From: an uncultured Planctomycetota bacterium
Lineage (GTDB): Bacteria > Planctomycetota > Planctomycetia > Isosphaerales > Isosphaeraceae
Assembly (NCBI GenBank): GCA_963823665.1
Contig: CAWGMQ010000011.1
Span: 160,001 to 224,000 of the forward strand
Direction of reading: 5' to 3'
Length of the DNA: 64,000 bases
Of this stretch, positions 1 through 64,000 are shown one piece after another; positions within the stretch are counted from its first letter, which is position 1, and the number at the start of each line of letters is the position of its first letter. The translations under genes were made by a program, and so were the position numbers. The notes under the pieces were generated by a model, which did not search any database, was not told the DNA's origin, and worked only from the letters and a program-made list of their open reading frames with translations.

Positions 1-739
1 GCTGGATTGTCGGGCTGCCAGAGGCGAAGGTCGTCCAGATCATCGGCACGGCGCGGGGATCCGTGATCTGATAGACTTCGCGCTGAGCCTTGAGCCTGCG
101 GGCCTCAATCGTGCTTTCCAGTGCGGCGCGTAGTTTTTCCAGTCGCGGTCTCCACTCCTTATCGGCGCGCTTCTGTCGATCGGCTTCGAGTTTCTGGACG
201 GCCAGGTCGTCGGGCTTGACCCAGCGATCGTGGTTTTTCTTGTAGCCGAGGCGGACCCACGCGATATCGCGGGAGGGGTCGAGGCGGGTGACCACGTTGT
301 AGTGAGCCATGGCCTCATCCTTGAGCCCCTTTTCCAGGCACCAGGCAGCGAGTCGCAACTGGGCGTCCGCGTTCTTCTGGGGTGTGCGAACGCGGCGATC
401 AAGGTATTCGCGAAAGACGGCCTGGAGCTCGGGATCCTCGTGGATTTCCTTCTCGACCTGGTCGGGTTTGGCCCATTTGCCTTGGAAGGCGATCAGGCCG
501 AGGAGCGCTCGGGCAAGCGCGTTTGAGGGGTCGAGAGACGACGCGATGGAGAGGTGCTTGATTCGCTCGGCGGAGAGGCCGTGGGTTTCGCACCAGAGGG
601 CGAGCTTCACGTGCGCGGCGGCGTTCTTGCCGGCGTTGGCGGCGGCAGTCTGATAGGCAGCGCGATCGGCGGGTGTCGCCTCGGCGAGCTTGCCGTCGTC
701 GCCCAACATGAGGAAGCAGAGCAGAATTGCTTGGACCAT
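1..739 (-). CDS. Hint-array paralogue 7 (5' part only, runs off window); TPR/HEAT-like N-terminal scaffold
   Basis: Not in the ORF track because it has no stop in the window. Manual translation from ATG at 739 gives MVQAILLCFLMLGDDGKLAEATPADRAAYQTAAANAGKNAAAHVKLALWCETHG...DPRAVPMIWTTF, colinear with the other six copies; GGAG RBS upstream. Confidence 0.9.
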   Translation of the reverse strand, partial: MVQAILLCFLMLGDDGKLAEATPADRAAYQTAAANAGKNAAAHVKLALWCETHGLSAERIKHLSIASSLDPSNALARALLGLIAFQGKWAKPDQVEKEIHEDPELQAVFREYLDRRVRTPQKNADAQLRLAAWCLEKGLKDEAMAHYNVVTRLDPSRDIAWVRLGYKKNHDRWVKPDDLAVQKLEADRQKRADKEWRPRLEKLRAALESTIEARRLKAQREVYQITDPRAVPMIWTTFASGSPTIQ

Positions 740-803
740 GATTTTCTCCAAAGGCGGGGCGATACTCGCGATTCTGAATATTGCACGTTGGCAATGAGGA
801 CAA

Positions 804-2717
804 CTACTTCTGCGCTGGCGGCGCCTCCGTTCGCTGGCGGTCGAATGGCTCGGTAACCGGGAGGACGAAGCTGAAATCGTGCACCAGCAGACCGGAGGAG
901 CCTACCAGGAAGTCACGGGCCTGGGCGACGTCCAGGTTATACACCTTCTGGGATGGGCCCGGCTCGATCGATTCAACTTTCACGACGCCGCAGATCATGC
1001 GGAGCCGATCGCCGACGCTCAAGTCGCGTGCCATGGTCCAGCCTTTGCCGGCCTTCCAGAAGCGGTGAATGCCGGTGGCGACGATGGTTTCGCCGCCTGC
1101 GGAAATTCGCAGCGTATCGGCGGGGCCATTCACGTGCGTGGCGAGCACGGGCTGGAACGAGAGGGCACCGGTTCCGGTGTCCTGCGAGAGGACGCGGTCG
1201 CCGAGGGCGATCGCCTCGATCTTGCGTGGGCCGGCGAAGGTCTGGACCAAGGTTCCGGCTCCGAAGCAGGCGTTGTGGGGAACCAGGATCGGAAACCCGA
1301 CGAAATCGGTAAACGTGGGCTTGTTCTCGGCATATCGGTCATCGATGACGACGCCCTGCTGGTCTGCCCACCACGTTTGCCAGGCCTGGGGATCAGCACC
1401 AAAACTCTGGCCGGTGAGCGATCGCAGGAGCGGCAGCACAGTGTCGTCGGTCTGTCTGATTTGCGCGTTGACCTGCTCGATCGTTTCGACGTCGCTTTCC
1501 AGTTTCTGCTGCACGATCTGATCGCGGCGAACGCTTTCCTGGAAGAGCGCCGTGGCGACTTGCTGTTGTGCCAGTGCGTGAGCCCGGCCGGAGATCGTCA
1601 TCACGGCCGCAGCGCCGTTGCCGGACTGACCGGCGGCGGGTGTGGGAGTGACCAGCATCGCATTCCAGGCAATTGTTGCGGGTGGGACCAAGCCAACCTC
1701 CACGTCGGGGAAACGATAGAAGCGCCGGATGTCGAACCGTTCGCCGTCGACGAAGAGGGCGCCGATCGATCCAGGGCCGGATCCCGGCCTGATTTCGTAT
1801 TTGAATGGCCGATGAATGGCGGCTACGAGCCAGCCGATCACGTCGCGGGGGTCGCGGTTCGTCAGGGCTTTGGCGGCGCGCGAGCGGACATCGGCCGAGG
1901 GCCTCTCGACGGCGAGCACGGCCAGTCCGAACGATGCCGCGGGCCCTTCGATCTGGGAGAGCAGCTCGACGGCGACGAGCTGCATCTTTTCACTGCCGTG
2001 GCCGAAGATCTTCCAGATCATCGGCAGCGCGCGGGGATCGGTTACCTGGTAGAGCTCGCGCTCGGCTTTCAACCGGCGCGTCTCGACCGGGCTTTCCATG
2101 GCTTCGTGCAGCTTCTCGAGTCTCGTCTTCCACTCTTTATCGGCGTGCTTCTGGCGCTCAGCTTCGAGCTTCTGGGCCGCGAGAACCTCGGGCTTTGACC
2201 AGCGGTCGAGGTGCTTCTTGTAGCCAAGGCGAATCCAGGCGATGTCTCGCGACGGATCGAGGCGGGTGACCAGATGGTAGTGGGCCATGGCCTCGTCCTT
2301 GAGTCCGTTTTCGAGGCACCAGGCGGCCAGGCGCAACTGGGCGTCGACGTTTTTTGGAGGTGTGCGCACGCGGCGATCGAGGTACTCGCGGACGAGGGCC
2401 TGGAGCTTGGGGTCGGCGTGGATTTCCTTCGCGACCTCGTCGGGTTTGGCCCATTTGCCCTGGAAGGCCATCAGGCCCAAGAGGGCGCGGGCCAGCGCAT
2501 TTGAAGGGTCGAGAGACGACGCGATGGTCAGGTGCTTGATTCGCTCCGAGGAAAGGGTGTGGGTTTCGCACCAGAGGGCGAGCTTCACGTGCGCGGCGGC
2601 GTTCTTGCCGGCCTTGGCGGCGGCCGTTTCGTAGGCGGCGCGATCGCTTGCAGCTCGCTCGGGGGGTTTGCCGCCGTCGGTGAGGATGGCACAACAGAGC
2701 AGGATGGCGTGGAGCAT
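804..2717 (-). CDS. Hint-array paralogue 6: TPR/HEAT-like scaffold + variable segments + C-terminal Hint (PT-HINT-like) domain
   Basis: ORF 804..2732; start placed at MLHAILL (2717) by homology. Hint motifs HNA|CFGAGTLV, TIVATGIHRFW, VYNLDV, LLVHD (Hint 876..1268). Confidence 0.9.
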   Translation of the reverse strand: MLHAILLCCAILTDGGKPPERAASDRAAYETAAAKAGKNAAAHVKLALWCETHTLSSERIKHLTIASSLDPSNALARALLGLMAFQGKWAKPDEVAKEIHADPKLQALVREYLDRRVRTPPKNVDAQLRLAAWCLENGLKDEAMAHYHLVTRLDPSRDIAWIRLGYKKHLDRWSKPEVLAAQKLEAERQKHADKEWKTRLEKLHEAMESPVETRRLKAERELYQVTDPRALPMIWKIFGHGSEKMQLVAVELLSQIEGPAASFGLAVLAVERPSADVRSRAAKALTNRDPRDVIGWLVAAIHRPFKYEIRPGSGPGSIGALFVDGERFDIRRFYRFPDVEVGLVPPATIAWNAMLVTPTPAAGQSGNGAAAVMTISGRAHALAQQQVATALFQESVRRDQIVQQKLESDVETIEQVNAQIRQTDDTVLPLLRSLTGQSFGADPQAWQTWWADQQGVVIDDRYAENKPTFTDFVGFPILVPHNACFGAGTLVQTFAGPRKIEAIALGDRVLSQDTGTGALSFQPVLATHVNGPADTLRISAGGETIVATGIHRFWKAGKGWTMARDLSVGDRLRMICGVVKVESIEPGPSQKVYNLDVAQARDFLVGSSGLLVHDFSFVLPVTEPFDRQRTEAPPAQK

Positions 2718-2747
2718 GGTTTTCTCCGGCACAATAATGCGGCGAGT

Positions 2748-4676
2748 TTACTTGGAGCCAACTGCCGCCGTGCTTGTCAGGCGGTCAAACGGTTCAGAAA
2801 CCGGGAGTACGAAACCGTAGTCGTGTACGAGCAGGCCGGCGGAGCCGACCATGAAGTCGCGGTTCTGTGCGACATCGAGGTTATACACCTTCTGGGATGG
2901 GCCGGGCTCGATTGATTCAATTGTCACGACGCCGCCGATCATGCGGAGGCGATCGCCGGCGCTCAAGTCGCGGGCCATGGTCCAGCCTTTGCCGGCTTTC
3001 CAGAATCGGTGGATGCCGGTGGCGACGATCGTTTCGCGACCTGCGGAAATACGAAGCGTCTCCGTGGGTCCATTCACGTGGGTAGCAAGCACGGGCTGGA
3101 ACGAAAGGGCACCGGTCGTTGTGTCCTCCGAGAGGATGCGGTCGCCGATGGCGATCGACTCGATCGTGCGCGGGCCGGCGAGTGTCTGAACCAATGTCCC
3201 GGCGGCGAAACAGGAATGGTGCGGAACGACGTCCGGCAGCGAGACGAAATCGGTGAACGTGGGCTTGTTCTGGGCCTGGGCATACCGGTCATCAACGACG
3301 ACGCCGAGCTGGTCTGCCCACCAAGTTTTCCACGCCTGCGGGTCGGCGCCAAAATTCTGGCCGGTGAGCGAACCGAGCAGCGGGAGCACGCGGTCGTTGG
3401 TCTGGTTGATCTGGGCATTCACGTCCTCGACCATCGCGACGTCGCTTTCGAGTTTCTGCCGCACCACCTGGTCGCGAGCGAAGGCTTCTTGCAACATTAT
3501 GGCGCCGAGCTGCTGCCGCCCAATTGCATAGGCCCTGCCCGACAGCGTCATCATGGTCGACACCTGCGACGCGCTCGAACCGGCCTGCGTGGTGACGGGA
3601 GCCGGGTTCAAAATCGGCAGGTTCGCGAGAACCTGAACCGGTGGCATCAATTGAGCCTCCACCTCCGGGAAGCGATAGAATCGCCGGATGTCAAATCGTT
3701 CGCCGTCCACAAGAAGCGATCCGGTCGATCCGGGGCCGGCTCCGGGCTTGATTTCGTACTTGAACGGCCGATGGATGGCGCTCACGAGCCAGCCAATGAC
3801 GTCTCGGGGATCGCGGTTCGTGAGGGCTTTGGCGGCACGCGAGCGGACGTCGGCCGACGTCCGTTCGAGCGCTAGCACGGCCAGTCCGAACGACGCCGCT
3901 GGCCCTTCGACCTGGGAGAGGAGCTCGACGGCGACGAGCTGCATCTTTTCACTGCCGTTGCCGAAGGTTTTGAAGATCATTGGAAGCGCTCGGGGATCGG
4001 TCACCTTGTAGAGCTCACGCTCGGCCTTCAGCCGCCGTGTCTCGATCGAGCTTTCCATGCCGTCGCGCAGCTTCTCGAGCCGCGGCTTCCACTCCTTATC
4101 GGCTAGTTTCTGGCGATCGGCTTCAAGCTTCTGGGCCGCGAGAACCTCGGGCTTTGACCAGCGGTCATGGTGCTTCGTGAATCCGAGCCGAAGCCAGGCG
4201 ACATCCCGAGAAGGGTCGAGTTGCGTCACGACGTGGTAGTGCGCCATCGCCTCGTCCTTGAGTCCGTTTTCGAGGCACCAGGCGGCGAGTCGCAACTGGG
4301 CGTCGACGTTTTTTTGAGGTGTGTGCACGCGGCGATCGAGGTACTCGCGGTAGAGGGTGTCAAACTTCGGGTCGGCGTGGATTTCCTTCTCAACCTGGTC
4401 GGGTTTGGCCCATTTGCCCTGGAAGGCCACCAAGCCCAAGAGGGCGCGGGCAAGCGCATTTGAAGGGTCGAGAGACGACGCAATGGTCAGGTGCTTGATT
4501 CGCTCTGAGGAAAGGCCGTGGGTTTCGCACCAGAGAGCGAGCTTGACGTGCGCGGCGGGGTTTTTGCCGGCTTTGGCGGCGGCCGCGTCGTAGGCGGCTC
4601 GATCGGCGGTGGTCGCCTCGGCGGGTTTTCCGCCGTCACCCACCAACACAAGGCAGAGCAGGATTGCGTGGAGCAT
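2748..4676 (-). CDS. Hint-array paralogue 5
   Basis: 642 aa; HHS|CFAAGTLV ... TGIHRFW ... VYNLDV ... LLVHD (Hint 2820..3212). Confidence 0.9.
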   Translation of the reverse strand: MLHAILLCLVLVGDGGKPAEATTADRAAYDAAAAKAGKNPAAHVKLALWCETHGLSSERIKHLTIASSLDPSNALARALLGLVAFQGKWAKPDQVEKEIHADPKFDTLYREYLDRRVHTPQKNVDAQLRLAAWCLENGLKDEAMAHYHVVTQLDPSRDVAWLRLGFTKHHDRWSKPEVLAAQKLEADRQKLADKEWKPRLEKLRDGMESSIETRRLKAERELYKVTDPRALPMIFKTFGNGSEKMQLVAVELLSQVEGPAASFGLAVLALERTSADVRSRAAKALTNRDPRDVIGWLVSAIHRPFKYEIKPGAGPGSTGSLLVDGERFDIRRFYRFPEVEAQLMPPVQVLANLPILNPAPVTTQAGSSASQVSTMMTLSGRAYAIGRQQLGAIMLQEAFARDQVVRQKLESDVAMVEDVNAQINQTNDRVLPLLGSLTGQNFGADPQAWKTWWADQLGVVVDDRYAQAQNKPTFTDFVSLPDVVPHHSCFAAGTLVQTLAGPRTIESIAIGDRILSEDTTTGALSFQPVLATHVNGPTETLRISAGRETIVATGIHRFWKAGKGWTMARDLSAGDRLRMIGGVVTIESIEPGPSQKVYNLDVAQNRDFMVGSAGLLVHDYGFVLPVSEPFDRLTSTAAVGSK

Positions 4677-4733
4677 TTGTTTCTCAGTTCGGCGTCTGAG
4701 GGTGGCCGCGAAGGTGACACGTTGGCGATGAGA

Positions 4734-6707
4734 TCACTTGGACGCCGCCGGCGCCACGATCGTTTGGCGGTCGAACGGTTCGGGCACCGGTAAAACGAAG
4801 CTGAAGTCGTGGACCAGCAGGCCGGCCGCGCCGACCAGGTAGTCGCGGTTTTCCGCGACGGTCAAGTTATAGACCATTTGTGTCGGGCCGGGCTCGATCG
4901 ATTCGATCGTGGTGGTGCCACCGATCATTCGGAGGCGGTCGCCGGCTTTCAGGTCGCGGGCCATGGTCCAGCCTTTGCCGGCTTTCCAGAAGCGGTGGAT
5001 GCCGGTGGCGACGATGGTTTCGCCGGCCTGCGTGATTCGCAATGTGGCCGATGGACCATTCAGGTGGGTGGCCAGAACCGGCTGGAACGACAGAGCGCCG
5101 GTGGATGTCTGCTGGGACAGGATGCGGTCGCCCACGGTCACCGATTCAATCTTTCGAGGGCCGGTGAGCGTCTGGACCAACGTTCCGGCAGCGAAGCATG
5201 CGCCATGCGGCTGGTGGACCGGTCCCCCGAATACGAGCAGAAAGATGTGGCGGTGCGCCGCACTCGCGCCGATGTCGGGCGGGTTGACCGAATCGACGCG
5301 GGTTGGTTTGGCACTGGGATAACGATCGTCATCGACATAACCGAGCAGATCCGTCCACCAACGCCGCCATGCCTCGGGATCGGCGCCCAGACTCTGCCCG
5401 GTGAGCGTTTCAAGGATAGGGAGCACGCGGTCGTTCAGTTGATCGATCTGCGTGTTCAAGTCCTGTATCATTCTGATGTCGTCCTCGAGCTTCTGCTGCA
5501 CGGAGGCGTTCGCTTGAAGCAACTGTCGGGTCGCGGTGGCGGTCGACATCTCCGGTTCCGGTCTGGCGGTTGCATTGTAATAGGCAAAGGATGTTGCCGT
5601 GTGACCGGCGCCCAAATCCTTGATGAGGACGTGGCCACCAGCGGCGGTGACAGTCGTGAGCTCGAACGCGGGAGGCGCCATGCGCGGATCGAAGGTGGGA
5701 AACCGGTAGAAACGTTTCAGGTCGAACTGCTCGCCGTCGACCTCGAGCGAGCCAGTCGAGCCCGAGCCTGTTCCCTGGTTGATCTTGTACTTGTAGGGCT
5801 TGTGAACCATGTAGATCAGCCGGCCAATCACGTCGCGCGGGTCGCGCTCGAGGAGAGCCTGCGCGGCACGTTTGCGCACGTCCGGTGAAGGTGAATCGAG
5901 AGCAAGCAGTGCAATACCGCTTGAAGCGGTCGGCCCCTCGATCTGGCTGAACAGCTCGACCGCGACGAGCTGGATCGTCTCGCTGCCATTGCAGAAGGTC
6001 CTCCAGATCATCGGCACGGCGCGGGGATCGGTGATCTGATAGACTTCGCGCTGGGCCTTGAGCCTGCGGGTCTCAATCGTGCTCTCGAGCGCGCCTCGTA
6101 GTTTTTCCAGTCGCGGCCGCCACTCCTTATCGGCGCGCTTCTGTCGTTCGGCTTCGAGTTTCTGGGCAGCCAGGTCGTCGGGCTTGACCCAGCGGTCGTG
6201 GGTTTTCTTAAAGCCGAGGCGGACCCACGCGATATCGCGCGAGGGGTCGAGGCGGGTGACCACGTTGTAGTGAACCATGGCCTCGTCCTTGAGTCCGTTT
6301 TCGAGGCACCAGGTGGCGAGTCGCAACTGGGCGTCGACGTTCTTCTGGGGTGTACGAACGCGGCGATCAAGGTATTCCCGGATCAGTGCCTGGAGCTTGC
6401 GGTCGTCGTGGATTTGCTTTTCGACCTGATCCGCTTTGGCCCATTTGCCCTGGAAGGCCATCTGGCCCAGGAGGCCGCGGGCGAGGACGTTCGAGGGGTC
6501 GAGGGTCGATGCGATGGTCAGATGCTTGGCTCGCTCGGAGGAGAGACCGTGAGTTTCGCACCACAGGGCAAGCTTGACGTGCGCGGCGGCGTTCTTGCCG
6601 GCCTTGGCGGCGGAAGCCTCGTAGGCGGCTCGATCGCCGGCGCTTGAATCCGCGGGTTTGCCGCCGTCGGCGAGCAAGGCGACGCAGAGCAGGATGACAT
6701 GGACCAT
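4734..6707 (-). CDS. Hint-array paralogue 4
   Basis: ORF 4734..6722, start at MVHVILL (6707); HGA|CFAAGTLV ... LLVHD (Hint 4806..5198); longest pre-Hint linker. Confidence 0.9.
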   Translation of the reverse strand: MVHVILLCVALLADGGKPADSSAGDRAAYEASAAKAGKNAAAHVKLALWCETHGLSSERAKHLTIASTLDPSNVLARGLLGQMAFQGKWAKADQVEKQIHDDRKLQALIREYLDRRVRTPQKNVDAQLRLATWCLENGLKDEAMVHYNVVTRLDPSRDIAWVRLGFKKTHDRWVKPDDLAAQKLEAERQKRADKEWRPRLEKLRGALESTIETRRLKAQREVYQITDPRAVPMIWRTFCNGSETIQLVAVELFSQIEGPTASSGIALLALDSPSPDVRKRAAQALLERDPRDVIGRLIYMVHKPYKYKINQGTGSGSTGSLEVDGEQFDLKRFYRFPTFDPRMAPPAFELTTVTAAGGHVLIKDLGAGHTATSFAYYNATARPEPEMSTATATRQLLQANASVQQKLEDDIRMIQDLNTQIDQLNDRVLPILETLTGQSLGADPEAWRRWWTDLLGYVDDDRYPSAKPTRVDSVNPPDIGASAAHRHIFLLVFGGPVHQPHGACFAAGTLVQTLTGPRKIESVTVGDRILSQQTSTGALSFQPVLATHLNGPSATLRITQAGETIVATGIHRFWKAGKGWTMARDLKAGDRLRMIGGTTTIESIEPGPTQMVYNLTVAENRDYLVGAAGLLVHDFSFVLPVPEPFDRQTIVAPAASK

Positions 6708-6737
6708 GATTTTCTCCCGCACGCTTGCGCGGCGAGC

Positions 6738-8619
6738 TCATCTGGAAGCAATGGGTGCAGCGTTTGTGACGCGGTCAAACGGCTCGGAAACCGGTTGCAC
6801 GAAGCTGAAGTCGTGCACGAGCAGGCCGGCGCTGCCGACCAGGAAGTCGCGGTTCTCGGCGACCGTCAGGTTATAGACCTTCTGGGTCGGTCCGGGCTCG
6901 ATTGACTGAATGGATACGATTCCGCCAATCATGCGCAGGCGATCGCCGGATTTCAGGTCGCGGGCCATGGTCCAGCCGTTGCCGGCCTTCCAGAAGCGGT
7001 GGATGCCGGTGGCGACGATGGTTTCGCTGCCGAGCGCGATTCGCAGTGTTTGGGACGGGCCGTTCAGATGGGTGGCGAAAACGGGCTGGAACGACAGTGC
7101 GCCGGTTGAAGATTGCTGAGACAGGACGCGGTCGCCGGCGGCGATGGATTCGATCTTGCGCGGGCCTGTGACGGTTTGAACCAGGGTCCCGGCGGCGAAG
7201 CAGGCCGTGTGCGGAACGATCACCTCTGTGAAGAGGGGCTTATCCTCGGAATAGCGCGAGTCGTAGACATAGCCTAGCTGCTCGGTCCACCACTTCTTCC
7301 ACTGTTCGGGGTCGACGCCGAAGTTCTGGTTGGTGAGCGACTCGAGCAGGGGCAGGGTGCGCTCATTCGTCTGGGTGATCTCGGCGTTCCATTTCTCCAG
7401 GTCGCGAACGTCGTCTTCGATCCGACGCTGGGTCAGCTCCGCCACTTGCTGAGAGCGCACAGACGGTTCCGGAAAATAGGAGGTGCCCGGGAAGGCGCTC
7501 GTGAGCATTTGACCGGCGGATCTCGCAGAACCGGTATGTCCGACGTTTGCGCTGGCCTGCTGCATCCCGGATGTAAAATTCAGGACTGGAACGAGCCGCA
7601 AGTCGAGGGGAGGAGGTTCATAAAACCGCTCGAGGTCGAATCGTTCTCCATTAACCTTCAGCAAGGCAGGCGTGCCCGGACCTTGCTCCTGCGTTAGCTC
7701 GTATTGATACGGCTTGTGGATGACGGTGACCAACCAGCCTATGATGTTGCGCGGATCGCGGCGTGCCAGGGCGCGCCTCGCCTGGTCGCGGATCGCAGGC
7801 GACGGCCTCTTGATTGCCAGTGCGGCGATCCAGAACGATGCCGCCGGTCCTTCGATCTGCGAGAGCAGTTCAACGGCGACCACCTGACTTTGCTCGCTTC
7901 CATTTCCCAGGATCATGGCAATCAGCGGGACGGCGGGGGTCGTTCACTTGATAGACCTCTCGTTCCGCCTTCAGCCGCCGTGCCTCGATCTTGCTCTCGA
8001 GTCCGTCGCGCAGTTTCTCGAGACGCGACTTCCACTGTACGTCGGCGCGTTTCTGGCGGTCGGCTTCGAGCTTCTGCGCGGCCAGGTCTTCAGGCTTCTG
8101 CCAGCGATCCTTGTGCTTCTTGTAGCCGAGGCGTATCCAGGCAATGTCGCGGGCGGGGTCCAAGCGCGTCACCAGATAGTAGTGAGCCATCGCCTCTTCA
8201 TTGAGCCCGTGTTCGAGGCACCAATTCGCGAGCCGCAACTGGGCGTCAGCCTTGTTCCGGGGAGCCTGCACGCGGCGCTCGAGGTATTCCCGGAGCCGGG
8301 CCTGGAACTTGGGGTCGTTCTGGATGTCCTGCTCGACCTGGTTGGGTTTCGCCCATTTTCCCTGGAACGGCACCAGCCCCAGCAAGCCTCGCGCCTGAGT
8401 ATTCGGGGGGTCGAGAGCGACGGCGAGCGTCAGATGCTTGGCTCGCTCGGCCGTGAAGCCGTGCGCCTCGCACCAGAGCGCGAGCTGGACGTGCGCGGCG
8501 GCGTTCTTGCCGGCCTTTGCGGCGGCAGCCTCGTAGGCGGAACGATCGGCAGCGTTAGATTCGGCGGGCTTGCTGCCGCCGTCGAGCATGGCACAACAGA
8601 GCAGGATCGCGTGGAGCAT
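6738..8619 (-). CDS. Hint-array paralogue 3 (one frameshift at ~7935, probably a sequencing error)
   Basis: ORFs 7870..8619 and 6738..7916 join into a full copy; 2 nt are missing relative to copy 1 (cggcgggggtcg vs cggcgcgagggtcg). Hint 6810..7202. Confidence 0.85.
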
Positions 8620-8651
8620 GGTTTTCCTTCCGCACAGATAGCGCGGCGGGC

Positions 8652-10589
8652 TTACTTGGAAGCAATCGGCGCAGTGTTCGTCAGGCGGTCAAATGGTTCG
8701 GAAACCGGGAGCACGAAACCGTAGTCGTGTACCAGCAAGCCGGCGGAGCCGACCAAGAAGTCGCGGTTCTCAGCGACGTTCAATTTAAAGACCATTTGGG
8801 TGGCACCTGGCTCGATCGAGTCGATGATGGCGACACCGCCCAGCATGCGGAGGCGATCGCCGGCTTTCAGGTCGCGCGCCATGGTCCAGCCCTTGCCGGC
8901 CGTCCAGAAGCGGTGGATGCCGGTGGCGATGATGGTTTCGCCGGCGAGCGAGATCCGGAACGTTTCGGCGGGACCGTTCAAGTGTGTGGCCAGAACGGGC
9001 TGGAAGGAAAGCACGCCCAAGGTTGTGTGTTGCGAAAGGACGCGGTCGCCGACGGCGATCGATTCGATCTTTCGCGGGCCGCCCAACGTTTGGACCAAGG
9101 TTCCCGAAGCGAAACACGCATGATGCAAGAATACGTTCACATTAACGATGGGGAGTTGTACGGTCAGATCTGGTGCAGTCACGACTTCGGAAAAGGACAG
9201 CTTACCGTCGGAATCACTGTCGTAATTGACGTATCCGAGCTGGTCAGTCCACCAATTTCGCCACGCGTCGGGATTAATGCCGAGCTTCTGGCCGGTTCGC
9301 GATTCCAGGATCGGCAGCAATCGCGCATTGGATTCATCGATTCGCGCATTGACCTCGTCGATCGCGCGAGCGTCATCGTAAACAGCTCGCTGCATCTCGC
9401 CCACTTGCTGCAGGTTCGCGACCGTTGCTTGCGCGAGGATTGCGGATTGCCTCCGCAAGGAGGCAGCTTGGATCGCCGAGGCCTCGGCGATCATCTGGGT
9501 CGCCTGCTGCGGGGTGGCGTCGGGTTGGGGAACCATCAGCACGATGTGGCTCACGGGAACCAGGCGAACGTCGAGGTCCGGGAAACGATAGAGTCGTTGG
9601 AGATCGAACCGTTCTCCGTCGACAAAGAGCGTGCCGGTTGATCCGGGATTCGCTCCGGGCCTGACTTCGTACTTGAAGGGTTTGTGAAGCCGGTTTATCA
9701 TCCAGCCGATGACATCGCGAGGATCGCGGTGTGCGATCGCCTGGGCGGTTCGCGCGCGGATGGCGCTCGAGGGATTGTCGATCGCCATTAACGGCAGGCA
9801 GAACGATGCCCCAGGGCCCTCGATCTGGGTGAACAGCTCGACCGCGACGAGCTGCATCTTTTCGCTGCCGCTGGCAAACGTTCTCCACATCGCCGGCACA
9901 GCGTGAGGGTCGGTAATTTGGTAAAGTTCCTTCTCGGCCTTCAGCGGCCGTGTCGCGACCGAGCTTTCCAGGGCATCGCGCAGCTTCTCGAGCCGGGATT
10001 TCCGGTGCATATCAGCACGCTTCTGGCGATCGGCTTCGAGCTTCTGGGCAGCCAGGTCGTCGGGCTTGACCCAGCGGTCGCGGTGTTTCTTGTAGCCCAG
10101 GCGCAGCCAGGCGATATCCCGGGACGGGTCGAGCCCGGTCACCACGTGGTAGTGAGCCAGGGCCTCGTCCTTGAGCCCGTTTTCGAGGCACCAGGCAGCC
10201 AGCCGCAACTGGGCGTCAGCATTTTTCGAGGGAGTGCGCACCCGTCGCTCGAGGTACTCACGAAAGAGAGCAAGCAGCTTGGGATCGTCGTCCAGGTCGT
10301 GCTTGACCTGTTCGGGCTTGGCCCATTTTCCCTGGAAGGTGACCAGGCCCAGAAGGCCCCGGGCCAAGGCATTTGCCGGGTCGAGCGAGAGAGCCAGGTT
10401 GAGATGCTTCACTCGCTCGGACGTGAGTCGATGCGCTTCGCACCAGAGAGCGAGCTGCACTTGCGCGGGGGCGTTCTTGCCGGCCTTGGCGGCGGCGGTT
10501 TCGTAGGCGGCTCGATCGCTGGCGTTTGATTCGGCGGGCTTGCTGCCGCCGGCGAACAGGGCACAAGAGAGCAGGATTGCGTGGAGCAT
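8652..10589 (-). CDS. Hint-array paralogue 2
   Basis: 645 aa; HHA|CFASGTLV ... TGIHRFW ... VFKLNV ... LLVHD (Hint 8724..9116). Confidence 0.9.
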   Translation of the reverse strand: MLHAILLSCALFAGGSKPAESNASDRAAYETAAAKAGKNAPAQVQLALWCEAHRLTSERVKHLNLALSLDPANALARGLLGLVTFQGKWAKPEQVKHDLDDDPKLLALFREYLERRVRTPSKNADAQLRLAAWCLENGLKDEALAHYHVVTGLDPSRDIAWLRLGYKKHRDRWVKPDDLAAQKLEADRQKRADMHRKSRLEKLRDALESSVATRPLKAEKELYQITDPHAVPAMWRTFASGSEKMQLVAVELFTQIEGPGASFCLPLMAIDNPSSAIRARTAQAIAHRDPRDVIGWMINRLHKPFKYEVRPGANPGSTGTLFVDGERFDLQRLYRFPDLDVRLVPVSHIVLMVPQPDATPQQATQMIAEASAIQAASLRRQSAILAQATVANLQQVGEMQRAVYDDARAIDEVNARIDESNARLLPILESRTGQKLGINPDAWRNWWTDQLGYVNYDSDSDGKLSFSEVVTAPDLTVQLPIVNVNVFLHHACFASGTLVQTLGGPRKIESIAVGDRVLSQHTTLGVLSFQPVLATHLNGPAETFRISLAGETIIATGIHRFWTAGKGWTMARDLKAGDRLRMLGGVAIIDSIEPGATQMVFKLNVAENRDFLVGSAGLLVHDYGFVLPVSEPFDRLTNTAPIASK

Positions 10590-10622
10590 CGTTTTCCTCT
10601 CTCCCGCACGATGGCGACGAGG

Positions 10623-12518
10623 TCACCTGGGCGTTGCCGGCGTTGTGTTGGTTTGGCGATCGAATGGCTCGGAAACCGGTTGCACGAAGCTGAAGTCGTG
10701 CACGAGCAGGCCGGCGCTGCCGACCAGGAAGTCGCGGTTCTCGGCGACCGTCAGGTTATAGACCTTCTGGGTCGGTCCGGGCTCGATTGACTGAATGGAC
10801 ACGATTCCGCCAATCATGCGCAGGCGATCGCCGGATTTCAGGTCGCGGGCCATTGTCCAGCCCTTGCCGGCCTTCCAGAAGCGGTGGATGCCGGTGGCGA
10901 CTATGGTTTCGCTGCCGAACGCGATTCGCAGTGTTTGGGACGGGCCGTTCAGATGGGTGGCGAGAACGGGCTGGAATGACAGTGCGCCGGTTGAAGATTG
11001 CTGAGACAGGACGCGGTCGCCGACGACGATGGATTCGATCTTGCGCGGGCCTGTGATCGTTTGAACCAGGGTTCCGGCGGCGAAGCAGGCCGTGTGCGGA
11101 ACCGGAGCGATCATCTCCATGAAGACGGGCTTAGGCTCGGAAGAGCGCGAGTCGAAGACATAGCCTAGCTGCTCGGTCCACCACTTCTTCCATTGTTCGG
11201 GGTCGAGGCCGAAGTTCTGATTGGTGAGCGACTCGAGCAGTGGCAGGACGCGCTCATTCGTCTGGTTGATCTGGGCGTTCCGTTCCTCCAGGTCGCGAAC
11301 GTCGTCTTCGATCCGACGCTGGGTTAGCTCCGCCGATTCCTGAGAGCGCAGAGTCGGTTCCGTGACGTAGGAGGCGCCGTGGTAGGCGCTCGTGAGCATT
11401 TGACCGGCGAAACTCCCAGAACCGGTATAACCGCCGTGTGCGCTGACATGCTGCATCCCGGATGTAAAATTCAGGACTGGAACGAGCCGGAAGTCGACGG
11501 CAGCAGGTTCGTAAAACCGCTCGAGGTCGAATCGTTCTCCGTTAACCTTCATGAAGGCAGGGGTGCCCGGACCTTGCTCCTGCGTTAGCTCGTATTTATA
11601 CGGCTTGTGGATGACAGTGACCAACCATCCTATGATGTCGCGCGGATCGCGGCGTGCCAGGGCTCGCCTCGCCTGGTCGCGGATCGCAGGCGACGGCTTG
11701 TTGATTGCCATTGCGGCGAGCCAGAACGATGCCGTCGGTCCTTCGATCTGCGAGAGCAGCTCAACGGCGACGACCTGACTTTGCACGTTTCCATTCCCCA
11801 GGATCCTGGCAATCAGCGGGACGGCGCGAGGGTCGTTCACTTGATAGACCTCTCGTTCCGCCTTCAGCCGCCGTGCCTCGATCTTGCTCTCGAGTCCGTC
11901 GCGCAGTTTCTCGAGACGCGATTTCCACTGTTCGTCGGCGCGTTTCTGGCGGTCGGCTTCGAGCTTCTGCGCGGCCAGGTCTTCAGGCTTGAACCAGCGA
12001 TCCCTGTGCTTTTTATAGCCGAGGCGTATCCAGGCAATGTCGCGGGAGGGGTCGAGGCGCGTCACCAGATAGTAATGAGCCATCGCCTCTTCATTGAGGC
12101 CCTGTTCGAGGCACCAATTCGCGAGCCGCAACTGGGCGTCAGCCTTGTTCTGGGGAACCTGCACGCGGCGCTCGAGGTATTCCCGGAGCCGGGCCTGGAA
12201 CTTGGGGTCGTTCTGGATGTCCTGCTCGACCTGGTTGGGTTTCGCCCATTTTCCCTGGAACGGCACCAGCCCCAGCAAGCCTCGCGCCTGAGTATTCGGG
12301 GGGTCGAGAGCGACGGCGAGCGTCAGATGCTTGGCTCGCTCGGCCGGGAAGCCGTGCGCCTCGCACCACAGGGCGAGCTGAACCTGATCCGCGGCGTTTT
12401 TCCCCGCCTTGGCTACGGCGGCTTGGTAGGCGAGGCGATCGGTTGCAGTTGGCTCTGGCTCGGCGGTCTTGCCGCCGTCTGCAAACATGGCACAACAGAG
12501 CAGGATGGCGCGGACCAT
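10623..12518 (-). CDS. Hint-array paralogue 1 (first gene of the array)
   Basis: 631 aa; GGAGG RBS; HTA|CFAAGTLV ... LLVHD (Hint 10695..11087). Confidence 0.9.
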   Translation of the reverse strand: MVRAILLCCAMFADGGKTAEPEPTATDRLAYQAAVAKAGKNAADQVQLALWCEAHGFPAERAKHLTLAVALDPPNTQARGLLGLVPFQGKWAKPNQVEQDIQNDPKFQARLREYLERRVQVPQNKADAQLRLANWCLEQGLNEEAMAHYYLVTRLDPSRDIAWIRLGYKKHRDRWFKPEDLAAQKLEADRQKRADEQWKSRLEKLRDGLESKIEARRLKAEREVYQVNDPRAVPLIARILGNGNVQSQVVAVELLSQIEGPTASFWLAAMAINKPSPAIRDQARRALARRDPRDIIGWLVTVIHKPYKYELTQEQGPGTPAFMKVNGERFDLERFYEPAAVDFRLVPVLNFTSGMQHVSAHGGYTGSGSFAGQMLTSAYHGASYVTEPTLRSQESAELTQRRIEDDVRDLEERNAQINQTNERVLPLLESLTNQNFGLDPEQWKKWWTEQLGYVFDSRSSEPKPVFMEMIAPVPHTACFAAGTLVQTITGPRKIESIVVGDRVLSQQSSTGALSFQPVLATHLNGPSQTLRIAFGSETIVATGIHRFWKAGKGWTMARDLKSGDRLRMIGGIVSIQSIEPGPTQKVYNLTVAENRDFLVGSAGLLVHDFSFVQPVSEPFDRQTNTTPATPR

Positions 12519-12775
12519 GGCTTCCTCCCCGGGATACCCCTACCTCTCTGGGCGTGACGATCGCGATTCTGTCACGCGGGCAGTGGCGGCGGCGCGCTCA
12601 AAAGCCTGGGCGGACGGCCTGGAAGCCAGTAGCACGAATCGATCATTGACCCCGACGCCCGCACGCCTTCGTAAGTGTACCCGAGAACGGCTCGCGGGAA
12701 CAGACGATGGCACGTCGGCGCAGAATGCGCAAGGGGAAGCACATCGGGCTGATTGCGCCAATCGGGCGGGGGATT

Positions 12776-13714
12776 CTACTTCTTGTCGAGAAATCCCTGA
12801 TTCTTGAGCCAGGTTTCACAGAGCTTGGGCCAGACCTGGAACGACGGTTCGGGCGGCACATTGAACTGGGGCGCCCCCGCGCCAAGTCCGAGCCCGTGCC
12901 GGCCCAGCTCGAAGAGGTGAAGCTCCACGGGAACATGCGCTTTTCGCAGAGCCATCGCAAACAAGAAGCTGTTCTCGGCCGGAACGCCGGAATCGGCGTT
13001 TGTGTGGGCCAGGAAGGTTGGAGGTGTGTCCTTGGTGACCTGGCGCTCGTTCGAGAGGCTTTCGATCAGTTCTTGCGACGGATTTTCGCCCAGAAGGTTT
13101 CGCAGGGAGCCGGGGTGGCCGTAGGGTGTGGCGAGCGCGATGACCGGGTAGACGAGGATCAGCCGGTCAGGCCGGGAACTTTGGCGCTCGACTGGATCTT
13201 CGGCATCAGGTTTTCCCGCACTGAAATGAGTACCGGCCGTCGAGGCGAGATGGCCGCCTGCCGAGAAGCCCATGATCGCGACCCGGCCAGGGTCGACCTT
13301 CCACTTGGCGGCATTGGCGCGGACGGTCTTGATCGCGCGGCCGGCGTCGTCGAGCATCGCGGGATGATGGTAGCGCGGACCCAGGCGGTATTTGAGTACG
13401 AACGCAGCGATCCCCAGACCATTGAGCCACTCGGCGACCTGTTTTCCTTCGTGCTCGACTGCCAGCATGCCGTACCCGCCGCCCGGGCAGACCACCACGG
13501 CCGAGCCGGTTGCTTTTTCGGAGGCAGGCAGCCAGACCGTGATCGACGGCACGTCTTTATCCGGATCGGTTCCCTTTGCTCCCGGCGCACCGCCCGGCCA
13601 GAGCGCAACGACCGGATGCGCTGCCGAGGGCTCATCGGCCTGGCATTTCAGGCTTGCACCAGCGGCCACCACGGCAATCACGACCCCTGCGAATTTCGAG
13701 AGCTTCCTGATCAT
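12776..13714 (-). CDS. Secreted alpha/beta hydrolase (acetyl xylan esterase/lipase-like)
   Basis: Signal peptide MIRKLSKFAGVVIAVVAAG; CPGGGY oxyanion motif; GFSAGGH nucleophile elbow; downstream D and H (HGLGL). Confidence 0.85.
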   Translation of the reverse strand: MIRKLSKFAGVVIAVVAAGASLKCQADEPSAAHPVVALWPGGAPGAKGTDPDKDVPSITVWLPASEKATGSAVVVCPGGGYGMLAVEHEGKQVAEWLNGLGIAAFVLKYRLGPRYHHPAMLDDAGRAIKTVRANAAKWKVDPGRVAIMGFSAGGHLASTAGTHFSAGKPDAEDPVERQSSRPDRLILVYPVIALATPYGHPGSLRNLLGENPSQELIESLSNERQVTKDTPPTFLAHTNADSGVPAENSFLFAMALRKAHVPVELHLFELGRHGLGLGAGAPQFNVPPEPSFQVWPKLCETWLKNQGFLDKK

Positions 13715-13720
13715 GGGATT

Positions 13721-13762
13721 GTCCGATGTCAGTTGTCGGGTATCCGTTGTCAATTGGTAGTT
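13721..13762 (+). repeat. Degenerate heptamer tandem repeat (GTCAGTT-like x6)
   Basis: gtccgat gtcagtt gtcgggt atccgtt gtcaatt ggtagtt, immediately upstream of the hydrolase start. Confidence 0.6.
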
Positions 13763-13857
13763 GTACTGGCGTCAATATACTCAGGGGGTCTGGGTTTTGA
13801 CAGAATGCTCTCGGTGGAGTTTCTCGGGCGGCTTTTGTGCGGGCGAATGAAGACACC

Positions 13858-13879
13858 CTTTCGCGGAGCGAAAGGCGAC
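13858..13879 (+). repeat. REP-like palindrome CTTTCGCGGAGCGAAAGGCGAC, copy 1
   Basis: Hairpin CTTTCGC-GGA-GCGAAAG; identical 22-mer at 33274..33295; both intergenic. Confidence 0.8.
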
Positions 13880-13949
13880 ACCGTTTCGTGAGCTGTTTTC
13901 GATCGTGCTGAGCACGGCTGCCCGCTTGGGGGGATGATCAGGAAAGACG

Positions 13950-16900
13950 ATGAAGCCGATTTTGTTGCTATTGGTGTGCGGCGTGAGTATGAGCTCCGGA
14001 GGCGCCGGGGCCGCTTCGCTCGACGACGATGCATTGGTGATCACGCCGCCCGGGTTTAACCGTCCGGGAGTGGCGCGGACGGCGCCACCAGAAGGGAGTG
14101 CGCGGCTCAAGATCACCGTGCGAGACCGCGCGACCAACCAAATTACTCCGTGCAGGATCAACGTCGTTGGGCCTGACGGCGACTTCTATCAACCGGCGCC
14201 GAACCGCCTGGCGCCGTACAGCCTCACCGGGCAGTGGCCCGAGACGGGCAAGGGAAATCGCTCGGGCAAGGGGCCGTTTCGATATCTCGGCCGGTTCTTC
14301 TACACAACCGGAGAAAGCGAGGTGGGCGTTCCCGCGGGGCGAGCGCGCATCGAAGTCTGGAAGGGACTGGAGTATCAGCCGATCGAGCGAGATGTCAGGA
14401 CGAGAGCCGGAGAGACCATTTCCGTGTCGCTGGAGCTCGAGCGCGTCAGGTCCATGGCCGCCCTGGGCTACCACTCGGGAGACCTGCACCTGCATTTTCC
14501 GCGGAAGGACGATGCCGACGATCAGACCATCCTTGACCTGCTCGACGCCGAGGACATCGAATACGGGGCCATTCTGGCGTACAACGAGCCGCCGGGTCCA
14601 TACGAAGGCCTGATGGCAACGATGGCCTCGCCCCAGCTTCGGGGCCTGGGAGATCGTTCGGAGCGGCGTCGCGGCCGGACCAGGATCACTTCGGGCCAGG
14701 AATACCGCAGCACGACCTATGGGCATCTGAACCTGTATTCGCGTGATGACCTGGTGCTCGCGGGCCGGAAGGCAAACGCCGACAACTGGCCGCTCTACGG
14801 AGATCTCAGCCGCGAAACGATGCGACGGGGCGGATACGCAATCTACGCGCACGGGGGATACGCACAGGCGATCTATGCAGACTTCGCGCAAAAGCACGCG
14901 AGCGCCGTCGAGCTACTTCAGTTCGGAGTGTATCGCGGAATTGAGCTGGCGGGTTGGTACGATATGCTGAACATCGGCTATCGATTTCCTTGCGTTGGGG
15001 CCAGCGACTATCCCGCCTGCCGCAAGCTCGGCGACTGCCAAACGTATGTGTGGCTCGATGGTCACGGCGATTTTGGCGGGTGGCTTCGCGGTATTGCGAG
15101 CGGGCGCAGCTTCGTCACGAACGGGCCGCTGCTGTTGCTCGAGTTGGAGGGCAGTCGGCCCGGCGGGGTGATCCGGTTGAGCGGAACCGGGCCGCACATG
15201 CTGAAAGTGAACGTTCGCGCAATCAGCCATGTCGCGCCGGTGCAGATAGTGCAGATCGTGGCCGGGGGCAAGGTTGTCGCGGAGCAGAAGGTCCCCCCGG
15301 ACGCGCGACAAGACCACTGGATCGAGTTCGAGCGCGCGGTCGAGCTGCACGAATCGTCGTGGATTGCGGCCAGGGCCTTCGGCGTAGCTCGTTCTGGTGG
15401 GCCAGATGCGGAAGCGCATACGAATCCTGTCTACGTCGACATCGGAGAGAAGGCGCCGTTTAACCGAGACTCGCTCGATCGCGTGCTCGGGCATCTCGAC
15501 GAACAGATGGCGATCCACCGCAAGCGAAACTTCGCCGAGAAGGCCCGCGTGCTGGATGATTTTCAGAAGTCACGCGACATCTTGTTGCGGATCCGGCAGG
15601 CCGGCGGGCTGGCTAGCGGCGGCGTTCCGGATGAGTGGATCAACGACAAGTCGTCTGCGGCGATCGACCCCAGCCGGCGCGCGCACGGCGAGGACGAGCT
15701 GAGTGAGTTTCTGCAACCGCTGCCGGCAACGCCGCTGCCTGAAGCAGTCAAGACTTTCGAGTGCGTCGATGGTTTTACGATGCAGCCCGTGGCGGCCGAG
15801 CCGCTTGTGCAAAGCCCGGTTGCGGCGGCTTTCGACGCCGACGGCAACCTTTACGTCGCCGAGATGCGCGATTATCCGTACAAGCCGAAGCCAGGGGGCA
15901 AGCCGCTGGGCACGGTGCGGCTGTTGCGCGACCGCGATGGCGACGGCCGCTTTGAAACCAGCCACGTCTTTGCCGACGGCTTGCTCTGGGCCGCGGGCAT
16001 TGCGCCGTGGAAGGGCGGTGTGTTTGTGACGGCACCGCCCGACATCTGGTATTTGAAGGATAGTGACGGCGATGGGAAAGCCGACGTGCGTCAGTTGATT
16101 TACACCGGCTTCGGCACACAGAACCAGCAGTCGATGGCGAACAACCTGACCTGGGGTCTGGACCACTGGATCTACGGCGCCGCGGCAGGGAATGGTGGGA
16201 CGATCCGGAACGTTCGCGACGATCGCAAGAACTCGGTCTCGGTCGAACACAACGACTTTCGGTTCGACCCGATCACAACCAGCTTCGAGCCGATCAGCGG
16301 GTCGGATCAGTTCGGCAACACGTTCGACGACTGGGGCAACCGGTTCATCTGCGATGAGTCTCATCCGCTGTCGCACCCGGTCTTGCCTCTCCATGTTCTG
16401 GCGCGCAACCCGTATCTGGCGGTGCCCTCGGTTGTGCAGGACATCGCGGGGGGTTCGGTGCCGATTTTCCGGATCAGCCCGATCGAGCGCTGGCGGCAGA
16501 TCCGCTCGAGCCGCCGCATTGCGCACGGCACCCGATCTGCGGAATCAGCCGGGGCCAGCCATCACGTCGTCGACGCCGGCGCAGGCGTGACGATCTACCG
16601 CGGAACTGCCTACCCGGCTGAATTCTATGGGAACGCGTTTGTAGGTGACGCCCAGAACAATCTCGTCCATCGACGGATCCTGGTGCCGGACGGTCCGACA
16701 TTCAAGTCGATTCGCGGCGCGCGTGAGACGGCCACCGAGTTTGTGCGCTCGCCGGACAACTGGTTTCGCCCCGTGAATTTCGTGAACGCGCCCGACGGCA
16801 CGCTGTACGTGCTGGATATGAGTCGCGCGGTCATCGAGGCGATTCATATTCCGCTCGACGTGGTCAAGCACTTGAACCTCAAGCGCGGGAGAGACCAGGG

Positions 16901-18714
16901 CCGTATCTACCGTATTGCCCCTCCCGGGTTCCGATTCATCCCACCGCCTCGATTGAGCCGGGCGACGACGGCCGAGCTTGTGGCGGCCCTGGGACGCAAG
17001 GATGGCTGGTATCGCGATACAGCCCATCGCCTGCTCTATGAACGCCAGGACCGGGCCGCGATCAACCCGCTGCGAGCGATGCTTGACGTCAAAGAGGCGC
17101 CACTGCCCCAGACGCGGGTGAACGCACTCTGGTCGCTTGAAGGGTTGGGAGCACTTGCTGATGACGATATTCTCAGTGGATTGAATGATCGCGCGGCGGA
17201 AGTGCGTGCGCAGGCCGTGAAGCTCGCCGCGCCTCGACTGGGTCGATCGCCGGAGGTGCTTGCGAAGGTGCTCGAGCTGGCCGACGATTCCGAGGTTACC
17301 GTGCGCTTCCAGACGGCGCTTGCGATCGGCGCGAGCGGTGATGCGCGGGTCGAGCCCACGCTCTTGCGGATCGCGCGGCGGGACGCCGCCAACCACTGGA
17401 TGCGCTCTGCGGTGCTTTGCTCGGGACTCGAGACGGCCGCGAGGATGCTGGTTGATCTCTGGGGTGTTCAGGAGGCCGATCGGCGGCGGGGCGCGGATGC
17501 CGGCGCGCTGCGGTTGTTGCTCGACGAGCTGGCTCGAATCGTCGGAGCGCGCAACGACCGCGTGGAAATCGATCGCGTTCTCGACCGGCTTGCGACAACG
17601 GCGCACGCGACAGAGAGGCGTGAGCTGCGCGATGAGTTGATCCTGGTGCTCGCTCGCGGCGCCCGAGGAGCGGGCGGCCGGCTTCACTCGGGAGCCGGCG
17701 CGACGAATTCCGGCGCGGATGGTGGCGGAGTTGATCGAGGAGACCCGGACAGCCGTGCGCGACGAGCATTCCCCAGAGGCGATTCGCGCGGCGGCGATTG
17801 CCCGATTGGTGACACTCGAACCGGTCTTGTCGGGAGTGGATCTTGGGAAACTGCTCGAGCCTCGAGAGCCATTGGCAGTGCAGCTTGCCGTGGTCCGAGC
17901 GGTCTCTGACAGCGATTCTGCGGAAGTCGTGCAGCTTCTGCTGCCCCGGATGCGCGGGTTCGAGCCGGTCGTTCGCACGGCTGCGGTGCAGACGTTGCTT
18001 TCCCGCGCGGCCTGGACCAGGGCGCTGCTGGAAGCCATGAGCCGCGACGATGGGCGGAACGGTTTGAGCACGGGCTTGATCGAGCCTGCCGACCGCGGGA
18101 GGCTGCTCAAGCACAGGGACGTCCAGATCGCGGGACTCGCAAAGAAGCTCTTTTCGCAGAGCGCGGCGGATTCGCGCGCGGGGGTGATTCTTGACTATGC
18201 GACGGCGATTCGCTCGGGAGGAGATCGCGGCCGCGGGGCCAAGGTGTTCGAGCGGGAATGCAAGGCGTGTCACAAGATCGGCGAGCAGGGATTTGCGCTG
18301 GGGCCTGACCTCACAGGCTCGCCGTCGCGCGATCCCGCGGCGCTGCTTGCCAATATTCTCGATCCGAATGCCAGTGTGCCGCCCAAGGACGTGCAGTATG
18401 TGGTAGTCGATCAGAACGGCAGGACATACTCCGGGATCATTGCGGCCCAGACGGCGACGGGCTTGACGCTCGAGCGCGGCGAGGGAGCCCGGGATACGAT
18501 TCTCCGCAGCCAGGTTTCCGAGCTTGCCAGCACGGGGTTATCATTGATGCCCGAGGGATTCGAGAAGCGAGTTTCGAAGGCTGAGATGGCGGATCTCGTC
18601 GCCTTTCTGTGCGCGACACACCGTGGCGGAGACAGCAGCGACGGCGTTGCCGATCAAGACTCGCGTCCGCTCGATGTCGGAACTTTGCCGGGACTGATCG
18701 AGCCGGACGAGTGA
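13950..18714 (+). CDS. CehA/McbA-like (PHP-type) metallohydrolase fused to PVC-type heme-binding CxxCH protein; frameshift ~17712
   Basis: N-half GDLHLHF, GQEYR..YGHLN, YAHGG, GASDY; then the typical PVC dehydrogenase-like start (F.CVDGFTMQPVAAEPLVQSPVAAAFD), HEAT repeats, and in ORF 17719..18714 CKACH, GPDLT, SLMPEG. Confidence 0.8.
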
Positions 18715-18774
18715 ACCGGGTAATATGGATTGTGGAAAGCGAATTTCGTACGAGCTCATTCCAAGGAGATTGTG

Positions 18775-19077
18775 ATGATTGACCTGATCAAGAAGGCGTT
18801 ATACACCGGCGTTGGCCTGGCCGTCCTGACGAAGGAAAAGGCTGAGGAGCTCGTGCAGGAGCTGACCAAGCAGGCGAAGCTCTCGGAGCAGGAGGGAAAG
18901 GAACTGTTCGATGGATTGCTGAAGCAGTCGGAGCAAGCGCGCAACGATTTTCAGACGAAGGTTGACGAGACGGTGCTCGCGGTGGTGAAGCGTCTGAACC
19001 TGGCCACCAAGGATGAAGTCGCCGGATTGAAGGCGAAGATCGACGAGCTTTCGGCGAAGGTTGGGCAGGGGTCGTGA
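18775..19077 (+). CDS. Phasin-like / PHA granule-associated family small coiled-coil protein
   Basis: MIDLIKKALYTGVGLAVLTKEKAEELVQEL...LNLATKDEV pattern; AGGAG RBS. Confidence 0.65.
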   Translation: MIDLIKKALYTGVGLAVLTKEKAEELVQELTKQAKLSEQEGKELFDGLLKQSEQARNDFQTKVDETVLAVVKRLNLATKDEVAGLKAKIDELSAKVGQGS

Positions 19078-19078
19078 T

Positions 19079-19510
19079 CTAGTCGATCGGCGGGCGCACG
19101 TCGGGGTCGATCTGGTACCCGTTTGCCAGCGCGTTGGTCATGTTGAAGAGTCCGACGATCGCCATGATCTCGCCGAGCGTCTCCTGATCGACGCCCAGCT
19201 TGCGTAACGCTGCTGTGTGCGAGTTGATGCAGTAGGCGCATCCGTTCGTGGCCGACACGGCGAGAGCGATGATTTCCCGCACCTTGGGATCAAGCCGGGA
19301 TTCTCGTCCCGCCGCCTCGGGGTGCATGAGCGTCTTCAGGCTGGACCAGACGACCTCGAGCTGGACGGGGTTGGTTGCGAGGGTGCGCCAGATTGCGGGC
19401 ACGAAATCGATATTCTTGGTTTGCTTGATGTCGGCGAAGATTTCGGCCACGGTGCCCGAAGCTTCGTGCGCGTGAACCGGCCGAACCGTTGCGATGCGTT
19501 CTTCTGCCAT
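19079..19510 (-). CDS. Carboxymuconolactone decarboxylase/AhpD-like peroxidase family protein
   Basis: REIIALAVSATNGCAYCINSH motif. Confidence 0.85.
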   Translation of the reverse strand: MAEERIATVRPVHAHEASGTVAEIFADIKQTKNIDFVPAIWRTLATNPVQLEVVWSSLKTLMHPEAAGRESRLDPKVREIIALAVSATNGCAYCINSHTAALRKLGVDQETLGEIMAIVGLFNMTNALANGYQIDPDVRPPID

Positions 19511-19569
19511 GGCGAGCTGCTCTCTGGTTGAGGGGGGAATAGAAGCCCGGGCGCAGGTACTTCTTTCAG

Positions 19570-21252
19570 TCAGGAAGCATGCTCGAGGGCTGCTTGAAGC
19601 TCTGCCTTTTGCTCACGTTCCAGGTTGATTTCACGCTCCGGTGTGTGCAGGATGAGCGGGCCCCAAAGCGGCATCATGACTCCGATCGCAAGCACGACGA
19701 ACACCACGACCGGAGCTGTCATTGGCAGGCTGAGACCGTCGAACGTGGTGCGGACGAGCGGCGCCACCAGAAGCAATGCCGGAATCGCGCCGAGCAAATT
19801 CGCGGCCGATGCCATGGGTGAGCACGGCGGGCAGCGGCCGGCGATGGCCAGACCGAGCAAGCTGCCCAGAGCCGGCCATACGAAGAGGTAGCTCGCGCCG
19901 GGAACCCAGATCGCGGTGGCCAGCGACAAGCCGACCCACCAGGACAAGGCGCCCAGGATCAGCCCTTTGAGTGGCTGCGAACTGACCCACCAGCGTGTCC
20001 AAAGGGCGGTGATCGCCGCGGCAATGAGGGCGAAGGCGGTCATGATCAAGACGTCATATTTCAGCCAGGGAATGGTTGCGGTGTGCAGGAGCTCGCGGAG
20101 AATGTTCGCGCACAGACCCAGCAAGCACAGAACGCCTACGGCCAGGAGCGACGCTATGATCTCGCAGGGAAACAGAAGGGTCGCAGAGATCAGGTCGCCC
20201 AGATCGATCTCGGCCGTTCGGAGCGCGCGGATGACCAGCGTGAGGTAGATACCTGAAGCAACCAGTGCCAGAGGTAGAACCCACGTCTTCGAGTAGGACA
20301 GGACGTAGCGGTTGAGGACGGAGGTGTAGATCACGTCATCTTGTCGTGGCTTATCGAGGTCGAGACGGCCGAAATGAAGGGTTGCCGCGAGCGCGTTTTC
20401 GCCATGATGCTGCAAGGTGCGCTGGTCGAGGTTTTCGGGTGTATCTTCGGGCGTATGATAGTAGGCCAGCCCGGAGCCGAAGGCGAAATTGAGGCCGCCC
20501 ATTCCCGCGTTCTTGAAGATGGTCATGTCGGAGTTATTGGGCATGATCTTGTAGACATCCATGCTCAACGAGGTGGCCAGCGGTTGCTGTATGGCTTCTG
20601 CGTACTGACTGATCAGCCATCCGTTCGAGTCGCTGGTCTCGAACATGACCGACGGGCCGGAGTTGCCGCGTGCGTCAAAATTGAGTGCGAGGCCGATCTC
20701 CCTGGACCAGGGATGCTCGTTTGCGAAAAGGTGGGCGCCCAGCAGGCCGCTCTCTTCGCCGTCGGTGAAGAGCACGATCAAATCACGCTCGAGCGGTGGG
20801 GCGGCCTTCAAGGCTCGGAGCGTTTCGAGCACGACGGCCACGCCGGCCGCGTTGTCGGAGGCGCCCGGGCCTTCGGGGACTGAATCGTAATGCGCGCAGA
20901 GCATCAGGGCCTTCTTACCCGAGGGCCCCTGCCCTTTGATTCGCGCGAGGATGTTCTGCGGCGCGGGCTGGTCGTGCCCGGCGGTCGATTGGACTTCGGC
21001 GGCGAGTCCGATTTCTTCGAGGAGCCGGATGATCGTTTTGCGCACGCGCTCGGATTCTGCGGAACCCATTGGATGAGGGGCACGGGCGATTGCTTCGACA
21101 TGTTTCTGTGCGCGCCCCGCGGCGAAGCGGTCGGCGGCAGCATGCGCAGGGAGCGGCGGCGGGGGATTCTGTGCGTGAATTGCTAACCAGGCGACCATGA
21201 CGGCTGCCAGCGCGGCAACCCAGGCCGGCCAACGACGATCAGCCACATTCAC
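19570..21252 (-). CDS. M28 family metallopeptidase with C-terminal transmembrane helices
   Basis: AHYDSV, GASDNAAG, DGEESGLLGA, YHTPED motifs; hydrophobic C-terminal half. Confidence 0.85.
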   Translation of the reverse strand: MNVADRRWPAWVAALAAVMVAWLAIHAQNPPPPLPAHAAADRFAAGRAQKHVEAIARAPHPMGSAESERVRKTIIRLLEEIGLAAEVQSTAGHDQPAPQNILARIKGQGPSGKKALMLCAHYDSVPEGPGASDNAAGVAVVLETLRALKAAPPLERDLIVLFTDGEESGLLGAHLFANEHPWSREIGLALNFDARGNSGPSVMFETSDSNGWLISQYAEAIQQPLATSLSMDVYKIMPNNSDMTIFKNAGMGGLNFAFGSGLAYYHTPEDTPENLDQRTLQHHGENALAATLHFGRLDLDKPRQDDVIYTSVLNRYVLSYSKTWVLPLALVASGIYLTLVIRALRTAEIDLGDLISATLLFPCEIIASLLAVGVLCLLGLCANILRELLHTATIPWLKYDVLIMTAFALIAAAITALWTRWWVSSQPLKGLILGALSWWVGLSLATAIWVPGASYLFVWPALGSLLGLAIAGRCPPCSPMASAANLLGAIPALLLVAPLVRTTFDGLSLPMTAPVVVFVVLAIGVMMPLWGPLILHTPEREINLEREQKAELQAALEHAS

Positions 21253-21378
21253 CCCCTTCTGCGCCGCTACCGTGCATCCCGGTCAAACTTGAAGTTCAGG
21301 CTTATCCCACGAAATGGTATGTTCAGGCAAACCATCATCGTCGATCGAGGGAATGTGAGCAAGTTCAGGGAGGGTTTG

Positions 21379-22347
21379 ATGTCTTCGGGTTCTTTCTGGC
21401 TCAAACATCGGCGACGGATTAGACGATGGGTTGTCTTTCTTCTGGTGAGCGCCACCGTGTGGCTGCTTGTTTCGTCGGCGGTGGTCTACAAGCTGACCAG
21501 GCGCCGCGGGCACCGCTCTCCTGAGCCGGTTCCGCAGGTAACCTGGGGTGCAATCGAAACCCAGCGGTTGAAGACGAGCGACGGAGAGGAGCTGGGCGCG
21601 TGGTTTGTTGAAGGGCGTGAGCATGCTCCCAGCGTGCTGCTGCTCCACGGGAACAACGCCAACCGGGGCAACACGCTCAGTCGTGGCAAGCTGCTGGTCT
21701 CCCATGGGTATGCCGTGTTGATGCTCACTTTGCGGGCGCACGGGGATTCGACCGGGGAGTATCACGACATCGGTTGGAGGGCTCGTCAGGATGTCTGGGC
21801 CGCTGTCGAGTTTCTGGAGCAGCGGCGGCCTGGCCGGCCGGTCATCGTCAGCGGCAACTCGATGGGCTCGGCCGCCGCGATCTTCGCCGCGAAAGAACTG
21901 GGCACGCGGGTGCAGGGCTACATTCTGGAAAGTCCGTACCAAGATCTGAAGGTTGCGGTCTGGAATCGCGTGGATATCGCATTGCCGCCGGGTCTGAGCC
22001 ATGTCGCCTATGCAGGCCTGAGGACAGTCGGACCTCTGTTCCTACCTCATCTCGACCAGATTTCCCCGGTCAACGAGATCAGCGGAATACCGGAGGATGT
22101 GCCCGTCTTGATCCTGGCCGGTGACGCCGATCGCCATGCGCGACTACACGAGGCGCGGGCGATCCTGGCCAAAGTCGCGTCGCACGGGAATTTGGTTGTC
22201 TTTGCCGGGGCCCCTCACGGCGACCTGTTTCATTCCAACCGGGATCTTTACGAGCGGACGGTGCTGGATTTTTGCCGTGAGATCAACGAGCCGGCGAAGC
22301 TGGGCTCATCGGTCATGACGCTCAAGCCCGGCGACGGTGAACAATGA
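21379..22347 (+). CDS. Membrane-anchored alpha/beta hydrolase
   Basis: N-terminal TM; LLLHG, GNSMG nucleophile, AGDAD, GAPHG. Confidence 0.8.
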   Translation: MSSGSFWLKHRRRIRRWVVFLLVSATVWLLVSSAVVYKLTRRRGHRSPEPVPQVTWGAIETQRLKTSDGEELGAWFVEGREHAPSVLLLHGNNANRGNTLSRGKLLVSHGYAVLMLTLRAHGDSTGEYHDIGWRARQDVWAAVEFLEQRRPGRPVIVSGNSMGSAAAIFAAKELGTRVQGYILESPYQDLKVAVWNRVDIALPPGLSHVAYAGLRTVGPLFLPHLDQISPVNEISGIPEDVPVLILAGDADRHARLHEARAILAKVASHGNLVVFAGAPHGDLFHSNRDLYERTVLDFCREINEPAKLGSSVMTLKPGDGEQ

Positions 22348-23255
22348 TGGTGGCACGGGCTTGTTGACCGAGTCCCACTTGAAGGAAAGCTCGTAAGTGT
22401 CGGCGCGCGAGCCCATGGTCAGCTCGTTGCGAAATTTTTTGGGAATCCATGTTCCGTGAATCTGTACCCAGACCATTTCGCTCACGTAGATGGGGAGTCC
22501 GGAGCGCGTGCTGACTTCGCAGCGAATCGGACCGAAGCCCCTCGAATCATCGATCCACACCGACCGTATCACGGCATTGTTCTGACCTGATGAAAGCGTC
22601 ATTCGGTAAATGTGGTCGGATTCCTTGGCGACTTCCTCGAGGCACGAGTCGGTCCAGGTCTTCAGGACCTGGTCGAAATTGAGCAACGTCGGGTCCTGGT
22701 TCCAGAACAGCAGTCCCAAGCTCCGGACGTCGAAGGGGGCAATTCCGTGAAGCGTGTTTGACGGTGCAGGCCCGTCAATCAGGACGAGCTCGGTGCGACC
22801 TGCTGTTTCCGACCGGCAGATCGTCCTCTCTGGCGTCATGATTAACTTGGCGGTGAAGCGGTCGCGCGCGTGCCCGGCACGGCGGGTAAGGCCACGGCCA
22901 GAGGCTCGGTTCTGTCAAATCGCCGCAGCCCTTTTTCGTGGTCGAACGCGCCGAAGATTTCAACGTCGCCCGCGCCGTGGGAACGATCTGCCCAATGATC
23001 GATAACGCGGCGGCCGGTGGCGACGAAAATGCCCCGCTCCAATTTCCTGCGGTTCTCGGTCATGCCGGTCCAGAGATACCGAGCGAGCTTCGCCGGATCC
23101 GGATCGGAAGCCGATGGGACTTGAACATCTTCGCCATCGCCCGCGTGTGTGATCGGTGAAACGATCACGAAAGACACCACGACGGTCAGCGCACGAAGGA
23201 AACGCTGACCGTGCTCGGGCCATACGGCGATGTGGACAGAGGCGGGATGTGTCAT
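22306..23255 (-). CDS. Hypothetical exported protein (frameshift ~22865)
   Basis: ORFs 22842..23255 and 22306..22839 join via ...DRFTAKLIMTPE; hydrophobic N-terminal segment. Confidence 0.5.
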
Positions 23256-23464
23256 TCGGGTCGACCTCCCTGCGCCGCCGGTTTTTGTGCGCTCGTTCTG
23301 CTCGGGGCCAACGATCCATTATCCAGTGGTCGGGTTATCTGGTCCAGTGACTGAGGGAGACGTCCGTGCAAATCGCATGCCTTGTGGCAGGGCCGCGCGG
23401 CGGATAGTCTCAACCAAGCGGGTCCTTGCAAACTTCGTTGACCGGTTCTCGAAGGAGGCGGAGG

Positions 23465-26400
23465 ATGACTGGCCGAAAGACTTGGGACGCCCGAGAATCG
23501 CTCGCAACGACGGCTGCGCTGCTGGTTCTTGTTGGTTGCGCGTGTTGCGGGAACGCGTGGGCTTTTGAGCAGGCGGCGGACGGAATCAGTGGCCGCGTCG
23601 TCGACGCCTCGGGCGCGGTTGTGGCGGCGGCGAAGGTCTGGGTGATCGGCGGTTCGTGGGAGGAGCCTGAGGCGGTTGCGGAGACGAGCGCAGATGGCCA
23701 GGGGGCATTTTCCTTCCCGAGTGTCTGGAAAGAGCTGAATCGCTCGGGCGGTCGCAAACGCCTCGGGCACTCATATAGCCTGGCCGCGCGAGATGGCCGC
23801 GGACGTGTCGGCTGGATCACTTCCGTTGGCAGCGGAATGGAAACGCCGCACAAGATCTCGCTGGTCGAGCCCGGCGAGGCCCGAGGGCGCGTGGTTGACA
23901 CGGCCGGCAAGCCGGTCGCGGGCGCCGAGATCGTGCCGGCGATGTTTGTCCGGTCGCACGAGAGGCGCGCTGGGAATGACTATGTTCGCCTCACGGCTGC
24001 CCTTGCAAAGCCGCTCGCCACGACGACCGCGGCGGACGGTTCGTTCACGCTGCGAGGGATTCCGGCGGGCTGCGATGTGCAGGCGAACGTCACACGCGGT
24101 GGGTTTGGCTCGCCGCGGGTGTCGTGGGATTCGACCAAGCCGGTGACGATCACCCTCGACGGCCGCGTGGGCAGAATCAACGGCCGGCTCGTGACTCCCG
24201 ACGGCAAGGGTTTATCGTCCAGCCTCGCACTGAGTATCCGGCGCAATCAGCCAGCCGATGAGCCGACGGGAAGACCCTTTATCCTGCTGTATTTCAAGAG
24301 CGTGAGCGTCCAGGGCGACGGCCAGTTTCGATTCAATGAGCTGCCGCCGGGCCACTATGCGATCCAACTCGAATCGGCCCCGGATTGTGGATTCGCGGCC
24401 GACACCATTCACGACGTCGAGGTTGGCCCGGGTGCGTCCGTTGGGGACGTGAAGATTGCGCTTCGGCGCCTCGTTGCAATCACCGGCCGTGTGGTCGACG
24501 CAACGAGCGGCGAGGGCGTCGAAGCCGTCTGGGTGAACGCGTCGATCAATTCCGGCGGCGCGATGGCCTATGGCGACAGCGATGTGACCGACGCCCGCGG
24601 ACGCTACACCGTTCACCTCGCGCCCGGGAAGCTCGTGATTCAGGCGACTTCGATACCGAGGAGCCATCTCGGGCTCAGCTACGAATCACTTCCGCAGCTC
24701 GACGTCGCGGGCGATCGGGAATGGCCCGACCTCAAGCTGAGTCGGGCGGTGGCGATCGATGGCGTCGTGGTCGACTCAGCCGGCAAGCTGGTGGAGGGGG
24801 CCGAGGTTCACGCGCTCAAGCAGAGTGCCATGGGGTTTGCGGACATTGGTCCTCCGGCAAAGACCGGGCCGGACGGAATGTTCCGGCTCGAGCAGCTCGA
24901 CCCGGATGACACGTTGCCCGTGCGAGCCCGGACGAAGGATGCGACGACCGACGGGGCGGTCGTGATCGAGCCCGGGAAGCAGTCGGGCAAGCTGACGCTC
25001 GTGATCGATCCGAAATACGCGGCCCGCGTGCACGGGGTGATTCGCGACCGCTCGGGCAAGCCTCTTGCCGGTGCCAAGGTCGGCCTGGGATGGGGCCGGA
25101 ACTACGTGAGCAGGAAGATCCGGTTCTCCGGCGTGGGCAGCTCGCTCGAAGGCTACGAGACCGACGGTGAAGGCCGGTTCACCTCGGCGGCGCTGTGGCC
25201 GGGCGATCGATACAAGGTGACCGCTCAAGCACCGGGCTACGGCAATGCCGAGTCACCCGAGATCACCGGCCGCGCGGGTGAAAACCACGATTTCGGCGCG
25301 ATCCGCCTGGTGGCGACGGGCGGCCGCGTCGTGGGGCGGGTTCTCGATACGGCCGGAAAGCCAGTGGCGGAAGCGACTGTCTTCAACCGCGGCGACGCAC
25401 CGGAGCCTCTGACGTCGCGGACGGATTCCGGCGGGAACTTCCAGCTTGAAGGATTCTTCGACGGCGGCAAATATGTATTTGCGCGAAAAGATGGTTATCG
25501 CTTCACCGGCATGAGGGTAGAGCGCGACTCGGGTGCGGTGACGATCAACTTGAGGCGATCGGATGAAACTCCTCCGCCGTGGGCAAGTGAACGGCGGGCC
25601 ACGCCCGAGGAAGAGAAAGCGCTTGTGAGGCGGGTGCTGACGAAAGTCTGGGAGCGCTACGGCGAGAACGCGAATAACAACGGTGCGTTTGAGTGCATGT
25701 TACAGATGGCCCGGATCGATGTGGCGCTTGCGCTCAAATGGTCTGCGGACACCGGCGGCCAGTACGACGACCGGGTGTACCAGGCAGCGGCCGAGAGCCA
25801 GGCGGAAACCGACGCAGAAAGTGCTCTCGGTCTGCTGAGGGCGCCCAAAGACGGATCGAGCGCGCACATCTTGCAGAAGCTCGCCGAGCGGTTTGCCGGC
25901 GACGATCGGGAGAAGTCGCTCAAGTTTGCCGAGGAGGCGGTGGTGCAGGCGCGCCTGATGCAGCAGCCAGACCGCACCGGTGCGATCGCCAGAGCCGGCG
26001 CGATGCTCGGCGCGACTCGGGCGCAAGGAGGCCGGGCTTGCTCTGCTCAACGAGGCTGCGGAAGCCGCCAAGCGGATGGGGCTCGAGGGGCGCGAGGCAT
26101 ACGCACGCGGCAACGTTGCCGCGGGGCTCGCGCCGTTCGACGTCGAGCGGGCGCTCGCACTCATCGAGCCGATGAAGAACGAGAACGACCGCGACCGCTA
26201 CCTGGGATTCATTGCCACGGCGCTGGCTCCGAGCGATCCCAAGCGAGCACTGGACGTCGCAGGGAAGATCGGCGACCGGTCGAGCACGCCGCAATCGGTG
26301 AAGGTGGCGATCGTTTACGCGCTTGGCCTGTCAGGACGCGCGGACGAGGCGATCAAAGTGATCGAAGGAATGAAGCCGCATTACGCGGCGGAGAAGTACC

Positions 26401-27005
26401 AGAGCGAGGCGTATGCGTGGCTCGCGATGGCTGTGGCCCCTCGCGACAAGGCGCGGGCGGCGATGCTCATCGAGAGGGCACTCAACCTGCCGGTCGATCA
26501 CTCGCAAGAATTCCGCGGTTGGGTCTATTTCGGCGGCGGTGCGGGCGAGGCCGCCTGGACGTCGGCGTGCGCGAAGCGGGCGGGGTACGACGACATGGCC
26601 TCTGCGGTCTTCCGCGTGCTGGCGGCGCGGCCATCGGACCGGAACGGCGATCCGTCGACGGAGGTGGAATGTCAGACCAATGCGGCGGCGATCCTGGCGC
26701 TCACCGACCCGAAGGCGGCGAGCCAGATGCTGCGCGACCTGGAGCTGCGGTGGGGCCAGCGGCTGGGAGAGCTGGGGCGGCTTGCAGGCCGGCGCTGGCT
26801 CATGGCCTGGGCGTTGGCCGATCCATCGCACGCCGAGCAGCTTTTCGAGGCCGAGCTGGCCGCGCTCGAGAGCCGGCCCAACGCGAACGTGCAGTCGACC
26901 GGCATGTTCAAGATGGTTGAGATTCTGGTGCAGCCGCCCAAGCGCCGCGAGGAATTTCTCCGTCGAGAGATCAGCGCGACATGGTATCCGGGGATTGATG
27001 AGTGA
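23465..27005 (+). CDS. Large secreted protein with carboxypeptidase-regulatory-like beta-sandwich repeats and helical C-terminal region (frameshift ~26010)
   Basis: Signal peptide; repeated GRVVD..G.PVAGA.V and TD..G.F motifs; continues in ORF 25980..27005. Confidence 0.75.
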
Positions 27006-27041
27006 GCGCCTACGTCACTGCGTCAGCATTCCCGTTGAGGT

Positions 27042-28955
27042 TCACATGGTTTGAAGTTCGTTACATCGTTCACCCCACCAGGTTTGCCAGTGGTCTGGGT
27101 CGTTGTCCCAGGGCATTCCCGAGGCGCGACAGAGTGACCAGACGAGCTCGTCTTTTGGTAGGTTTCCGGGATCGCGGAGGAGGTCGATCAAGGAGTCGGC
27201 ACCGAGCGCGGCGCCTGCCCTGCTCCAGTCGCGGATTGCCTTGATGCGATCGCGAATGACGGGCAGGACGCGGTTGATCAGGGCGTCGCGGACCTGCGGC
27301 GCAGGGGGCTCGTCCGGTCCACGGCCCTGCTCCGTCACCCATTCGCGCCAGGAGTCGAGCAGTGAGCCGAAGCCGAAACCGAAGTGCTGGAAGAACGTCT
27401 CTTCGTGGCGGCGACTCGCCTGCTTGTCGTTCAGGAAAGCACGGAACGCGGCTTTGCGCGATTCGGGAGCTTCAGTGCCGGCGAGGAATTCGACGGTCGA
27501 CCATGTTTGATCGAGGAACTGCTCGGATCGCCACGCGCATTGTGGGTTTTTGGTTGGCAGGAGCAGCTTCCACATCTTTCTCGCCGACATCGCGAACAGG
27601 TCTTGCGAGAATTCGATTGCCTGGGCGCGGCCGGCGAGCATTCGCCGATTCAGGGCGATGAGATCGCTCCGGCGCCGGTCGGCCGCGAGGGCCCTGCTGA
27701 AGCCAACCTGGAGCCAAGGGGCCGAAAGCTGTCCGAAGACCTGCTCGATGAGCATCGAACAATAGAGCGACCCGGCGAGCAAGCGGGGATCGTCCAGATG
27801 GCCCGGCACCAAGCCCGTGCAGAGGGTAATGATGTTCCAGGGCCGCTGGAAGCAGACGCCGAGCTGTTTGGAGAAATCGAGGTGCGGAAAGAGGGTCTTG
27901 TAAAGCTTCGCGAGCGCGTCTCGGTCGTGAAAGCAAAGGATGCAAAGCGACGAGTCGGGGATGGTGATGTCGCCGACCATCGCGGTGAAGCGACGATGGG
28001 CCGCCGCGTTTTCCTTGCGCAGCATGGGCACGGGCTCGTCAGGCCCGGAATACCAGATCGTGGTCGAGCCATCCTTTACGATGGTGCCTTCCTCGCCCGC
28101 ACAGGCCCGCGCCGTGGCGAGGGCTGCTGACTCATCGAGGAGGCCGCTGAGACGTCTGTTACGTAGCAGCCAGACGATCAGCCCCCAAGCGTAGGCAAAG
28201 CCGGCGATCGATAACAGCCCGGCGAACCCGAGCCCAATCCAGTTGCGGGATTCGATCATTGAGCGAGCGAACACAAACAGGGCCGCGATACCAGCAATCG
28301 CCAGGATTCCTTGCGAGAGGACGACCGAGCGGCTGCCCTTGGATTGCTCATTCTTGAACTCGTCGCGCGTCAGCTTTCGGGCGCGGCAGTTCCGGCAGAT
28401 CGTCGGAGCACGCAACTCACCGGGAATCACGTTGCCGCAGCCCTCACAAATGCGGTCAACTGGCGCCTGCGCCGAGCGCAACGGGGTCTTTAAGAACCAG
28501 GCGATCGCGAGGCCCGAGACAAGGGCAAATGCGAGCGCAATCGCAAGCGACGCGAATCGGCGTGGTGCAAGCGGCTCGATATCACGCTGGACGGCGAACG
28601 CGAGCGCACCCATGACCGAGATAAAGAGCAAGACCGCGATGACGCAGAAGATCAAGCTCCTGCCGACAATTGCCTGGCGGATCGGGGCCTGGGGCTCGCC
28701 GCAATGCTGGCAGTGAATCGAAGGGTTGCTGCGAAACTCTGGCTGGAACCGTCGCCCGCACTCGGTGCAGGTCGGGCCCGCACGGTTGAAACGAAGAACG
28801 AGCCATAACACGAGCACGCCAGCCAGCAGCACGACGAGAATCTGCGGGTCGCGTGTGCCGCTGCCCGGGACGAAGATCGCCGCCAGCACGCCGCAGAAGA
28901 GGATGGCGGCGACCAGGTCTGCGAGGTGGAACTGGCGTGAAGAGCTTTCGGCCAT
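27042..28955 (-). CDS. Hypothetical membrane protein with two zinc-ribbon (CxxC...CxxC) loops
   Basis: ~6 TM segments; CTEC...CQHC and CEGC...CRNC; soluble C-terminal domain. Confidence 0.65.
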   Translation of the reverse strand: MAESSSRQFHLADLVAAILFCGVLAAIFVPGSGTRDPQILVVLLAGVLVLWLVLRFNRAGPTCTECGRRFQPEFRSNPSIHCQHCGEPQAPIRQAIVGRSLIFCVIAVLLFISVMGALAFAVQRDIEPLAPRRFASLAIALAFALVSGLAIAWFLKTPLRSAQAPVDRICEGCGNVIPGELRAPTICRNCRARKLTRDEFKNEQSKGSRSVVLSQGILAIAGIAALFVFARSMIESRNWIGLGFAGLLSIAGFAYAWGLIVWLLRNRRLSGLLDESAALATARACAGEEGTIVKDGSTTIWYSGPDEPVPMLRKENAAAHRRFTAMVGDITIPDSSLCILCFHDRDALAKLYKTLFPHLDFSKQLGVCFQRPWNIITLCTGLVPGHLDDPRLLAGSLYCSMLIEQVFGQLSAPWLQVGFSRALAADRRRSDLIALNRRMLAGRAQAIEFSQDLFAMSARKMWKLLLPTKNPQCAWRSEQFLDQTWSTVEFLAGTEAPESRKAAFRAFLNDKQASRRHEETFFQHFGFGFGSLLDSWREWVTEQGRGPDEPPAPQVRDALINRVLPVIRDRIKAIRDWSRAGAALGADSLIDLLRDPGNLPKDELVWSLCRASGMPWDNDPDHWQTWWGERCNELQTM

Positions 28956-29112
28956 GGCCGCTGTCTCACGGGTGCGGATCTCGGGGCGTCATCTCGATCG
29001 GCGGCTTGATTATATGCGAGACACCGGGCGGTGCTGTTAGAATGCGGTTGCCGCTGGCTCGGCGGATGTGCAGGGCACGATTCGTCCGCGTGAAACTCCG
29101 TGAGTAAGAGGG

Positions 29113-29577
29113 ATGACGCGAAAGAATGGTAAAACAGCTCGCCGCGCACAGCACGAGCCTCGCTCCGAAGTGGACGAAGCTCGCGAGTGGTTAGTGTCCC
29201 ACCGCGCGCTCAGCGAGGCGTTCATTCAGGCGGTTGATGAAACCCATCCTGCGATCTGGTTTCACAGAGTCATGCAGCTAGTGGCGGAGTCGATTGAGAA
29301 GGGGAATAGCAAGGCCATCGAACTTGGGTGCTTTTATATCTCCAACGATCCGAAGGCGCCGTTCGGGCGGATTTTGAAACGAAGGGTCATGAATGCCCTT
29401 CGGCGAAATGTCAATCAGATCCCGATTCGGTTCCATCAGGGGCTGATCGATGCGTATGCCAAGCTCAATGCTCTTCCCTATCCTCCGCAGGAGCTCAAGG
29501 ATCTTGGACGACTCGTGCGGGCTTTGAAGGTTGGCGATACGTCGCGCGACATCGGTTCACGTGGTGATCGTCGTTGA
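29113..29577 (+). CDS. Hypothetical protein
   Basis: 154-aa ORF with GAGGG RBS, filling the gap between neighbours. Confidence 0.55.
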   Translation: MTRKNGKTARRAQHEPRSEVDEAREWLVSHRALSEAFIQAVDETHPAIWFHRVMQLVAESIEKGNSKAIELGCFYISNDPKAPFGRILKRRVMNALRRNVNQIPIRFHQGLIDAYAKLNALPYPPQELKDLGRLVRALKVGDTSRDIGSRGDRR

Positions 29578-29614
29578 GTGCAATGGCGCGCATTGAGCGA
29601 ACAGGATTTCGACG

Positions 29615-30208
29615 ATGAAGTATCCATCGAATCTCGACCCGGTCTGGCGATCAAAGCGTTTCCGAATCGGGCTTGCGATCGGGGCGATCTTCGGGCTGGC
29701 GGCGGTGGCGCTTCGGCTGGAGGGGCATCGCTTCTGGTGCCGCTGCGGCCGGCTCACGCCGTGGTCTGGCGATATCCACAGCGCGCACAATTCGCAGCAC
29801 CTTGTCGACCCCTATAGTTTCACTCACCTCGAGCACGGCCTGCTTCTGTACGCATTGCTCCGACCGTTCGGGCGATGGCTCGGGCCGAGCAGCCGACTCA
29901 TCCTCGCCGTGGCGATTGAAGGGATGTGGGAGGCCATCGAGAACTTGCCGGTGGTGATCGAGCGGTATCGCCGGGCGACGATCGCCTTGGGCTACGTCGG
30001 GGACAGCGTGGTCAACTCGATGGGCGATATCGCCGCCTGCACGCTCGGTCTATTTCTCGCGCAGCGGCTGCCCGTGCGCTGGTCGGTCGCGCTGTTCGTC
30101 AGTATCGAGCTTGCCCTGCTGGCGATTCACCGCGACAACCTCACGCTCAACGTTTTGATGCTGGTCTTCCCGCTGGAATCGGTGAAGACCTGGCAGATGG
30201 GACGTTGA
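29615..30208 (+). CDS. DUF2585 (UPF0314) family membrane protein
   Basis: WCRCG...W.GDI.S.HNSQHLVDPYSFTH, WE.IEN, GY.GDS..NS.GD, RDNLTLN motifs. Confidence 0.85.
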   Translation: MKYPSNLDPVWRSKRFRIGLAIGAIFGLAAVALRLEGHRFWCRCGRLTPWSGDIHSAHNSQHLVDPYSFTHLEHGLLLYALLRPFGRWLGPSSRLILAVAIEGMWEAIENLPVVIERYRRATIALGYVGDSVVNSMGDIAACTLGLFLAQRLPVRWSVALFVSIELALLAIHRDNLTLNVLMLVFPLESVKTWQMGR

Positions 30209-30235
30209 GATGAGTGAGAACCTTCTTGAGGCATC

Positions 30236-31501
30236 CTACTTCTGCTTTGCCCCGGCGTCGTCGAGGATGGCGCGGACGTCGGTGTGATTCCACTTGCCGG
30301 TCTTGGCGGAGAACGCGTAGATGTGGCCATCGCTCTCGATGGTGACGGCGCCAGGTGAGACGGTCGGCGCGGCTCGGACGCCTGGCGGGAGCTCGGCGAC
30401 ATCCCAGCAGTCTGAATCGGCACCGTAGGCGTAGATGTTCCGGCCAATTGCGTAAACAGCGACTCCGGGGCCGACGATTGGCACCGCCTCGCCGTCGATC
30501 GGCTCGCGCAGATCCTGCGAGCGCCAGGTGCCGCTGGCCGTGTTGCCCACGGCGATCCGGGTGATCTTCGGTCCCTTCAGCATCAGTGCGACGAGGTCAC
30601 CCACGGTGATGGGCGTGACTTCGAGCGGGGCGTCCTTTGACCCGGACAGCTCGAGTGAGGCGGATTTCTTCGTGTCGACGTCGTGAAGCGTGATTCGGTC
30701 GCCCGCGGGAGAGATGACGACGATGGAGCTGCCCTGGCGGAAGTAGCGGGGTGGGCGCGCGTCGTGGGCCAGGGCTTGCCGGTGGGTATCGTCATGGGCG
30801 GCGGCGGCCGGCGTCTGGGCCTGGGCTGCTTTTTCCTTGCGGTCTTTGTCTGTGAAGGCGATTGACCGCAGCTTGGCGGGCGAAAGGATTAGCGAGCCGA
30901 AGTCGAGCTCGAGCGTGAAGTCGCCGGGAATGTGAACCATGCCGATGACTTCTTGATCTGTCGTGGTAATAACCTTGCCCCGGACGAGCATTGCAGTACC
31001 GGTTCGGCTGCCCGGGTCGGCCACCATCGCGAACCCGCCTATGGCACCTCCCATGCCGCCGCGGACCGCGCGCAGCGTCTGCCCTTTCTTGCGCATCTCG
31101 CGAACGACATCGGCTGCATCGGCAGCAGCGGCTTCTCCGTCGTTCTTCCGCTGGGCCTCGTCGCCGGCGGGGGGATTCACCTCATTCTGAGGTTTCAAGA
31201 ACCGGATCATCTTGATCTTGTGCGGTGTGATCACGTACTGGCCGAGCTCGGCGTCAACGATCACGGGCCTGGTCTCGATCTTGCCGCGCAAGACCTGGCC
31301 GCCCTCCATTTCGACGTTGGCGGATCGGGGGACGTCTGTGGAAAATGCTTGGGCAGCACGGGTGCCTTGCATCATGTTGCCCTGGCCGCCCATGCCGCCG
31401 CCCATGCCGCCGCCTACTCCACCCATGCCGCCGAACTGGGCGAAGCATGGGGACGATGCGAGCACTGCGGCGAGGGCCGCGAGCAATGTTGTTCGATTCA
31501 T
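30236..31501 (-). CDS. Hypothetical secreted protein with GGM-rich linkers
   Basis: Signal peptide MNRTTLLAALAAVLASSPCFA; AAGGAG RBS; beta-rich C-terminus. Confidence 0.65.
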   Translation of the reverse strand: MNRTTLLAALAAVLASSPCFAQFGGMGGVGGGMGGGMGGQGNMMQGTRAAQAFSTDVPRSANVEMEGGQVLRGKIETRPVIVDAELGQYVITPHKIKMIRFLKPQNEVNPPAGDEAQRKNDGEAAAADAADVVREMRKKGQTLRAVRGGMGGAIGGFAMVADPGSRTGTAMLVRGKVITTTDQEVIGMVHIPGDFTLELDFGSLILSPAKLRSIAFTDKDRKEKAAQAQTPAAAAHDDTHRQALAHDARPPRYFRQGSSIVVISPAGDRITLHDVDTKKSASLELSGSKDAPLEVTPITVGDLVALMLKGPKITRIAVGNTASGTWRSQDLREPIDGEAVPIVGPGVAVYAIGRNIYAYGADSDCWDVAELPPGVRAAPTVSPGAVTIESDGHIYAFSAKTGKWNHTDVRAILDDAGAKQK

Positions 31502-31534
31502 GGTGGGCTCCTTATGTATGGGCGACACGACGGC

Positions 31535-31945
31535 TCAAGCCGCGAGGGAAACCGAAATGAAGTACCACATCGCGATCGCGGTGCCCGCGGCAAGCAGGCT
31601 GTTGGTAATGAGCAAGGCTTTCACGACTTGACGGGAAGATGCTCGGGTCACGATGGCTACGGGCAACGCGGCGAACAGCCCCACTCGCAGTCCTTCGACG
31701 ATCAAGTATTCCAGGTCTGGCCATGAGTGTGGCCAGCCCCAAGCTAGCGCGCAACCCAGGACGTTTCCCAGCGTGGCGCTCGCTACGCACGTCACTGGAA
31801 CGAGACACCACTCGAGCGGAGAGAGGGCGGTCTTGCGGGGGAACGATTTGTTGAAGTCCGCCACCAAGCTGCGCAGCTCGGCTGCGATCTGGCGGCCCAG
31901 CCAGACTGCGGTCGGGAAATGTTGCAGCAGTGTTTGCCTGGACAT
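31535..31945 (-). CDS. Hypothetical membrane protein
   Basis: 136-aa ORF with three hydrophobic segments. Confidence 0.45.
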   Translation of the reverse strand: MSRQTLLQHFPTAVWLGRQIAAELRSLVADFNKSFPRKTALSPLEWCLVPVTCVASATLGNVLGCALAWGWPHSWPDLEYLIVEGLRVGLFAALPVAIVTRASSRQVVKALLITNSLLAAGTAIAMWYFISVSLAA

Positions 31946-32047
31946 GTGAGTTTTCTCGGGCAGTGCGACGGATTCCTTCGCGCTTGGTGCATTATACCAA
32001 TTTGACTCGTCAGCGGAATTTGCGGAACGGACGGTACGGGTTGATCC

Positions 32048-32092
32048 TGCGGAGAATAGCGGGTATTATCTCCGCAGAACGTGCGGAGAATA
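32048..32092 (+). promoter_or_regulatory. Triple operator-like repeat TGCGGAGAATA upstream of Fic gene
   Basis: Direct copies at 32048-32058 and 32082-32092, with a near-perfect inverted copy TTATCTCCGCA at 32066-32076. Confidence 0.55.
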
Positions 32093-32098
32093 ATCAGC

Positions 32099-33252
32099 GT
32101 GTACATCCACCGCAGATCCGGTTGGCCCCGATTTCACTGGGACCAGATTGCCCTGGCCGACAAGCTTGCTGCGGTGCGGCACAGGCAGGGGCGGCTTGTC
32201 GGCAGGATGGAGGCGCTCGGGTTTCGCCTTCGCGAGGAGGCGGTGCTCGCCACGCTCACGCAGGACGTGCTCAAGTCGAGCGAGATCGAGGGGGAGATTC
32301 TGGACAGCGATCAGGTGCGGTCGTCGATCGGCGCCGGCTGGGGTTGGATCTCGGGGGGCTCACACCGGCCGACCGGTATGTCGAGGGCATCGTCGAGATG
32401 ATGCTCGACGCGACTCAGAATTATCAAGAGCCACTGACGGTGGAACGGCTGTTCGGCTGGCATGCCGCGCTGTTTCCCACGGGGCGGAGTACCCTGCATC
32501 GGATCCGGGTGGGCGCATGGCGGGATGATCGCACCGGCCCCATGCAGGTCGTCTCGGGGCCGATTGGCAGGCAGCGGGTGCACTTCGAGGCGCCTGCGGC
32601 TGAGCGGCTGGACAAAGAAATGGGGTTGTTCCTTGACTGGTTCAACGGGCCGGTTGCAACCGACCAGGTTCTGTTTGCCGCTCAGGCCCATCTCTGGTTC
32701 GTGACCATTCACGCGTTCGACGACGGCAACGGGCGGATTGCCCGCGGCATCGCCGATATGGCCCTGGCGCGCTCCGAGCAGAGCCCGAAGCGGTTTTACA
32801 GCATGTCGGCGCAGATTCAGCTCGAGCGAAACGATTACTACAACATTTTGGAGCGGACACAGAAGGCCGGGCTCGAGGTCACGCCTTGGATGCACTGGTT
32901 CCTGGACTGTCTGGACCGGGCGTTTCTGGGCGCGGAAACCACACTGGCGAGCGTGCTGCGGAAGGCCCGGTTCTGGGATGCACACGCTGGAGAGTCGTTC
33001 GACGAACGGCAGCGGAAGGTTTTGGGGCGGTTGCTCGATGGGTTCGAGCGGAAGCTCACGTCCACGAAATGGGCCGAGCTCGGCAGTTGTTCGCAGGACA
33101 CGGCCGGGCGCGATATTGCGGATCTGGTCGGGCGCGGCATTTTGAGGAAGGATTCGGCGGGTGGTCGGAGTACGAGCTATTCGTTGATCGAACCAGTCGG
33201 GGAGCTCGAGCGCTCGCGAGGTTGGAGATCGGGTGGGAAGCGCAGCGGGTGA
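32099..33252 (+). CDS. Fic family protein with DUF4172-like N-terminus (frameshift ~32330)
   Basis: VYIHRRSGWPRFHWD...SSEIEGE in ORF 32081..; Fic motif HAFDDGNGRIAR and C-terminal HTH-like region in ORF ..33252. Confidence 0.85.
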
Positions 33253-33273
33253 CGGGAGTGAAGGGGGGACGCA

Positions 33274-33295
33274 CTTTCGCGGAGCGAAAGGCGAC
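33274..33295 (+). repeat. REP-like palindrome CTTTCGCGGAGCGAAAGGCGAC, copy 2
   Basis: Identical to 13858..13879; lies between convergent genes. Confidence 0.8.
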
Positions 33296-33337
33296 TCTGC
33301 TGGGAGTCTGCGGGGATACGACGGGCGATCGCGCCGG

Positions 33338-34426
33338 TCACAGGCAGGCACCGTGGCCGAGGGCGTTCAAGAGCAGGAGCAGGAAGTTGGCAACGTCCCG
33401 CTCGCCGTCGGGCTTTTCTGTTGCGATCGAGATGTCCACGATTCCCGGGCCTTCTTGCTGGATTTTGCGGGTGAATCGTGTTTCGGGGTGGTCCCAATAT
33501 CCTCGTACCATGGCGAGGGCGTTCTCATTCGCCGAGAGGCATTTGATCTTCGCGTTGTTGCGATTGGCTGGATCGACCCAGAAGACAAGGCCGGTCGGTT
33601 CGTTGTCCGGAGAGCCGGTCCCGGTCTTGGCGTTCAATTGGGGCGGACGACCGTGTCCGGCCTGTTTGACGTCCAAGCAGCGGATCGCCCAGGCTTTGGC
33701 GGTCGGGTCAAGGTGACGCCATTCGGGGCGGCTGGCGGGGAACGCGCGGGTTTCGGGCCGCTTTCCCATCCGCATGAGGACGGTGGTGAGATAAGCGTGA
33801 TCGGTGGCGAGGATGAGCGTGTTTGTGCCGGGAAGCGCGACGCAGAGAGGATAGGGCTCGCGCCCGGTCTTTTCGCCGGGAAGATCCCAGAAGACGTCCC
33901 ATTCGCTGCGCACCAGTTTGCCGTCGAATGTCGCGACCGAGACGCCGGAGAGGATCTCTGTCTTCGTGGCATGCTTGCTGAGTGACTGCTCGAGAGCCTT
34001 GCCGTCAGCACCAAAGTCGTTCTGGAAGATGACGATGAGGGCACCCTCGTATCGCATCATTCCGAATCCGTTCGGGGCACGAAAACGGCGGCTGCCGTGG
34101 ACGGCAAGCGCGATCGGCCGCGTGCGCAAGGTCTTCGCAAGCTCGGGGTCGAAGTGATCGTCGCCGATCGACAGGGTCATCAGTTGGGCGGTGCGCTCGA
34201 GTCCAAGGGCATCGACGTCGACTCCGCGAGGCTCGGCGCCAAGGGCGAATGGGCCTTGCGCGACCATGAGCGTCTCGGTGTCTTCCGGTAGCCACCATAA
34301 GACGTCATCGACGGCTTTGCTTAGCTTGAAGTGGTGGGGCTGAGCCTGGGACGACGGCGCAAGCGCGATGGTGGAAACGACGCCAAGCCAGCATGCGAGA
34401 GCAGTCGTTCGTGTCATTGCGTTCAT
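33338..34426 (-). CDS. Hypothetical secreted protein
   Basis: Signal peptide ending SQA; GAGG RBS; 362 aa. Confidence 0.6.
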   Translation of the reverse strand: MNAMTRTTALACWLGVVSTIALAPSSQAQPHHFKLSKAVDDVLWWLPEDTETLMVAQGPFALGAEPRGVDVDALGLERTAQLMTLSIGDDHFDPELAKTLRTRPIALAVHGSRRFRAPNGFGMMRYEGALIVIFQNDFGADGKALEQSLSKHATKTEILSGVSVATFDGKLVRSEWDVFWDLPGEKTGREPYPLCVALPGTNTLILATDHAYLTTVLMRMGKRPETRAFPASRPEWRHLDPTAKAWAIRCLDVKQAGHGRPPQLNAKTGTGSPDNEPTGLVFWVDPANRNNAKIKCLSANENALAMVRGYWDHPETRFTRKIQQEGPGIVDISIATEKPDGERDVANFLLLLLNALGHGACL

Positions 34427-34545
34427 CCTCTAGCGTCCATGTTGTTCTGGCGGAAGCGTGGCGGTTTGGACAGAATCTGTCAAGCCGAGGAATAGATCGA
34501 GGGCTCTGCTGGCGCGGGCATTTTTTGTCACTTGAGGATAGATCG

Positions 34546-36072
34546 ATGCGATCGGTGCTAATGCGGTTCCGCTTGGGCACGATCTGGGCGTTCGCTTGCT
34601 GGGCTTTGGGCTCGTGGCCGTGTGCGGAAGAAGCCGTTTTCGCCGGTGGTCCCGCTGGTGCGCGGCGGCCGAATATCCTCATCGCCATTGCCGACGATTG
34701 GTCGTACGGGCATGCCGGGGTCTATGGCTGCGGGTGGGTACAAACACCGGCGTTCGATCGCGTCGCGCGGGAGGGCGTGCTGTTCAAGAATGCCTTCACG
34801 AATAACCCCAAATGCAGCCCGTGCCGCGCGAGCTTGCTCACCGGGCGAAATACCTGGCAGCTTGACGAGGCGTGCAATCACTTCGGCGTCTTTCCAGCGC
34901 GGTGGCCGGTGTACCCTGACTTGCTCGAGCAGGCGGGGTACCATGTCGGGTTCACCGGCAAGGGCTGGGGGCCGGGCGATTTTCGCGCGGGCGGGTTCAA
35001 ACGCAACCCGGCCGGAGCGGAGTATGGCCGGTATAAGTCCGCGCCGCCTCATCGCAACGTCGCGAGCGTCGACTACGCACGCAACTTCGCCGACTTTTTG
35101 GCAAATCGCAAGGCCGGCCAGCCGTTCTGCTTCTGGTACGGCGGAAATGAGCCGCATCGGGAATACGAGGAGGGCGTCGGGCGGCGGTTGGGCAAAGATC
35201 CCAAGGCTGTCAAGCTTCCCTCGTATTACCCCGATTCGGATCTGATCCGCAATGACATGCTCGATTACGCCGTCGAGGTCGAGTGGTTTGACACGCATCT
35301 CGGGCGGATGATCGCGCTTCTGGAGCAGGCGGGTGAGCTGGATGACACGCTCATTGTTGTCACGTCGGATCATGGGATGCCGTTTCCTCGAGTCAAGGGG
35401 CAGATCTACGAGCACGGCGTGCATCTTCCGTGCGCAGTGCGGTGGGGCAGCCGCGCGGGAAAAGGGCGGGTTGTCGACGACTTCATCAACGTGCGGGATC
35501 TGGCGCCGACGTTCCTCGAGGCTGCGGGAATGGCGATTCCGGCATCCATCACCGGGCGCAGCTTCCTCGACGTGCTGGTGAGCGGGAGGTCGGGGAAGGT
35601 GGATCTGGCGCGGGATCGCGTGCTGCTGGGCAAGGAGCGGCACGACCTGGGCCGGCCGCTGGATCAGGGGTATCCGGTGCGAGCGATCAGAACTGCGGAA
35701 TATTTCTACATTCTCAACTACGAGCCGGACCGCTGGCCGGTGGGTAACCCGGAGACCGGGTACCGCAACTGCGACGACGGACCAAGCAAGACATTCATCC
35801 TTTCGCGATTTGACGCGTTTTACCGGCTCTGTTTCGGCAAGCGGCCGCGCGAGGAGCTGTACCGGGTCGGCGACGACCCGGACTGCGTGAAGAACCTGGC
35901 GGAGCAGCCGGAGCTGCGGCCGGTCAAACAGAAGCTGCGGGAGGAGATGGAGGCGGCGCTGCGGCGGGAAGGAGATCCACGGGCGCTGGGAAACGGGGGG
36001 ATTTTTGACACTTATGAATATGTTGGGCCGCGGCTGCACTCTTGGGATCGATGGCTGAAATACCAGAAGTGA
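34546..36072 (+). CDS. Sulfatase (Cys-type, N-sulfoglucosamine sulfohydrolase-like)
   Basis: RPNILIAIADD, CSPCRASLLTGR signature, TSDHG, EPHR. Confidence 0.9.
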   Translation: MRSVLMRFRLGTIWAFACWALGSWPCAEEAVFAGGPAGARRPNILIAIADDWSYGHAGVYGCGWVQTPAFDRVAREGVLFKNAFTNNPKCSPCRASLLTGRNTWQLDEACNHFGVFPARWPVYPDLLEQAGYHVGFTGKGWGPGDFRAGGFKRNPAGAEYGRYKSAPPHRNVASVDYARNFADFLANRKAGQPFCFWYGGNEPHREYEEGVGRRLGKDPKAVKLPSYYPDSDLIRNDMLDYAVEVEWFDTHLGRMIALLEQAGELDDTLIVVTSDHGMPFPRVKGQIYEHGVHLPCAVRWGSRAGKGRVVDDFINVRDLAPTFLEAAGMAIPASITGRSFLDVLVSGRSGKVDLARDRVLLGKERHDLGRPLDQGYPVRAIRTAEYFYILNYEPDRWPVGNPETGYRNCDDGPSKTFILSRFDAFYRLCFGKRPREELYRVGDDPDCVKNLAEQPELRPVKQKLREEMEAALRREGDPRALGNGGIFDTYEYVGPRLHSWDRWLKYQK

Positions 36073-36264
36073 TGACTTGCTGGCCGAGTACGCACGAACT
36101 CAGATGGGCCTGTGGAAGCGGACTCGGGACAACGGGACAGGGCGAATTCAGGGATTTTGAACAGAAGGTAAGCAAGTTAACGAAGAGGAGGCATAGGACA
36201 GGTTGACTTGTGATCAGGCTCCACATAGGATCGGCGGTGGGCGCGTTCTTTGATGAATGGAGGT

Positions 36265-37454
36265 ATGATGGCCGAGCAACGTAAGATCGTCACTGCCGCG
36301 CCGGAGAATAGCGAGACGCCGATCGATTCGCTGCGCAGTTGGGTCACGCCGACGCGGCTGTTTTTTGTCCGCAATCACTTTCCTGTGCCGGAAATCGACC
36401 TGGCGGACTGGCGCTTGAGTGTTGAAGGTTGTGTCAAGAATCGGCGCGAGTGGACGTGGGATGAATTGATGGAGCTGCCCGAGCACACCGTGTTTGCCAC
36501 GGTTGAGTGCGCGGGGAACGGGCGCTCGTTTCTGGCGCCGGTGCAGGCGGGCGTGCAGTGGGGCGCAGGGGCTGTTGGCCACGCGGAGTGGACCGGGGTG
36601 CCGCTCAAGTTCGTGCTGGAACGATCGGGGCTTGCGCCTGATGCGCTCGAGGTGCTCTTCGAGGGGGTGGATACCGGAACGGAGCATGACCATCCGGAGC
36701 CGATGGCGTTTGAGGCGCAGCTTGCCGCTGGCGAAGGCGCTTCATCCAGATACACTGCTGGCTTCGCGGATGAACGGGGATCTGCTCGAGCCGGCGCACG
36801 GATACCCGCTGCGGCTGATGGTGCCGGGGTGGTACGGGGTGGCCTCGGTGAAGTGGCTGCGGCGGATCGAGGTGGTGAGCACACCGTTTCGCGGCTATTT
36901 CCAGTCGATCAAGTACACGTATCAGCTCAAGACCGAGCGCGGAGTCGAAACAGAAATTGTCGGGCCGATGATGCCGAAGTCGGAGATCGTGCGCCCGCGC
37001 CGGCGAGGTGCTTTCCCTGGGCGATCAGAGGTTCTTCGGCGCGGCGTGGGCGGGCGAAGACAGTGTGAGCCGGGTCGAGGTGAGCACGGACGGCGGCGAG
37101 ACCTGGACCGAAGCGACGATGATGGGCCCGCAGGCCCCGTATTCGTGGACGCTGTGGGAATATCGCTGGCGGGCTGAGTCGGAGGGCGAGCACAAGATTC
37201 TGGCGCGTGCGACTTCGTCGAGCGGCCGGGTGCAGCCGGAGGGGCATGAGTCGCTTAACGGGGGCTACCTGATTCACCATAGCCGGCCGCTTCAGGTGCG
37301 TGTGGAGCGTGTTGCCGCCCATGCGGAGGCGGACGCCACTGCCGTCTCTTCCCATGCGCACACGATCATGTACGACATGAATGCGTATGCCGAGGAGAAT
37401 ATGCGTTTGCCACTCGACGTTGAGATGGAGTTCATGGGTGGTGGGGGGATTTGA
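36265..37454 (+). CDS. Sulfite oxidase family molybdoenzyme (frameshifts ~36715 and ~37010)
   Basis: FFVRNH, ECAGNGR, AEWTGVPL, HGYPLRL.VPGWYG...VKWL, VEVSTDGG.TW across ORFs 36250.., 36494.., 37008.. Confidence 0.85.
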
Positions 37455-37794
37455 GCGCGGGCGCGGGTGCTCCGGGGAGACGTTCGAACGCGGCCGGAAA
37501 AAGACATCGTTGCTGAGGTTCGGCGAAGGTTGCGGTTACAAACAAAACCGGATACGGCCACTACGGGTCAGGCTATGCGATCATTGCAAACGACCGGAAT
37601 GGGTAGTCGGGAACGCCCTCGCGAGCCAGTGCAGCAGCGCATGCCCTAACCCGCAATTGCACCACGACTTACTCGCTCATTCTCCCGCTCCCGCGGAGAC
37701 GCCTGCCCCCACTCCCGCCTTGCTGATCCGATTTCGCTCACCATAATTGAAAGAATACGCGCCCACGCCTGTGTATTACTGTTGGAGGAACCGC

Positions 37795-38403
37795 ATGACC
37801 GATTCGCCAGCGACCAGGCAGAGTCTTGTGGCTCGGTTGAAAAGCCCGCGGGACGAGCAGGCATGGGGGGAGTTCGTGGAAATCTACACTCCGCTCGTCA
37901 GCAGCCTGGCGCGCGCGAAGGGCTGGCAAGCGGCCGATTCCGCCGACCTGGCCCAGGAGGTGTTTCGATCGGTCGCAGAGGCCATCGACCGATACGACCC
38001 GGACCCCGCACGCGGCTCCTTCCGAAGCTGGCTGTTTCGAATCGCCCGCAACCTCATGATCAACCTGCTCGCGGCCCGTCGCCTCCGCCCCCAAGGCAGC
38101 GGCGACTCGAACGTCCGCGAGATGCTCGAATCGGTCCCCGCGCCCGAAGGTGCTGAAACCGCCCTGTTTGATGTCGAATACCGCCGCCGGATTTTCCTGT
38201 GGGCGACCGATCAGATTCGCGACGAATTCCGCCAGTCAACCTGGCAGGCATTCTGGCTCACCGCGGTCGAGGGGCAAGACCCCGCCACCGCGGCCAGGTC
38301 GTGCGGCATCTCGGTGGGGGCAGTCTACATCGCGCGCAGCCGCGTCATGGCCCGGTTGAGAACCGTGATCGAACAAGCTGAAGGCGAATCCCGTTACTCG
38401 TGA
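37795..38403 (+). CDS. ECF RNA polymerase sigma factor
   Basis: TRQSLVARL...AWGEFVEIY, DLAQEVF, SFRSWLFRIARN, AVYIARSRV; GGAGG RBS. Confidence 0.9.
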   Translation: MTDSPATRQSLVARLKSPRDEQAWGEFVEIYTPLVSSLARAKGWQAADSADLAQEVFRSVAEAIDRYDPDPARGSFRSWLFRIARNLMINLLAARRLRPQGSGDSNVREMLESVPAPEGAETALFDVEYRRRIFLWATDQIRDEFRQSTWQAFWLTAVEGQDPATAARSCGISVGAVYIARSRVMARLRTVIEQAEGESRYS

Positions 38404-38437
38404 TCGATGGCACAGACGAAGTGTCCAGGAGAAATCC

Positions 38438-41400
38438 ATGCCCGCGCCCCAGAACCAAAACGAGTGCAAGCGCCATCGATTGCGCCTCTCCCTCGATGAC
38501 CGGCTCTCCCAAAGCGAGCAGGCCGAGCTGGCCGCTCACCTCGAAGCCTGCCCGGCCTGCCGCCGTGAGCTCGAGGGAATGGCGGCCGCCAGTCACTTCT
38601 GGGGCGATGCGGCGCTGCTCCGCGGCGAGCCTTGGGCCGCGAAGGCAGCCACTGGCGTTCATTCCGATCCGCTCGCGAATTTCGACGACGACGATCGGCC
38701 CGACGCCGCCGGTCTGGATGGCCGCTGGCTCGACTTCCTCGACCCGAGCGATCCGGAGCGCCCGGAAGCACTCGGGCGTCTCGGTCCGTACGACATCCTC
38801 GAGGTGCTCGGGCGCGGCGGCATGGGCATCGTGCTCAAAGGGCGTGACCCGGCGCTGGAGCGCACCGTCGCCATCAAGGTACTCGCCCCCACGCTCGCAC
38901 ACTCCGCCAGCGCACGCCGCCGCTTCGCGCGGGAAGCCCGCGCTGTTGCGGCCGTCGTGCACGAGCACATCATCGCGATTCACGCCGTCGACGAGTTTCA
39001 CGGCCTGCCTTATCTCGTCATGGAATACGTCTCCGGCCGCTCGGTCCAGGATAAGCTCGACGCGTCCGGTCCGCTCGAAATCCGCGAGATCCTCCGCATC
39101 GGCATGCAGGCTGCCCACGCGCTGGCTGCGGCACACGCGCAAGGGGTCGTCCATCGCGATATCAAGCCGGCCAACATCCTGCTCGAAAACTGCGTCGAGC
39201 GCGTCAAGCTCACCGATTTTGGGTTGGCTCGCGCGATCGACGACGCCAGCCTCACCCAGAGCGGTGTGATCGCCGGAACGCCGCAATACATGGCGCCGGA
39301 ACAGGCGCGCGGGGAGCCGGTCGACGCGCGAGCCGACCTCTTCGCACTGGGCGCAGCAATCTACGCCATGGCCTGCGGGCGCTCGCCGTTCCGGGCCGAC
39401 TCGGCGATGGCCGTGCTCAAACGCGTGTGCGACGTCCGCCATGCGTCAATCCGTGAGCTCAACCCGGACGTGCCCCCGTGGCTCGCCGCCATCGTCGATC
39501 GCCTGCTGGCGAAAGAACCGGCCGACCGCTTCCAGACCGCTGCGGAGGTTGCCGACCTGCTCGAAGGCGGACTCGCCCATCTTCAACAGCCGGAGAGCTT
39601 GCCGCCACCCGTCGTTGACGCGGCCGAAGCAATCCTCTCGAAGCCTGATGCATTCGATCTCGAGCTCGACCCGCCCGATCTGCCCCCGGCCCGCCGTCGC
39701 CTTCGCCCCCTGTCCATCGCCGCTGCACTCCTGCTGGTGGCCATTACCGGAATCGGCGTCACCGACGCCGCCGGCTTGACGCAGGTTTCCGACTTCGTCG
39801 CCACCATCCTTCGGATCAAGACAGCCGATGGTGCGCTGATCGTCAAGGTCGAGGACCCTGCGGTGAAAGTTCAAGTCGACGGCGATGAGATTGTCATTGG
39901 CGGCACGGGCCAGCAGGAAGTGCGGCTTCGACCCGGACGCCATCGCGTTCAAGCCACGCGAGACGGCCGGCCAGTCCGTGACGATTTCGTGACCATCAGC
40001 AGAGGTGGAAAGGAAATCGTCAACATCACATTCGAACCTGCAGTCGCGTTCCTTGCGCCGCCCGAAGCACCAAGTCCATACGTTGCGGGCGTAGGTGCGC
40101 TCCCGAGCCCCAATCCGTACGTTGCGCCGGTAGGTGCGCTCCCGAGCCCCAATCCGTATGCGATCGGATCGGCTGCTCCCGCCCCGACATCGGTTCCCGT
40201 ACCCGAGGGGTCAACTCTTCCGCCCGTCGCTCCAGCAGAGCGGGCAGGAACGCCGAGTTCTATCCCTATCACTCCGGCAGATCCATCCGACGCCCCGGTT
40301 CTTCAGCCCGGTGGTCCCGCGCCGGCGCACTCCCTGCCAGCTCCTGCATCCGGCGCGCCACCCGGTGAGCCCGCTCGGTCAGTGAATCCACCCGCGCCTT
40401 CCGCTCTTCCGCAGCCGACAGTTGCGCCTTCGCCCGCGGCGACGACGCCTTCGGCTTCCGGATCCAGTGACGTGCGGCTTCCATCGGTGGTTGCGAAGCG
40501 AGTGTCCACTTACGGCATGGTCTGTGCGCTGGAGTTCTCCCCCGACGGGCGCACGCTCGCGATCGGGCAGCAGTGCGTCGGTAAGCCGGAATCCATTGTG
40601 TCGATCTGGCAGGTTGCCGATCACGGTGCGGTGTTTTGTTTACATCATCCGTTTGGATTCGGAGGCCTGGCGTTTGCGCCCGACGGCCGTGGCCTGGCCA
40701 CGGGACTCAAGGACGGCACGGTCACGATCTTTGACGATATCCATGCGCGAACGATGGGCGAGAGCGAGAATCAGGGGTCGGCTGTGACGTGCGTGGTGTT
40801 TCTGGCGAAAAGCTCGCTGGTCGCTGCCGGGGACCGGAATGGATGGGTTCGATTCCACGGCCCGGCCGGTAAGACCAAGCTCCAACCCATCAGGTATCCG
40901 GGGGCGGTCTTGAGCCTGGCAAGCAGCCCCGATGGCTCGATGCTGGCGGTCGGGGGCGATGCCAAGGTCGTTCATATTTACGACCTGGTGAAGCAAGAGC
41001 TCAAGGCGATCCTGGAAGGGCACACGCGACCGATCGAGTCGCTCGACTTCTCTTCCGACGGGAAGCTGCTCGCCTCAGCCGGCGGGTCAACCGTGCGGTT
41101 GTGGGATACAACTACGTGGAAGAGTAAAGGAGAGCGCTTTCAACTTAATCCGCCAGCGCTTTGCGTTCGCTTTTCGCCGGATGCGAAGACGCTTGCGCTC
41201 TCGGACGGTGACAAGTATTTTCAGCACGAAAAGTCCGAGGCGACGGTGATTATCCTCTGGAATCTCGCCGCCGGCGCCGAAGTCTTGCGGCTGTCCGGTC
41301 ACAAGAACGCGATCTGCGCCCTGGCCTTCTCGCCCGACGGCCGAATTCTCGCCTCGGGAAGCACGGATCAAACTGTGAAGCTCTGGAGCACCCACACCGG

Positions 41401-41461
41401 CGAGCTTCGCGAAACGATCGGGCCCGCCGATACGAACACGTCCCGGCCTCGTGCCGAGTGA
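38438..41461 (+). CDS. Ser/Thr protein kinase with N-terminal HxxxCxxC zinc finger, TM, Pro-rich linker and WD40 repeats
   Basis: HLEACPAC; GRGGMG, VAIK, HRDIKPAN, DFG, GTPQYMAPE; GH...AFSPDG...VKLW repeats. Confidence 0.92.
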   Translation: MPAPQNQNECKRHRLRLSLDDRLSQSEQAELAAHLEACPACRRELEGMAAASHFWGDAALLRGEPWAAKAATGVHSDPLANFDDDDRPDAAGLDGRWLDFLDPSDPERPEALGRLGPYDILEVLGRGGMGIVLKGRDPALERTVAIKVLAPTLAHSASARRRFAREARAVAAVVHEHIIAIHAVDEFHGLPYLVMEYVSGRSVQDKLDASGPLEIREILRIGMQAAHALAAAHAQGVVHRDIKPANILLENCVERVKLTDFGLARAIDDASLTQSGVIAGTPQYMAPEQARGEPVDARADLFALGAAIYAMACGRSPFRADSAMAVLKRVCDVRHASIRELNPDVPPWLAAIVDRLLAKEPADRFQTAAEVADLLEGGLAHLQQPESLPPPVVDAAEAILSKPDAFDLELDPPDLPPARRRLRPLSIAAALLLVAITGIGVTDAAGLTQVSDFVATILRIKTADGALIVKVEDPAVKVQVDGDEIVIGGTGQQEVRLRPGRHRVQATRDGRPVRDDFVTISRGGKEIVNITFEPAVAFLAPPEAPSPYVAGVGALPSPNPYVAPVGALPSPNPYAIGSAAPAPTSVPVPEGSTLPPVAPAERAGTPSSIPITPADPSDAPVLQPGGPAPAHSLPAPASGAPPGEPARSVNPPAPSALPQPTVAPSPAATTPSASGSSDVRLPSVVAKRVSTYGMVCALEFSPDGRTLAIGQQCVGKPESIVSIWQVADHGAVFCLHHPFGFGGLAFAPDGRGLATGLKDGTVTIFDDIHARTMGESENQGSAVTCVVFLAKSSLVAAGDRNGWVRFHGPAGKTKLQPIRYPGAVLSLASSPDGSMLAVGGDAKVVHIYDLVKQELKAILEGHTRPIESLDFSSDGKLLASAGGSTVRLWDTTTWKSKGERFQLNPPALCVRFSPDAKTLALSDGDKYFQHEKSEATVIILWNLAAGAEVLRLSGHKNAICALAFSPDGRILASGSTDQTVKLWSTHTGELRETIGPADTNTSRPRAE
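40077..40160 (+). repeat. 39-bp tandem duplication encoding PYVA.VGALPSPN
   Basis: gtaggtgcgctcccgagccccaatccgta occurs twice 39 nt apart in the kinase Pro-rich linker. Confidence 0.8.
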
Positions 41462-41587
41462 CAGTGTGGGATGTCCAAGGATGTGTCCGGACGAGCTGGG
41501 TCCAGGCACGCCCGCCCAGATGCACGTTGTTCTTGCCGATGCCCGCGAGCTTCACCTGACCCGAACCGGTGCCTTTCTCCTTTCAGC

Positions 41588-44500
41588 TCAGTTCAGGCGG
41601 TCTGTCGCCTTCTTGTTCGACGTGGTCTTCGGATAGGTGTAGAAGAACCAGTCGCGACCGCTGCCGGCCTTCAGGGAGTTCGGGTAGCTGGAGTTGTAAA
41701 CCACCTTCAGCCGCTGGTTGACCAACGTCGTGGGGCTTGCGTTCCAGTCGTTCAGGATCTTCCGGAGCGAGTCGCCGGCGTTCACCACCGTCGCCGACCC
41801 GTCGATGAGGATGTTGTTGCCGTTGCCAAGCTGGATGGTGTGCCGCCCGAGGCCCCCCACGACCAGGTTGGCCCCGTTGCCGGCCTGGACGTTGTCGTTG
41901 CCGTTCCCCTCGACGATCACGTTGCTGCCATCGCCGAGCTGGGTGGTGTCGTTGCCATTGCCGACGGTCACGGTGTTGTTGCCGCCGCCGGCCCATATGC
42001 CGTCGTTGCCATTGCCCAGGCTCACGGTGTTCGACCCGCCGCCGAGCAGGACGTTGTCGTTGCCGTTGCCCAGCGCGATGCTGTTGGCGCCGCCGCCGGC
42101 CGCCACGCCATCGTTGCCATTGCCGGCGGTGACGACATTGTTGCCGCCGCCGAGAACGACGAGGTCGTTTCCGGCGCCTAGGCTGATCGTGTTGTTGCCG
42201 TTGCCCAGCGCGATGCCGACGTTCGCACCGGCGGCATCCGCGGCCGTGATCGTGTTGTTGCCGTTCCCGCCGATGACCAGGTCACTGCCGGTGCCGAGCA
42301 TCACGGTGTTGTTGCCGTTGCCGAGCTGGACCAGGTCGTAACCGTTGCCCGCAGTGATGGCGTTGTTGCCGTTGCCGAGCTGGATGCTGTCGTTGCCGTT
42401 CCCCACCGTCACGGTGTTGTTGCCGCTGCCGGCCTGGACGCTGTCACCACCGTTGCCCAGCGTCACTTTGTTATTGCCGTCACCGAGTTGGACGTTGTCG
42501 TTGCCGGCGCTGCCAGAGACAACCGCGCTCAGTGTCAAGGCGGGGTTGAAGTGCACATTATCATTGCCGTTTTGCAAGGTGATATCCACGGCGGAGAGGG
42601 CCTGGCTGTAATTCGTGGTGGTTGTGCCACCATTGAGCCGAGTTTGGACCTGGACGCCGGTGCTGCCGGTGTTGCTGCTGCCGATCGGGTTGATCTGGAC
42701 CTGGTCGTTGCTCGTGGCGCCATTGCTGCCGATGTACAGGGCCGTTCCCTCGACGCCGATGGACTGCATCACCTGATTCAGCGATGCGCTGCTGGCCGTG
42801 AAGTTGGAGCTTGGAATATAGACCGCCTGTACGCTATGGCTGGCTCCGGTCAGGAAACTGATTGCGGAGCTGAGAGCCTGGCCGCTGGTGTTCAGCGCGA
42901 CCGGCGACCCATAGTTGGCACCATCGACGATGAACTGTACGCTTCCCATCGTGACAGCTCCCGTCGTGCTGGTCACGGCCGCAGTGTAAGTGATCTGCTG
43001 CCCGTAGGCGGCCGGGCTCGCGGAGGATGTGACGCTCGTCTTGGTGGAAACCCCGGCGATCGTGAAGGCAACTGCACCACTGCTGCTGCCGGTATGGTTG
43101 GTATCGCCTGAGTAGGTTGCCGTCACCGTGAACGTGCCGGCGTTGGTGGGGGCGGTCGACGAGGCGGCGTATGTCGTCGAACCGGTGCCGACATAGCTGA
43201 AGGTGAAGTCGGCGAGGTTGGTGTTGTTCAAGCCGCCAGAACCCGTGGCGCTGGCTGCCGTCGCGGGGAAGGGACTGCCGTTGTGTGTGCCGCCAGCGTC
43301 GGTCACCGTGGTGATGGAACCGGCCTTGCTGATCGTAAACGGCGTCGCGAGGCTGCTGCTGCTCGCGTGGGTGGCATTACCCAGGTAGGTGGCAGTGACG
43401 ATGTACGTGCCGGCGTTGGTGGGGGCGGTCGACGAGGCGGCGTATGTCGTCGAACCGGTGCCGACATAGCTGAAGGTGAAATCGGCGAGGTTGGTGTCGT
43501 TCAAGCCGCCAGTCCCCGTGGCGCTGGCTGCGGTCGCGGGGAACGAGCTGCCGTTGTACACGCCGCCGGCATCGGTGACGGTGACGAGGGCCTCGGACTG
43601 ATAGGCGCCGATATCCGGACCGCTGGCCGGCCGAGGGAAGCCCCGTTGGTCCGTGGTGATGCCGTTAATCGACGCCCCCGCGCCGATTGCCGGGCTGCCG
43701 GAAAGAAGGGCCATGGTCGGGGTTGGGCCGCCATTGTTGCCCAGGGACGCCAGCAGCGGGTTGAGAGGCGTAGCCACGGTGCCGGTCAGGTCCGAGCTGA
43801 CCCAACCGCTGCTGCCGTCGGTGGCTCCGATGAGGTTGTTTCCCTGCGAGGTGACGGCGTTGCTGACATTGGGGCCGGAGCTTGCGGAGTTTCCTGCGAC
43901 GATGGAATCACCGATTGTCAGGGTGTATGCGTTGCCGCTGTTGTCGATAGCGCCGCCGCTCCCGCTGCCGCCGGTGCCGGCTTGATTCGCCGACAGCGTG
44001 CTGTCGAGCACGGTTACGGAACCCACATTTTCAATAGCGCCCCCGGAACCAGCGGCACTATTCGAAGCCAGCGTGCTGTTCACAACAGTCAGGCTGCCTG
44101 TGACCACGACAGCCCCGCCCAGGCCGGTGGTGGTATTGCCGCTAAGCGTGCTGCTCGTGATCGTCAGCGTGCCTTGGTCGACGATTGCTCCGCCGCTACT
44201 GGACTTCCCGTCAATGAGGCTCAGATCGGAAAGCGTGGCGGTGACGCCGGCTTTCACGTCGAACAGGCCGACGCTGATTCCGCCGCTGAGGATCACGCCT
44301 GCGGCGGGTCCGGTGATGATCGTCGTTCCGCTCGAGTCGCTGAGCGTCAGCGGGCTGTTCAGAGTGATGGTTTGCGACGTCGCGAAGACCGTCGGGTCAA
44401 AGGTGATGGCATGCGTGCCGGCACCAAGCGTGTTGGCGTAGGCGACCGCATCACGGAGGGTGTTGCCGGTGGAGACCATCACCGGTGCTATTGACGACCA

Positions 44501-47500
44501 TGCTGCCGCTGACGGTGACCGAGTTGGCGCTCGCGACGCTCGTGGCCGGGTTGTTGGCCGCGTCGCCACAGTAGGTGGCGACCCAGTAATCGGTGCCGAG
44601 CGACGCCGCGGTGGTGATGAAGCCTTTGGAGGTCGCGCTTCCGTTGATCAGTGGTTCCGTGTCGGTGAACAACGCCGGGGCGGTGGCGGTGGCGTTGTTG
44701 TAGAGGCTGAACGTCACGACGCCGGTCGGATTGTTGCCAGTGACCGTGACTTTGTCGGCGATGGATGAGCCGAGGGTTGCGGTTGCCGGTTGGGCGGCGG
44801 TGGTGATGGTCGGGTTCACCGGTCCTGGGGGGGTATAGATCGCAAAGCCCGTGACAGCGGCTCCGACTGCATAGTTGCCGCTCGCCGCGTATGAACCAAC
44901 GACAACGTACCTGCCCAGGGCGCTGGCGCACCGGAGAGCGGATTGGTGAAGTTCACGTCAGTGGCGGCAAAGTAGGTGAACGTCGGCGTGCCGAGATTCG
45001 CACCGCCCACTCCAGTGACGGTCCCGGTCGCCGGGAACGGGTTGCCGGTGACAGCACCGCCTGAGTCGGTGACGGTCACGGTCGGCATCGCCTGCGCAAC
45101 GTTGACTGTCACGCTTGACGTGGCGGTCGTGTAATCGGCTGCGTCTAAGGGCGTGAATGTGACGGCTACGCTCTGGCCGTTGCCAGCGTTCAGCAAATTG
45201 CCGGCGGCGCTGGTGTAAGCAAAGGTGCCAGGGACGGCAATCGTGCTTCCTCCAAGTGTGTACGAGGCGGTGCCGCTGAGCTGAGTGCTCACCAGGGCCG
45301 TGCCGTAGGTGATACTCACCGCGTTCAAGCTGGTTACTGTCGGCGTTGCCTGCGAGACGCTGACGGACGCATTCGAGGACGCCGTGGTGTAGTCCTCCGT
45401 ATCGAGAGGCGTGAACGTGACGGCCTCACTCTGTCCGCTGCCTGCATCGGGCACGCTGCCGGTGGCGCTCGTGTAGCTAAACGTACCGGGAACGCTCACC
45501 GTGCTTCCGTTGACCACGTAACTCGCGCTACCGTCAAGTTGGATGCTTGCCAGCGCGGTGCCGTAGGGGATGTTGACGGCGCTCACGCTCGTCACCGTTG
45601 GCGTGGCCTGGGCGACGTTGACGGTGACGGTCAACGACACCGGCGCGTAATTCGCCGTATCGTCGGGCGTGAAGATGACCGCTTCACTTTGCCCAGTGCC
45701 TGCATTGAGCACAAGGCCCGCGGCAGTGGTGTAGGCGAAGCTGCCGGGGATGGTCGTGGGAGTGCCGCCGATGGGATACGTCGCGGTCCCGCTGATCTGG
45801 CCGTTGGCCAGGGCGGTGCCGTAGGTGATGTTGACCGGGTTCAGGGAAACGGTGGACGCAACCGGCGAGCTCTGGGCGACGTTCACGGTCACCGACGTAT
45901 CCACTGTCTCAAAGTCCGTGGTGTCGTTCGGTGTGAACGTGACGTTTTCAATTTGTCCATTTCCAGCATTGAGCACAACGCCGGCATTGGTGGTGTATGT
46001 GAAGGTGCCCTGGACGGCTACCGTGCTTCCGTTGACGGTGCTTGTCGCGGTGCCGGCAAGCTGATTGTTATCCAGCTCGGTGCCGGGGATGAGGTTGACT
46101 GGGTTCACCGTCACTATCGGCTCGACCTGGGCGACGTTCACGGTCACAGTCGAGGATATCTCCGCGTAATCGGTTGGGTCGGCGGGAATGAAGGTGACCG
46201 GTTCGGTCTGCCCATTGCCCGCGTGCGGCACGCTGCCGGCGCCATTGGTATAAACGAGCGTGCCCGGCAGCGTGTTTTCGCCATCGGTGATCGTTCCGCT
46301 CAACTGGCTGTCGGCCAGGGCCGTGCCGTAAGTGAGGTTGACGGAGGACAGGCTCACGATCACGGGCGTGACCTTGGCAACGTTCACGACCACGGTTGAC
46401 GATTCCGGCGCGTAAGCCATGAGGTTAGAGGGCGTGAAGGTGACCGCTTCGGTCTGCCCCGAGCCCGCGTGCAAGCTAGTCCCTGCGGCGCTGGTAAACG
46501 TGAAGCTGCCGGGGATGCTGACCAGGGTGCTGCCCACGGTCGCCAACGCGACACCCTGGAGCTGCAAGTTGCTCAGCGGGGTGCCATAGGTGATGTTGAT
46601 CGGGTCGACCAGCAACGGCGCCAACGTGGTGATCGTAATTCCGGACGTGTCAAGATAGACCGGAGTGGTGTCGGTGGAAGTTGTTGTCGTTCCGGGCCCA
46701 CTATCGGATGCGACCAGATCAGTCTCCGTCACCGTGCGACTGGCCGCAGCCACGAAGCCCTGGTAGCCGTTGGTGTCGACGACAACCGGCCCAGCAACGA
46801 CCAGATCATTGGTAACGACAGGCAAATCTGACTGTAAGATGATGACGTTCCCCGTCGGCCCGCTCAGGTTGGGCGCAAACGCGATGTTATGCAAACCGGG
46901 CTCCGAGTTGGCCAGCAGGATCGCATCTCGCAGAGTGCCGGCGGCGCCTGGAGCATCGGAGTCTGACGTCACGATGATCGGCGGGTTGTTTTCGTTGATG
47001 ATTGCATTGATGAGCGTTTCATCAACGGTCGTGCCATCACCCAGGTTTGCCGTGGTATCTCCGTTCTCTACCACGGTGGGATCATCCATCCCCACGATGC
47101 CCGTGGTGCGCGAGACTTTCACCCCGGTAAAGTATTGCTGCGCGATCCCATCCACGGTGTCGCCCAGCCCGACCGGCACCGCCGACGTCGAATAAACAGT
47201 TGAACCATTGACCATGTCCGGTACAAAGTCCTGGTTCAGATTGTTTCGGTACAGCGTGCTGGGATTGCCCAGGTCCGTTGGGATCAATCCATTGTCGTTA
47301 GCCCCGTTGTCATTCTCCGCATAGTTCCATCGCGTATTGGGGTCGGTGATGGTGTGCGAATTCTGATCCACTTCGGCCGGTTGCCAGCCAGGTGTGAGCC
47401 CCGTTTGGGGATCGGCGGCGGGAGTCCAGCTCTGGTCGGCATTGGGAACAAATACAATTTTTCCCCGAACTTCGCCCAATGTGGGAGTGATAGCCGGGTT

Positions 47501-50500
47501 AGAAGAGTAGTAGACGAAATCCTTGTAGTTGGTGCCCGGAACTGCCGTGTCAGGCGAGTCGAGCAGCGTGTTGAGGTCGGTGTTGAAGCTATTGGAACTG
47601 TTCACCGGGGTGGCGTCGTTGCTCAAGGAAACCACGATGGTTTCCGTGGGCTCGGACTGCAGGAACGAGGTCATCTCGTTCAGCGCGCCTTGCATGGTGT
47701 AGCCGGTAAAATCCTGGCCGGCGTTGAGGTTGATGGTGTCGTTGACCAGACCCGCTTGCAAATCCAGCGAGCGAACCCCCGTATCGAGCTGGTCGGCGAT
47801 GCTCAGCGTTTGCGTTTGCTCCGTGGTCTCATGGTTTTGCAGCGTCGTCAGTTCGGCCGTGAAATTAACATCCGCGGTCGCCGCCAAAAAGCCTGCCGCA
47901 TCTGCGGCCTTGGCCGCGTTGGCGGCCAGGCCATCGGCTTTCTCTGCCGCTGCATTTGCAAGGTCCGCGGCGGTGTCTACTTTTGTTTCAGTTAAGTTGG
48001 CCGCAGCCGCCGACTGATCCGCTGTAGTTGCGTCGGCATTGGCCGTAACTGCCGTGGCATCCGCATCCGCCGCCATTTCGTCAGCGGTAACGGCCAACCC
48101 ATCTTCGCCCGCCGCCGTCTCATCCAGAGGCGTCGCCGCTGCATCGATGCCAGCCGAAACGCCGTCGGTGGCGACGTCCGTGACATCGGCGCCAAGCGAG
48201 ACTTCATCCAGGGCAACCGCCACGGCTTCGCCGACCGCGGCGGCCGCAGCCGTGCCAATATCCACAAAGATGATTTCGGCCGTGGCCGCGGCAATGGCAT
48301 CCAAGGCAATTGCAGCGATGTCCGCGGCCCCCGCCGCAGTATCCGCGGCCGCCGTGACGCCATTGTCGGTCGCCGCCGCAATATCCGCGCCGTCGGCTGC
48401 TGAATCGGCCCCCAGCGCCGCTGAATTCTCGGGAGTTGCCGCCTCATCCAACGCAGCCGCCTTCTCATCCAACAAAGTCGCCTCCGCGTCATCGGCCGCG
48501 GCTGTTGAGTTGGCCTCTTCCGCCGCCGTGTCCATGGCGGTCGCTTCCGTCGCCGCGCTGGCCTCGGCCTGATCCGCAGCCGCAGCCACGCTATCCAAGA
48601 CGGCTGCATTGCTGGCCAAGACGCCCTCCGCCGTGAGCGCCGTCGCCGCCGCCGCATGCGTGCTGGCCTCCGTCAAGGCAAGCCCATAGACCGTATTCTG
48701 GTCCGTAACGTTGTTGCTGTTGTTGCCCGTCGTGTTGGGGGTGCTCATCCCAGCGGCGAACGTGCCATAAAAACTTGCCGCCAGCGCATTCGCAGCCGCC
48801 CCGGTAAAAGCCGCAGTCGCTGCGAGCGCGTTCGTTACCGCCGACGTCGTACGTTTGGCGGCGTCCGCGGCATAGTCAGTCGTCGCTGCCGAGTTGGCGG
48901 TTGCCGCGGCCGGATCGGACCCATTGGCCGCCAGACCCGCCCCGGACGCCGTTGCATTGACGCCCCCAACCGCGTTATCCAGGCCACTGGCAGGCCCATT
49001 GGTGGCATCGGCCGCCGCGTCGGCGGCGTCCGCCGCAGTATCTCCGCTGACCGCGGCCGCATCCGCCGCCGCTGCGGTTCCATCGAGTCCGGCTGCGATC
49101 TCATCCGCGACCGGATCAATTCCATCCTCCGCCCCCGCCACGACATCGGCGGTGGCCGCGGAAGCGTCGGTCGTCGCAGCGGTTGCGTCCTCTCCCCCGG
49201 CGATCCCGTCCGTAAGCCCCGCCGCGGCATCCGTGCCCGCTGCCGCCGTGTCTGCGCCACCCGCCTCTCCATCCGCAGTCCCCGCGGCCGAATCGGCACC
49301 AGCGGCCGTTTCGTGATCGGTTGCCGCCGTCGTATCAGCCGCTTGGGCTGCGGGATCGTCGAGGGCCGCCGCTTTATCGGCCGCCTGGGCTGCGCTGCTC
49401 GCTGTTGAGGCAGCAAGAGACGCGCTGTCCGACGCCACAGCGGCGATGTCTGCTGTCAGACCGACGGCCAAACCGGCCCCCGTGCTGGTCTGCGTGATTC
49501 CCGCGGTAGCGTCCGCTGAAAACGCCAGACCGTCCGCGACGACCGCCTGCGCATTCAACGGCACGCTCGGCGGATCGGCAGCCAGCGCGGCTGCCACCGC
49601 GGCAGAATCCGCTAGATGCAATGCCAGCGCTGAGTTATTCACGCCGACGGCCGTCACCGTCGTTGGGGCGAGCACGGTCGACGACCCGCTGCCGATCAAT
49701 GCATCCGACAAGCTCGGGCCCGCCGCCGAGTTGACCGTGCCCGGCAGGGAGACATCCGTCAGTGGAACGCCGTCGGGTTCCGCGGCCATCCAGTCGCCCG
49801 GACCGCTGATGACAACCACCGGATCCGACCCGCTGTTGCTGGTGGCTGCGACGTTGTTGCTGTCGCCGCTGTAGGTGGCTACCCAGTAATAGGTGCCGGG
49901 GTTTGTGGGGCTGGCGTACCCCGATGTGGCAACGCCGCCCGACACCGTTTCGGGGGGGTTGGTAATATACAAGGGCGTGCCGCTGGCGTTGGGGTTGTCG
50001 TAGAGACTGAACGTGACGGTGCCGCTGGGATTGAAGCCGGTGACGGTGGCTTTATCGTCAATTCCCAGGCCGACCTCCCCAATAGCGTTAACGGCCGTGG
50101 TGGTAATGGAGGCAGGGTAGGGCTTGACAACCACCGGGTCGGCCCCGCTGATGCTCGTCGCGGTGCCGTTATCGGGGTCGCCGTTGTAGGTGGCAACCCA
50201 GTAATCGGTGCCGGCATTCAAGGTGCTGTAGTTCTTTGCTGTGGCAACGCCGCCGGAGAGAGTTTCGGTATCCGTGTACAAGGGCGTGCCGGTGGCGGTT
50301 GCGTTGGCGTAAAGGTTGAACGTGACGGTGCCGGTGGGGTTGAGACCCGTGACGGTCACTTTGTCCGCAATGGGGGTGCCGACTATCGCGCTGGGCGGCT
50401 GGGCCACGGTGGCAACGCCCGGCAGGTAGGCAATGTTCACCATGCCGTTGCCGGTTTCGGTGACCTGGGCGGTGGTACTGGCGACTGAGGGGTCGAAGTA

Positions 50501-51397
50501 CGACCCGCCGCCGCCCCCCTGATTTAGTGCATCTGACCCAGCCCCGCCACCGCCCCCCGAATAACCGCCACCGCCGCCGCCGCCGCCGTAACTAGCATCC
50601 TCCCCGCCGCCGCCACCACCGCCGAAGCCGCCACTGCCGATGCCGCCACCGTCGATGATGACCACGTTGGTGCTGGCCCCATCGCCGCCACGAAAGGACG
50701 GTGCGCCAGAGCCCGAGCTCCCGGCTCCCACCGGGGGAAATTCAGGTCCTCCTCCACCTGAGAACCACCCGCCCCCACCGCCACCCTCGCCGGTTCCCTC
50801 GGGGTCGCCGCCGCCGGGAAAGCCGCCCGAGCCGTCGACCCCGCCCTGTCCAAAAGAGTAGAAGGGATTGGCTACAGCCTCTGCATCGGCACCCCCGTTT
50901 ACTCCGGTCTGCGCGTTGCCACCGGTGCCACCGGCACCGCCGCCGCCACCACCGGCAGCGATCAAAGGTTGGCTTGCGGGTTGGCCGTCACTGGTTTGGA
51001 ACACAAAGCTGCCGCCGCCCCCTCCTCCACTCAACAGGCCCAAACTACCTTGGCCGCCTACCAAAACGTCCAGCGTCGTTCCCGCAGTCAGCAGGACATT
51101 GCCGCTCAGCACGGCGCCCAGGCCGCCTGGAGCGCCGACATATCCCTCGCCTGGTACATATGCGTCGGGGCTGCTGCTGCCTCCCTGCGCCCCATCCACT
51201 GTGATCTCATAAACCCCCGTCCGAGGCACGGTATAGGTCTGGATCGCTCCGGTGTAGGCGAAGCCCGTCAGCATCAGCCGCGGCTCCATCGCCTCGATCG
51301 CAACCCTCGCGGCTTGTTGTCGACGACGGCTGGACTTCGGCCGACCCTGCGACCCACCAACGACTTTGCGGCGACGATTGAATGGAAGTGGCTTCAA
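41588..51397 (-). CDS. Giant secreted multidomain surface protein (~3,270 aa; frameshifts ~44925 and ~44475)
   Basis: Probable TTG start with GGGAG RBS; basic N-terminus and MEPRLML motif; Gly-rich domain; Ig-like repeats; split PI-PLC-like domain; ~75-aa repeats; choice-of-anchor-Q-like NPLLASLGNNGGPTPT...DQRG; GNGN nonamer RTX-like repeats; C-terminal GRDWFF. ORFs 44816..51574, 44451..44819 and 41588..44569 join. Confidence 0.8.
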
Positions 51398-51778
51398 CGG
51401 AGGTTGCTCCCTGGTGAGTATCGTGGGATGCGGAACAGGGTTCAGGCAAAGGGGGTCGCGGCCCCGCGACGCCGGATCGGGTGGGCGATCGTCTCGCCTC
51501 GGCGCGCGCAGGTCTGCTCTTCCTCGGCCAGCCGCTCGGTGATCAGGAGACCGCTCTAAACAGCGCTCTCGCACACCGGCGACAATCCAAGATCACCGTG
51601 CGGGCCGAAAACCCTTCACCGCCGCACGATGGTTTTTTTCAACGCCCGCGGCCTGTCCGCTCCGCACCTCACTGTTCTAGGCCGACACCGGTTTGGAATC
51701 GCATCGGCGTTGTGCTAGACTCGGTCCCGGTCTAAGCCCGGCCTGACCACAGACTTCCAGGGCGGAGGGGACGCGTAG

Positions 51779-52381
51779 GTGAGCGATGGGGAGGGTTCCG
51801 TCTCACGTTGGGTCAGGGGTCTGAAGGCCGGCGATCCCGAGGCCGCCAGGCAGATCTGGCAGCGCTACTTCGTCGACCTGGTGAGGCTCGCCCGGCCACG
51901 GCTTCGCGAGATCTCCCGCGCCCCGGCCGACGAGGAAGACGTCGCCTTGAGCGCCTTCGACAGCCTCTGCCGCGGCGCGGGCGAGGGGCGATTTCCCAGG
52001 CTCGAGGATCGCAACGACCTCTGGCGGGTCCTGGTCACGATAACCGCGTGCAAGGCCGCCAACCAGGTCCGGCACCAGACGCGGCTCAAGCGGGGCGGCG
52101 GTCAGGTCGTGGCCGAGGCCGACCTCGCCGCCAGCGCCCTGGCGGCCGGCGGGCTGGCCCAGGCCCCCGCGGCCGAGCCGAGCCCCGAGCTGGCGGCCCT
52201 CCTCGCCGAGCAGTGCCGCCGCCTCTTCGACCTGCTCCCCGACGAGCCGCTCCGCCAGGTTGCGGCGCTCAAGCTGGAGGGATACACCGACCGCGAGGTC
52301 GCCGCGCGGCTTTGCTGCGGCCTGAGCACCGTCGAGCGGCGGCTCAGGACCGTCCGCACCTGCTGGGCGGCGTGGGGTTGA
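51779..52381 (+). CDS. ECF-type sigma factor (Planctomycete Sigma70_ECF-like)
   Basis: GSVSRW...GDPEAARQIWQRYF..LVRLAR, DEEDVALSAFDS, LKLEGYTDREVA...STVERRL. Confidence 0.88.
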   Translation: MSDGEGSVSRWVRGLKAGDPEAARQIWQRYFVDLVRLARPRLREISRAPADEEDVALSAFDSLCRGAGEGRFPRLEDRNDLWRVLVTITACKAANQVRHQTRLKRGGGQVVAEADLAASALAAGGLAQAPAAEPSPELAALLAEQCRRLFDLLPDEPLRQVAALKLEGYTDREVAARLCCGLSTVERRLRTVRTCWAAWG

Positions 52382-52409
52382 GACTCGATTCACGGCATGG
52401 GAGCGAATC

Positions 52410-55400
52410 ATGAGCGCCGGCGACCGCCCGGATGATGACTATTCCCTGGGTGCAATACGGATGGTGGAGATCGACCGGGCGTGCCACCGCTTCGAGGCCG
52501 ACTGGCGCGCTGGCCGCCGGCCGGCCATCGAGGACTGCCTGGCCGGCACCGCCGGACCGGACCGCGCGGCCCTGCTCCGGGAGCTGCTGGCGGTGGAGCT
52601 GGAGTACCGCGCCTCGGCCGGAGAGCGACCCGACCCGGCGGAGTATCGCGCCCGGTTCCCGGTCGAAACCGGGCTGGTCGATGCCGCCCTGGCTCGGATG
52701 GAGGTCCCGTCGACCGAGGCCGTCGGCAGTGCGGCCGACGACGGCCGCCGCTTCCGCGCCCTGCGGCCCCACGCCCAGGGCGGGCTGGGTGCCGTCTTTG
52801 TCGCCCTGGATCGCGAGCTGAACCGGGAAGTCGCCCTCAAGCAGATCCTCGATCACCACGCCGACGACCTGGTCAGCCGCAAGCGGTTCCTCGTCGAGGC
52901 CGAGATAACAGGGCGACTCGAGCACCCCGGCATCGTGCCCGTGTATAGCCTGGGCACGTACGGCGACGGCCGGCCGTACTACGCCACGCGGTTCGTGCAT
53001 GGGGAAAGCCTGAAGGAGGCGATCGAGCGCTTCCACACCGATCCGGCCCTGAAGAACGGCCCCGGCCGCCGCTCGCTGGAGCTGCGCAAGCTGCTCCGCC
53101 GGTTCGTTGATGTCTGCAACACCATCGAGTACGCCCACTCCCGCGGCGTGCTGCACCGGGACATCAAGCCGGCCAACGTGATGGTGGGCAAGTACGGCGA
53201 GACCCTGGTCGTCGACTGGGGGCTGGCCAAGCCGATGAAGAGCACCGAGCCCGGCAGCGGCTCGGGCGAGCAGGCGCTCTTGCCGTCCTCGGCCAGCGGC
53301 TCGGCCGAGACGCTGCCTGGATCGGCCGTGGGAACCCCCGCGTACATGAGCCCCGAGCAGGCCGCCGGCGACCTGGAGCGGCTCGGCCCGCAGGCGGACG
53401 TCTACGCGCTCGGCGCCACCCTGTATTGCCTACTGACCGGCAAGCCGCCGTTCGAGGGGGAGGCCGCCGCGGTGCTCCCCAAGGTACGGACGGGCGACTT
53501 CCCACCGCCGCGGCAGCGTGACCCGGCGCTCGACCCGGCGCTGGAAGCCGTCTGCCTGAAGGCGATGGCGGTGCCGCCGGAGGAGCGCTATCCGACGAGC
53601 CGGGCGCTGGCCGACGACATCGAGCGGTGGATGGCCGACGAGCCGGTGTCGAGCTGGCGCGAGCCGTTCAGCCGGCGGGCGCGGCGATGGGCCAGCCGCC
53701 ACCGGACCTGGGTGGCCGCAGCGGCGGTGGGGCTGGTCGCGGGGGTGGTCGGGCTGGCCGCCGTACTGGCGGTGCAGACCAAGGCCAACGCCGAAATGGG
53801 CCGCTCCCGGGCCGCCGTGCAGGCGCGGTACGACCTGGCCTTCATGGCGATCAAGACGTTCCACACCGGGGTGAGCAAGGATTTCCTGCTCCAGCAGGAC
53901 CAGTTCAAGGAGCTGCGCGACCGGCTTCTGACGTCGGCGGCGGACTTCTACGGCAAGCTGTCGGCGATGCTTGGCAAGGAGACCGACCCCGCCTCGCGGC
54001 AGGCGCTGGCGCGTTCGAAATTCGAGCTGGCGGTGCTGACCAGCAGCGTCGGCCGCAAGCAGGACGCCCTGGCGGCGCACCAGGCCGTACTGGCGGCGCG
54101 GGAGGCTCTGGCGGCCGAGCCGGGGGCGGGCGCCGCGGCGACGGTCGAGGTCGGCCAGAGCCTCACCGAGGTCGCCACGCTGCTCCAGGCGACCGGCAAG
54201 CGGGACGACGCGGTGGCGGCATACCGCCGATCCGAGTCTCTGCTGGCGGGCCGAACGGAGACGGACCCCGCGGCGCGGGCAGCGCTGGCGGCCAGCCGGT
54301 CGAGGCTGGGCCTCCTCCTGCAGAACGCGGGCATGACCGCCGACGCGGTGCCCGTTTACCGGCGAGCGCGGGCCGACCGGGAAGTGCTCGCAAACGCCCC
54401 CGGGGCCTTGAACGACGCCCGCAGCGACCTTGCGGAGACGGTCATGTTCATCGGCCGCCTGCTCTACGGAGACCGACAAGTTGCCGGAGGCGGAGGCCGA
54501 GACCCGCGTCGCACTGGCGATCATGGAGAGCGTCGTCGCCGAGAATCCCGCCAGCATTGAGTTCCGCGGACTACTGGCGGCCATCCACAACAATCTCGGC
54601 CTCGTGCTGCTCGCGTCGGGCAATCTGTCCGGGGCGGAGGTCGCGCACCGCAAGGCGCTCGCGATCCGGGAGAAGTTGGTCGCCAACCACCCTGCCGTCA
54701 CGAACTTTCGCAACAAAGTCGCGATCAGCGAGAACAACCTCGGCAACGTGTTTGCGACGAGCCGACCGGCGGAGGCGGAGGCCCCGTACCGCAGGGCGCT
54801 GGCGATCTGGGAACGGCTGGCCGACGACCACCCCACCGTCACCGACTTTCGCACCGGCCGGGCCCTCGTCCACCACAACCTCGGGTCCATGCTGTTTGAT
54901 ACGAGCCGGCTGGCGGAGGCGGAAGCCGAGTACCGCAAGGCGCTGGCGATCTGGGAACGGCTGGCCGACGACCACCCCACCGCCATCAACTTCCGCGACA
55001 GCGTGTCGGACATCCACTTCAGACTCGGCAACGTGCTATCTGCGGCGAGCCGGCCGACGGAGGCGGAGGCTTCGTACCGCAAGGCACTGGCGATCCTGGA
55101 AAAGCTGACCACCGAAGCCCCCGCCGTCGCCCCGTACCGCGACAGACTGGAAGACAGCCACGACGCCCTCGGCCGCCTGCTGTCTGCGACGGGCCGGCTG
55201 CCGGACGCGGAAGCCCAGTTCCGCCAGGCGCTGATGATCTATCAGAAGTGGGCCGGCGACCATCCGGAGGTCCCGGCGGATCCAAGCCGATGCGCGAATT
55301 ACGCCAGTCACCTCTCGATCGTACGTCGCTGGCTGGGCCGCCCGATCAAGGCCCGCGACGACTTCCGGCTGCTAATGCTCGACCTGGCCATGCCCGCCGA

Positions 55401-55422
55401 CCCGTTCGCCCCGGCACGCTGA
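52410..55422 (+). CDS. Ser/Thr protein kinase with TM and TPR repeats (frameshift ~54465)
   Basis: HAQGGLG, VALK, HRDIKPAN, DWG, GTPAYMSPE; TPR repeats AEAEYRKALAIWERL in ORF 54430..55422. Confidence 0.9.
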
Positions 55423-55690
55423 GCGGTGGCTCGGACTGGGGTGATCGGCTGGTGCGGAAGCCGCCATCGTCCCCGTTGAGCCGGTCCTCGTGTACACAAC
55501 CTCTCGTGACATTGGGTGCGCCGCACTTTGCCGCTCTTCGAGCGGTTCAGTAGAATGAGTCGATCAGCCGGCCTGTCGGTGCAACAGATGGAGGTGTCAT
55601 TCTTCCCTAGTGTTTCGGATGGTTCCCGCGACGACCGGACCGAGTTATTAGCTGTGGCAAGGGACCAGGGAATTACGGAAGGACTGAGCC

Positions 55691-55909
55691 ATGTCGATTT
55701 TGAACTCGAATCGGACTGAGCCGATGCCGGTGGTGCACTACGATGCGGCCGGCGAACCGGTGCCGCCCTGGCCCTCTCCAGTCGAACTTCGCAAGCTGCC
55801 GCTCCACGTACAAGAGACCATCCTGGCTGCTTCCGCCGAACTGGCCGAACACGAGTACCGAACCAACAAGGCTCTCACTGAATTCGAGGCGTTCGCGGAG
55901 GAGCCCTGA
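55691..55909 (+). CDS. Small hypothetical protein
   Basis: 72 aa with AAGGA RBS; helical ELRKLP...ILAASAELAEHEY. Confidence 0.5.
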   Translation: MSILNSNRTEPMPVVHYDAAGEPVPPWPSPVELRKLPLHVQETILAASAELAEHEYRTNKALTEFEAFAEEP

Positions 55910-55942
55910 TGCCGACGCCGAAACGGGGCGAGGGCCTGCCCG

Positions 55943-58875
55943 TCACTGCTTCCCCGGCGTTTTGTTCTTGCCGCTCGGATACTTCGCCCGCTCGGCCCGC
56001 CACTTCTTCGCCTCCGCCGGGTTGTTGATCGCGGTGTCGATCTCGATGAGCCGGTCGAGTGCTTCGGGGATGCGCAACTCTCAGCCACTGAATTGCGGGA
56101 TGGTCTTCTCACGGGTCTTCATCCCTTCGTAGCCGCTTTTGAGCAGCAGCTTGGCCTCGGAGTACTTCTTCTGACCGAGTAGCGCCCCGCCCAGCAGAGA
56201 CTGGGTGTTGAACGTCTTCCAGTCATTCGGTGCGGTGCGTTGCCGGGTGACCAGGCACTGACCCAAGAGCCCGGTCGTGAATGCCACGATTGCATCATTC
56301 GGATCCCGGTCATTCATTCCCTTCAGAACCTCCACAAGTGCCAGCTCCGCGTCGTCGAGCCGGCCAGTTGATATGTACATCTGAGCCACGTCTCGGCGTG
56401 CGAGAAGGGTGTCGATGTGGTTCGGCCCTCGCTCGGCCAGTTTAGCCCGGTACCGACTCTCCGTTGTCTGCATGGCGCGCAACACGTCGAGGTATTTCTT
56501 CGCTCGCAGCGTTTCGGGGTGGTTCGGGCCGAGCCTGGCTGTCCGCTTCTCGAGCGTCTCTTCGAACAACGGCGCGGCCTTGGCGAGCTGGCCGCTGCTC
56601 CCGTACGCCACGGCCAAGTTGCCCAGGCTCATCAGCGTGTCGGGGTGGTCGGGGCCGAGCCTGGATTTCCGCTTCACGAGCGTCTCTTCGAGCAACGGCA
56701 CGGCCTTGGCGGGCTGGCCGCTGGCAACGTACGCCGCAGCCAGGTTATTCACGTTGGCGAGTGTGTTGGGATCGTCGGGACCGACGCTGGCTTTCCACTT
56801 GGCCAGCGCCGCTTCGTACAGCGGCACGGCCTTCTCGAGCTGGCCGCTGCCATGGTACGCCATGGCAAGGTTGTGCAAGGTCTTGAACGTGTCGGGGTGG
56901 TCGGGGCCGAGCTTGATTTTCTGCATCACCAGCGTCTCCTCGAGCATTGGCACGGCCTTGGCGGGGTGGCCGCTGGCATGGTACGCGAGCGCCAGGTTGT
57001 TCATGATCTTAAGCGTGTCGGGGTGGTCGGGGCCGATCCTGGCTTTCATCTTCTCGAGCGTTTCTTCGTACCGCGACACAGCCTCGGCAAGTTGGCCGCC
57101 CGCCCGGTAGGCCTCAGCAAGGTTGCCCATGCCGGCGAGCGTCGTGGCGTGGTCGGGGCCGAGCTCACCCTTCAAAATAGTCAGGGCCTTCTCGAAGCGC
57201 TCGACCGCCAGGGACGTGTCGCCCAATCCCAGAAGCGCCAGGCCCAACCTGCTCTGCATCGCGGCGACGTCCAGCCGCTCGCCGACGTCCGATCTCTCCA
57301 GATCCTTCGCGGCCTTGCTCAGATTGTCGCGTAGTGCGTTGCGCAGCTCGGCCACGGTGGCGTAGTTCGCGCTCGGGTTCAAGCCCTCGAACACCGAGCC
57401 GAGGATCTCGTTCCCCTTTTTTGCGAAGGCCAGGTTCCGCTCGGCCTCCTGCCGCTTCGTGTCCGCCTCGAGCTTCGCCTTGCGTCCCGCTTGCATCAGC
57501 TCGCCCAGTTGCTGGTTCTGTGCCTTGACCGTGGCCTGCTGCGCGGCCAGCTCGACGTTCTTCGCCGCCAGGCCGGTATTCGCCCGCTTCGTCTGCCCTT
57601 CGGCGTCGATCGCCCGGAACATCTGCCAGAGGCTGGCGCTTGAGCCCGCCAACAACACCACGGCAATGGCGCCGCCCGCCACCTGGACCGTCCGGCGACG
57701 CTTCCGCTGTTCGGCCTCGCGGACCAGAGACTCGGCCCGTTCGGTCTCGGCCTGCTTCAGCCGTGCTTCGACGCCCGTCCGATAGGCCACGAGCTCTGCG
57801 GCAACGGCTTGCCCGTCCGCGGGGCGATCAGTGGGGGCCGGGCTCAGGCAGCGCCGGCACAAGGCCAAAAGCTCCACGTCCGCACCGCAGCCGTCCAGCC
57901 GCACATTCGCCTCGGCCAGGTCCGCCGCGGCAGCACGCCGAATCAGCTCCACGTTCGTCTCGCCGACAAAGGGCGGCTGCCCGGTCAGGATCGCGCAGAG
58001 GATGCCGCCGAGCGCAAAACGTCCGCGCGGGCGGCAGTCGGTTCGCCTCGCGCTTGCTCCGGGGCCATGTACGCCGGCGTGCCCAGCACCGTTCCCGCTT
58101 GCGTTTGCTCTTCCGTCGATTCCCCGAGAGCGCCGTAATCGATGGTTTCGTTCGCGTCAGTCTGGAAGGGTGAACGACGAGGGATGCAGGATGAGGAAGA
58201 TTGCTCGCCGGCTTGTTTCTCATCCGTCACTCCTCCTCCTTCATCGTGTTGCAATTCCTTGGCCAGCCCCCAGTCCATGACCTGCACCTCGCCAAACTCA
58301 CCCACCATGACGTTGCTTGGCTTCAAATCGCGGTGGATGACGCCGCGGCTGTGGGCGAAGCCGACAGCCTGGCACACTTGCAAGAACGCCTGCAACAGCC
58401 GCGGCCGGTCCGCGATCTTCATCTCCTGGGCCGGGGTTTGCCCCGCGATGAGCTTCATGGCCAGGAAGGGAGAGCCATCGGCAAGCGTCCCCAGCGCGTA
58501 CACCGGCGGGATGCCCGGATGTGGCAACCTCGCGGTGATCTTCGATTCGCGCACGAAGCGTTCGCTGCTGGCGCGAGGCAGCAGCAGCTTGATGGCCACG
58601 TCCCGCTCGAGGGTGAGGTCATACGCCGCCAGCACCCGGCCCATGCCGCCGCGAGCGATTTCGCCCCGCACCCGGTAGCCGGGCACTGTCGGCAAGTCGC
58701 CCTCCTCATCAACACCCCCGGGCACAGATGAGCCGGCGATGGCATCCAGACAAGACTGATTGCTCGTGGCCGCGCCAGCGGCATGCTCGGTGGTGGGAAG
58801 CGAGTCGGCCATTTCGCGGAATTCCGCGGTCGCCGGCGCACGATCAGTCGTCACATTCGGATCAGGCTCTTTCAT
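55943..58875 (-). CDS. Ser/Thr protein kinase with TPR repeats (frameshifts ~58015 and ~56085)
   Basis: IARGGMG, HRDLKPSN, DWG, GTPAYMAPE (57985..58875); LGPDHPDTL..NNLA repeats (56081..57952); tail RIPEALDRLIE...KKWRAERAKY to stop at 55943. Confidence 0.88.
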
Positions 58876-59103
58876 GACATGCCCTCCATCGCGGCAGTCC
58901 CCTTCACCCTTCGAAGGTTTGGTACGAGCGACACAGGCGTGTCTAGCGGTCCTGGTGGAGGCTGCCTGGCTGTGAACATCCCGGATGACGGCCCTTTCTC
59001 GGTCCCATGTAGCGACAGCGTGTTGGAGAAGAGAAGGGCGACGCGTGCCGTGGTTGCGTCCGTCGCTCTCATTCTCGTGTTTGTGTCTAGCTTTCTCCCC
59101 GTT

Positions 59104-62100
59104 TCATTCGCCCTCGGCCCGTTTGAGCAGGTCGGCGATGCCGGCCCAGAACGTGCGCCATTCCGCGCGCTCGGCTTCGGGCAAAGTGGTCAGCGCGTCG
59201 GCGTCGCGAATGCCGGCCAGGTCGCGCTCGGTCAGCCAGCCCCGTAGCCGCGCGGCAACGTGTTCCCGCTCGAATGGGCCGATCGCGAGAAACGTCCTGC
59301 ACGCGTTGAGCTCGGCAGTGAGCCAATCGCGGGCACGACGACGCAACCGCGTTCTTGCCTGTGGGTCGGAGGGGGCGTCCTTGCCTCGGCCGGCACCGGC
59401 CAGGGCGGCCGCGCGGGCGGCCAGGTCACGGAAGAGCGGCTTGCGGGACTCGGCCAATCTGGGCTCGGCCGCGAAGGCCGCGGCCCAGAGCTCGGCCGCC
59501 GCGCCGTGGCGGCCGGCCTCGAAACAGAACTGCGCGAGCTCCAGTTGGTCGTCGGCGGCTTGGGGCATGGCCGGCAGCCGGCCAATGGCCTGCTCCAGCC
59601 GTCGGGCCTGGGCCTTGCTGTCCGCGACGATCCGTTCGAGCTTCTTAGCGACCCCGGCGTCGCCGGGCGCGAGCCGATTTGCGCGGCGAAACGCTTTCTC
59701 GGCCCGCTCGTACTCTCTTCGTTCCTGAAGCGCCACCCCCAGGAGCGAGTAACCGCGAGCCAGTTCCGCGGGAAACCTGACCTGCTTTGGTGATTCCTGA
59801 TCATCCCCTTTGCCGTCACCCAGACCGGAGCTGGTGCCGATCAATTGCTCGGATTCACGCAAGAGCAGTCTGAGGTGCAGGATGTCGTGCCAGTCGCTCG
59901 GCAGCGCAATTTCGTCGACGGCCGGGCCGTGTGCTTCGAGGCGCCCTCGCGCCAGTTCGAGCCACAGCCGGGCCTCATCGGCTCGGCCCTCGCGGTAGAC
60001 GGCCATTGCAATCACGAACTCGGCAATGATCCCAGGGTGGTACCACGATCCATCAGGCGTCGCCAGGGCCCACTTGACCGCGTCGTCCCGGTCGCCCGCT
60101 CGGTAGTCCGCAAGTGCTCGGGTCGCGCACTGCCATCCTTCCTTCCACTTCTCGGCGTTCGGTGCCAACGACCGCTCCGCAAGATGGACCGCCCGGGCGC
60201 GGATGTCGCTGGGTGGGGAGCCGAGCAGGCAGACTTTTGACACGATCTCGGCAACCACCGAATCGGTCGTTGATTCGAACCGTTCGAGTAGTGCGCGGCA
60301 GCGGCGTCCGTAAGACTCGTGGTCGCGCAGCCAAAGGTCAACCGTAAGCGCCTGGTACCAGAAAAAGTGATCCGCCGGGTCCAATTCGATGGCGCGGCTG
60401 AGGTCATCCCGGGCCTCGCGCCAGCGGCGCAGCCGGGCCATCATGCCTCCTCGGCTGCTCCACATCCAGACGCTGTCGCCGTGAGCACGCACGGCGATGG
60501 TGATTTGATCAAGCGCGTCCTGGAACCGTCCCAGGTCCAGCAAGAGCCAGGCGATCTCGTTTTTCGGTCCGGCGTTCTCCGGCGCAAGCCGGGCCGCCTC
60601 GCGGTATTCGACCAGGGCTTGGTCGAGCATCCCGTGCGATTTCAAGAACCCGCCGAGCATTTCGTGGGCCCTGGCGCCGTCGATCGGGATCTGGCCGTCG
60701 GCGCCTCTGGCCACGAGCCGTCTCGCCTCGCGAAATTCGCTGGCGGCTTCTTCGTTCCAGCCCTGCCGATCGAGGGCGACTGCCAGTCGAGCGCGTGCTT
60801 CGGCATTGTCAGGAACCTTCGCCACGATCACCCGGAAGTGATGAACCGTCTCATCCGGGCGCCCCAATTTTTTCAAGAGCTTCTCGAGGCGGCCGATGGC
60901 CCAGCCGCCCACGCTTGCCACCAGCTCGTCCAGGATCGCAGTCGCACGATATTCGACGATCGCACCTTCAAGATCGCCCCGCTTTTCCAGCAGCGGAGCC
61001 AGCAAGAAATGCGTGTTTAAATTGTGCGGATTGCAACGAATCGCCGCGCGGTACTCGGTGATCGCCTGGTCAGTCTGGCCCGAATCTTGCAGCGCGAGGG
61101 CCAGGGAATAATGCGCTCGATCGTTGCCCGGCTCGAGCTCGGCCACCGCGCGGCAGAGAGCGATGGCTAACTCGCGATCGCCTGCTTCCCGAAGTTTATC
61201 GGCGAGGTCCAGATGGGCCCACAGGTTCGCCGGACTCAGCCGGACAATCTCGCGGTACTCCGCGGCGGCCAGGTCCCGTTTACCGGTCTCCTTCAAGAGC
61301 TCGGCAAGGCGCCGCGCGCCGGCACGTTGCCGGGCTCGCTCCGGATCGCCTCACGGTACACGAGCTCGGCCTGGTCGCGCTTGCCCAGATCCTTGAAGAT
61401 CGTGCCGATCTCGATGCGGGTCTTGATGTCGTTTCCCAGGAGCGAGAGCGCGACGTTGTATTCGGGCATCGCCTGGTCGCGAAATCCCGCCGCGCCCAGG
61501 GCCTTTGCCAGCTGGAAATGAGCCGGGCCGTCGTTGGGCGCCAACCTGACGACTTCGCGAAACTCGGCGAGCGCCTTCTCGAACTTTCCCTGGTCAAAAT
61601 AAGTCCAGGCCAGCCGATTGCGCACCTTGGTGTTTTTGGGCTCCATGGCGAGGTAGGCAAGCTGGTGCGCGACGATGGCGTCGTCGGGACGACGACCGAG
61701 CTGCACGACCAGGTACCCTTTAAGGTCGCCGATGGCGGCTCCGAATTGCCCAGCGACAAGATCGAGGCGGGCGGCTTCACGATATTCCGCGATGGCACTC
61801 TCGACCTCGCCACGTTCCCGGTAGGTCCACGCGAGCTCGAAGTGAATCACCGCCGAGCCCGGCTTGAGCCGAATTGCCTCTCGGTACTGGGCGATCGCCT
61901 CGTCGAGCTTTCCGGTTTGCCTGAGGCTATAGGCGAGCATGTGATGAGCCCCCGCGTTCGCCGGACGGACCGCGAGTGCGGCCATGAGATGAGCCTGCTC
62001 TGGCGCCCGCTGGTCGGCCTCGCGGTAGCGATGGGCGAGCGCGATATTGACCCAGTAATCGGCGGGAAATCGCCGCCACGCCGCGTCCAGCACCGTTTTG

Positions 62101-64000
62101 GCGAGCGATTCGTCCTTTTCGTCCAGCGCATTTGCGAGCAAGCACAGGCCGACCGCCGGCTGACGGTCGAGGGCCGCGCGGTCGGAGGCCAGTTGACGAA
62201 GAGGGCCCGCGCGCTCGGGCCTCGGCCTCGACCGCACCGAACGAAGCTCGTTGCGCCACGGGTCCGGGTCGACGGCGCGCGCCGCCGCCGCAATGCGCTC
62301 TCCCGACTTCGATTGGTGCCCATCGCTCGTGGTGGTGCGGATCACGAACCAATCGTCCATGCCGGCCGCCACCTCGCCAGCGATGGCCCGTCCCGCGAAC
62401 ACTTCGCCAAATCGGCCCGGGGGCACTTCGTCGGGATCGAGGCCGAGCGAGCGAAACGCGGACGAAAACTGCGCGTCGGCCAGGTCGATGTCGTCCTTTC
62501 CCCCATAGTGGATGCGCGCCTCTTGCAGACGGCTGATCAGCGTGCGAATGCCGTTGTCGAGCTCGACGCGCTCTCGCAGCGCCCGAAGCCGTCCGCGGCG
62601 CGTCTGGTCCACCGCGGCGCCGGCGGACTCTTCGGCCCGCGCGGCCGCGACCTTCGCTTCATCCCAGATCACATCGGCCTCGGCCCCGGCGGCGTGCTCG
62701 GCGCGCTCGAGCGCCGCGCTTGCCCGCGCGATCAAACCGTCGAGCTGCGACCTGCGGGCCTGCCGCTCCCACAAGACGACCCCTCCCCATAGCCCGCCCA
62801 GGGCCAGGAGCGAGACGACCGATGCGGCCAGTGCCAGCATCGCCCGGCGTCGTTGCCGCTCGGCCCGCCACCTGCGGGCCTCGGCCTCGGCCCGAGCAAC
62901 CGCCTCCGCAGCCGCCAGCTCTGCCCCCCGCAGCCGGCTCTGCACGCCGGCCAGGTAGGCCGCCAGCCCCTCGGAAACGACCCCTGCGTCGCGCGGACGG
63001 TGCTCCCGTTCGGCCGCCAGGCAACGAGCGCACAAGGCGCACAACTCAGAATCGGCCCCGCACGCTTCGAGCCGCGCCAGTGCGTCGCCGATCTCGCCTC
63101 GACTCGACTTCCGCAAGATTTCCGCCGATGAGCCGCCGACAAACGCCGGCTGCCCCGTCAGGACCTCGCAGAGCATCGACCCCAGCGCGAAGACGTCGGA
63201 CCGCGCATCGACCGCATCAACCTCGCCGCGCGACTGCTCGGGCGCCATGTAGGGAGGCGTGCCGAGCACCGACCCGGCCCGTGACAAGTCGCTGTCCGAC
63301 TCGCTGCGGGCCGTGGCGATCACCGTGTCGATCTTCGGCGCCTTTGCGGCGGGGGCACCATTGGCGACGACGCACCGCGGCAACACCTTGGCGAGTCCCC
63401 AGTCCATCACCTGGACCTCGCCGAAGCTGCCGACCATCACGTTCGATGGCTTCAAGTCTCGGTGAATGACCCCCCGAGAGTGAGCGTAGGCGATCGTCTG
63501 CGCCACCTGCTCGAAAATGCCGAGAATCCGCGGCCGATCATCCACCGCGTCGGCACGGCCTGCGAGCAGCTCGGCCAGCGTATGCCCCTTCACCAGCTTC
63601 ATCGAAAAGTACGGGCGGCGATCCTCGAACTGTCCTAGCTCGTAAACCGGGATCACCCCGGGATGCTGCAGTTGCCCGGCGATCTGCGCCTCCTCGACGA
63701 AGCGACGAATCATTTCGGGGTCGTCGCGCAAGTCGTCGCGCAACACCTTGATCGCCAGGTCGCGCCCGAGGTCCGGGTCGCGCCCCTGAGCACGACTCCC
63801 ATGCCCCCGCGGGCAATCTCGCCCAGGAACTGCAACCGACCCGGCCCGCCGGTCGTGCGAGGCATCTCGGTGGAACCCGACACCACGAGCGGTCCCGATG
63901 GTTCGTCCGGGCCCGAGTCGCGGAGCAACACCCGCGGAACCGGCCCGATCGTCCCCTCGATCGAGTCGAGCACACCTGGCTCTTTCGCCCCCGGCGCCTC
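59104..64000 (-). CDS. Ser/Thr protein kinase with extensive TPR region, 5'-truncated (frameshifts ~63785 and ~61295)
   Basis: GEIARGGMG (63710..63973), HRDLKPSN/DWG/GTPPYMAPE (61293..63746), TPRs continuing as LAELLKETG into 59104..61296. Confidence 0.88.

Follow-up and report, generated by a model that had tools for sequence, protein, structure and literature searches.

To our knowledge, the natural substrate of most bacterial Hint domains outside inteins is not known. In PT-HINT polymorphic toxins (PF07591) the domain is followed by a C-terminal toxin and then by an immunity gene, as described in the accessible text of PMC3113570 and PMC3482391. Like these toxins, the proteins of the gene array analyzed here have a Hint of this sequence type, are exported, form tandem sets of polymorphic paralogues and have a conserved N-terminal region specific to the lineage. 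They differ in a conserved tail of 23 residues behind a Hint that ends in His-Asp, in varying internally and in having no immunity gene beside them. Hedgehog and Hog proteins (Hint plus SRR or ARR; PMC2362128, PMC5874633 and PMC7765530, in the sections available) resemble the array proteins in that their N-terminal domain is secreted, their Hint is C-terminal and carries Cys1, a conserved segment follows the Hint, and the families are expanded with varied N-termini. The array differs in being bacterial, in having a Hint nearer to the BIL structure 2LWY than to 1AT0, and in a post-Hint segment of about 12 conserved residues. A-type BILs (2LWY) have the same fold and penultimate His and likewise lack a +1 nucleophile, whereas in our case Asp replaces the terminal Asn, the F13 His is mostly lost, the lid-like tail is conserved and the Hint has a fixed position within one conserved family. 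Secreted bacterial proteins with a C-terminal Hint, including C-type BILs with PPS-1, also combine a signal peptide, an N-terminal domain and a terminal Hint; in the available parts of PMC2362128 and PMC9185962 they come from myxobacteria, gammaproteobacteria or predatory bacteria, and, compared by description, no TPR/HEAT/arm scaffold was found among them. We found no description of the family in the literature outside subscription papers and supplements, although the supplements of PMC3482391 and PMC2362128 could list members. Databases label the proteins 'polymorphic toxin-type HINT' or hypothetical, and the anatomy described below contradicts the toxin-type label.

The window is a 64,000-nucleotide stretch from an uncultured soil member of the Isosphaeraceae. 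Its positions 1-12518 contain seven co-oriented paralogues, as the original prediction had stated, and all lie on the minus strand. The array of at least seven copies proved to extend beyond the window to a total of nine co-oriented genes over 17.7 kb (G000:C11:154841-172518 in the source genome). Six complete copies had been claimed; six Hint-bearing copies do lie in the window, but five are intact and one is frameshifted, the seventh being truncated at the edge. The intact genes are unit 1 (10623..12518, 631 aa, with the Hint Cys1 codon at 11087 and the terminal Asp ending at 10695), unit 2 (8652..10589, 645 aa, Hint 9116-8724), unit 4 (4734..6707, 657 aa, Hint 5198-4806), unit 5 (2748..4676, 642 aa) and unit 6 (804..2717, 637 aa, Hint 1268-876). 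The 5′ part of unit 7 (654 aa at full length) occupies 1..739, and units 7-9 continue to G000:C11:154841-160739 (L011:13841-19739). Beyond unit 9 lies a gene pair that, from its motifs, we take to be DUF1553/DUF1501-like. The spacers in the window measure 33, 32, 30, 57, 30 and 64 bp, which agrees with the predicted spacing and leaves no room for any gene between units. Based on this spacing the genes are probably co-transcribed; a promoter and terminator scan gave counts at the level of chance (2 vs 1.7 and 17 vs 13.5).

Unit 3 (6738..8619, Hint 7202-6810) is, judged by its sequence, a recent duplicate of unit 1. Relative to that unit it has a 2-nt deletion near 7935, which splits it into ORFs of 249 and 392 aa. 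The frameshift is probably an assembly indel, because three further genes in the window appear similarly split (13950-18714, 23426-27005 and 52410-55422); none of the public contigs compared spans the break. The array itself is not an assembly artefact, one of the outcomes that had been named as refuting the prediction, since its copies are 61-78% identical and public contigs match across two junctions. One contig covers the unit 4/unit 5 junction (4623-4857) with zero differing letters, although it may be the window's own source, and another, from a different study, covers the unit 5/unit 6 junction (2576-2832), also with zero differing letters.

Each unit is composed, in order, of a leader, TPR-like and HEAT repeats, an arm containing a long helix and a variable segment (V1), a variable linker (V2), the Hint and the tail. 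Unit 5 served as the reference for modelling, and its minus-strand coordinates are used here. The putative signal peptide (4605..4676, aa 1-24) is short and hydrophobic. A 10-residue segment with hydropathy of at least 2.0 near the N-terminus is found in 138 of 150 family rows, which supports the proposed export via the leader, and a lipobox-like pattern is found in 9 of 150; the export call draws on hydropathy and the ECF fusions described below. Two TPR-like repeats (aa 25-190) and HEAT-like helices (aa 191-300) follow at 3777..4604. The two predicted LAxWC repeats, the WxxWW motif, the variable segment and the variable linker are all visible in the alignment, and Pfam matches to TPR and HEAT are weak. 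The arm (3297..3776) is modelled as a three-strand sheet (306-335), V1 (335-404, at 3465..3674), one long helix (370-438) and a WxxWW cap (446-457), with covarying pairs between sheet and helix (Y307-E417, I309-V413 and Y334-D412). Its best Z score over 48,161 PDB chains was 5.1, and Foldseek returned no match at E<=0.001 in the PDB or BFVD, which does not in itself prove a new fold. V2 (3213..3296, aa 461-488) has a mean identity of 0.28 among the eight intact units and would form the C-terminus of the scaffold if the Hint cleaves at Cys1. The residue at -1 is Ser or Ala in 90% of 150 rows. A homodimer prediction for residues 175-635 scored 0.00, which speaks neither for nor against dimerization. 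NCBIfam gave nothing above cut-off for three sigma-free Hint-family proteins or a Hint-less one, and a PADLOC scan of four proteins for components of known anti-phage defence systems gave two weak matches to the HEAT region (E 6e-4). The adhesion, kin-recognition and phage-decoy roles first suggested for the array are speculative.

The Hint of unit 5 (2820..3212, aa 489-619) carries Cys1, Thr-B7, His-B10, Asn-F4, Arg at F13 and the His-Asp end. When checked against PF07591, as had been suggested, all six Hint ORFs in the window scored above the cut-off (45-61 bits vs 27.7), and all nine units of the array match. The domain superimposes on 2LWY with Z 22.1 (rmsd 1.3 Å over 134 aligned residues, 32% identity) and on Hedgehog 1AT0 with Z 18.6 (14% identity). 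It is under purifying selection (dN/dS 0.21). Across 150 rows Cys1, Thr/Ser-B7 and His-B10 are each conserved at 99%, the penultimate His at 97% and the terminal Asp at 100%. Thus the Hint ends in His-Asp instead of His-Asn, with the Asp aligned to the terminal Asn of 2LWY, a feature absent from the original prediction. Among 118 complete Hints, drawn from 150 representatives with <50% mutual identity, Cys1 is present in 116 and the terminal Asp in all 118, and none has the Cys, Ser or Thr at +1 that characterizes class 1 inteins. Position F4 is Asn in 98% of rows, in contrast to inteins, where Asp is the commonest residue in the available text of PMC4031507, which also sets out the roles of B7, B10, F4, F13 and G7. 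His occupies F13 in 60 of 293 ungapped rows, and every array unit has Arg there. Members of the wider family carry H-D-N-[S/T] at this end (N in 60% and, at +2, S/T in 90% of 150 rows), and this could permit a shifted splice junction, but not in the array clade, which has F, Y or V in place of the S/T.

The tail of unit 5 (2748..2819) contains a PFD motif. A tail of about 20 residues had been predicted, and it measures 23 after the terminal Asp in all six copies in the window; among the 118 complete representatives it ranges from 8 to 79 aa (median 24). F630 and D631 are 99% conserved, and in an alignment of 320 sequences the tail covaries with the block B residues T553, I555 and A552 (pairs ranked 7, 9, 14 and 19). 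The tail is predicted to form a lid over the Hint active site. The absence of a toxin domain and an immunity gene, also predicted, holds across the array and the family representatives.

A constant scaffold with a variable segment is clear from the eight intact units, whose mean identity in V1 is 0.15. The term 'hypervariable' applies to the differences between paralogues, but orthologues in the array of a close relative (4 pairs) keep 52-72% identity in V1. The pooled dN/dS of V1 is 0.81 (95% CI 0.57-1.20), compared with 0.13-0.30 for the scaffold. This interval includes 1, so that it does not demonstrate positive selection, and relaxed constraint fits as well as recognition. Both arrays compared contain lineage-specific duplicates, and recombination between units swaps the centre and keeps the ends, giving mosaics. 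For example, unit 2 resembles the closest unit in a relative (L042) at 83-91% nt in the TPR region, 60-75% in the core and 91-93% in the Hint. The array evolves by birth-and-death with inter-unit recombination. A coupling of V1 and V2 lengths (raw rho 0.50 in 107 representatives and 0.79 in 108 Hint-less rows) was rejected because the correlations vanish in independent pairs (35/65 and 7/12 concordant).

A search for similar planctomycete arrays, suggested along with the prediction, found the family in 16 of 18 Isosphaeraceae genomes, often in tandem. Cultured strains of Singulisphaera, Aquisphaera and Paludisphaera carry it. It is an Isosphaeraceae-wide trait rather than a single odd locus, with 1615 representatives at E<=1e-30. 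A phylum-wide search of 200 genomes (E<=1e-25, 8 candidates scored per genome) gave matches in G021 alone, a genome whose own sequence is in the query alignment. Tandem pairs occur at 23 of 50 loci, and 51 of 53 adjacent pairs are within 554 nt. Clustering of the neighbourhoods of 81 loci, together with 22 kb from the start of the window, revealed no immunity gene or conserved small neighbour, and no conserved dedicated partner, transporter or acceptor gene. One site is syntenic in 13-14 genomes, with what we assume from motifs to be hflX/truB-like genes and a divergent secreted pair; as it differs from the context in the window, we claim no dedicated partner.

In a sister group the Hint is missing from all 120 matches, the proteins ending about where it would start. 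The tree groups 17 of 19 Hint-less rows in a single clade (support 0.998) nested among Hint-bearing rows; thus, the scaffold can exist without a Hint. Of 110 full-length Hint-less rows, 108 have Asp at position -2. The C-terminal octamer scores 0.7 against the last strand of the Hint and -6.1 against the pre-Cys peptide, with the Asp driving the score, and this end may therefore be what an internal deletion left behind and not an imitation of a cleaved end; covariation in the Hint-less set (Neff 67) lacked the depth to locate the terminal strand. In 6 of 150 representatives an ECF sigma domain and a hydrophobic segment precede the scaffold, an arrangement that puts the scaffold outside the cytoplasm and fits a sensing role. 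It was not found in the available portion of PMC7826278, which we consulted on planctomycete ECF fusions.

On balance we lean towards reading the array as a set of exported recognition proteins, specific to the lineage, that follow a Hedgehog-like logic. The leader would direct export to the periplasm or the surface, where the TPR/HEAT base would hold the long helical arm and V1 would provide a binding surface private to each paralogue. Cys1, aided by Thr/Ser-B7 and His-B10, would carry out an N-to-S acyl shift, by which the C-terminal residue of the scaffold, usually Ser or Ala, becomes a thioester. We consider cleavage at the N-terminal side of the Hint likely. Splicing and C-terminal release would be disfavoured because Asp replaces the cyclising Asn, a +1 nucleophile is lacking and the F13 His is mostly lost, and the conserved tail would be retained as a lid. 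An outside nucleophile would then resolve the thioester. Water would leave the scaffold with a free C-terminus, whereas an amine or hydroxyl group, belonging to a component of the envelope or to the bound target, would become covalently attached in a manner comparable to Hedgehog thioester transfer (PMC5874633 and PMC7765530, in the parts available). If cleavage occurs, transfer to an acceptor rather than to water is quite conceivable, if not to be counted on. The predicted Hint autoprocessing, for which the N-terminal Hint residues are intact, is thereby narrowed to an N-terminal, Hedgehog-like reaction with the scaffold as its putative product, the opposite of PT-HINT toxins. This explanation, the best available, gives no account of the invariant terminal Asp.

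The units could instead be envelope or fibre subunits, interchangeable or ordered, in which the Hint is a cleavable cap and hydrolysis unmasks a C-terminal strand for strand-donation assembly. The long helical arm, the probable co-transcription and the four Hint-less genes of the source genome, which are likewise in tandem, suit this, as does the beta-rich terminal strand of the Hint-less clade (beta-formers 0.88 at -5 and 0.85 at -4). However, the pre-Cys peptide of Hint-bearing rows is just moderately beta-rich (0.13-0.48), the arm covariation is consistent with a monomeric fold and the ECF sigma fusions fit a polymer subunit poorly, and we regard assembly of this kind as unlikely. Splicing or C-terminal cleavage resembling that of A-type BILs, in which the Asp or the next Asn cyclises and the freed tail is either joined to the scaffold or let go as a conserved peptide, would account for the nearest structure, the penultimate His with its invariant Asp and the conserved PFD; in the accessible text of PMC4031507, type A BILs ligate via a freed amine and inteins may end in Asp and cyclise it. 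Against this, His-Asn is absent, the F13 His is uncommon, the tail covaries with block B as a component of the fold and Hint-less relatives lack a terminal PFD, which makes this route quite improbable.

We give a similarly low chance to redundant tandem duplicates with a functional Hint and a relaxed loop, V1 having no recognition role. Such redundancy is compatible with the V1 dN/dS, V1 lengths of 30-201 aa across the family, the lineage-specific duplicates and a source genome of 16.5 Mb, but not easily with distinct V1 types kept as orthologues in two genomes, tandem pairs at nearly half of the loci and recombination that exchanges the centre and preserves the ends. Unconventional antagonism, with the released N-terminal scaffold as the toxic part, draws on the PT-HINT-type Hint, export and tandem polymorphism. 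It is very improbable given that Pfam, NCBIfam and PDB searches found no catalytic or toxin domain, that a membrane-spanning-type segment occurs in the mature part of 1 of 150 rows, and that in 44 of 53 adjacent pairs the stretch between one Hint end and the following TPR start, which contains both tail and leader, is <=231 nt. Moreover, two other PT-HINT proteins of the source genome do have the toxin-type His-Asn and a C-terminal domain.

Complement C3, alpha-2-macroglobulin and the TED adhesins of Gram-positive bacteria carry an internal Cys-Gln thioester. By analogy, a repertoire of recognition proteins might share the covalent target binding of such 'harpoon' proteins, with a thioester that would be Hint-made and C-terminal. 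In a speculative extension of the Hedgehog-like reading, the variable arm would pick the target and the thioester would staple the scaffold to the target or envelope, the Hint-less clade would reach a similar end via its invariant penultimate Asp, and the ECF sigma fusions would turn capture into a transcriptional signal. The family is large, its Hint is of a His-Asp subtype with what looks like a lid over the active site, and the Hint-less clade offers a natural control. As cultured strains carry it, the attachment target of a bacterial Hedgehog-like domain is directly testable, and confirmation of an acceptor would mean that planctomycete envelopes carry a protein modification of a new kind, one that might also serve as a tool for ligation. 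Two homologues longer than 1177 aa are head-to-tail doubles of an array-type unit and are probably read-through or assembly errors.

Seven minus-strand paralogues lie within window 1-12518 with gaps of 30-64 bp between them, confirming the co-oriented, closely spaced tandem array of the original prediction. The six copies that it called complete do lie wholly inside the window, but only five, of 631-657 aa, are intact: unit 3 lacks 2 nt that unit 1 has, near window 7935, which breaks its reading frame. Unit 7 is cut by the window edge. A genome search placed the full array at nine units over 17.7 kb (G000:C11:154841-172518), with more paralogues on four other contigs of this source genome, G000, where 17 of 20 PF07591 matches belong to the family, judged by position. 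An assembly artefact had been raised as a refuting possibility; public contigs span two unit junctions with no differing letter. An assembly indel probably explains the break in unit 3, because other window genes look split and because frame changes concentrate in one assembly series. Among the 50 family loci, this series has frame changes in 10/28 control genes and 44/69 family genes, and the remaining assemblies in 0/10 and 2/26, respectively. Three more window genes are apparently frameshift-split (13950-18714, 23426-27005 and 52410-55422), which suggests that the assembly contains erroneous indels.

Within the same taxonomic family, 16 of 18 genomes carry relatives; among genomes from the other families of the class, 1 of 12 does. 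A species-genome scan confirmed 334 of 359 candidate stretches; every title among the 50 loci kept is Planctomycetota, many of them Isosphaeraceae, including Singulisphaera acidiphila, Singulisphaera sp. GP187, Aquisphaera insulae and Paludisphaera soli. A scaffold-only profile retrieved 1615 representatives at E<=1e-30, and the best 150 of these were inspected in detail. Tandem pairs are present at 23/50 loci (some loci overlap), and 44/53 adjacent pairs have <=231 nt between a Hint end and the TPR start that follows, a distance that counts the tail and the leader. An array is also present in G001, a genome of the same genus, adjoining the same upstream hydrolase gene. Comparison of neighbourhoods across family sites found no conserved immunity, transporter or partner gene. 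In 13-14 genomes that share one syntenic site, a divergent secreted gene pair lies beside the family gene (L051:1-2040; L064:4203-6586, minus strand). In Singulisphaera acidiphila, three genes lie just downstream of the family gene on the opposite strand (L085:9097-15943, minus strand), which we take from motifs to be reverse-transcriptase-like, SWIM/WGR-like and long HEAT-repeat genes. They possibly form a defence operon and were not seen as conserved neighbours of family genes.

The AlphaFold2 model of unit 5 (window 2748-4676, minus strand; 150 sequences, pLDDT 90.6, pTM 0.73) has two TPR-like and then HEAT-like repeats, a three-strand sheet (residues 306-335), a low-confidence loop (about 341-370), a single long helix (370-438) followed by the WxxWW cap, a strand (473-478) and the Hint domain (489-619). 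The latter matches the A-type BIL structure 2LWY (Z 22.1, rmsd 1.3, 134 aligned). Folded alone, the arm reached pLDDT 87.7; fold searches with it gave no match above Z 5.1, and covariation supports packing of the long helix on the sheet within one chain. The N-terminus is hydrophobic in 138/150 family rows, and the mature part contains a membrane-type segment in 1/150. In six of 150 representatives, one partial, the scaffold is preceded by both an ECF sigma domain and a hydrophobic segment, which form a single chain with the whole scaffold-Hint module (P0181, P0186, P0234, P0252, P0254 and P0269); these fusions fit an extracytoplasmic scaffold. Each TPR-like repeat has a Cys and a His 12 residues apart (C50/H62 and C134/H146 in unit 5, 95-98% conserved; window 4107-4604, aa 25-190), possibly a metal site. 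The same G-x-x-W-x-x-D-P-x-x-W-x-x-W-W cap ends an unrelated membrane protein (window 27042-28955, minus strand) and is therefore a general planctomycete module. Elsewhere, a protein of 2252 aa (window 44816-51574, minus strand) combines a glycine-rich region with a long stretch rich in Ala and Asp, tandem beta repeats and a presumably PI-PLC-like segment.

Mean identity among the eight intact units is 0.77 for TPR and 0.76 for Hint, 0.15 for V1 (the variable arm segment, unit 5 aa 335-404) and 0.28 for V2 (the linker before Hint, aa 461-488). The eight-unit array at L042 shares four orthologue pairs with that of G000 (V1 identity 52-72%), and both arrays have array-specific duplicates. Pooled over the 4 pairs (Nei-Gojobori), dN/dS is 0.81 (0.57-1.20) for V1, 0.50 for V2, 0.13-0.30 for the scaffold and 0.21 for Hint, pointing to relaxed or perhaps partly positive selection on V1, whose interval includes 1. 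Units are mosaic: over its first 100 mature codons unit 8 shares 91-95% identity with unit 5, and its remainder follows another lineage; unit 2 has ends in common with its L042 partner and a different centre. A coupling between the lengths of V1 and V2 was rejected, as it did not hold in independent pairs.

Residue roles in the Hint N-terminal acyl shift and in splicing or C-terminal release were taken from the relevant part of PMC4031507. The acyl-shift residues are near-invariant in 150 rows (Cys1, Thr/Ser-B7 and His-B10, each 99%). The Hint terminal residue is Asp in 150/150 rows, Cys/Ser/Thr follows at +1 in 0/118 complete representatives, and F13 is His in 60/293 ungapped rows. Judged from sequence, the N-terminal acyl shift keeps its residues, and those serving splicing or C-terminal release have changed. 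The tail is conserved (F630 and D631, each 99%). Covariation links two of its residues, 623 and 626, to positions 552, 553 and 555 of block B (ranks 7, 9, 14 and 19; 320 sequences, with weighting that corrects only in part for relatedness). We read the tail as a lid, in a position comparable to the Hedgehog adduct-recognition region. One subgroup (L017:6239-8065, minus strand; L035; P0264) has one TPR-like repeat, an extra Cys upstream of Hint and a tail without PFD.

Four tandem genes of G000 (L018:6668-12211, contig C8) have the same scaffold with one TPR-like repeat and without Hint, ending in a beta-strand and Asp-Gly or Asp-Asn; their downstream spacers are near-identical. A search with one of them gave 302 matches, and sequence features were taken from the 120 listed. 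Among these, Hint is found in 0/120 and Asp is second to last in 108/110 full-length rows, followed by Ser (50), Thr (29) or Gly (14). The terminal residues of this clade (S, T, G, H, N) resemble what we take to be aspartimide-prone ones. In a tree whose root depends on a single long-branched outgroup, 17/19 Hint-less rows form one clade (support 0.998) inside the Hint-bearing rows; the scaffold therefore exists without Hint. Its terminus lies about where Cys1 cleavage would leave it. This end may mimic a cleaved terminus or be a relic of the last Hint strand, and the profile score favours the relic. A distant Hint-less relative (L019:6642-8030, contig C11) has TPR, HEAT, a variable loop, the same WxxW cap and a different N-terminal domain, possibly an ancestral scaffold type.

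On balance, we consider it somewhat probable that exported scaffolds bearing paralogue-specific arms undergo Hedgehog-like N-terminal autoprocessing by Hint, the scaffold being the product, which would have a free C-terminus or be joined to an acceptor. For export, fold and residue pattern we draw on tool results; cleavage, acceptor and recognition we infer. The predicted way of working is closest to that of Hog proteins. Against this reading, inteins ending in Asp can cyclise, position F4 of Hint holds Asn, and in the wider family the Hint Asp is directly followed by Asn and then Ser/Thr. BIL-like splicing or tail release is improbable: unlike A-type BILs the family lacks a His-Asn end, and unlike class 1 inteins it lacks a +1 nucleophile.

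The units might instead be structural subunits with a cleavable cap, which we regard as unlikely though the best placed of the alternatives; redundant paralogue expansion is about as improbable as splicing. An unconventional toxin is very improbable. PT-HINT toxins, as defined in parts of PMC3113570 and PMC3482391, have a toxin domain and an immunity gene, whereas the family has neither, as originally predicted.

Bacterial proteins that are secreted and end in a Hint are already mentioned in part of PMC2362128, and the general kind is therefore known. Neither the TPR/HEAT/arm scaffold nor the His-Asp and lid Hint subtype was found in the literature searched (main text of non-subscription papers), and the same holds for the arrays and for the clade without Hint; the text available of PMC7738311 and PMC3417536 does not describe the array family. 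Two conventional PT-HINT genes of G000, one RHS-like and one split (L018:15073-17030; L020:6266-9133), provide a useful internal contrast: unlike the array family, they have a Hint with the toxin-type His-Asn, followed by a C-terminal domain of about 120 residues.

What the first reader, a model, noticed from the sequence alone, without database searches (positions are those of the whole stretch)
876..11087. All six complete Hint domains end in His-Asp and lack the block-F His: N-terminal-only, Hedgehog-like chemistry
Seen: each Hint is exactly 393 nt (876-1268, 2820-3212, 4806-5198, 6810-7202, 8724-9116, 10695-11087). All keep Cys1 and block-B TGIH, but end LLVHD followed by F/Y, and have xRD[FY] where PT-HINT/inteins typically have H[TN]Y. 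Known: C-terminal cleavage or splicing usually needs the terminal Asn, and splicing needs a +1 Cys/Ser/Thr; Hedgehog Hint performs only the N-S acyl shift and ligates a nucleophile. Inference: these domains form a thioester at the scaffold C-terminus that is hydrolysed or attached to a lipid, glycan or protein. The conserved tail [FY][SG]FVxPVxEPFDR may be an acceptor-recognition element.
Basis: partly seen in the sequence, partly recalled or inferred. Interest (0 to 1): 0.8.

Follow-up and report, generated by a model that had tools for sequence, protein, structure and literature searches.

The report
Aspartate-ending self-cleaving domains of planctomycetes
A large family of exported planctomycete proteins ends in an intein-like self-cutting domain whose last residue is aspartate instead of the usual asparagine, a conserved and apparently uncharacterised variant that probably cuts the protein at one end only in these copies.

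Summary
All six Hint domains are 393 nt, keep Cys1 and TGIH, have Arg at block-F position 13 and end His-Asp before a 23-residue tail. They belong to a nine-gene tandem array of exported TPR/HEAT proteins.

His-Asp marks a family across Planctomycetia. Asp occupies the terminal position in 379 of 385 non-redundant scaffold-linked Hints, and no scaffold-linked Hint has Asn. The Asp is therefore under selection, not a decayed Asn.

N-terminal thioester chemistry is well supported. A silent C-terminal junction in these six copies is likely but not forced:
- Asp-ending inteins can cleave.
- His F13 survives in 86 of 385 relatives.
- A Cys1-less sister clade keeps His F13 plus His-Asp in 13 of 13.

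The 'Hedgehog-like' label fits the architecture only. The closest fold is the A-type BIL 2LWY, and there is no Cys143 or sterol-recognition region. The tail docks on the Hint itself, so it looks like a lid rather than an acceptor-binding module.

Verdict: a new His-Asp variant of A-type BIL/PT-HINT. The chemistry is untested and the acceptor, if any, is unknown.

The parts
2..751 (-). N-terminal part of a seventh array gene (runs off the left edge; its Hint also ends His-Asp)
804..2732 (-). Array gene: signal-like N-terminus, TPR-like helices, HEAT, beta hairpin, hypervariable segment, long helix, WxxWW helix, linker, Hint, tail (637 aa from ATG at 2717)
876..1268 (-). His-Asp Hint 1 (Cys1 codon 1266-1268; Asp codon 876-878)
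807..875 (-). 23-aa tail after the Asp; docks on the Hint in the models
2748..4676 (-). Array gene, 642 aa; Hint 2820-3212, tail 2751-2819
4734..6722 (-). Array gene, about 657 aa; Hint 4806-5198, tail 4737-4805
6738..8619 (-). Array gene split by a frameshift near 7933 (ORFs 7870-8619 and 6738-7916); Hint 6810-7202, tail 6741-6809
8652..10589 (-). Array gene, 645 aa; Hint 8724-9116 (Lys at F4), tail 8655-8723
10623..12518 (-). First gene of the array, 631 aa; Hint 10695-11087, tail 10626-10694

Best explanation
These are exported planctomycete TPR/HEAT scaffold proteins with a C-terminal autoprocessing module: a His-Asp descendant of A-type BIL/PT-HINT plus a short tail that clamps over the active site. 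Step 1 (inferred, strong): after export, Cys1 with the block-B Thr/His forms a thioester with the small residue (Ala/Ser) ending a flexible linker. Step 2 (inferred, moderate): in these six copies the Asp/+1 bond is not cut, because His F13 is replaced by Arg and there is no +1 nucleophile, so Hint plus tail leaves as one piece of about 154 residues. Step 3 (inferred, weak): the invariant Asp sits where inteins have Asn and Hedgehog has Cys143, and so probably acts on the thioester side, holding or activating the incoming nucleophile under the tail lid. Step 4 (open): the thioester is resolved by water (my odds about 65%) or by an envelope amine or hydroxyl (about 35%). The product is a roughly 460-residue scaffold whose hypervariable middle differs among paralogues, which suggests diversified periplasmic or surface binding proteins. 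Only the sequence pattern and predicted folds are shown; no reaction is.
For: Catalytic set conserved in 385 non-redundant (90%) scaffold-linked Hints: Cys1 376, Thr/Ser B7 379, His B10 375, Asn F4 377, His G6 369, Asp G7 379; His F13 only 86; +1 variable, with Ser in 10. Asp survives replacement of His G6 by Tyr, Phe or Arg in Cys1-bearing members, which fits a role other than backbone cleavage. The linker from WxxWW to Cys1 is 11-78 aa, about 40% identical among array genes and the only part of the model under pLDDT 50 (475-481). It is short and fixed in the Cys1-less clade, which ties it to Cys1 chemistry. Structural alignment ends place the Asp on the terminal Asn of inteins and, if the last residues are ungapped, on Hedgehog C400/C143. 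Hint plus tail folds alone at pLDDT 95.7, with tail blocks 96/90/84. Tail positions +4/+6/+7 co-vary with block-B T65/I67/R69. 103 of 109 full-length members have an N-terminal hydrophobic stretch and none a lipobox-like motif.
Against: No biochemical data exist for this family in what I could search. His F13 is dispensable in some inteins, and Asp-ending inteins cleave (PMC4031507). His G6-Asp is kept in 13 of 13 Cys1-less members and in the Cys1-less copy L017 of this genome, so the Asp is constrained even where no thioester can form, which a purely thioester-side role does not explain. The co-variation is confounded by subfamily structure, and no coordinates were returned to check contacts. 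No partner gene is conserved (best neighbour cluster in 14 of 159 loci), so no acceptor is indicated. One window copy has Lys at F4.
Confidence: 0.57

Rival explanations
1. The Asp junction is chemically live. The Asp cyclises to a succinic anhydride and releases the tail. The freed tail amine then attacks the Cys1 thioester (A-type BIL-style splicing without Cys/Ser/Thr), or the anhydride cross-links to an amine, as the FrpC self-processing module does with a different fold.
For: Asn is never seen in scaffold-linked Hints and Asp is near invariant although one transition separates them. His F13 is kept in 32 of 54 distant (PG-tail) members. A clade from 13 genomes, 40-83% identical, lost Cys1 but has Asp F4 (12 of 13), His F13, His G6 and Asp G7 (13 of 13 each): the mirror-image, C-terminal-only signature. 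Precedents: PMC4031507 passages on Asp-ending inteins and type A BIL aminolysis; PMC7078468 abstract on Asp clip-and-link.
Against: In the window copies F13 is Arg. In the Cys1-bearing sisters of that clade F13 is mostly Asn (13 of 17). His G6 is occasionally lost. The tail is docked on the Hint, so a cut may not free it. The His/Asp cluster of the Cys1-less clade could instead bind a metal or be structural. Its 13 members are kin, not independent cases.
Confidence: 0.22
2. The Hint plus tail is mainly a structural or binding cap or intramolecular chaperone. Processing is slow, conditional or absent, and His-Asp is kept because it anchors the tail.
For: His-Asp and the tail motif persist in Cys1-less members from separate lineages (L017, L162 clade, L211 keeps Asp only). 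The tail register is fixed (308 of 308 FD-type tails).
Against: Cys1, His B10 and Asn F4 are conserved in 376, 375 and 377 of 385, which a non-reactive cap would not need. Cys1 loss goes with loss of the variable linker.
Confidence: 0.13
3. Hedgehog-like lipid ligase: the tail recognises a sterol, hopanoid or other lipid that is esterified to the scaffold C-terminus.
For: Signal peptide, N-terminal domain, C-terminal Hint layout. The Asp lies at the Cys143 position. Hint position 46, the Hedgehog D46 position by ungapped count, is His in 189 of 385 family members, and a D-to-His swap keeps Hedgehog active (PMC9163320).
Against: The tail is short (median 24 aa) and 1 of 356 has a 15-residue window above 1.6 hydropathy, unlike the helical sterol-recognition region. 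There is no second conserved Cys. Position 46 is Val/Leu in the six window copies. Hedgehog ranks well below BIL4 in fold score (Z 18.4 against 22.3).
Confidence: 0.08

Closest known systems
A-type bacterial intein-like domain, e.g. CthBIL4 (PDB 2LWY)
   Same: Best match by sequence (E 1e-24) and fold (Z 22.3, rmsd 1.2 A over 134 residues, 34% identity). Same length class, Cys1, TxxH, Asn at F4, His G6, no +1 nucleophile. The family nests among His-Asn Hints of this kind.
   Different: Terminal Asp instead of Asn, His F13 lost in this branch, and a conserved docked tail of about 12 ordered residues. Tied to one scaffold family rather than spread over unrelated hosts.
PT-HINT of polymorphic toxins (Pfam PF07591)
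   Same: Scores above the Pfam cut-off; exported proteins.
   Different: No toxin domain follows (23-aa tail), no conserved immunity-type neighbour was found, and there is no His-Asn to release a C-terminal payload.
Hedgehog Hog domain (PDB 1AT0, 6TYY)
   Same: Signal, N-terminal domain, C-terminal Hint layout; Cys1 and TxxH; Hint fold (Z 18.4-18.7); terminal position not Asn.
   Different: Asp where Hedgehog has Cys143, which is required and forms a branched thioester (PMC12054796). No sterol-recognition region. Ala/Ser rather than Gly at -1. Keeps His G6.
Inteins with terminal Asp or Gln (class 1 variants)
   Same: His-Asp at block G (PMC4031507; the Carboxydothermus example is recalled, paper not held).
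   Different: Those have a +1 Cys/Ser/Thr and interrupt conserved host proteins; these do not.
B-type BIL
   Same: Cleavage uncoupled from splicing (PMC4031507).
   Different: B-type lacks block G similarity, whereas this family keeps the LVH-x block G. Hint_2 matches only the first ~35 residues.

Membership tests
HINT superfamily | Hint fold | tested here: met
   Predicted models match inteins, BILs and Hedgehog at Z 16-22 over 125-136 residues
A-type BIL | Cys/Ser1 and block-B Thr-x-x-His | tested here: met
   6 of 6 in the window; 376 and 375 of 385 in the family
A-type BIL | C-terminal His-Asn | tested here: not met
   His-Asp in 6 of 6; no scaffold-linked Hint has Asn
A-type BIL | No conserved +1 Cys/Ser/Thr | tested here: met
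   +1 is N, F, V, Y mostly; Ser 10 of 385
A-type BIL | Descent from His-Asn BIL/PT-HINT | tested here: inconclusive
   30 of 31 family rows group together (SH-aLRT 82) among Asn-type Hints; one clade not rejected (p-AU 0.79); only 128 columns, midpoint root
A-type BIL | N- and C-terminal autocleavage in vitro | not testable with these tools
   needs purified protein
PT-HINT of polymorphic toxins | Pfam PF07591 above cut-off | tested here: met
   45-61 bits against 27.7
PT-HINT of polymorphic toxins | Toxin domain C-terminal to the Hint | tested here: not met
   Stop codon 23 residues after the Hint; family tail median 24 aa
Hedgehog Hog | Secreted N-terminal domain followed by C-terminal Hint with Cys1 and TxxH | tested here: met
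   (signal peptide judged from hydropathy only)
Hedgehog Hog | Second catalytic Cys (C143) | tested here: not met
   Asp at the aligned position; one Cys in 5 of 6 window Hints; no second conserved Cys in the family
Hedgehog Hog | General base D46 (or His) | tested here: inconclusive
   Position 46 by ungapped count is Val/Leu in the six and His in 189 of 385 relatives; no residue-level structural alignment was returned
Hedgehog Hog | Sterol-recognition region after the Hint | tested here: not met
   Tail short, no helix in either model, not hydrophobic
Class 1 intein with terminal Asp | +1 Cys/Ser/Thr and insertion in a conserved host protein | tested here: not met
   +1 is F/Y in the six; the Hint is terminal, behind a variable linker
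B-type BIL | No similarity to intein block G | tested here: not met
   LLVH-D aligns with intein block G

The most novel reading that the evidence does not exclude
The family is a natural Hint clip-and-link system in which the terminal Asp is a reactive centre (anhydride or acyl relay). Some branches use the Cys1 thioester, others (Cys1-less, with Asp F4, His F13 and His-Asp) use only the Asp junction, to attach exported TPR/HEAT scaffolds covalently to the planctomycete envelope or to other proteins without ATP, a transpeptidase or a +1 Cys/Ser/Thr.
Probability: 0.17. Interest if true: 0.82.

Novelty: new variant of a known kind. Interest (0 to 1): 0.52.

Why it matters
Hint domains are grouped by what their terminal position does: Asn cuts (inteins, A-type BILs) and Cys relays the acyl group (Hedgehog). 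Here a third residue, Asp, is fixed at that position across a family found in at least 12 planctomycete families and expanded to 17 genes in this genome. Natural variants either lack His F13 (these six) or lack Cys1 (a sister clade), giving ready-made pairs to test what a terminal Asp does in a Hint fold. If the scaffold is ligated to an envelope acceptor, it would be an unrecognised way of anchoring proteins in the unusual planctomycete periplasm. If the module only cuts at the N-terminus, a compact 154-residue self-contained domain that does so naturally could be a useful thioester or tag-removal tool. If it is plain hydrolytic maturation, the interest is modest.

Tried and rejected
- Idea that His-Asp is a decayed Asn or an artefact of recent duplication: rejected.
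- Idea that loss of His F13 is coupled to the Asn-to-Asp change: rejected. F13 is His in 86 of 385 and needs 11 changes on the 31 family rows of the tree.
- Reading the junction one residue later (His-Asp-Asn / Ser-Thr as a normal splice site): considered because +1 is Asn in 180 and +2 is Ser/Thr in 322 of 385. Rejected because the Asp aligns structurally with the intein Asn, the six copies have F/Y at +1, and two have Gly at +2.
- A conserved Lys in the linker as internal acceptor: Lys466 is present in 185 of 308 near members and its spacing to Cys1 varies; not persuasive.
- Conserved partner gene: none found. NCBIfam: no family passed its cut-off.
- Scaffold fold: only generic helical-repeat matches, Z up to 8.6; the scaffold was not folded alone. 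ESM Atlas gave unnamed or HEAT planctomycete clusters for the scaffold and general Hint clusters for the Hint.
- First tree: its terminal-residue labels were wrong through a pattern bug; discarded and redone.
- Earlier scan findings: none.
- Literature searches listed no paper on this family. The library lacks most subscription journals; two primary papers on Asp-ending inteins and BILs were not held, and the original BIL survey and the 2005 Hint book chapter were not seen, so an earlier mention of His-Asp BILs cannot be excluded.
- No complex prediction was run.
Full report
Observation. The six stretches are as described: 131 residues from Cys1 to Asp131, TGIH in block B, Arg at block-F position 13, His-Asp at the end and a 23-residue tail. 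Block labels (B7, B10, F4, F13, G6, G7) follow PMC4031507 (passages and section 6) and were assigned by alignment to 2LWY and Mtu RecA and by structural alignment ends. All six pass Pfam PT-HINT.

Anatomy. The Hints end 630-660-residue minus-strand genes. A seventh begins at the left edge and two more lie beyond it, so the array has nine genes. Of the 21 matches in the genome, 17 genes are of the His-Asp type (one is split over two matches) and three are other Hints. An AlphaFold2 model of the 804-2732 gene (pLDDT 90.5) shows, in order: a short N-terminal helix, TPR-like helices, HEAT repeats, a beta hairpin, a low-confidence segment, a 67-residue helix, a WxxWW helix, one strand, a disordered linker (475-481), the Hint and an ordered tail. 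Among the eight intact array genes (the frameshifted one was left out), mean identity is 76% in the TPR-like part and the Hint, 79% in tail +1 to +12, 40% in the linker and 18% in the middle segment. Third codon positions differ at about 45% in the Hint, so the conservation is selection, not recent copying. An N-terminal hydrophobic stretch is present in 103 of 109 full-length members, with no lipobox (a hydropathy test, not a signal-peptide predictor).

Family. Named relatives are planctomycetes, mostly Isosphaeraceae (one record is labelled Gammaproteobacteria and is nearly the same as a planctomycete record). Of the best 120 of 371 close homologues, 118 show His-Asp and two are truncated before it. 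The full-length profile matched 91 of 98 sampled genomes of the window's own family (some are weak partial matches). For 60 genomes from 11 other families, chosen for their strong matches, 61 of 61 readable Hints end in Asp and one is cut off. One large family in the class gave only weak matches, which I did not examine. In 385 non-redundant scaffold-linked Hints: Cys1 376, His B10 375, Asn F4 377, His G6 369, Asp G7 379 (4 gaps, 1 Gly, and 1 Asn that is a non-family protein let in by a loose motif), His F13 86. Among 474 Hints with at least 200 upstream residues (redundant set), 426 have Asp and the scaffold, 38 have Asn and none of these has the scaffold, 2 have Asp in shifted frames, 1 has Gly and 7 are unreadable. 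A quick tree without Cys1, G6, G7 and tail groups 30 of 31 family rows among Asn-type Hints (SH-aLRT 82). One origin is not rejected (p-AU 0.79) but not shown.

What the Asp means. A merely inactivated Asn would drift; this position does not, while F13 and +1 do. Structurally the Asp falls on the terminal Asn of inteins, and on Hedgehog Cys400 (C143) if the last aligned residues are ungapped (only range ends are given). C143 is required and forms a branched thioester (PMC12054796, passages), so this position can reach the N-terminal acyl group. That makes a thioester-side role for the Asp plausible (inference), and its survival when His G6 becomes Tyr, Phe or Arg fits this. Against a purely N-terminal reading: a monophyletic Cys1-less clade (13 of the 30 loci fetched, 40-83% identical) has Gly/Ala1, mostly Ala at B7 and a short fixed linker, yet keeps His F13, His G6 and Asp G7 in 13 of 13 and has Asp at F4 in 12 of 13. 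Its Cys1-bearing sisters have His F13 in only 3 of 17. This is what a C-terminal-only Hint looks like, although a metal site or structural network is also possible and the 13 are kin. The review states that Asp-ending inteins use cyclisation of that residue and that His F13 is not required in all inteins. So the window copies (Cys1 present, F13 Arg) are the best candidates for N-terminal-only activity, but the Asp itself is not proof of a closed junction.

The tail. Its register is fixed: nine residues between the Asp and the [P]FD motif in 308 of 308 near-type tails, and eleven before PG in 50 of 54 distant-type tails, with 23 fitting neither (groups set by pattern, two near members mis-sorted). 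Hint plus tail folds without the scaffold at pLDDT 95.7 with the tail still confident. In a mean-field coupling analysis (effective depth about 295), tail +4, +6 and +7 pair with block-B T65, I67 and R69 among the top 20 pairs (confounded by subfamilies). It is short and not hydrophobic. I read it as a lid over the block-B side of the active site, not a sterol-recognition-like module (the SRR and D303 are described in PMC9163320, passages).

Comparison. It works most like an N-terminal-cleaving Hint with Hedgehog-like layout. By sequence, fold and tree it is closest to A-type BIL4, but it fails the His-Asn test for that type. It fails the Cys143 and SRR tests for Hog, the payload test for PT-HINT toxins and the +1 test for inteins. 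Passages of PMC7765530, PMC5874633, PMC2362128, PMC7664689, PMC3482391, PMC11842431 and PMC7738311 and the abstract of PMC7078468 did not mention this family or a His-Asp BIL type. Searches listed no paper on it. Two primary papers were not held, no supplements were read, and the Carboxydothermus Asp intein is recalled.

Verdict. Real, conserved and apparently undescribed as a group: a new His-Asp variant of A-type BIL/PT-HINT tied to one planctomycete exported scaffold. It is about 8% likely in the lipid-ligase form. No acceptor or biological role is shown.

Noticed in passing
L213-L225 (family f104; e.g. L162:1447-3549): Cys1-less orthologous clade: Gly/Ala1, short helical linker, Asp F4, His F13, His-Asp and a longer tail with a C-terminal Ala-rich extension; candidate C-terminal-only or metal-binding Hint.
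   Followed up: partly
P0186, P0189, P0216, P0227, P0255, P0258; L089:2520-5477: Fusions of an ECF-type sigma-70 factor, a transmembrane helix, the same scaffold and the His-Asp Hint (6 of 13 proteins scanned). ECF genes also neighbour some loci. This suggests the module can act as a periplasmic sensor with built-in cleavage.
   Followed up: partly
window 7925-7940: Gene 6738-8619 is 2 nt shorter than its paralogue next to a G run and is frameshifted; may be a long-read assembly error. Several related loci show similar breaks.
   Followed up: partly
window 8784-8786 (Hint 8724-9116): Lys instead of the conserved Asn at block-F position 4, at an A/T homopolymer boundary; real variant or read error.
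   Followed up: no
L013:913-1977 and L017:1441-2985 (own genome, contigs C7 and C4): Paralogues with Ser1 and no block-B His (L013), or Gly1 and no block-B His (L017), that keep His-Asp and the PxxxxFD tail.
   Followed up: partly
L095:40-1959: The one family member seen with His-Gly at the Hint end; it keeps Cys1, block B and the PT..PG tail.
   Followed up: no
array genes, residues about 336-400: Hypervariable segment (18% mean identity) between the beta hairpin and the long helix; likely specificity determinant of the paralogues.
   Followed up: partly
P0121, P0128, P0130, L115, L122: Proteins with two to four tandem His-Asn Hint domains separated by short linkers, retrieved as outgroup.
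   Followed up: no
G000 whole genome: Genome of 16.46 Mb in 12 contigs, very large for a bacterium; a same-genus genome of about 16.1 Mb has a similar array.
   Followed up: no
window 12776-13753 and L091:12136-14835: The array is flanked by a predicted alpha/beta hydrolase upstream and a planctomycete cytochrome-c/DUF1553-like gene with a DUF1501-like neighbour downstream (labels recalled from sequence motifs, not scanned).
   Followed up: no
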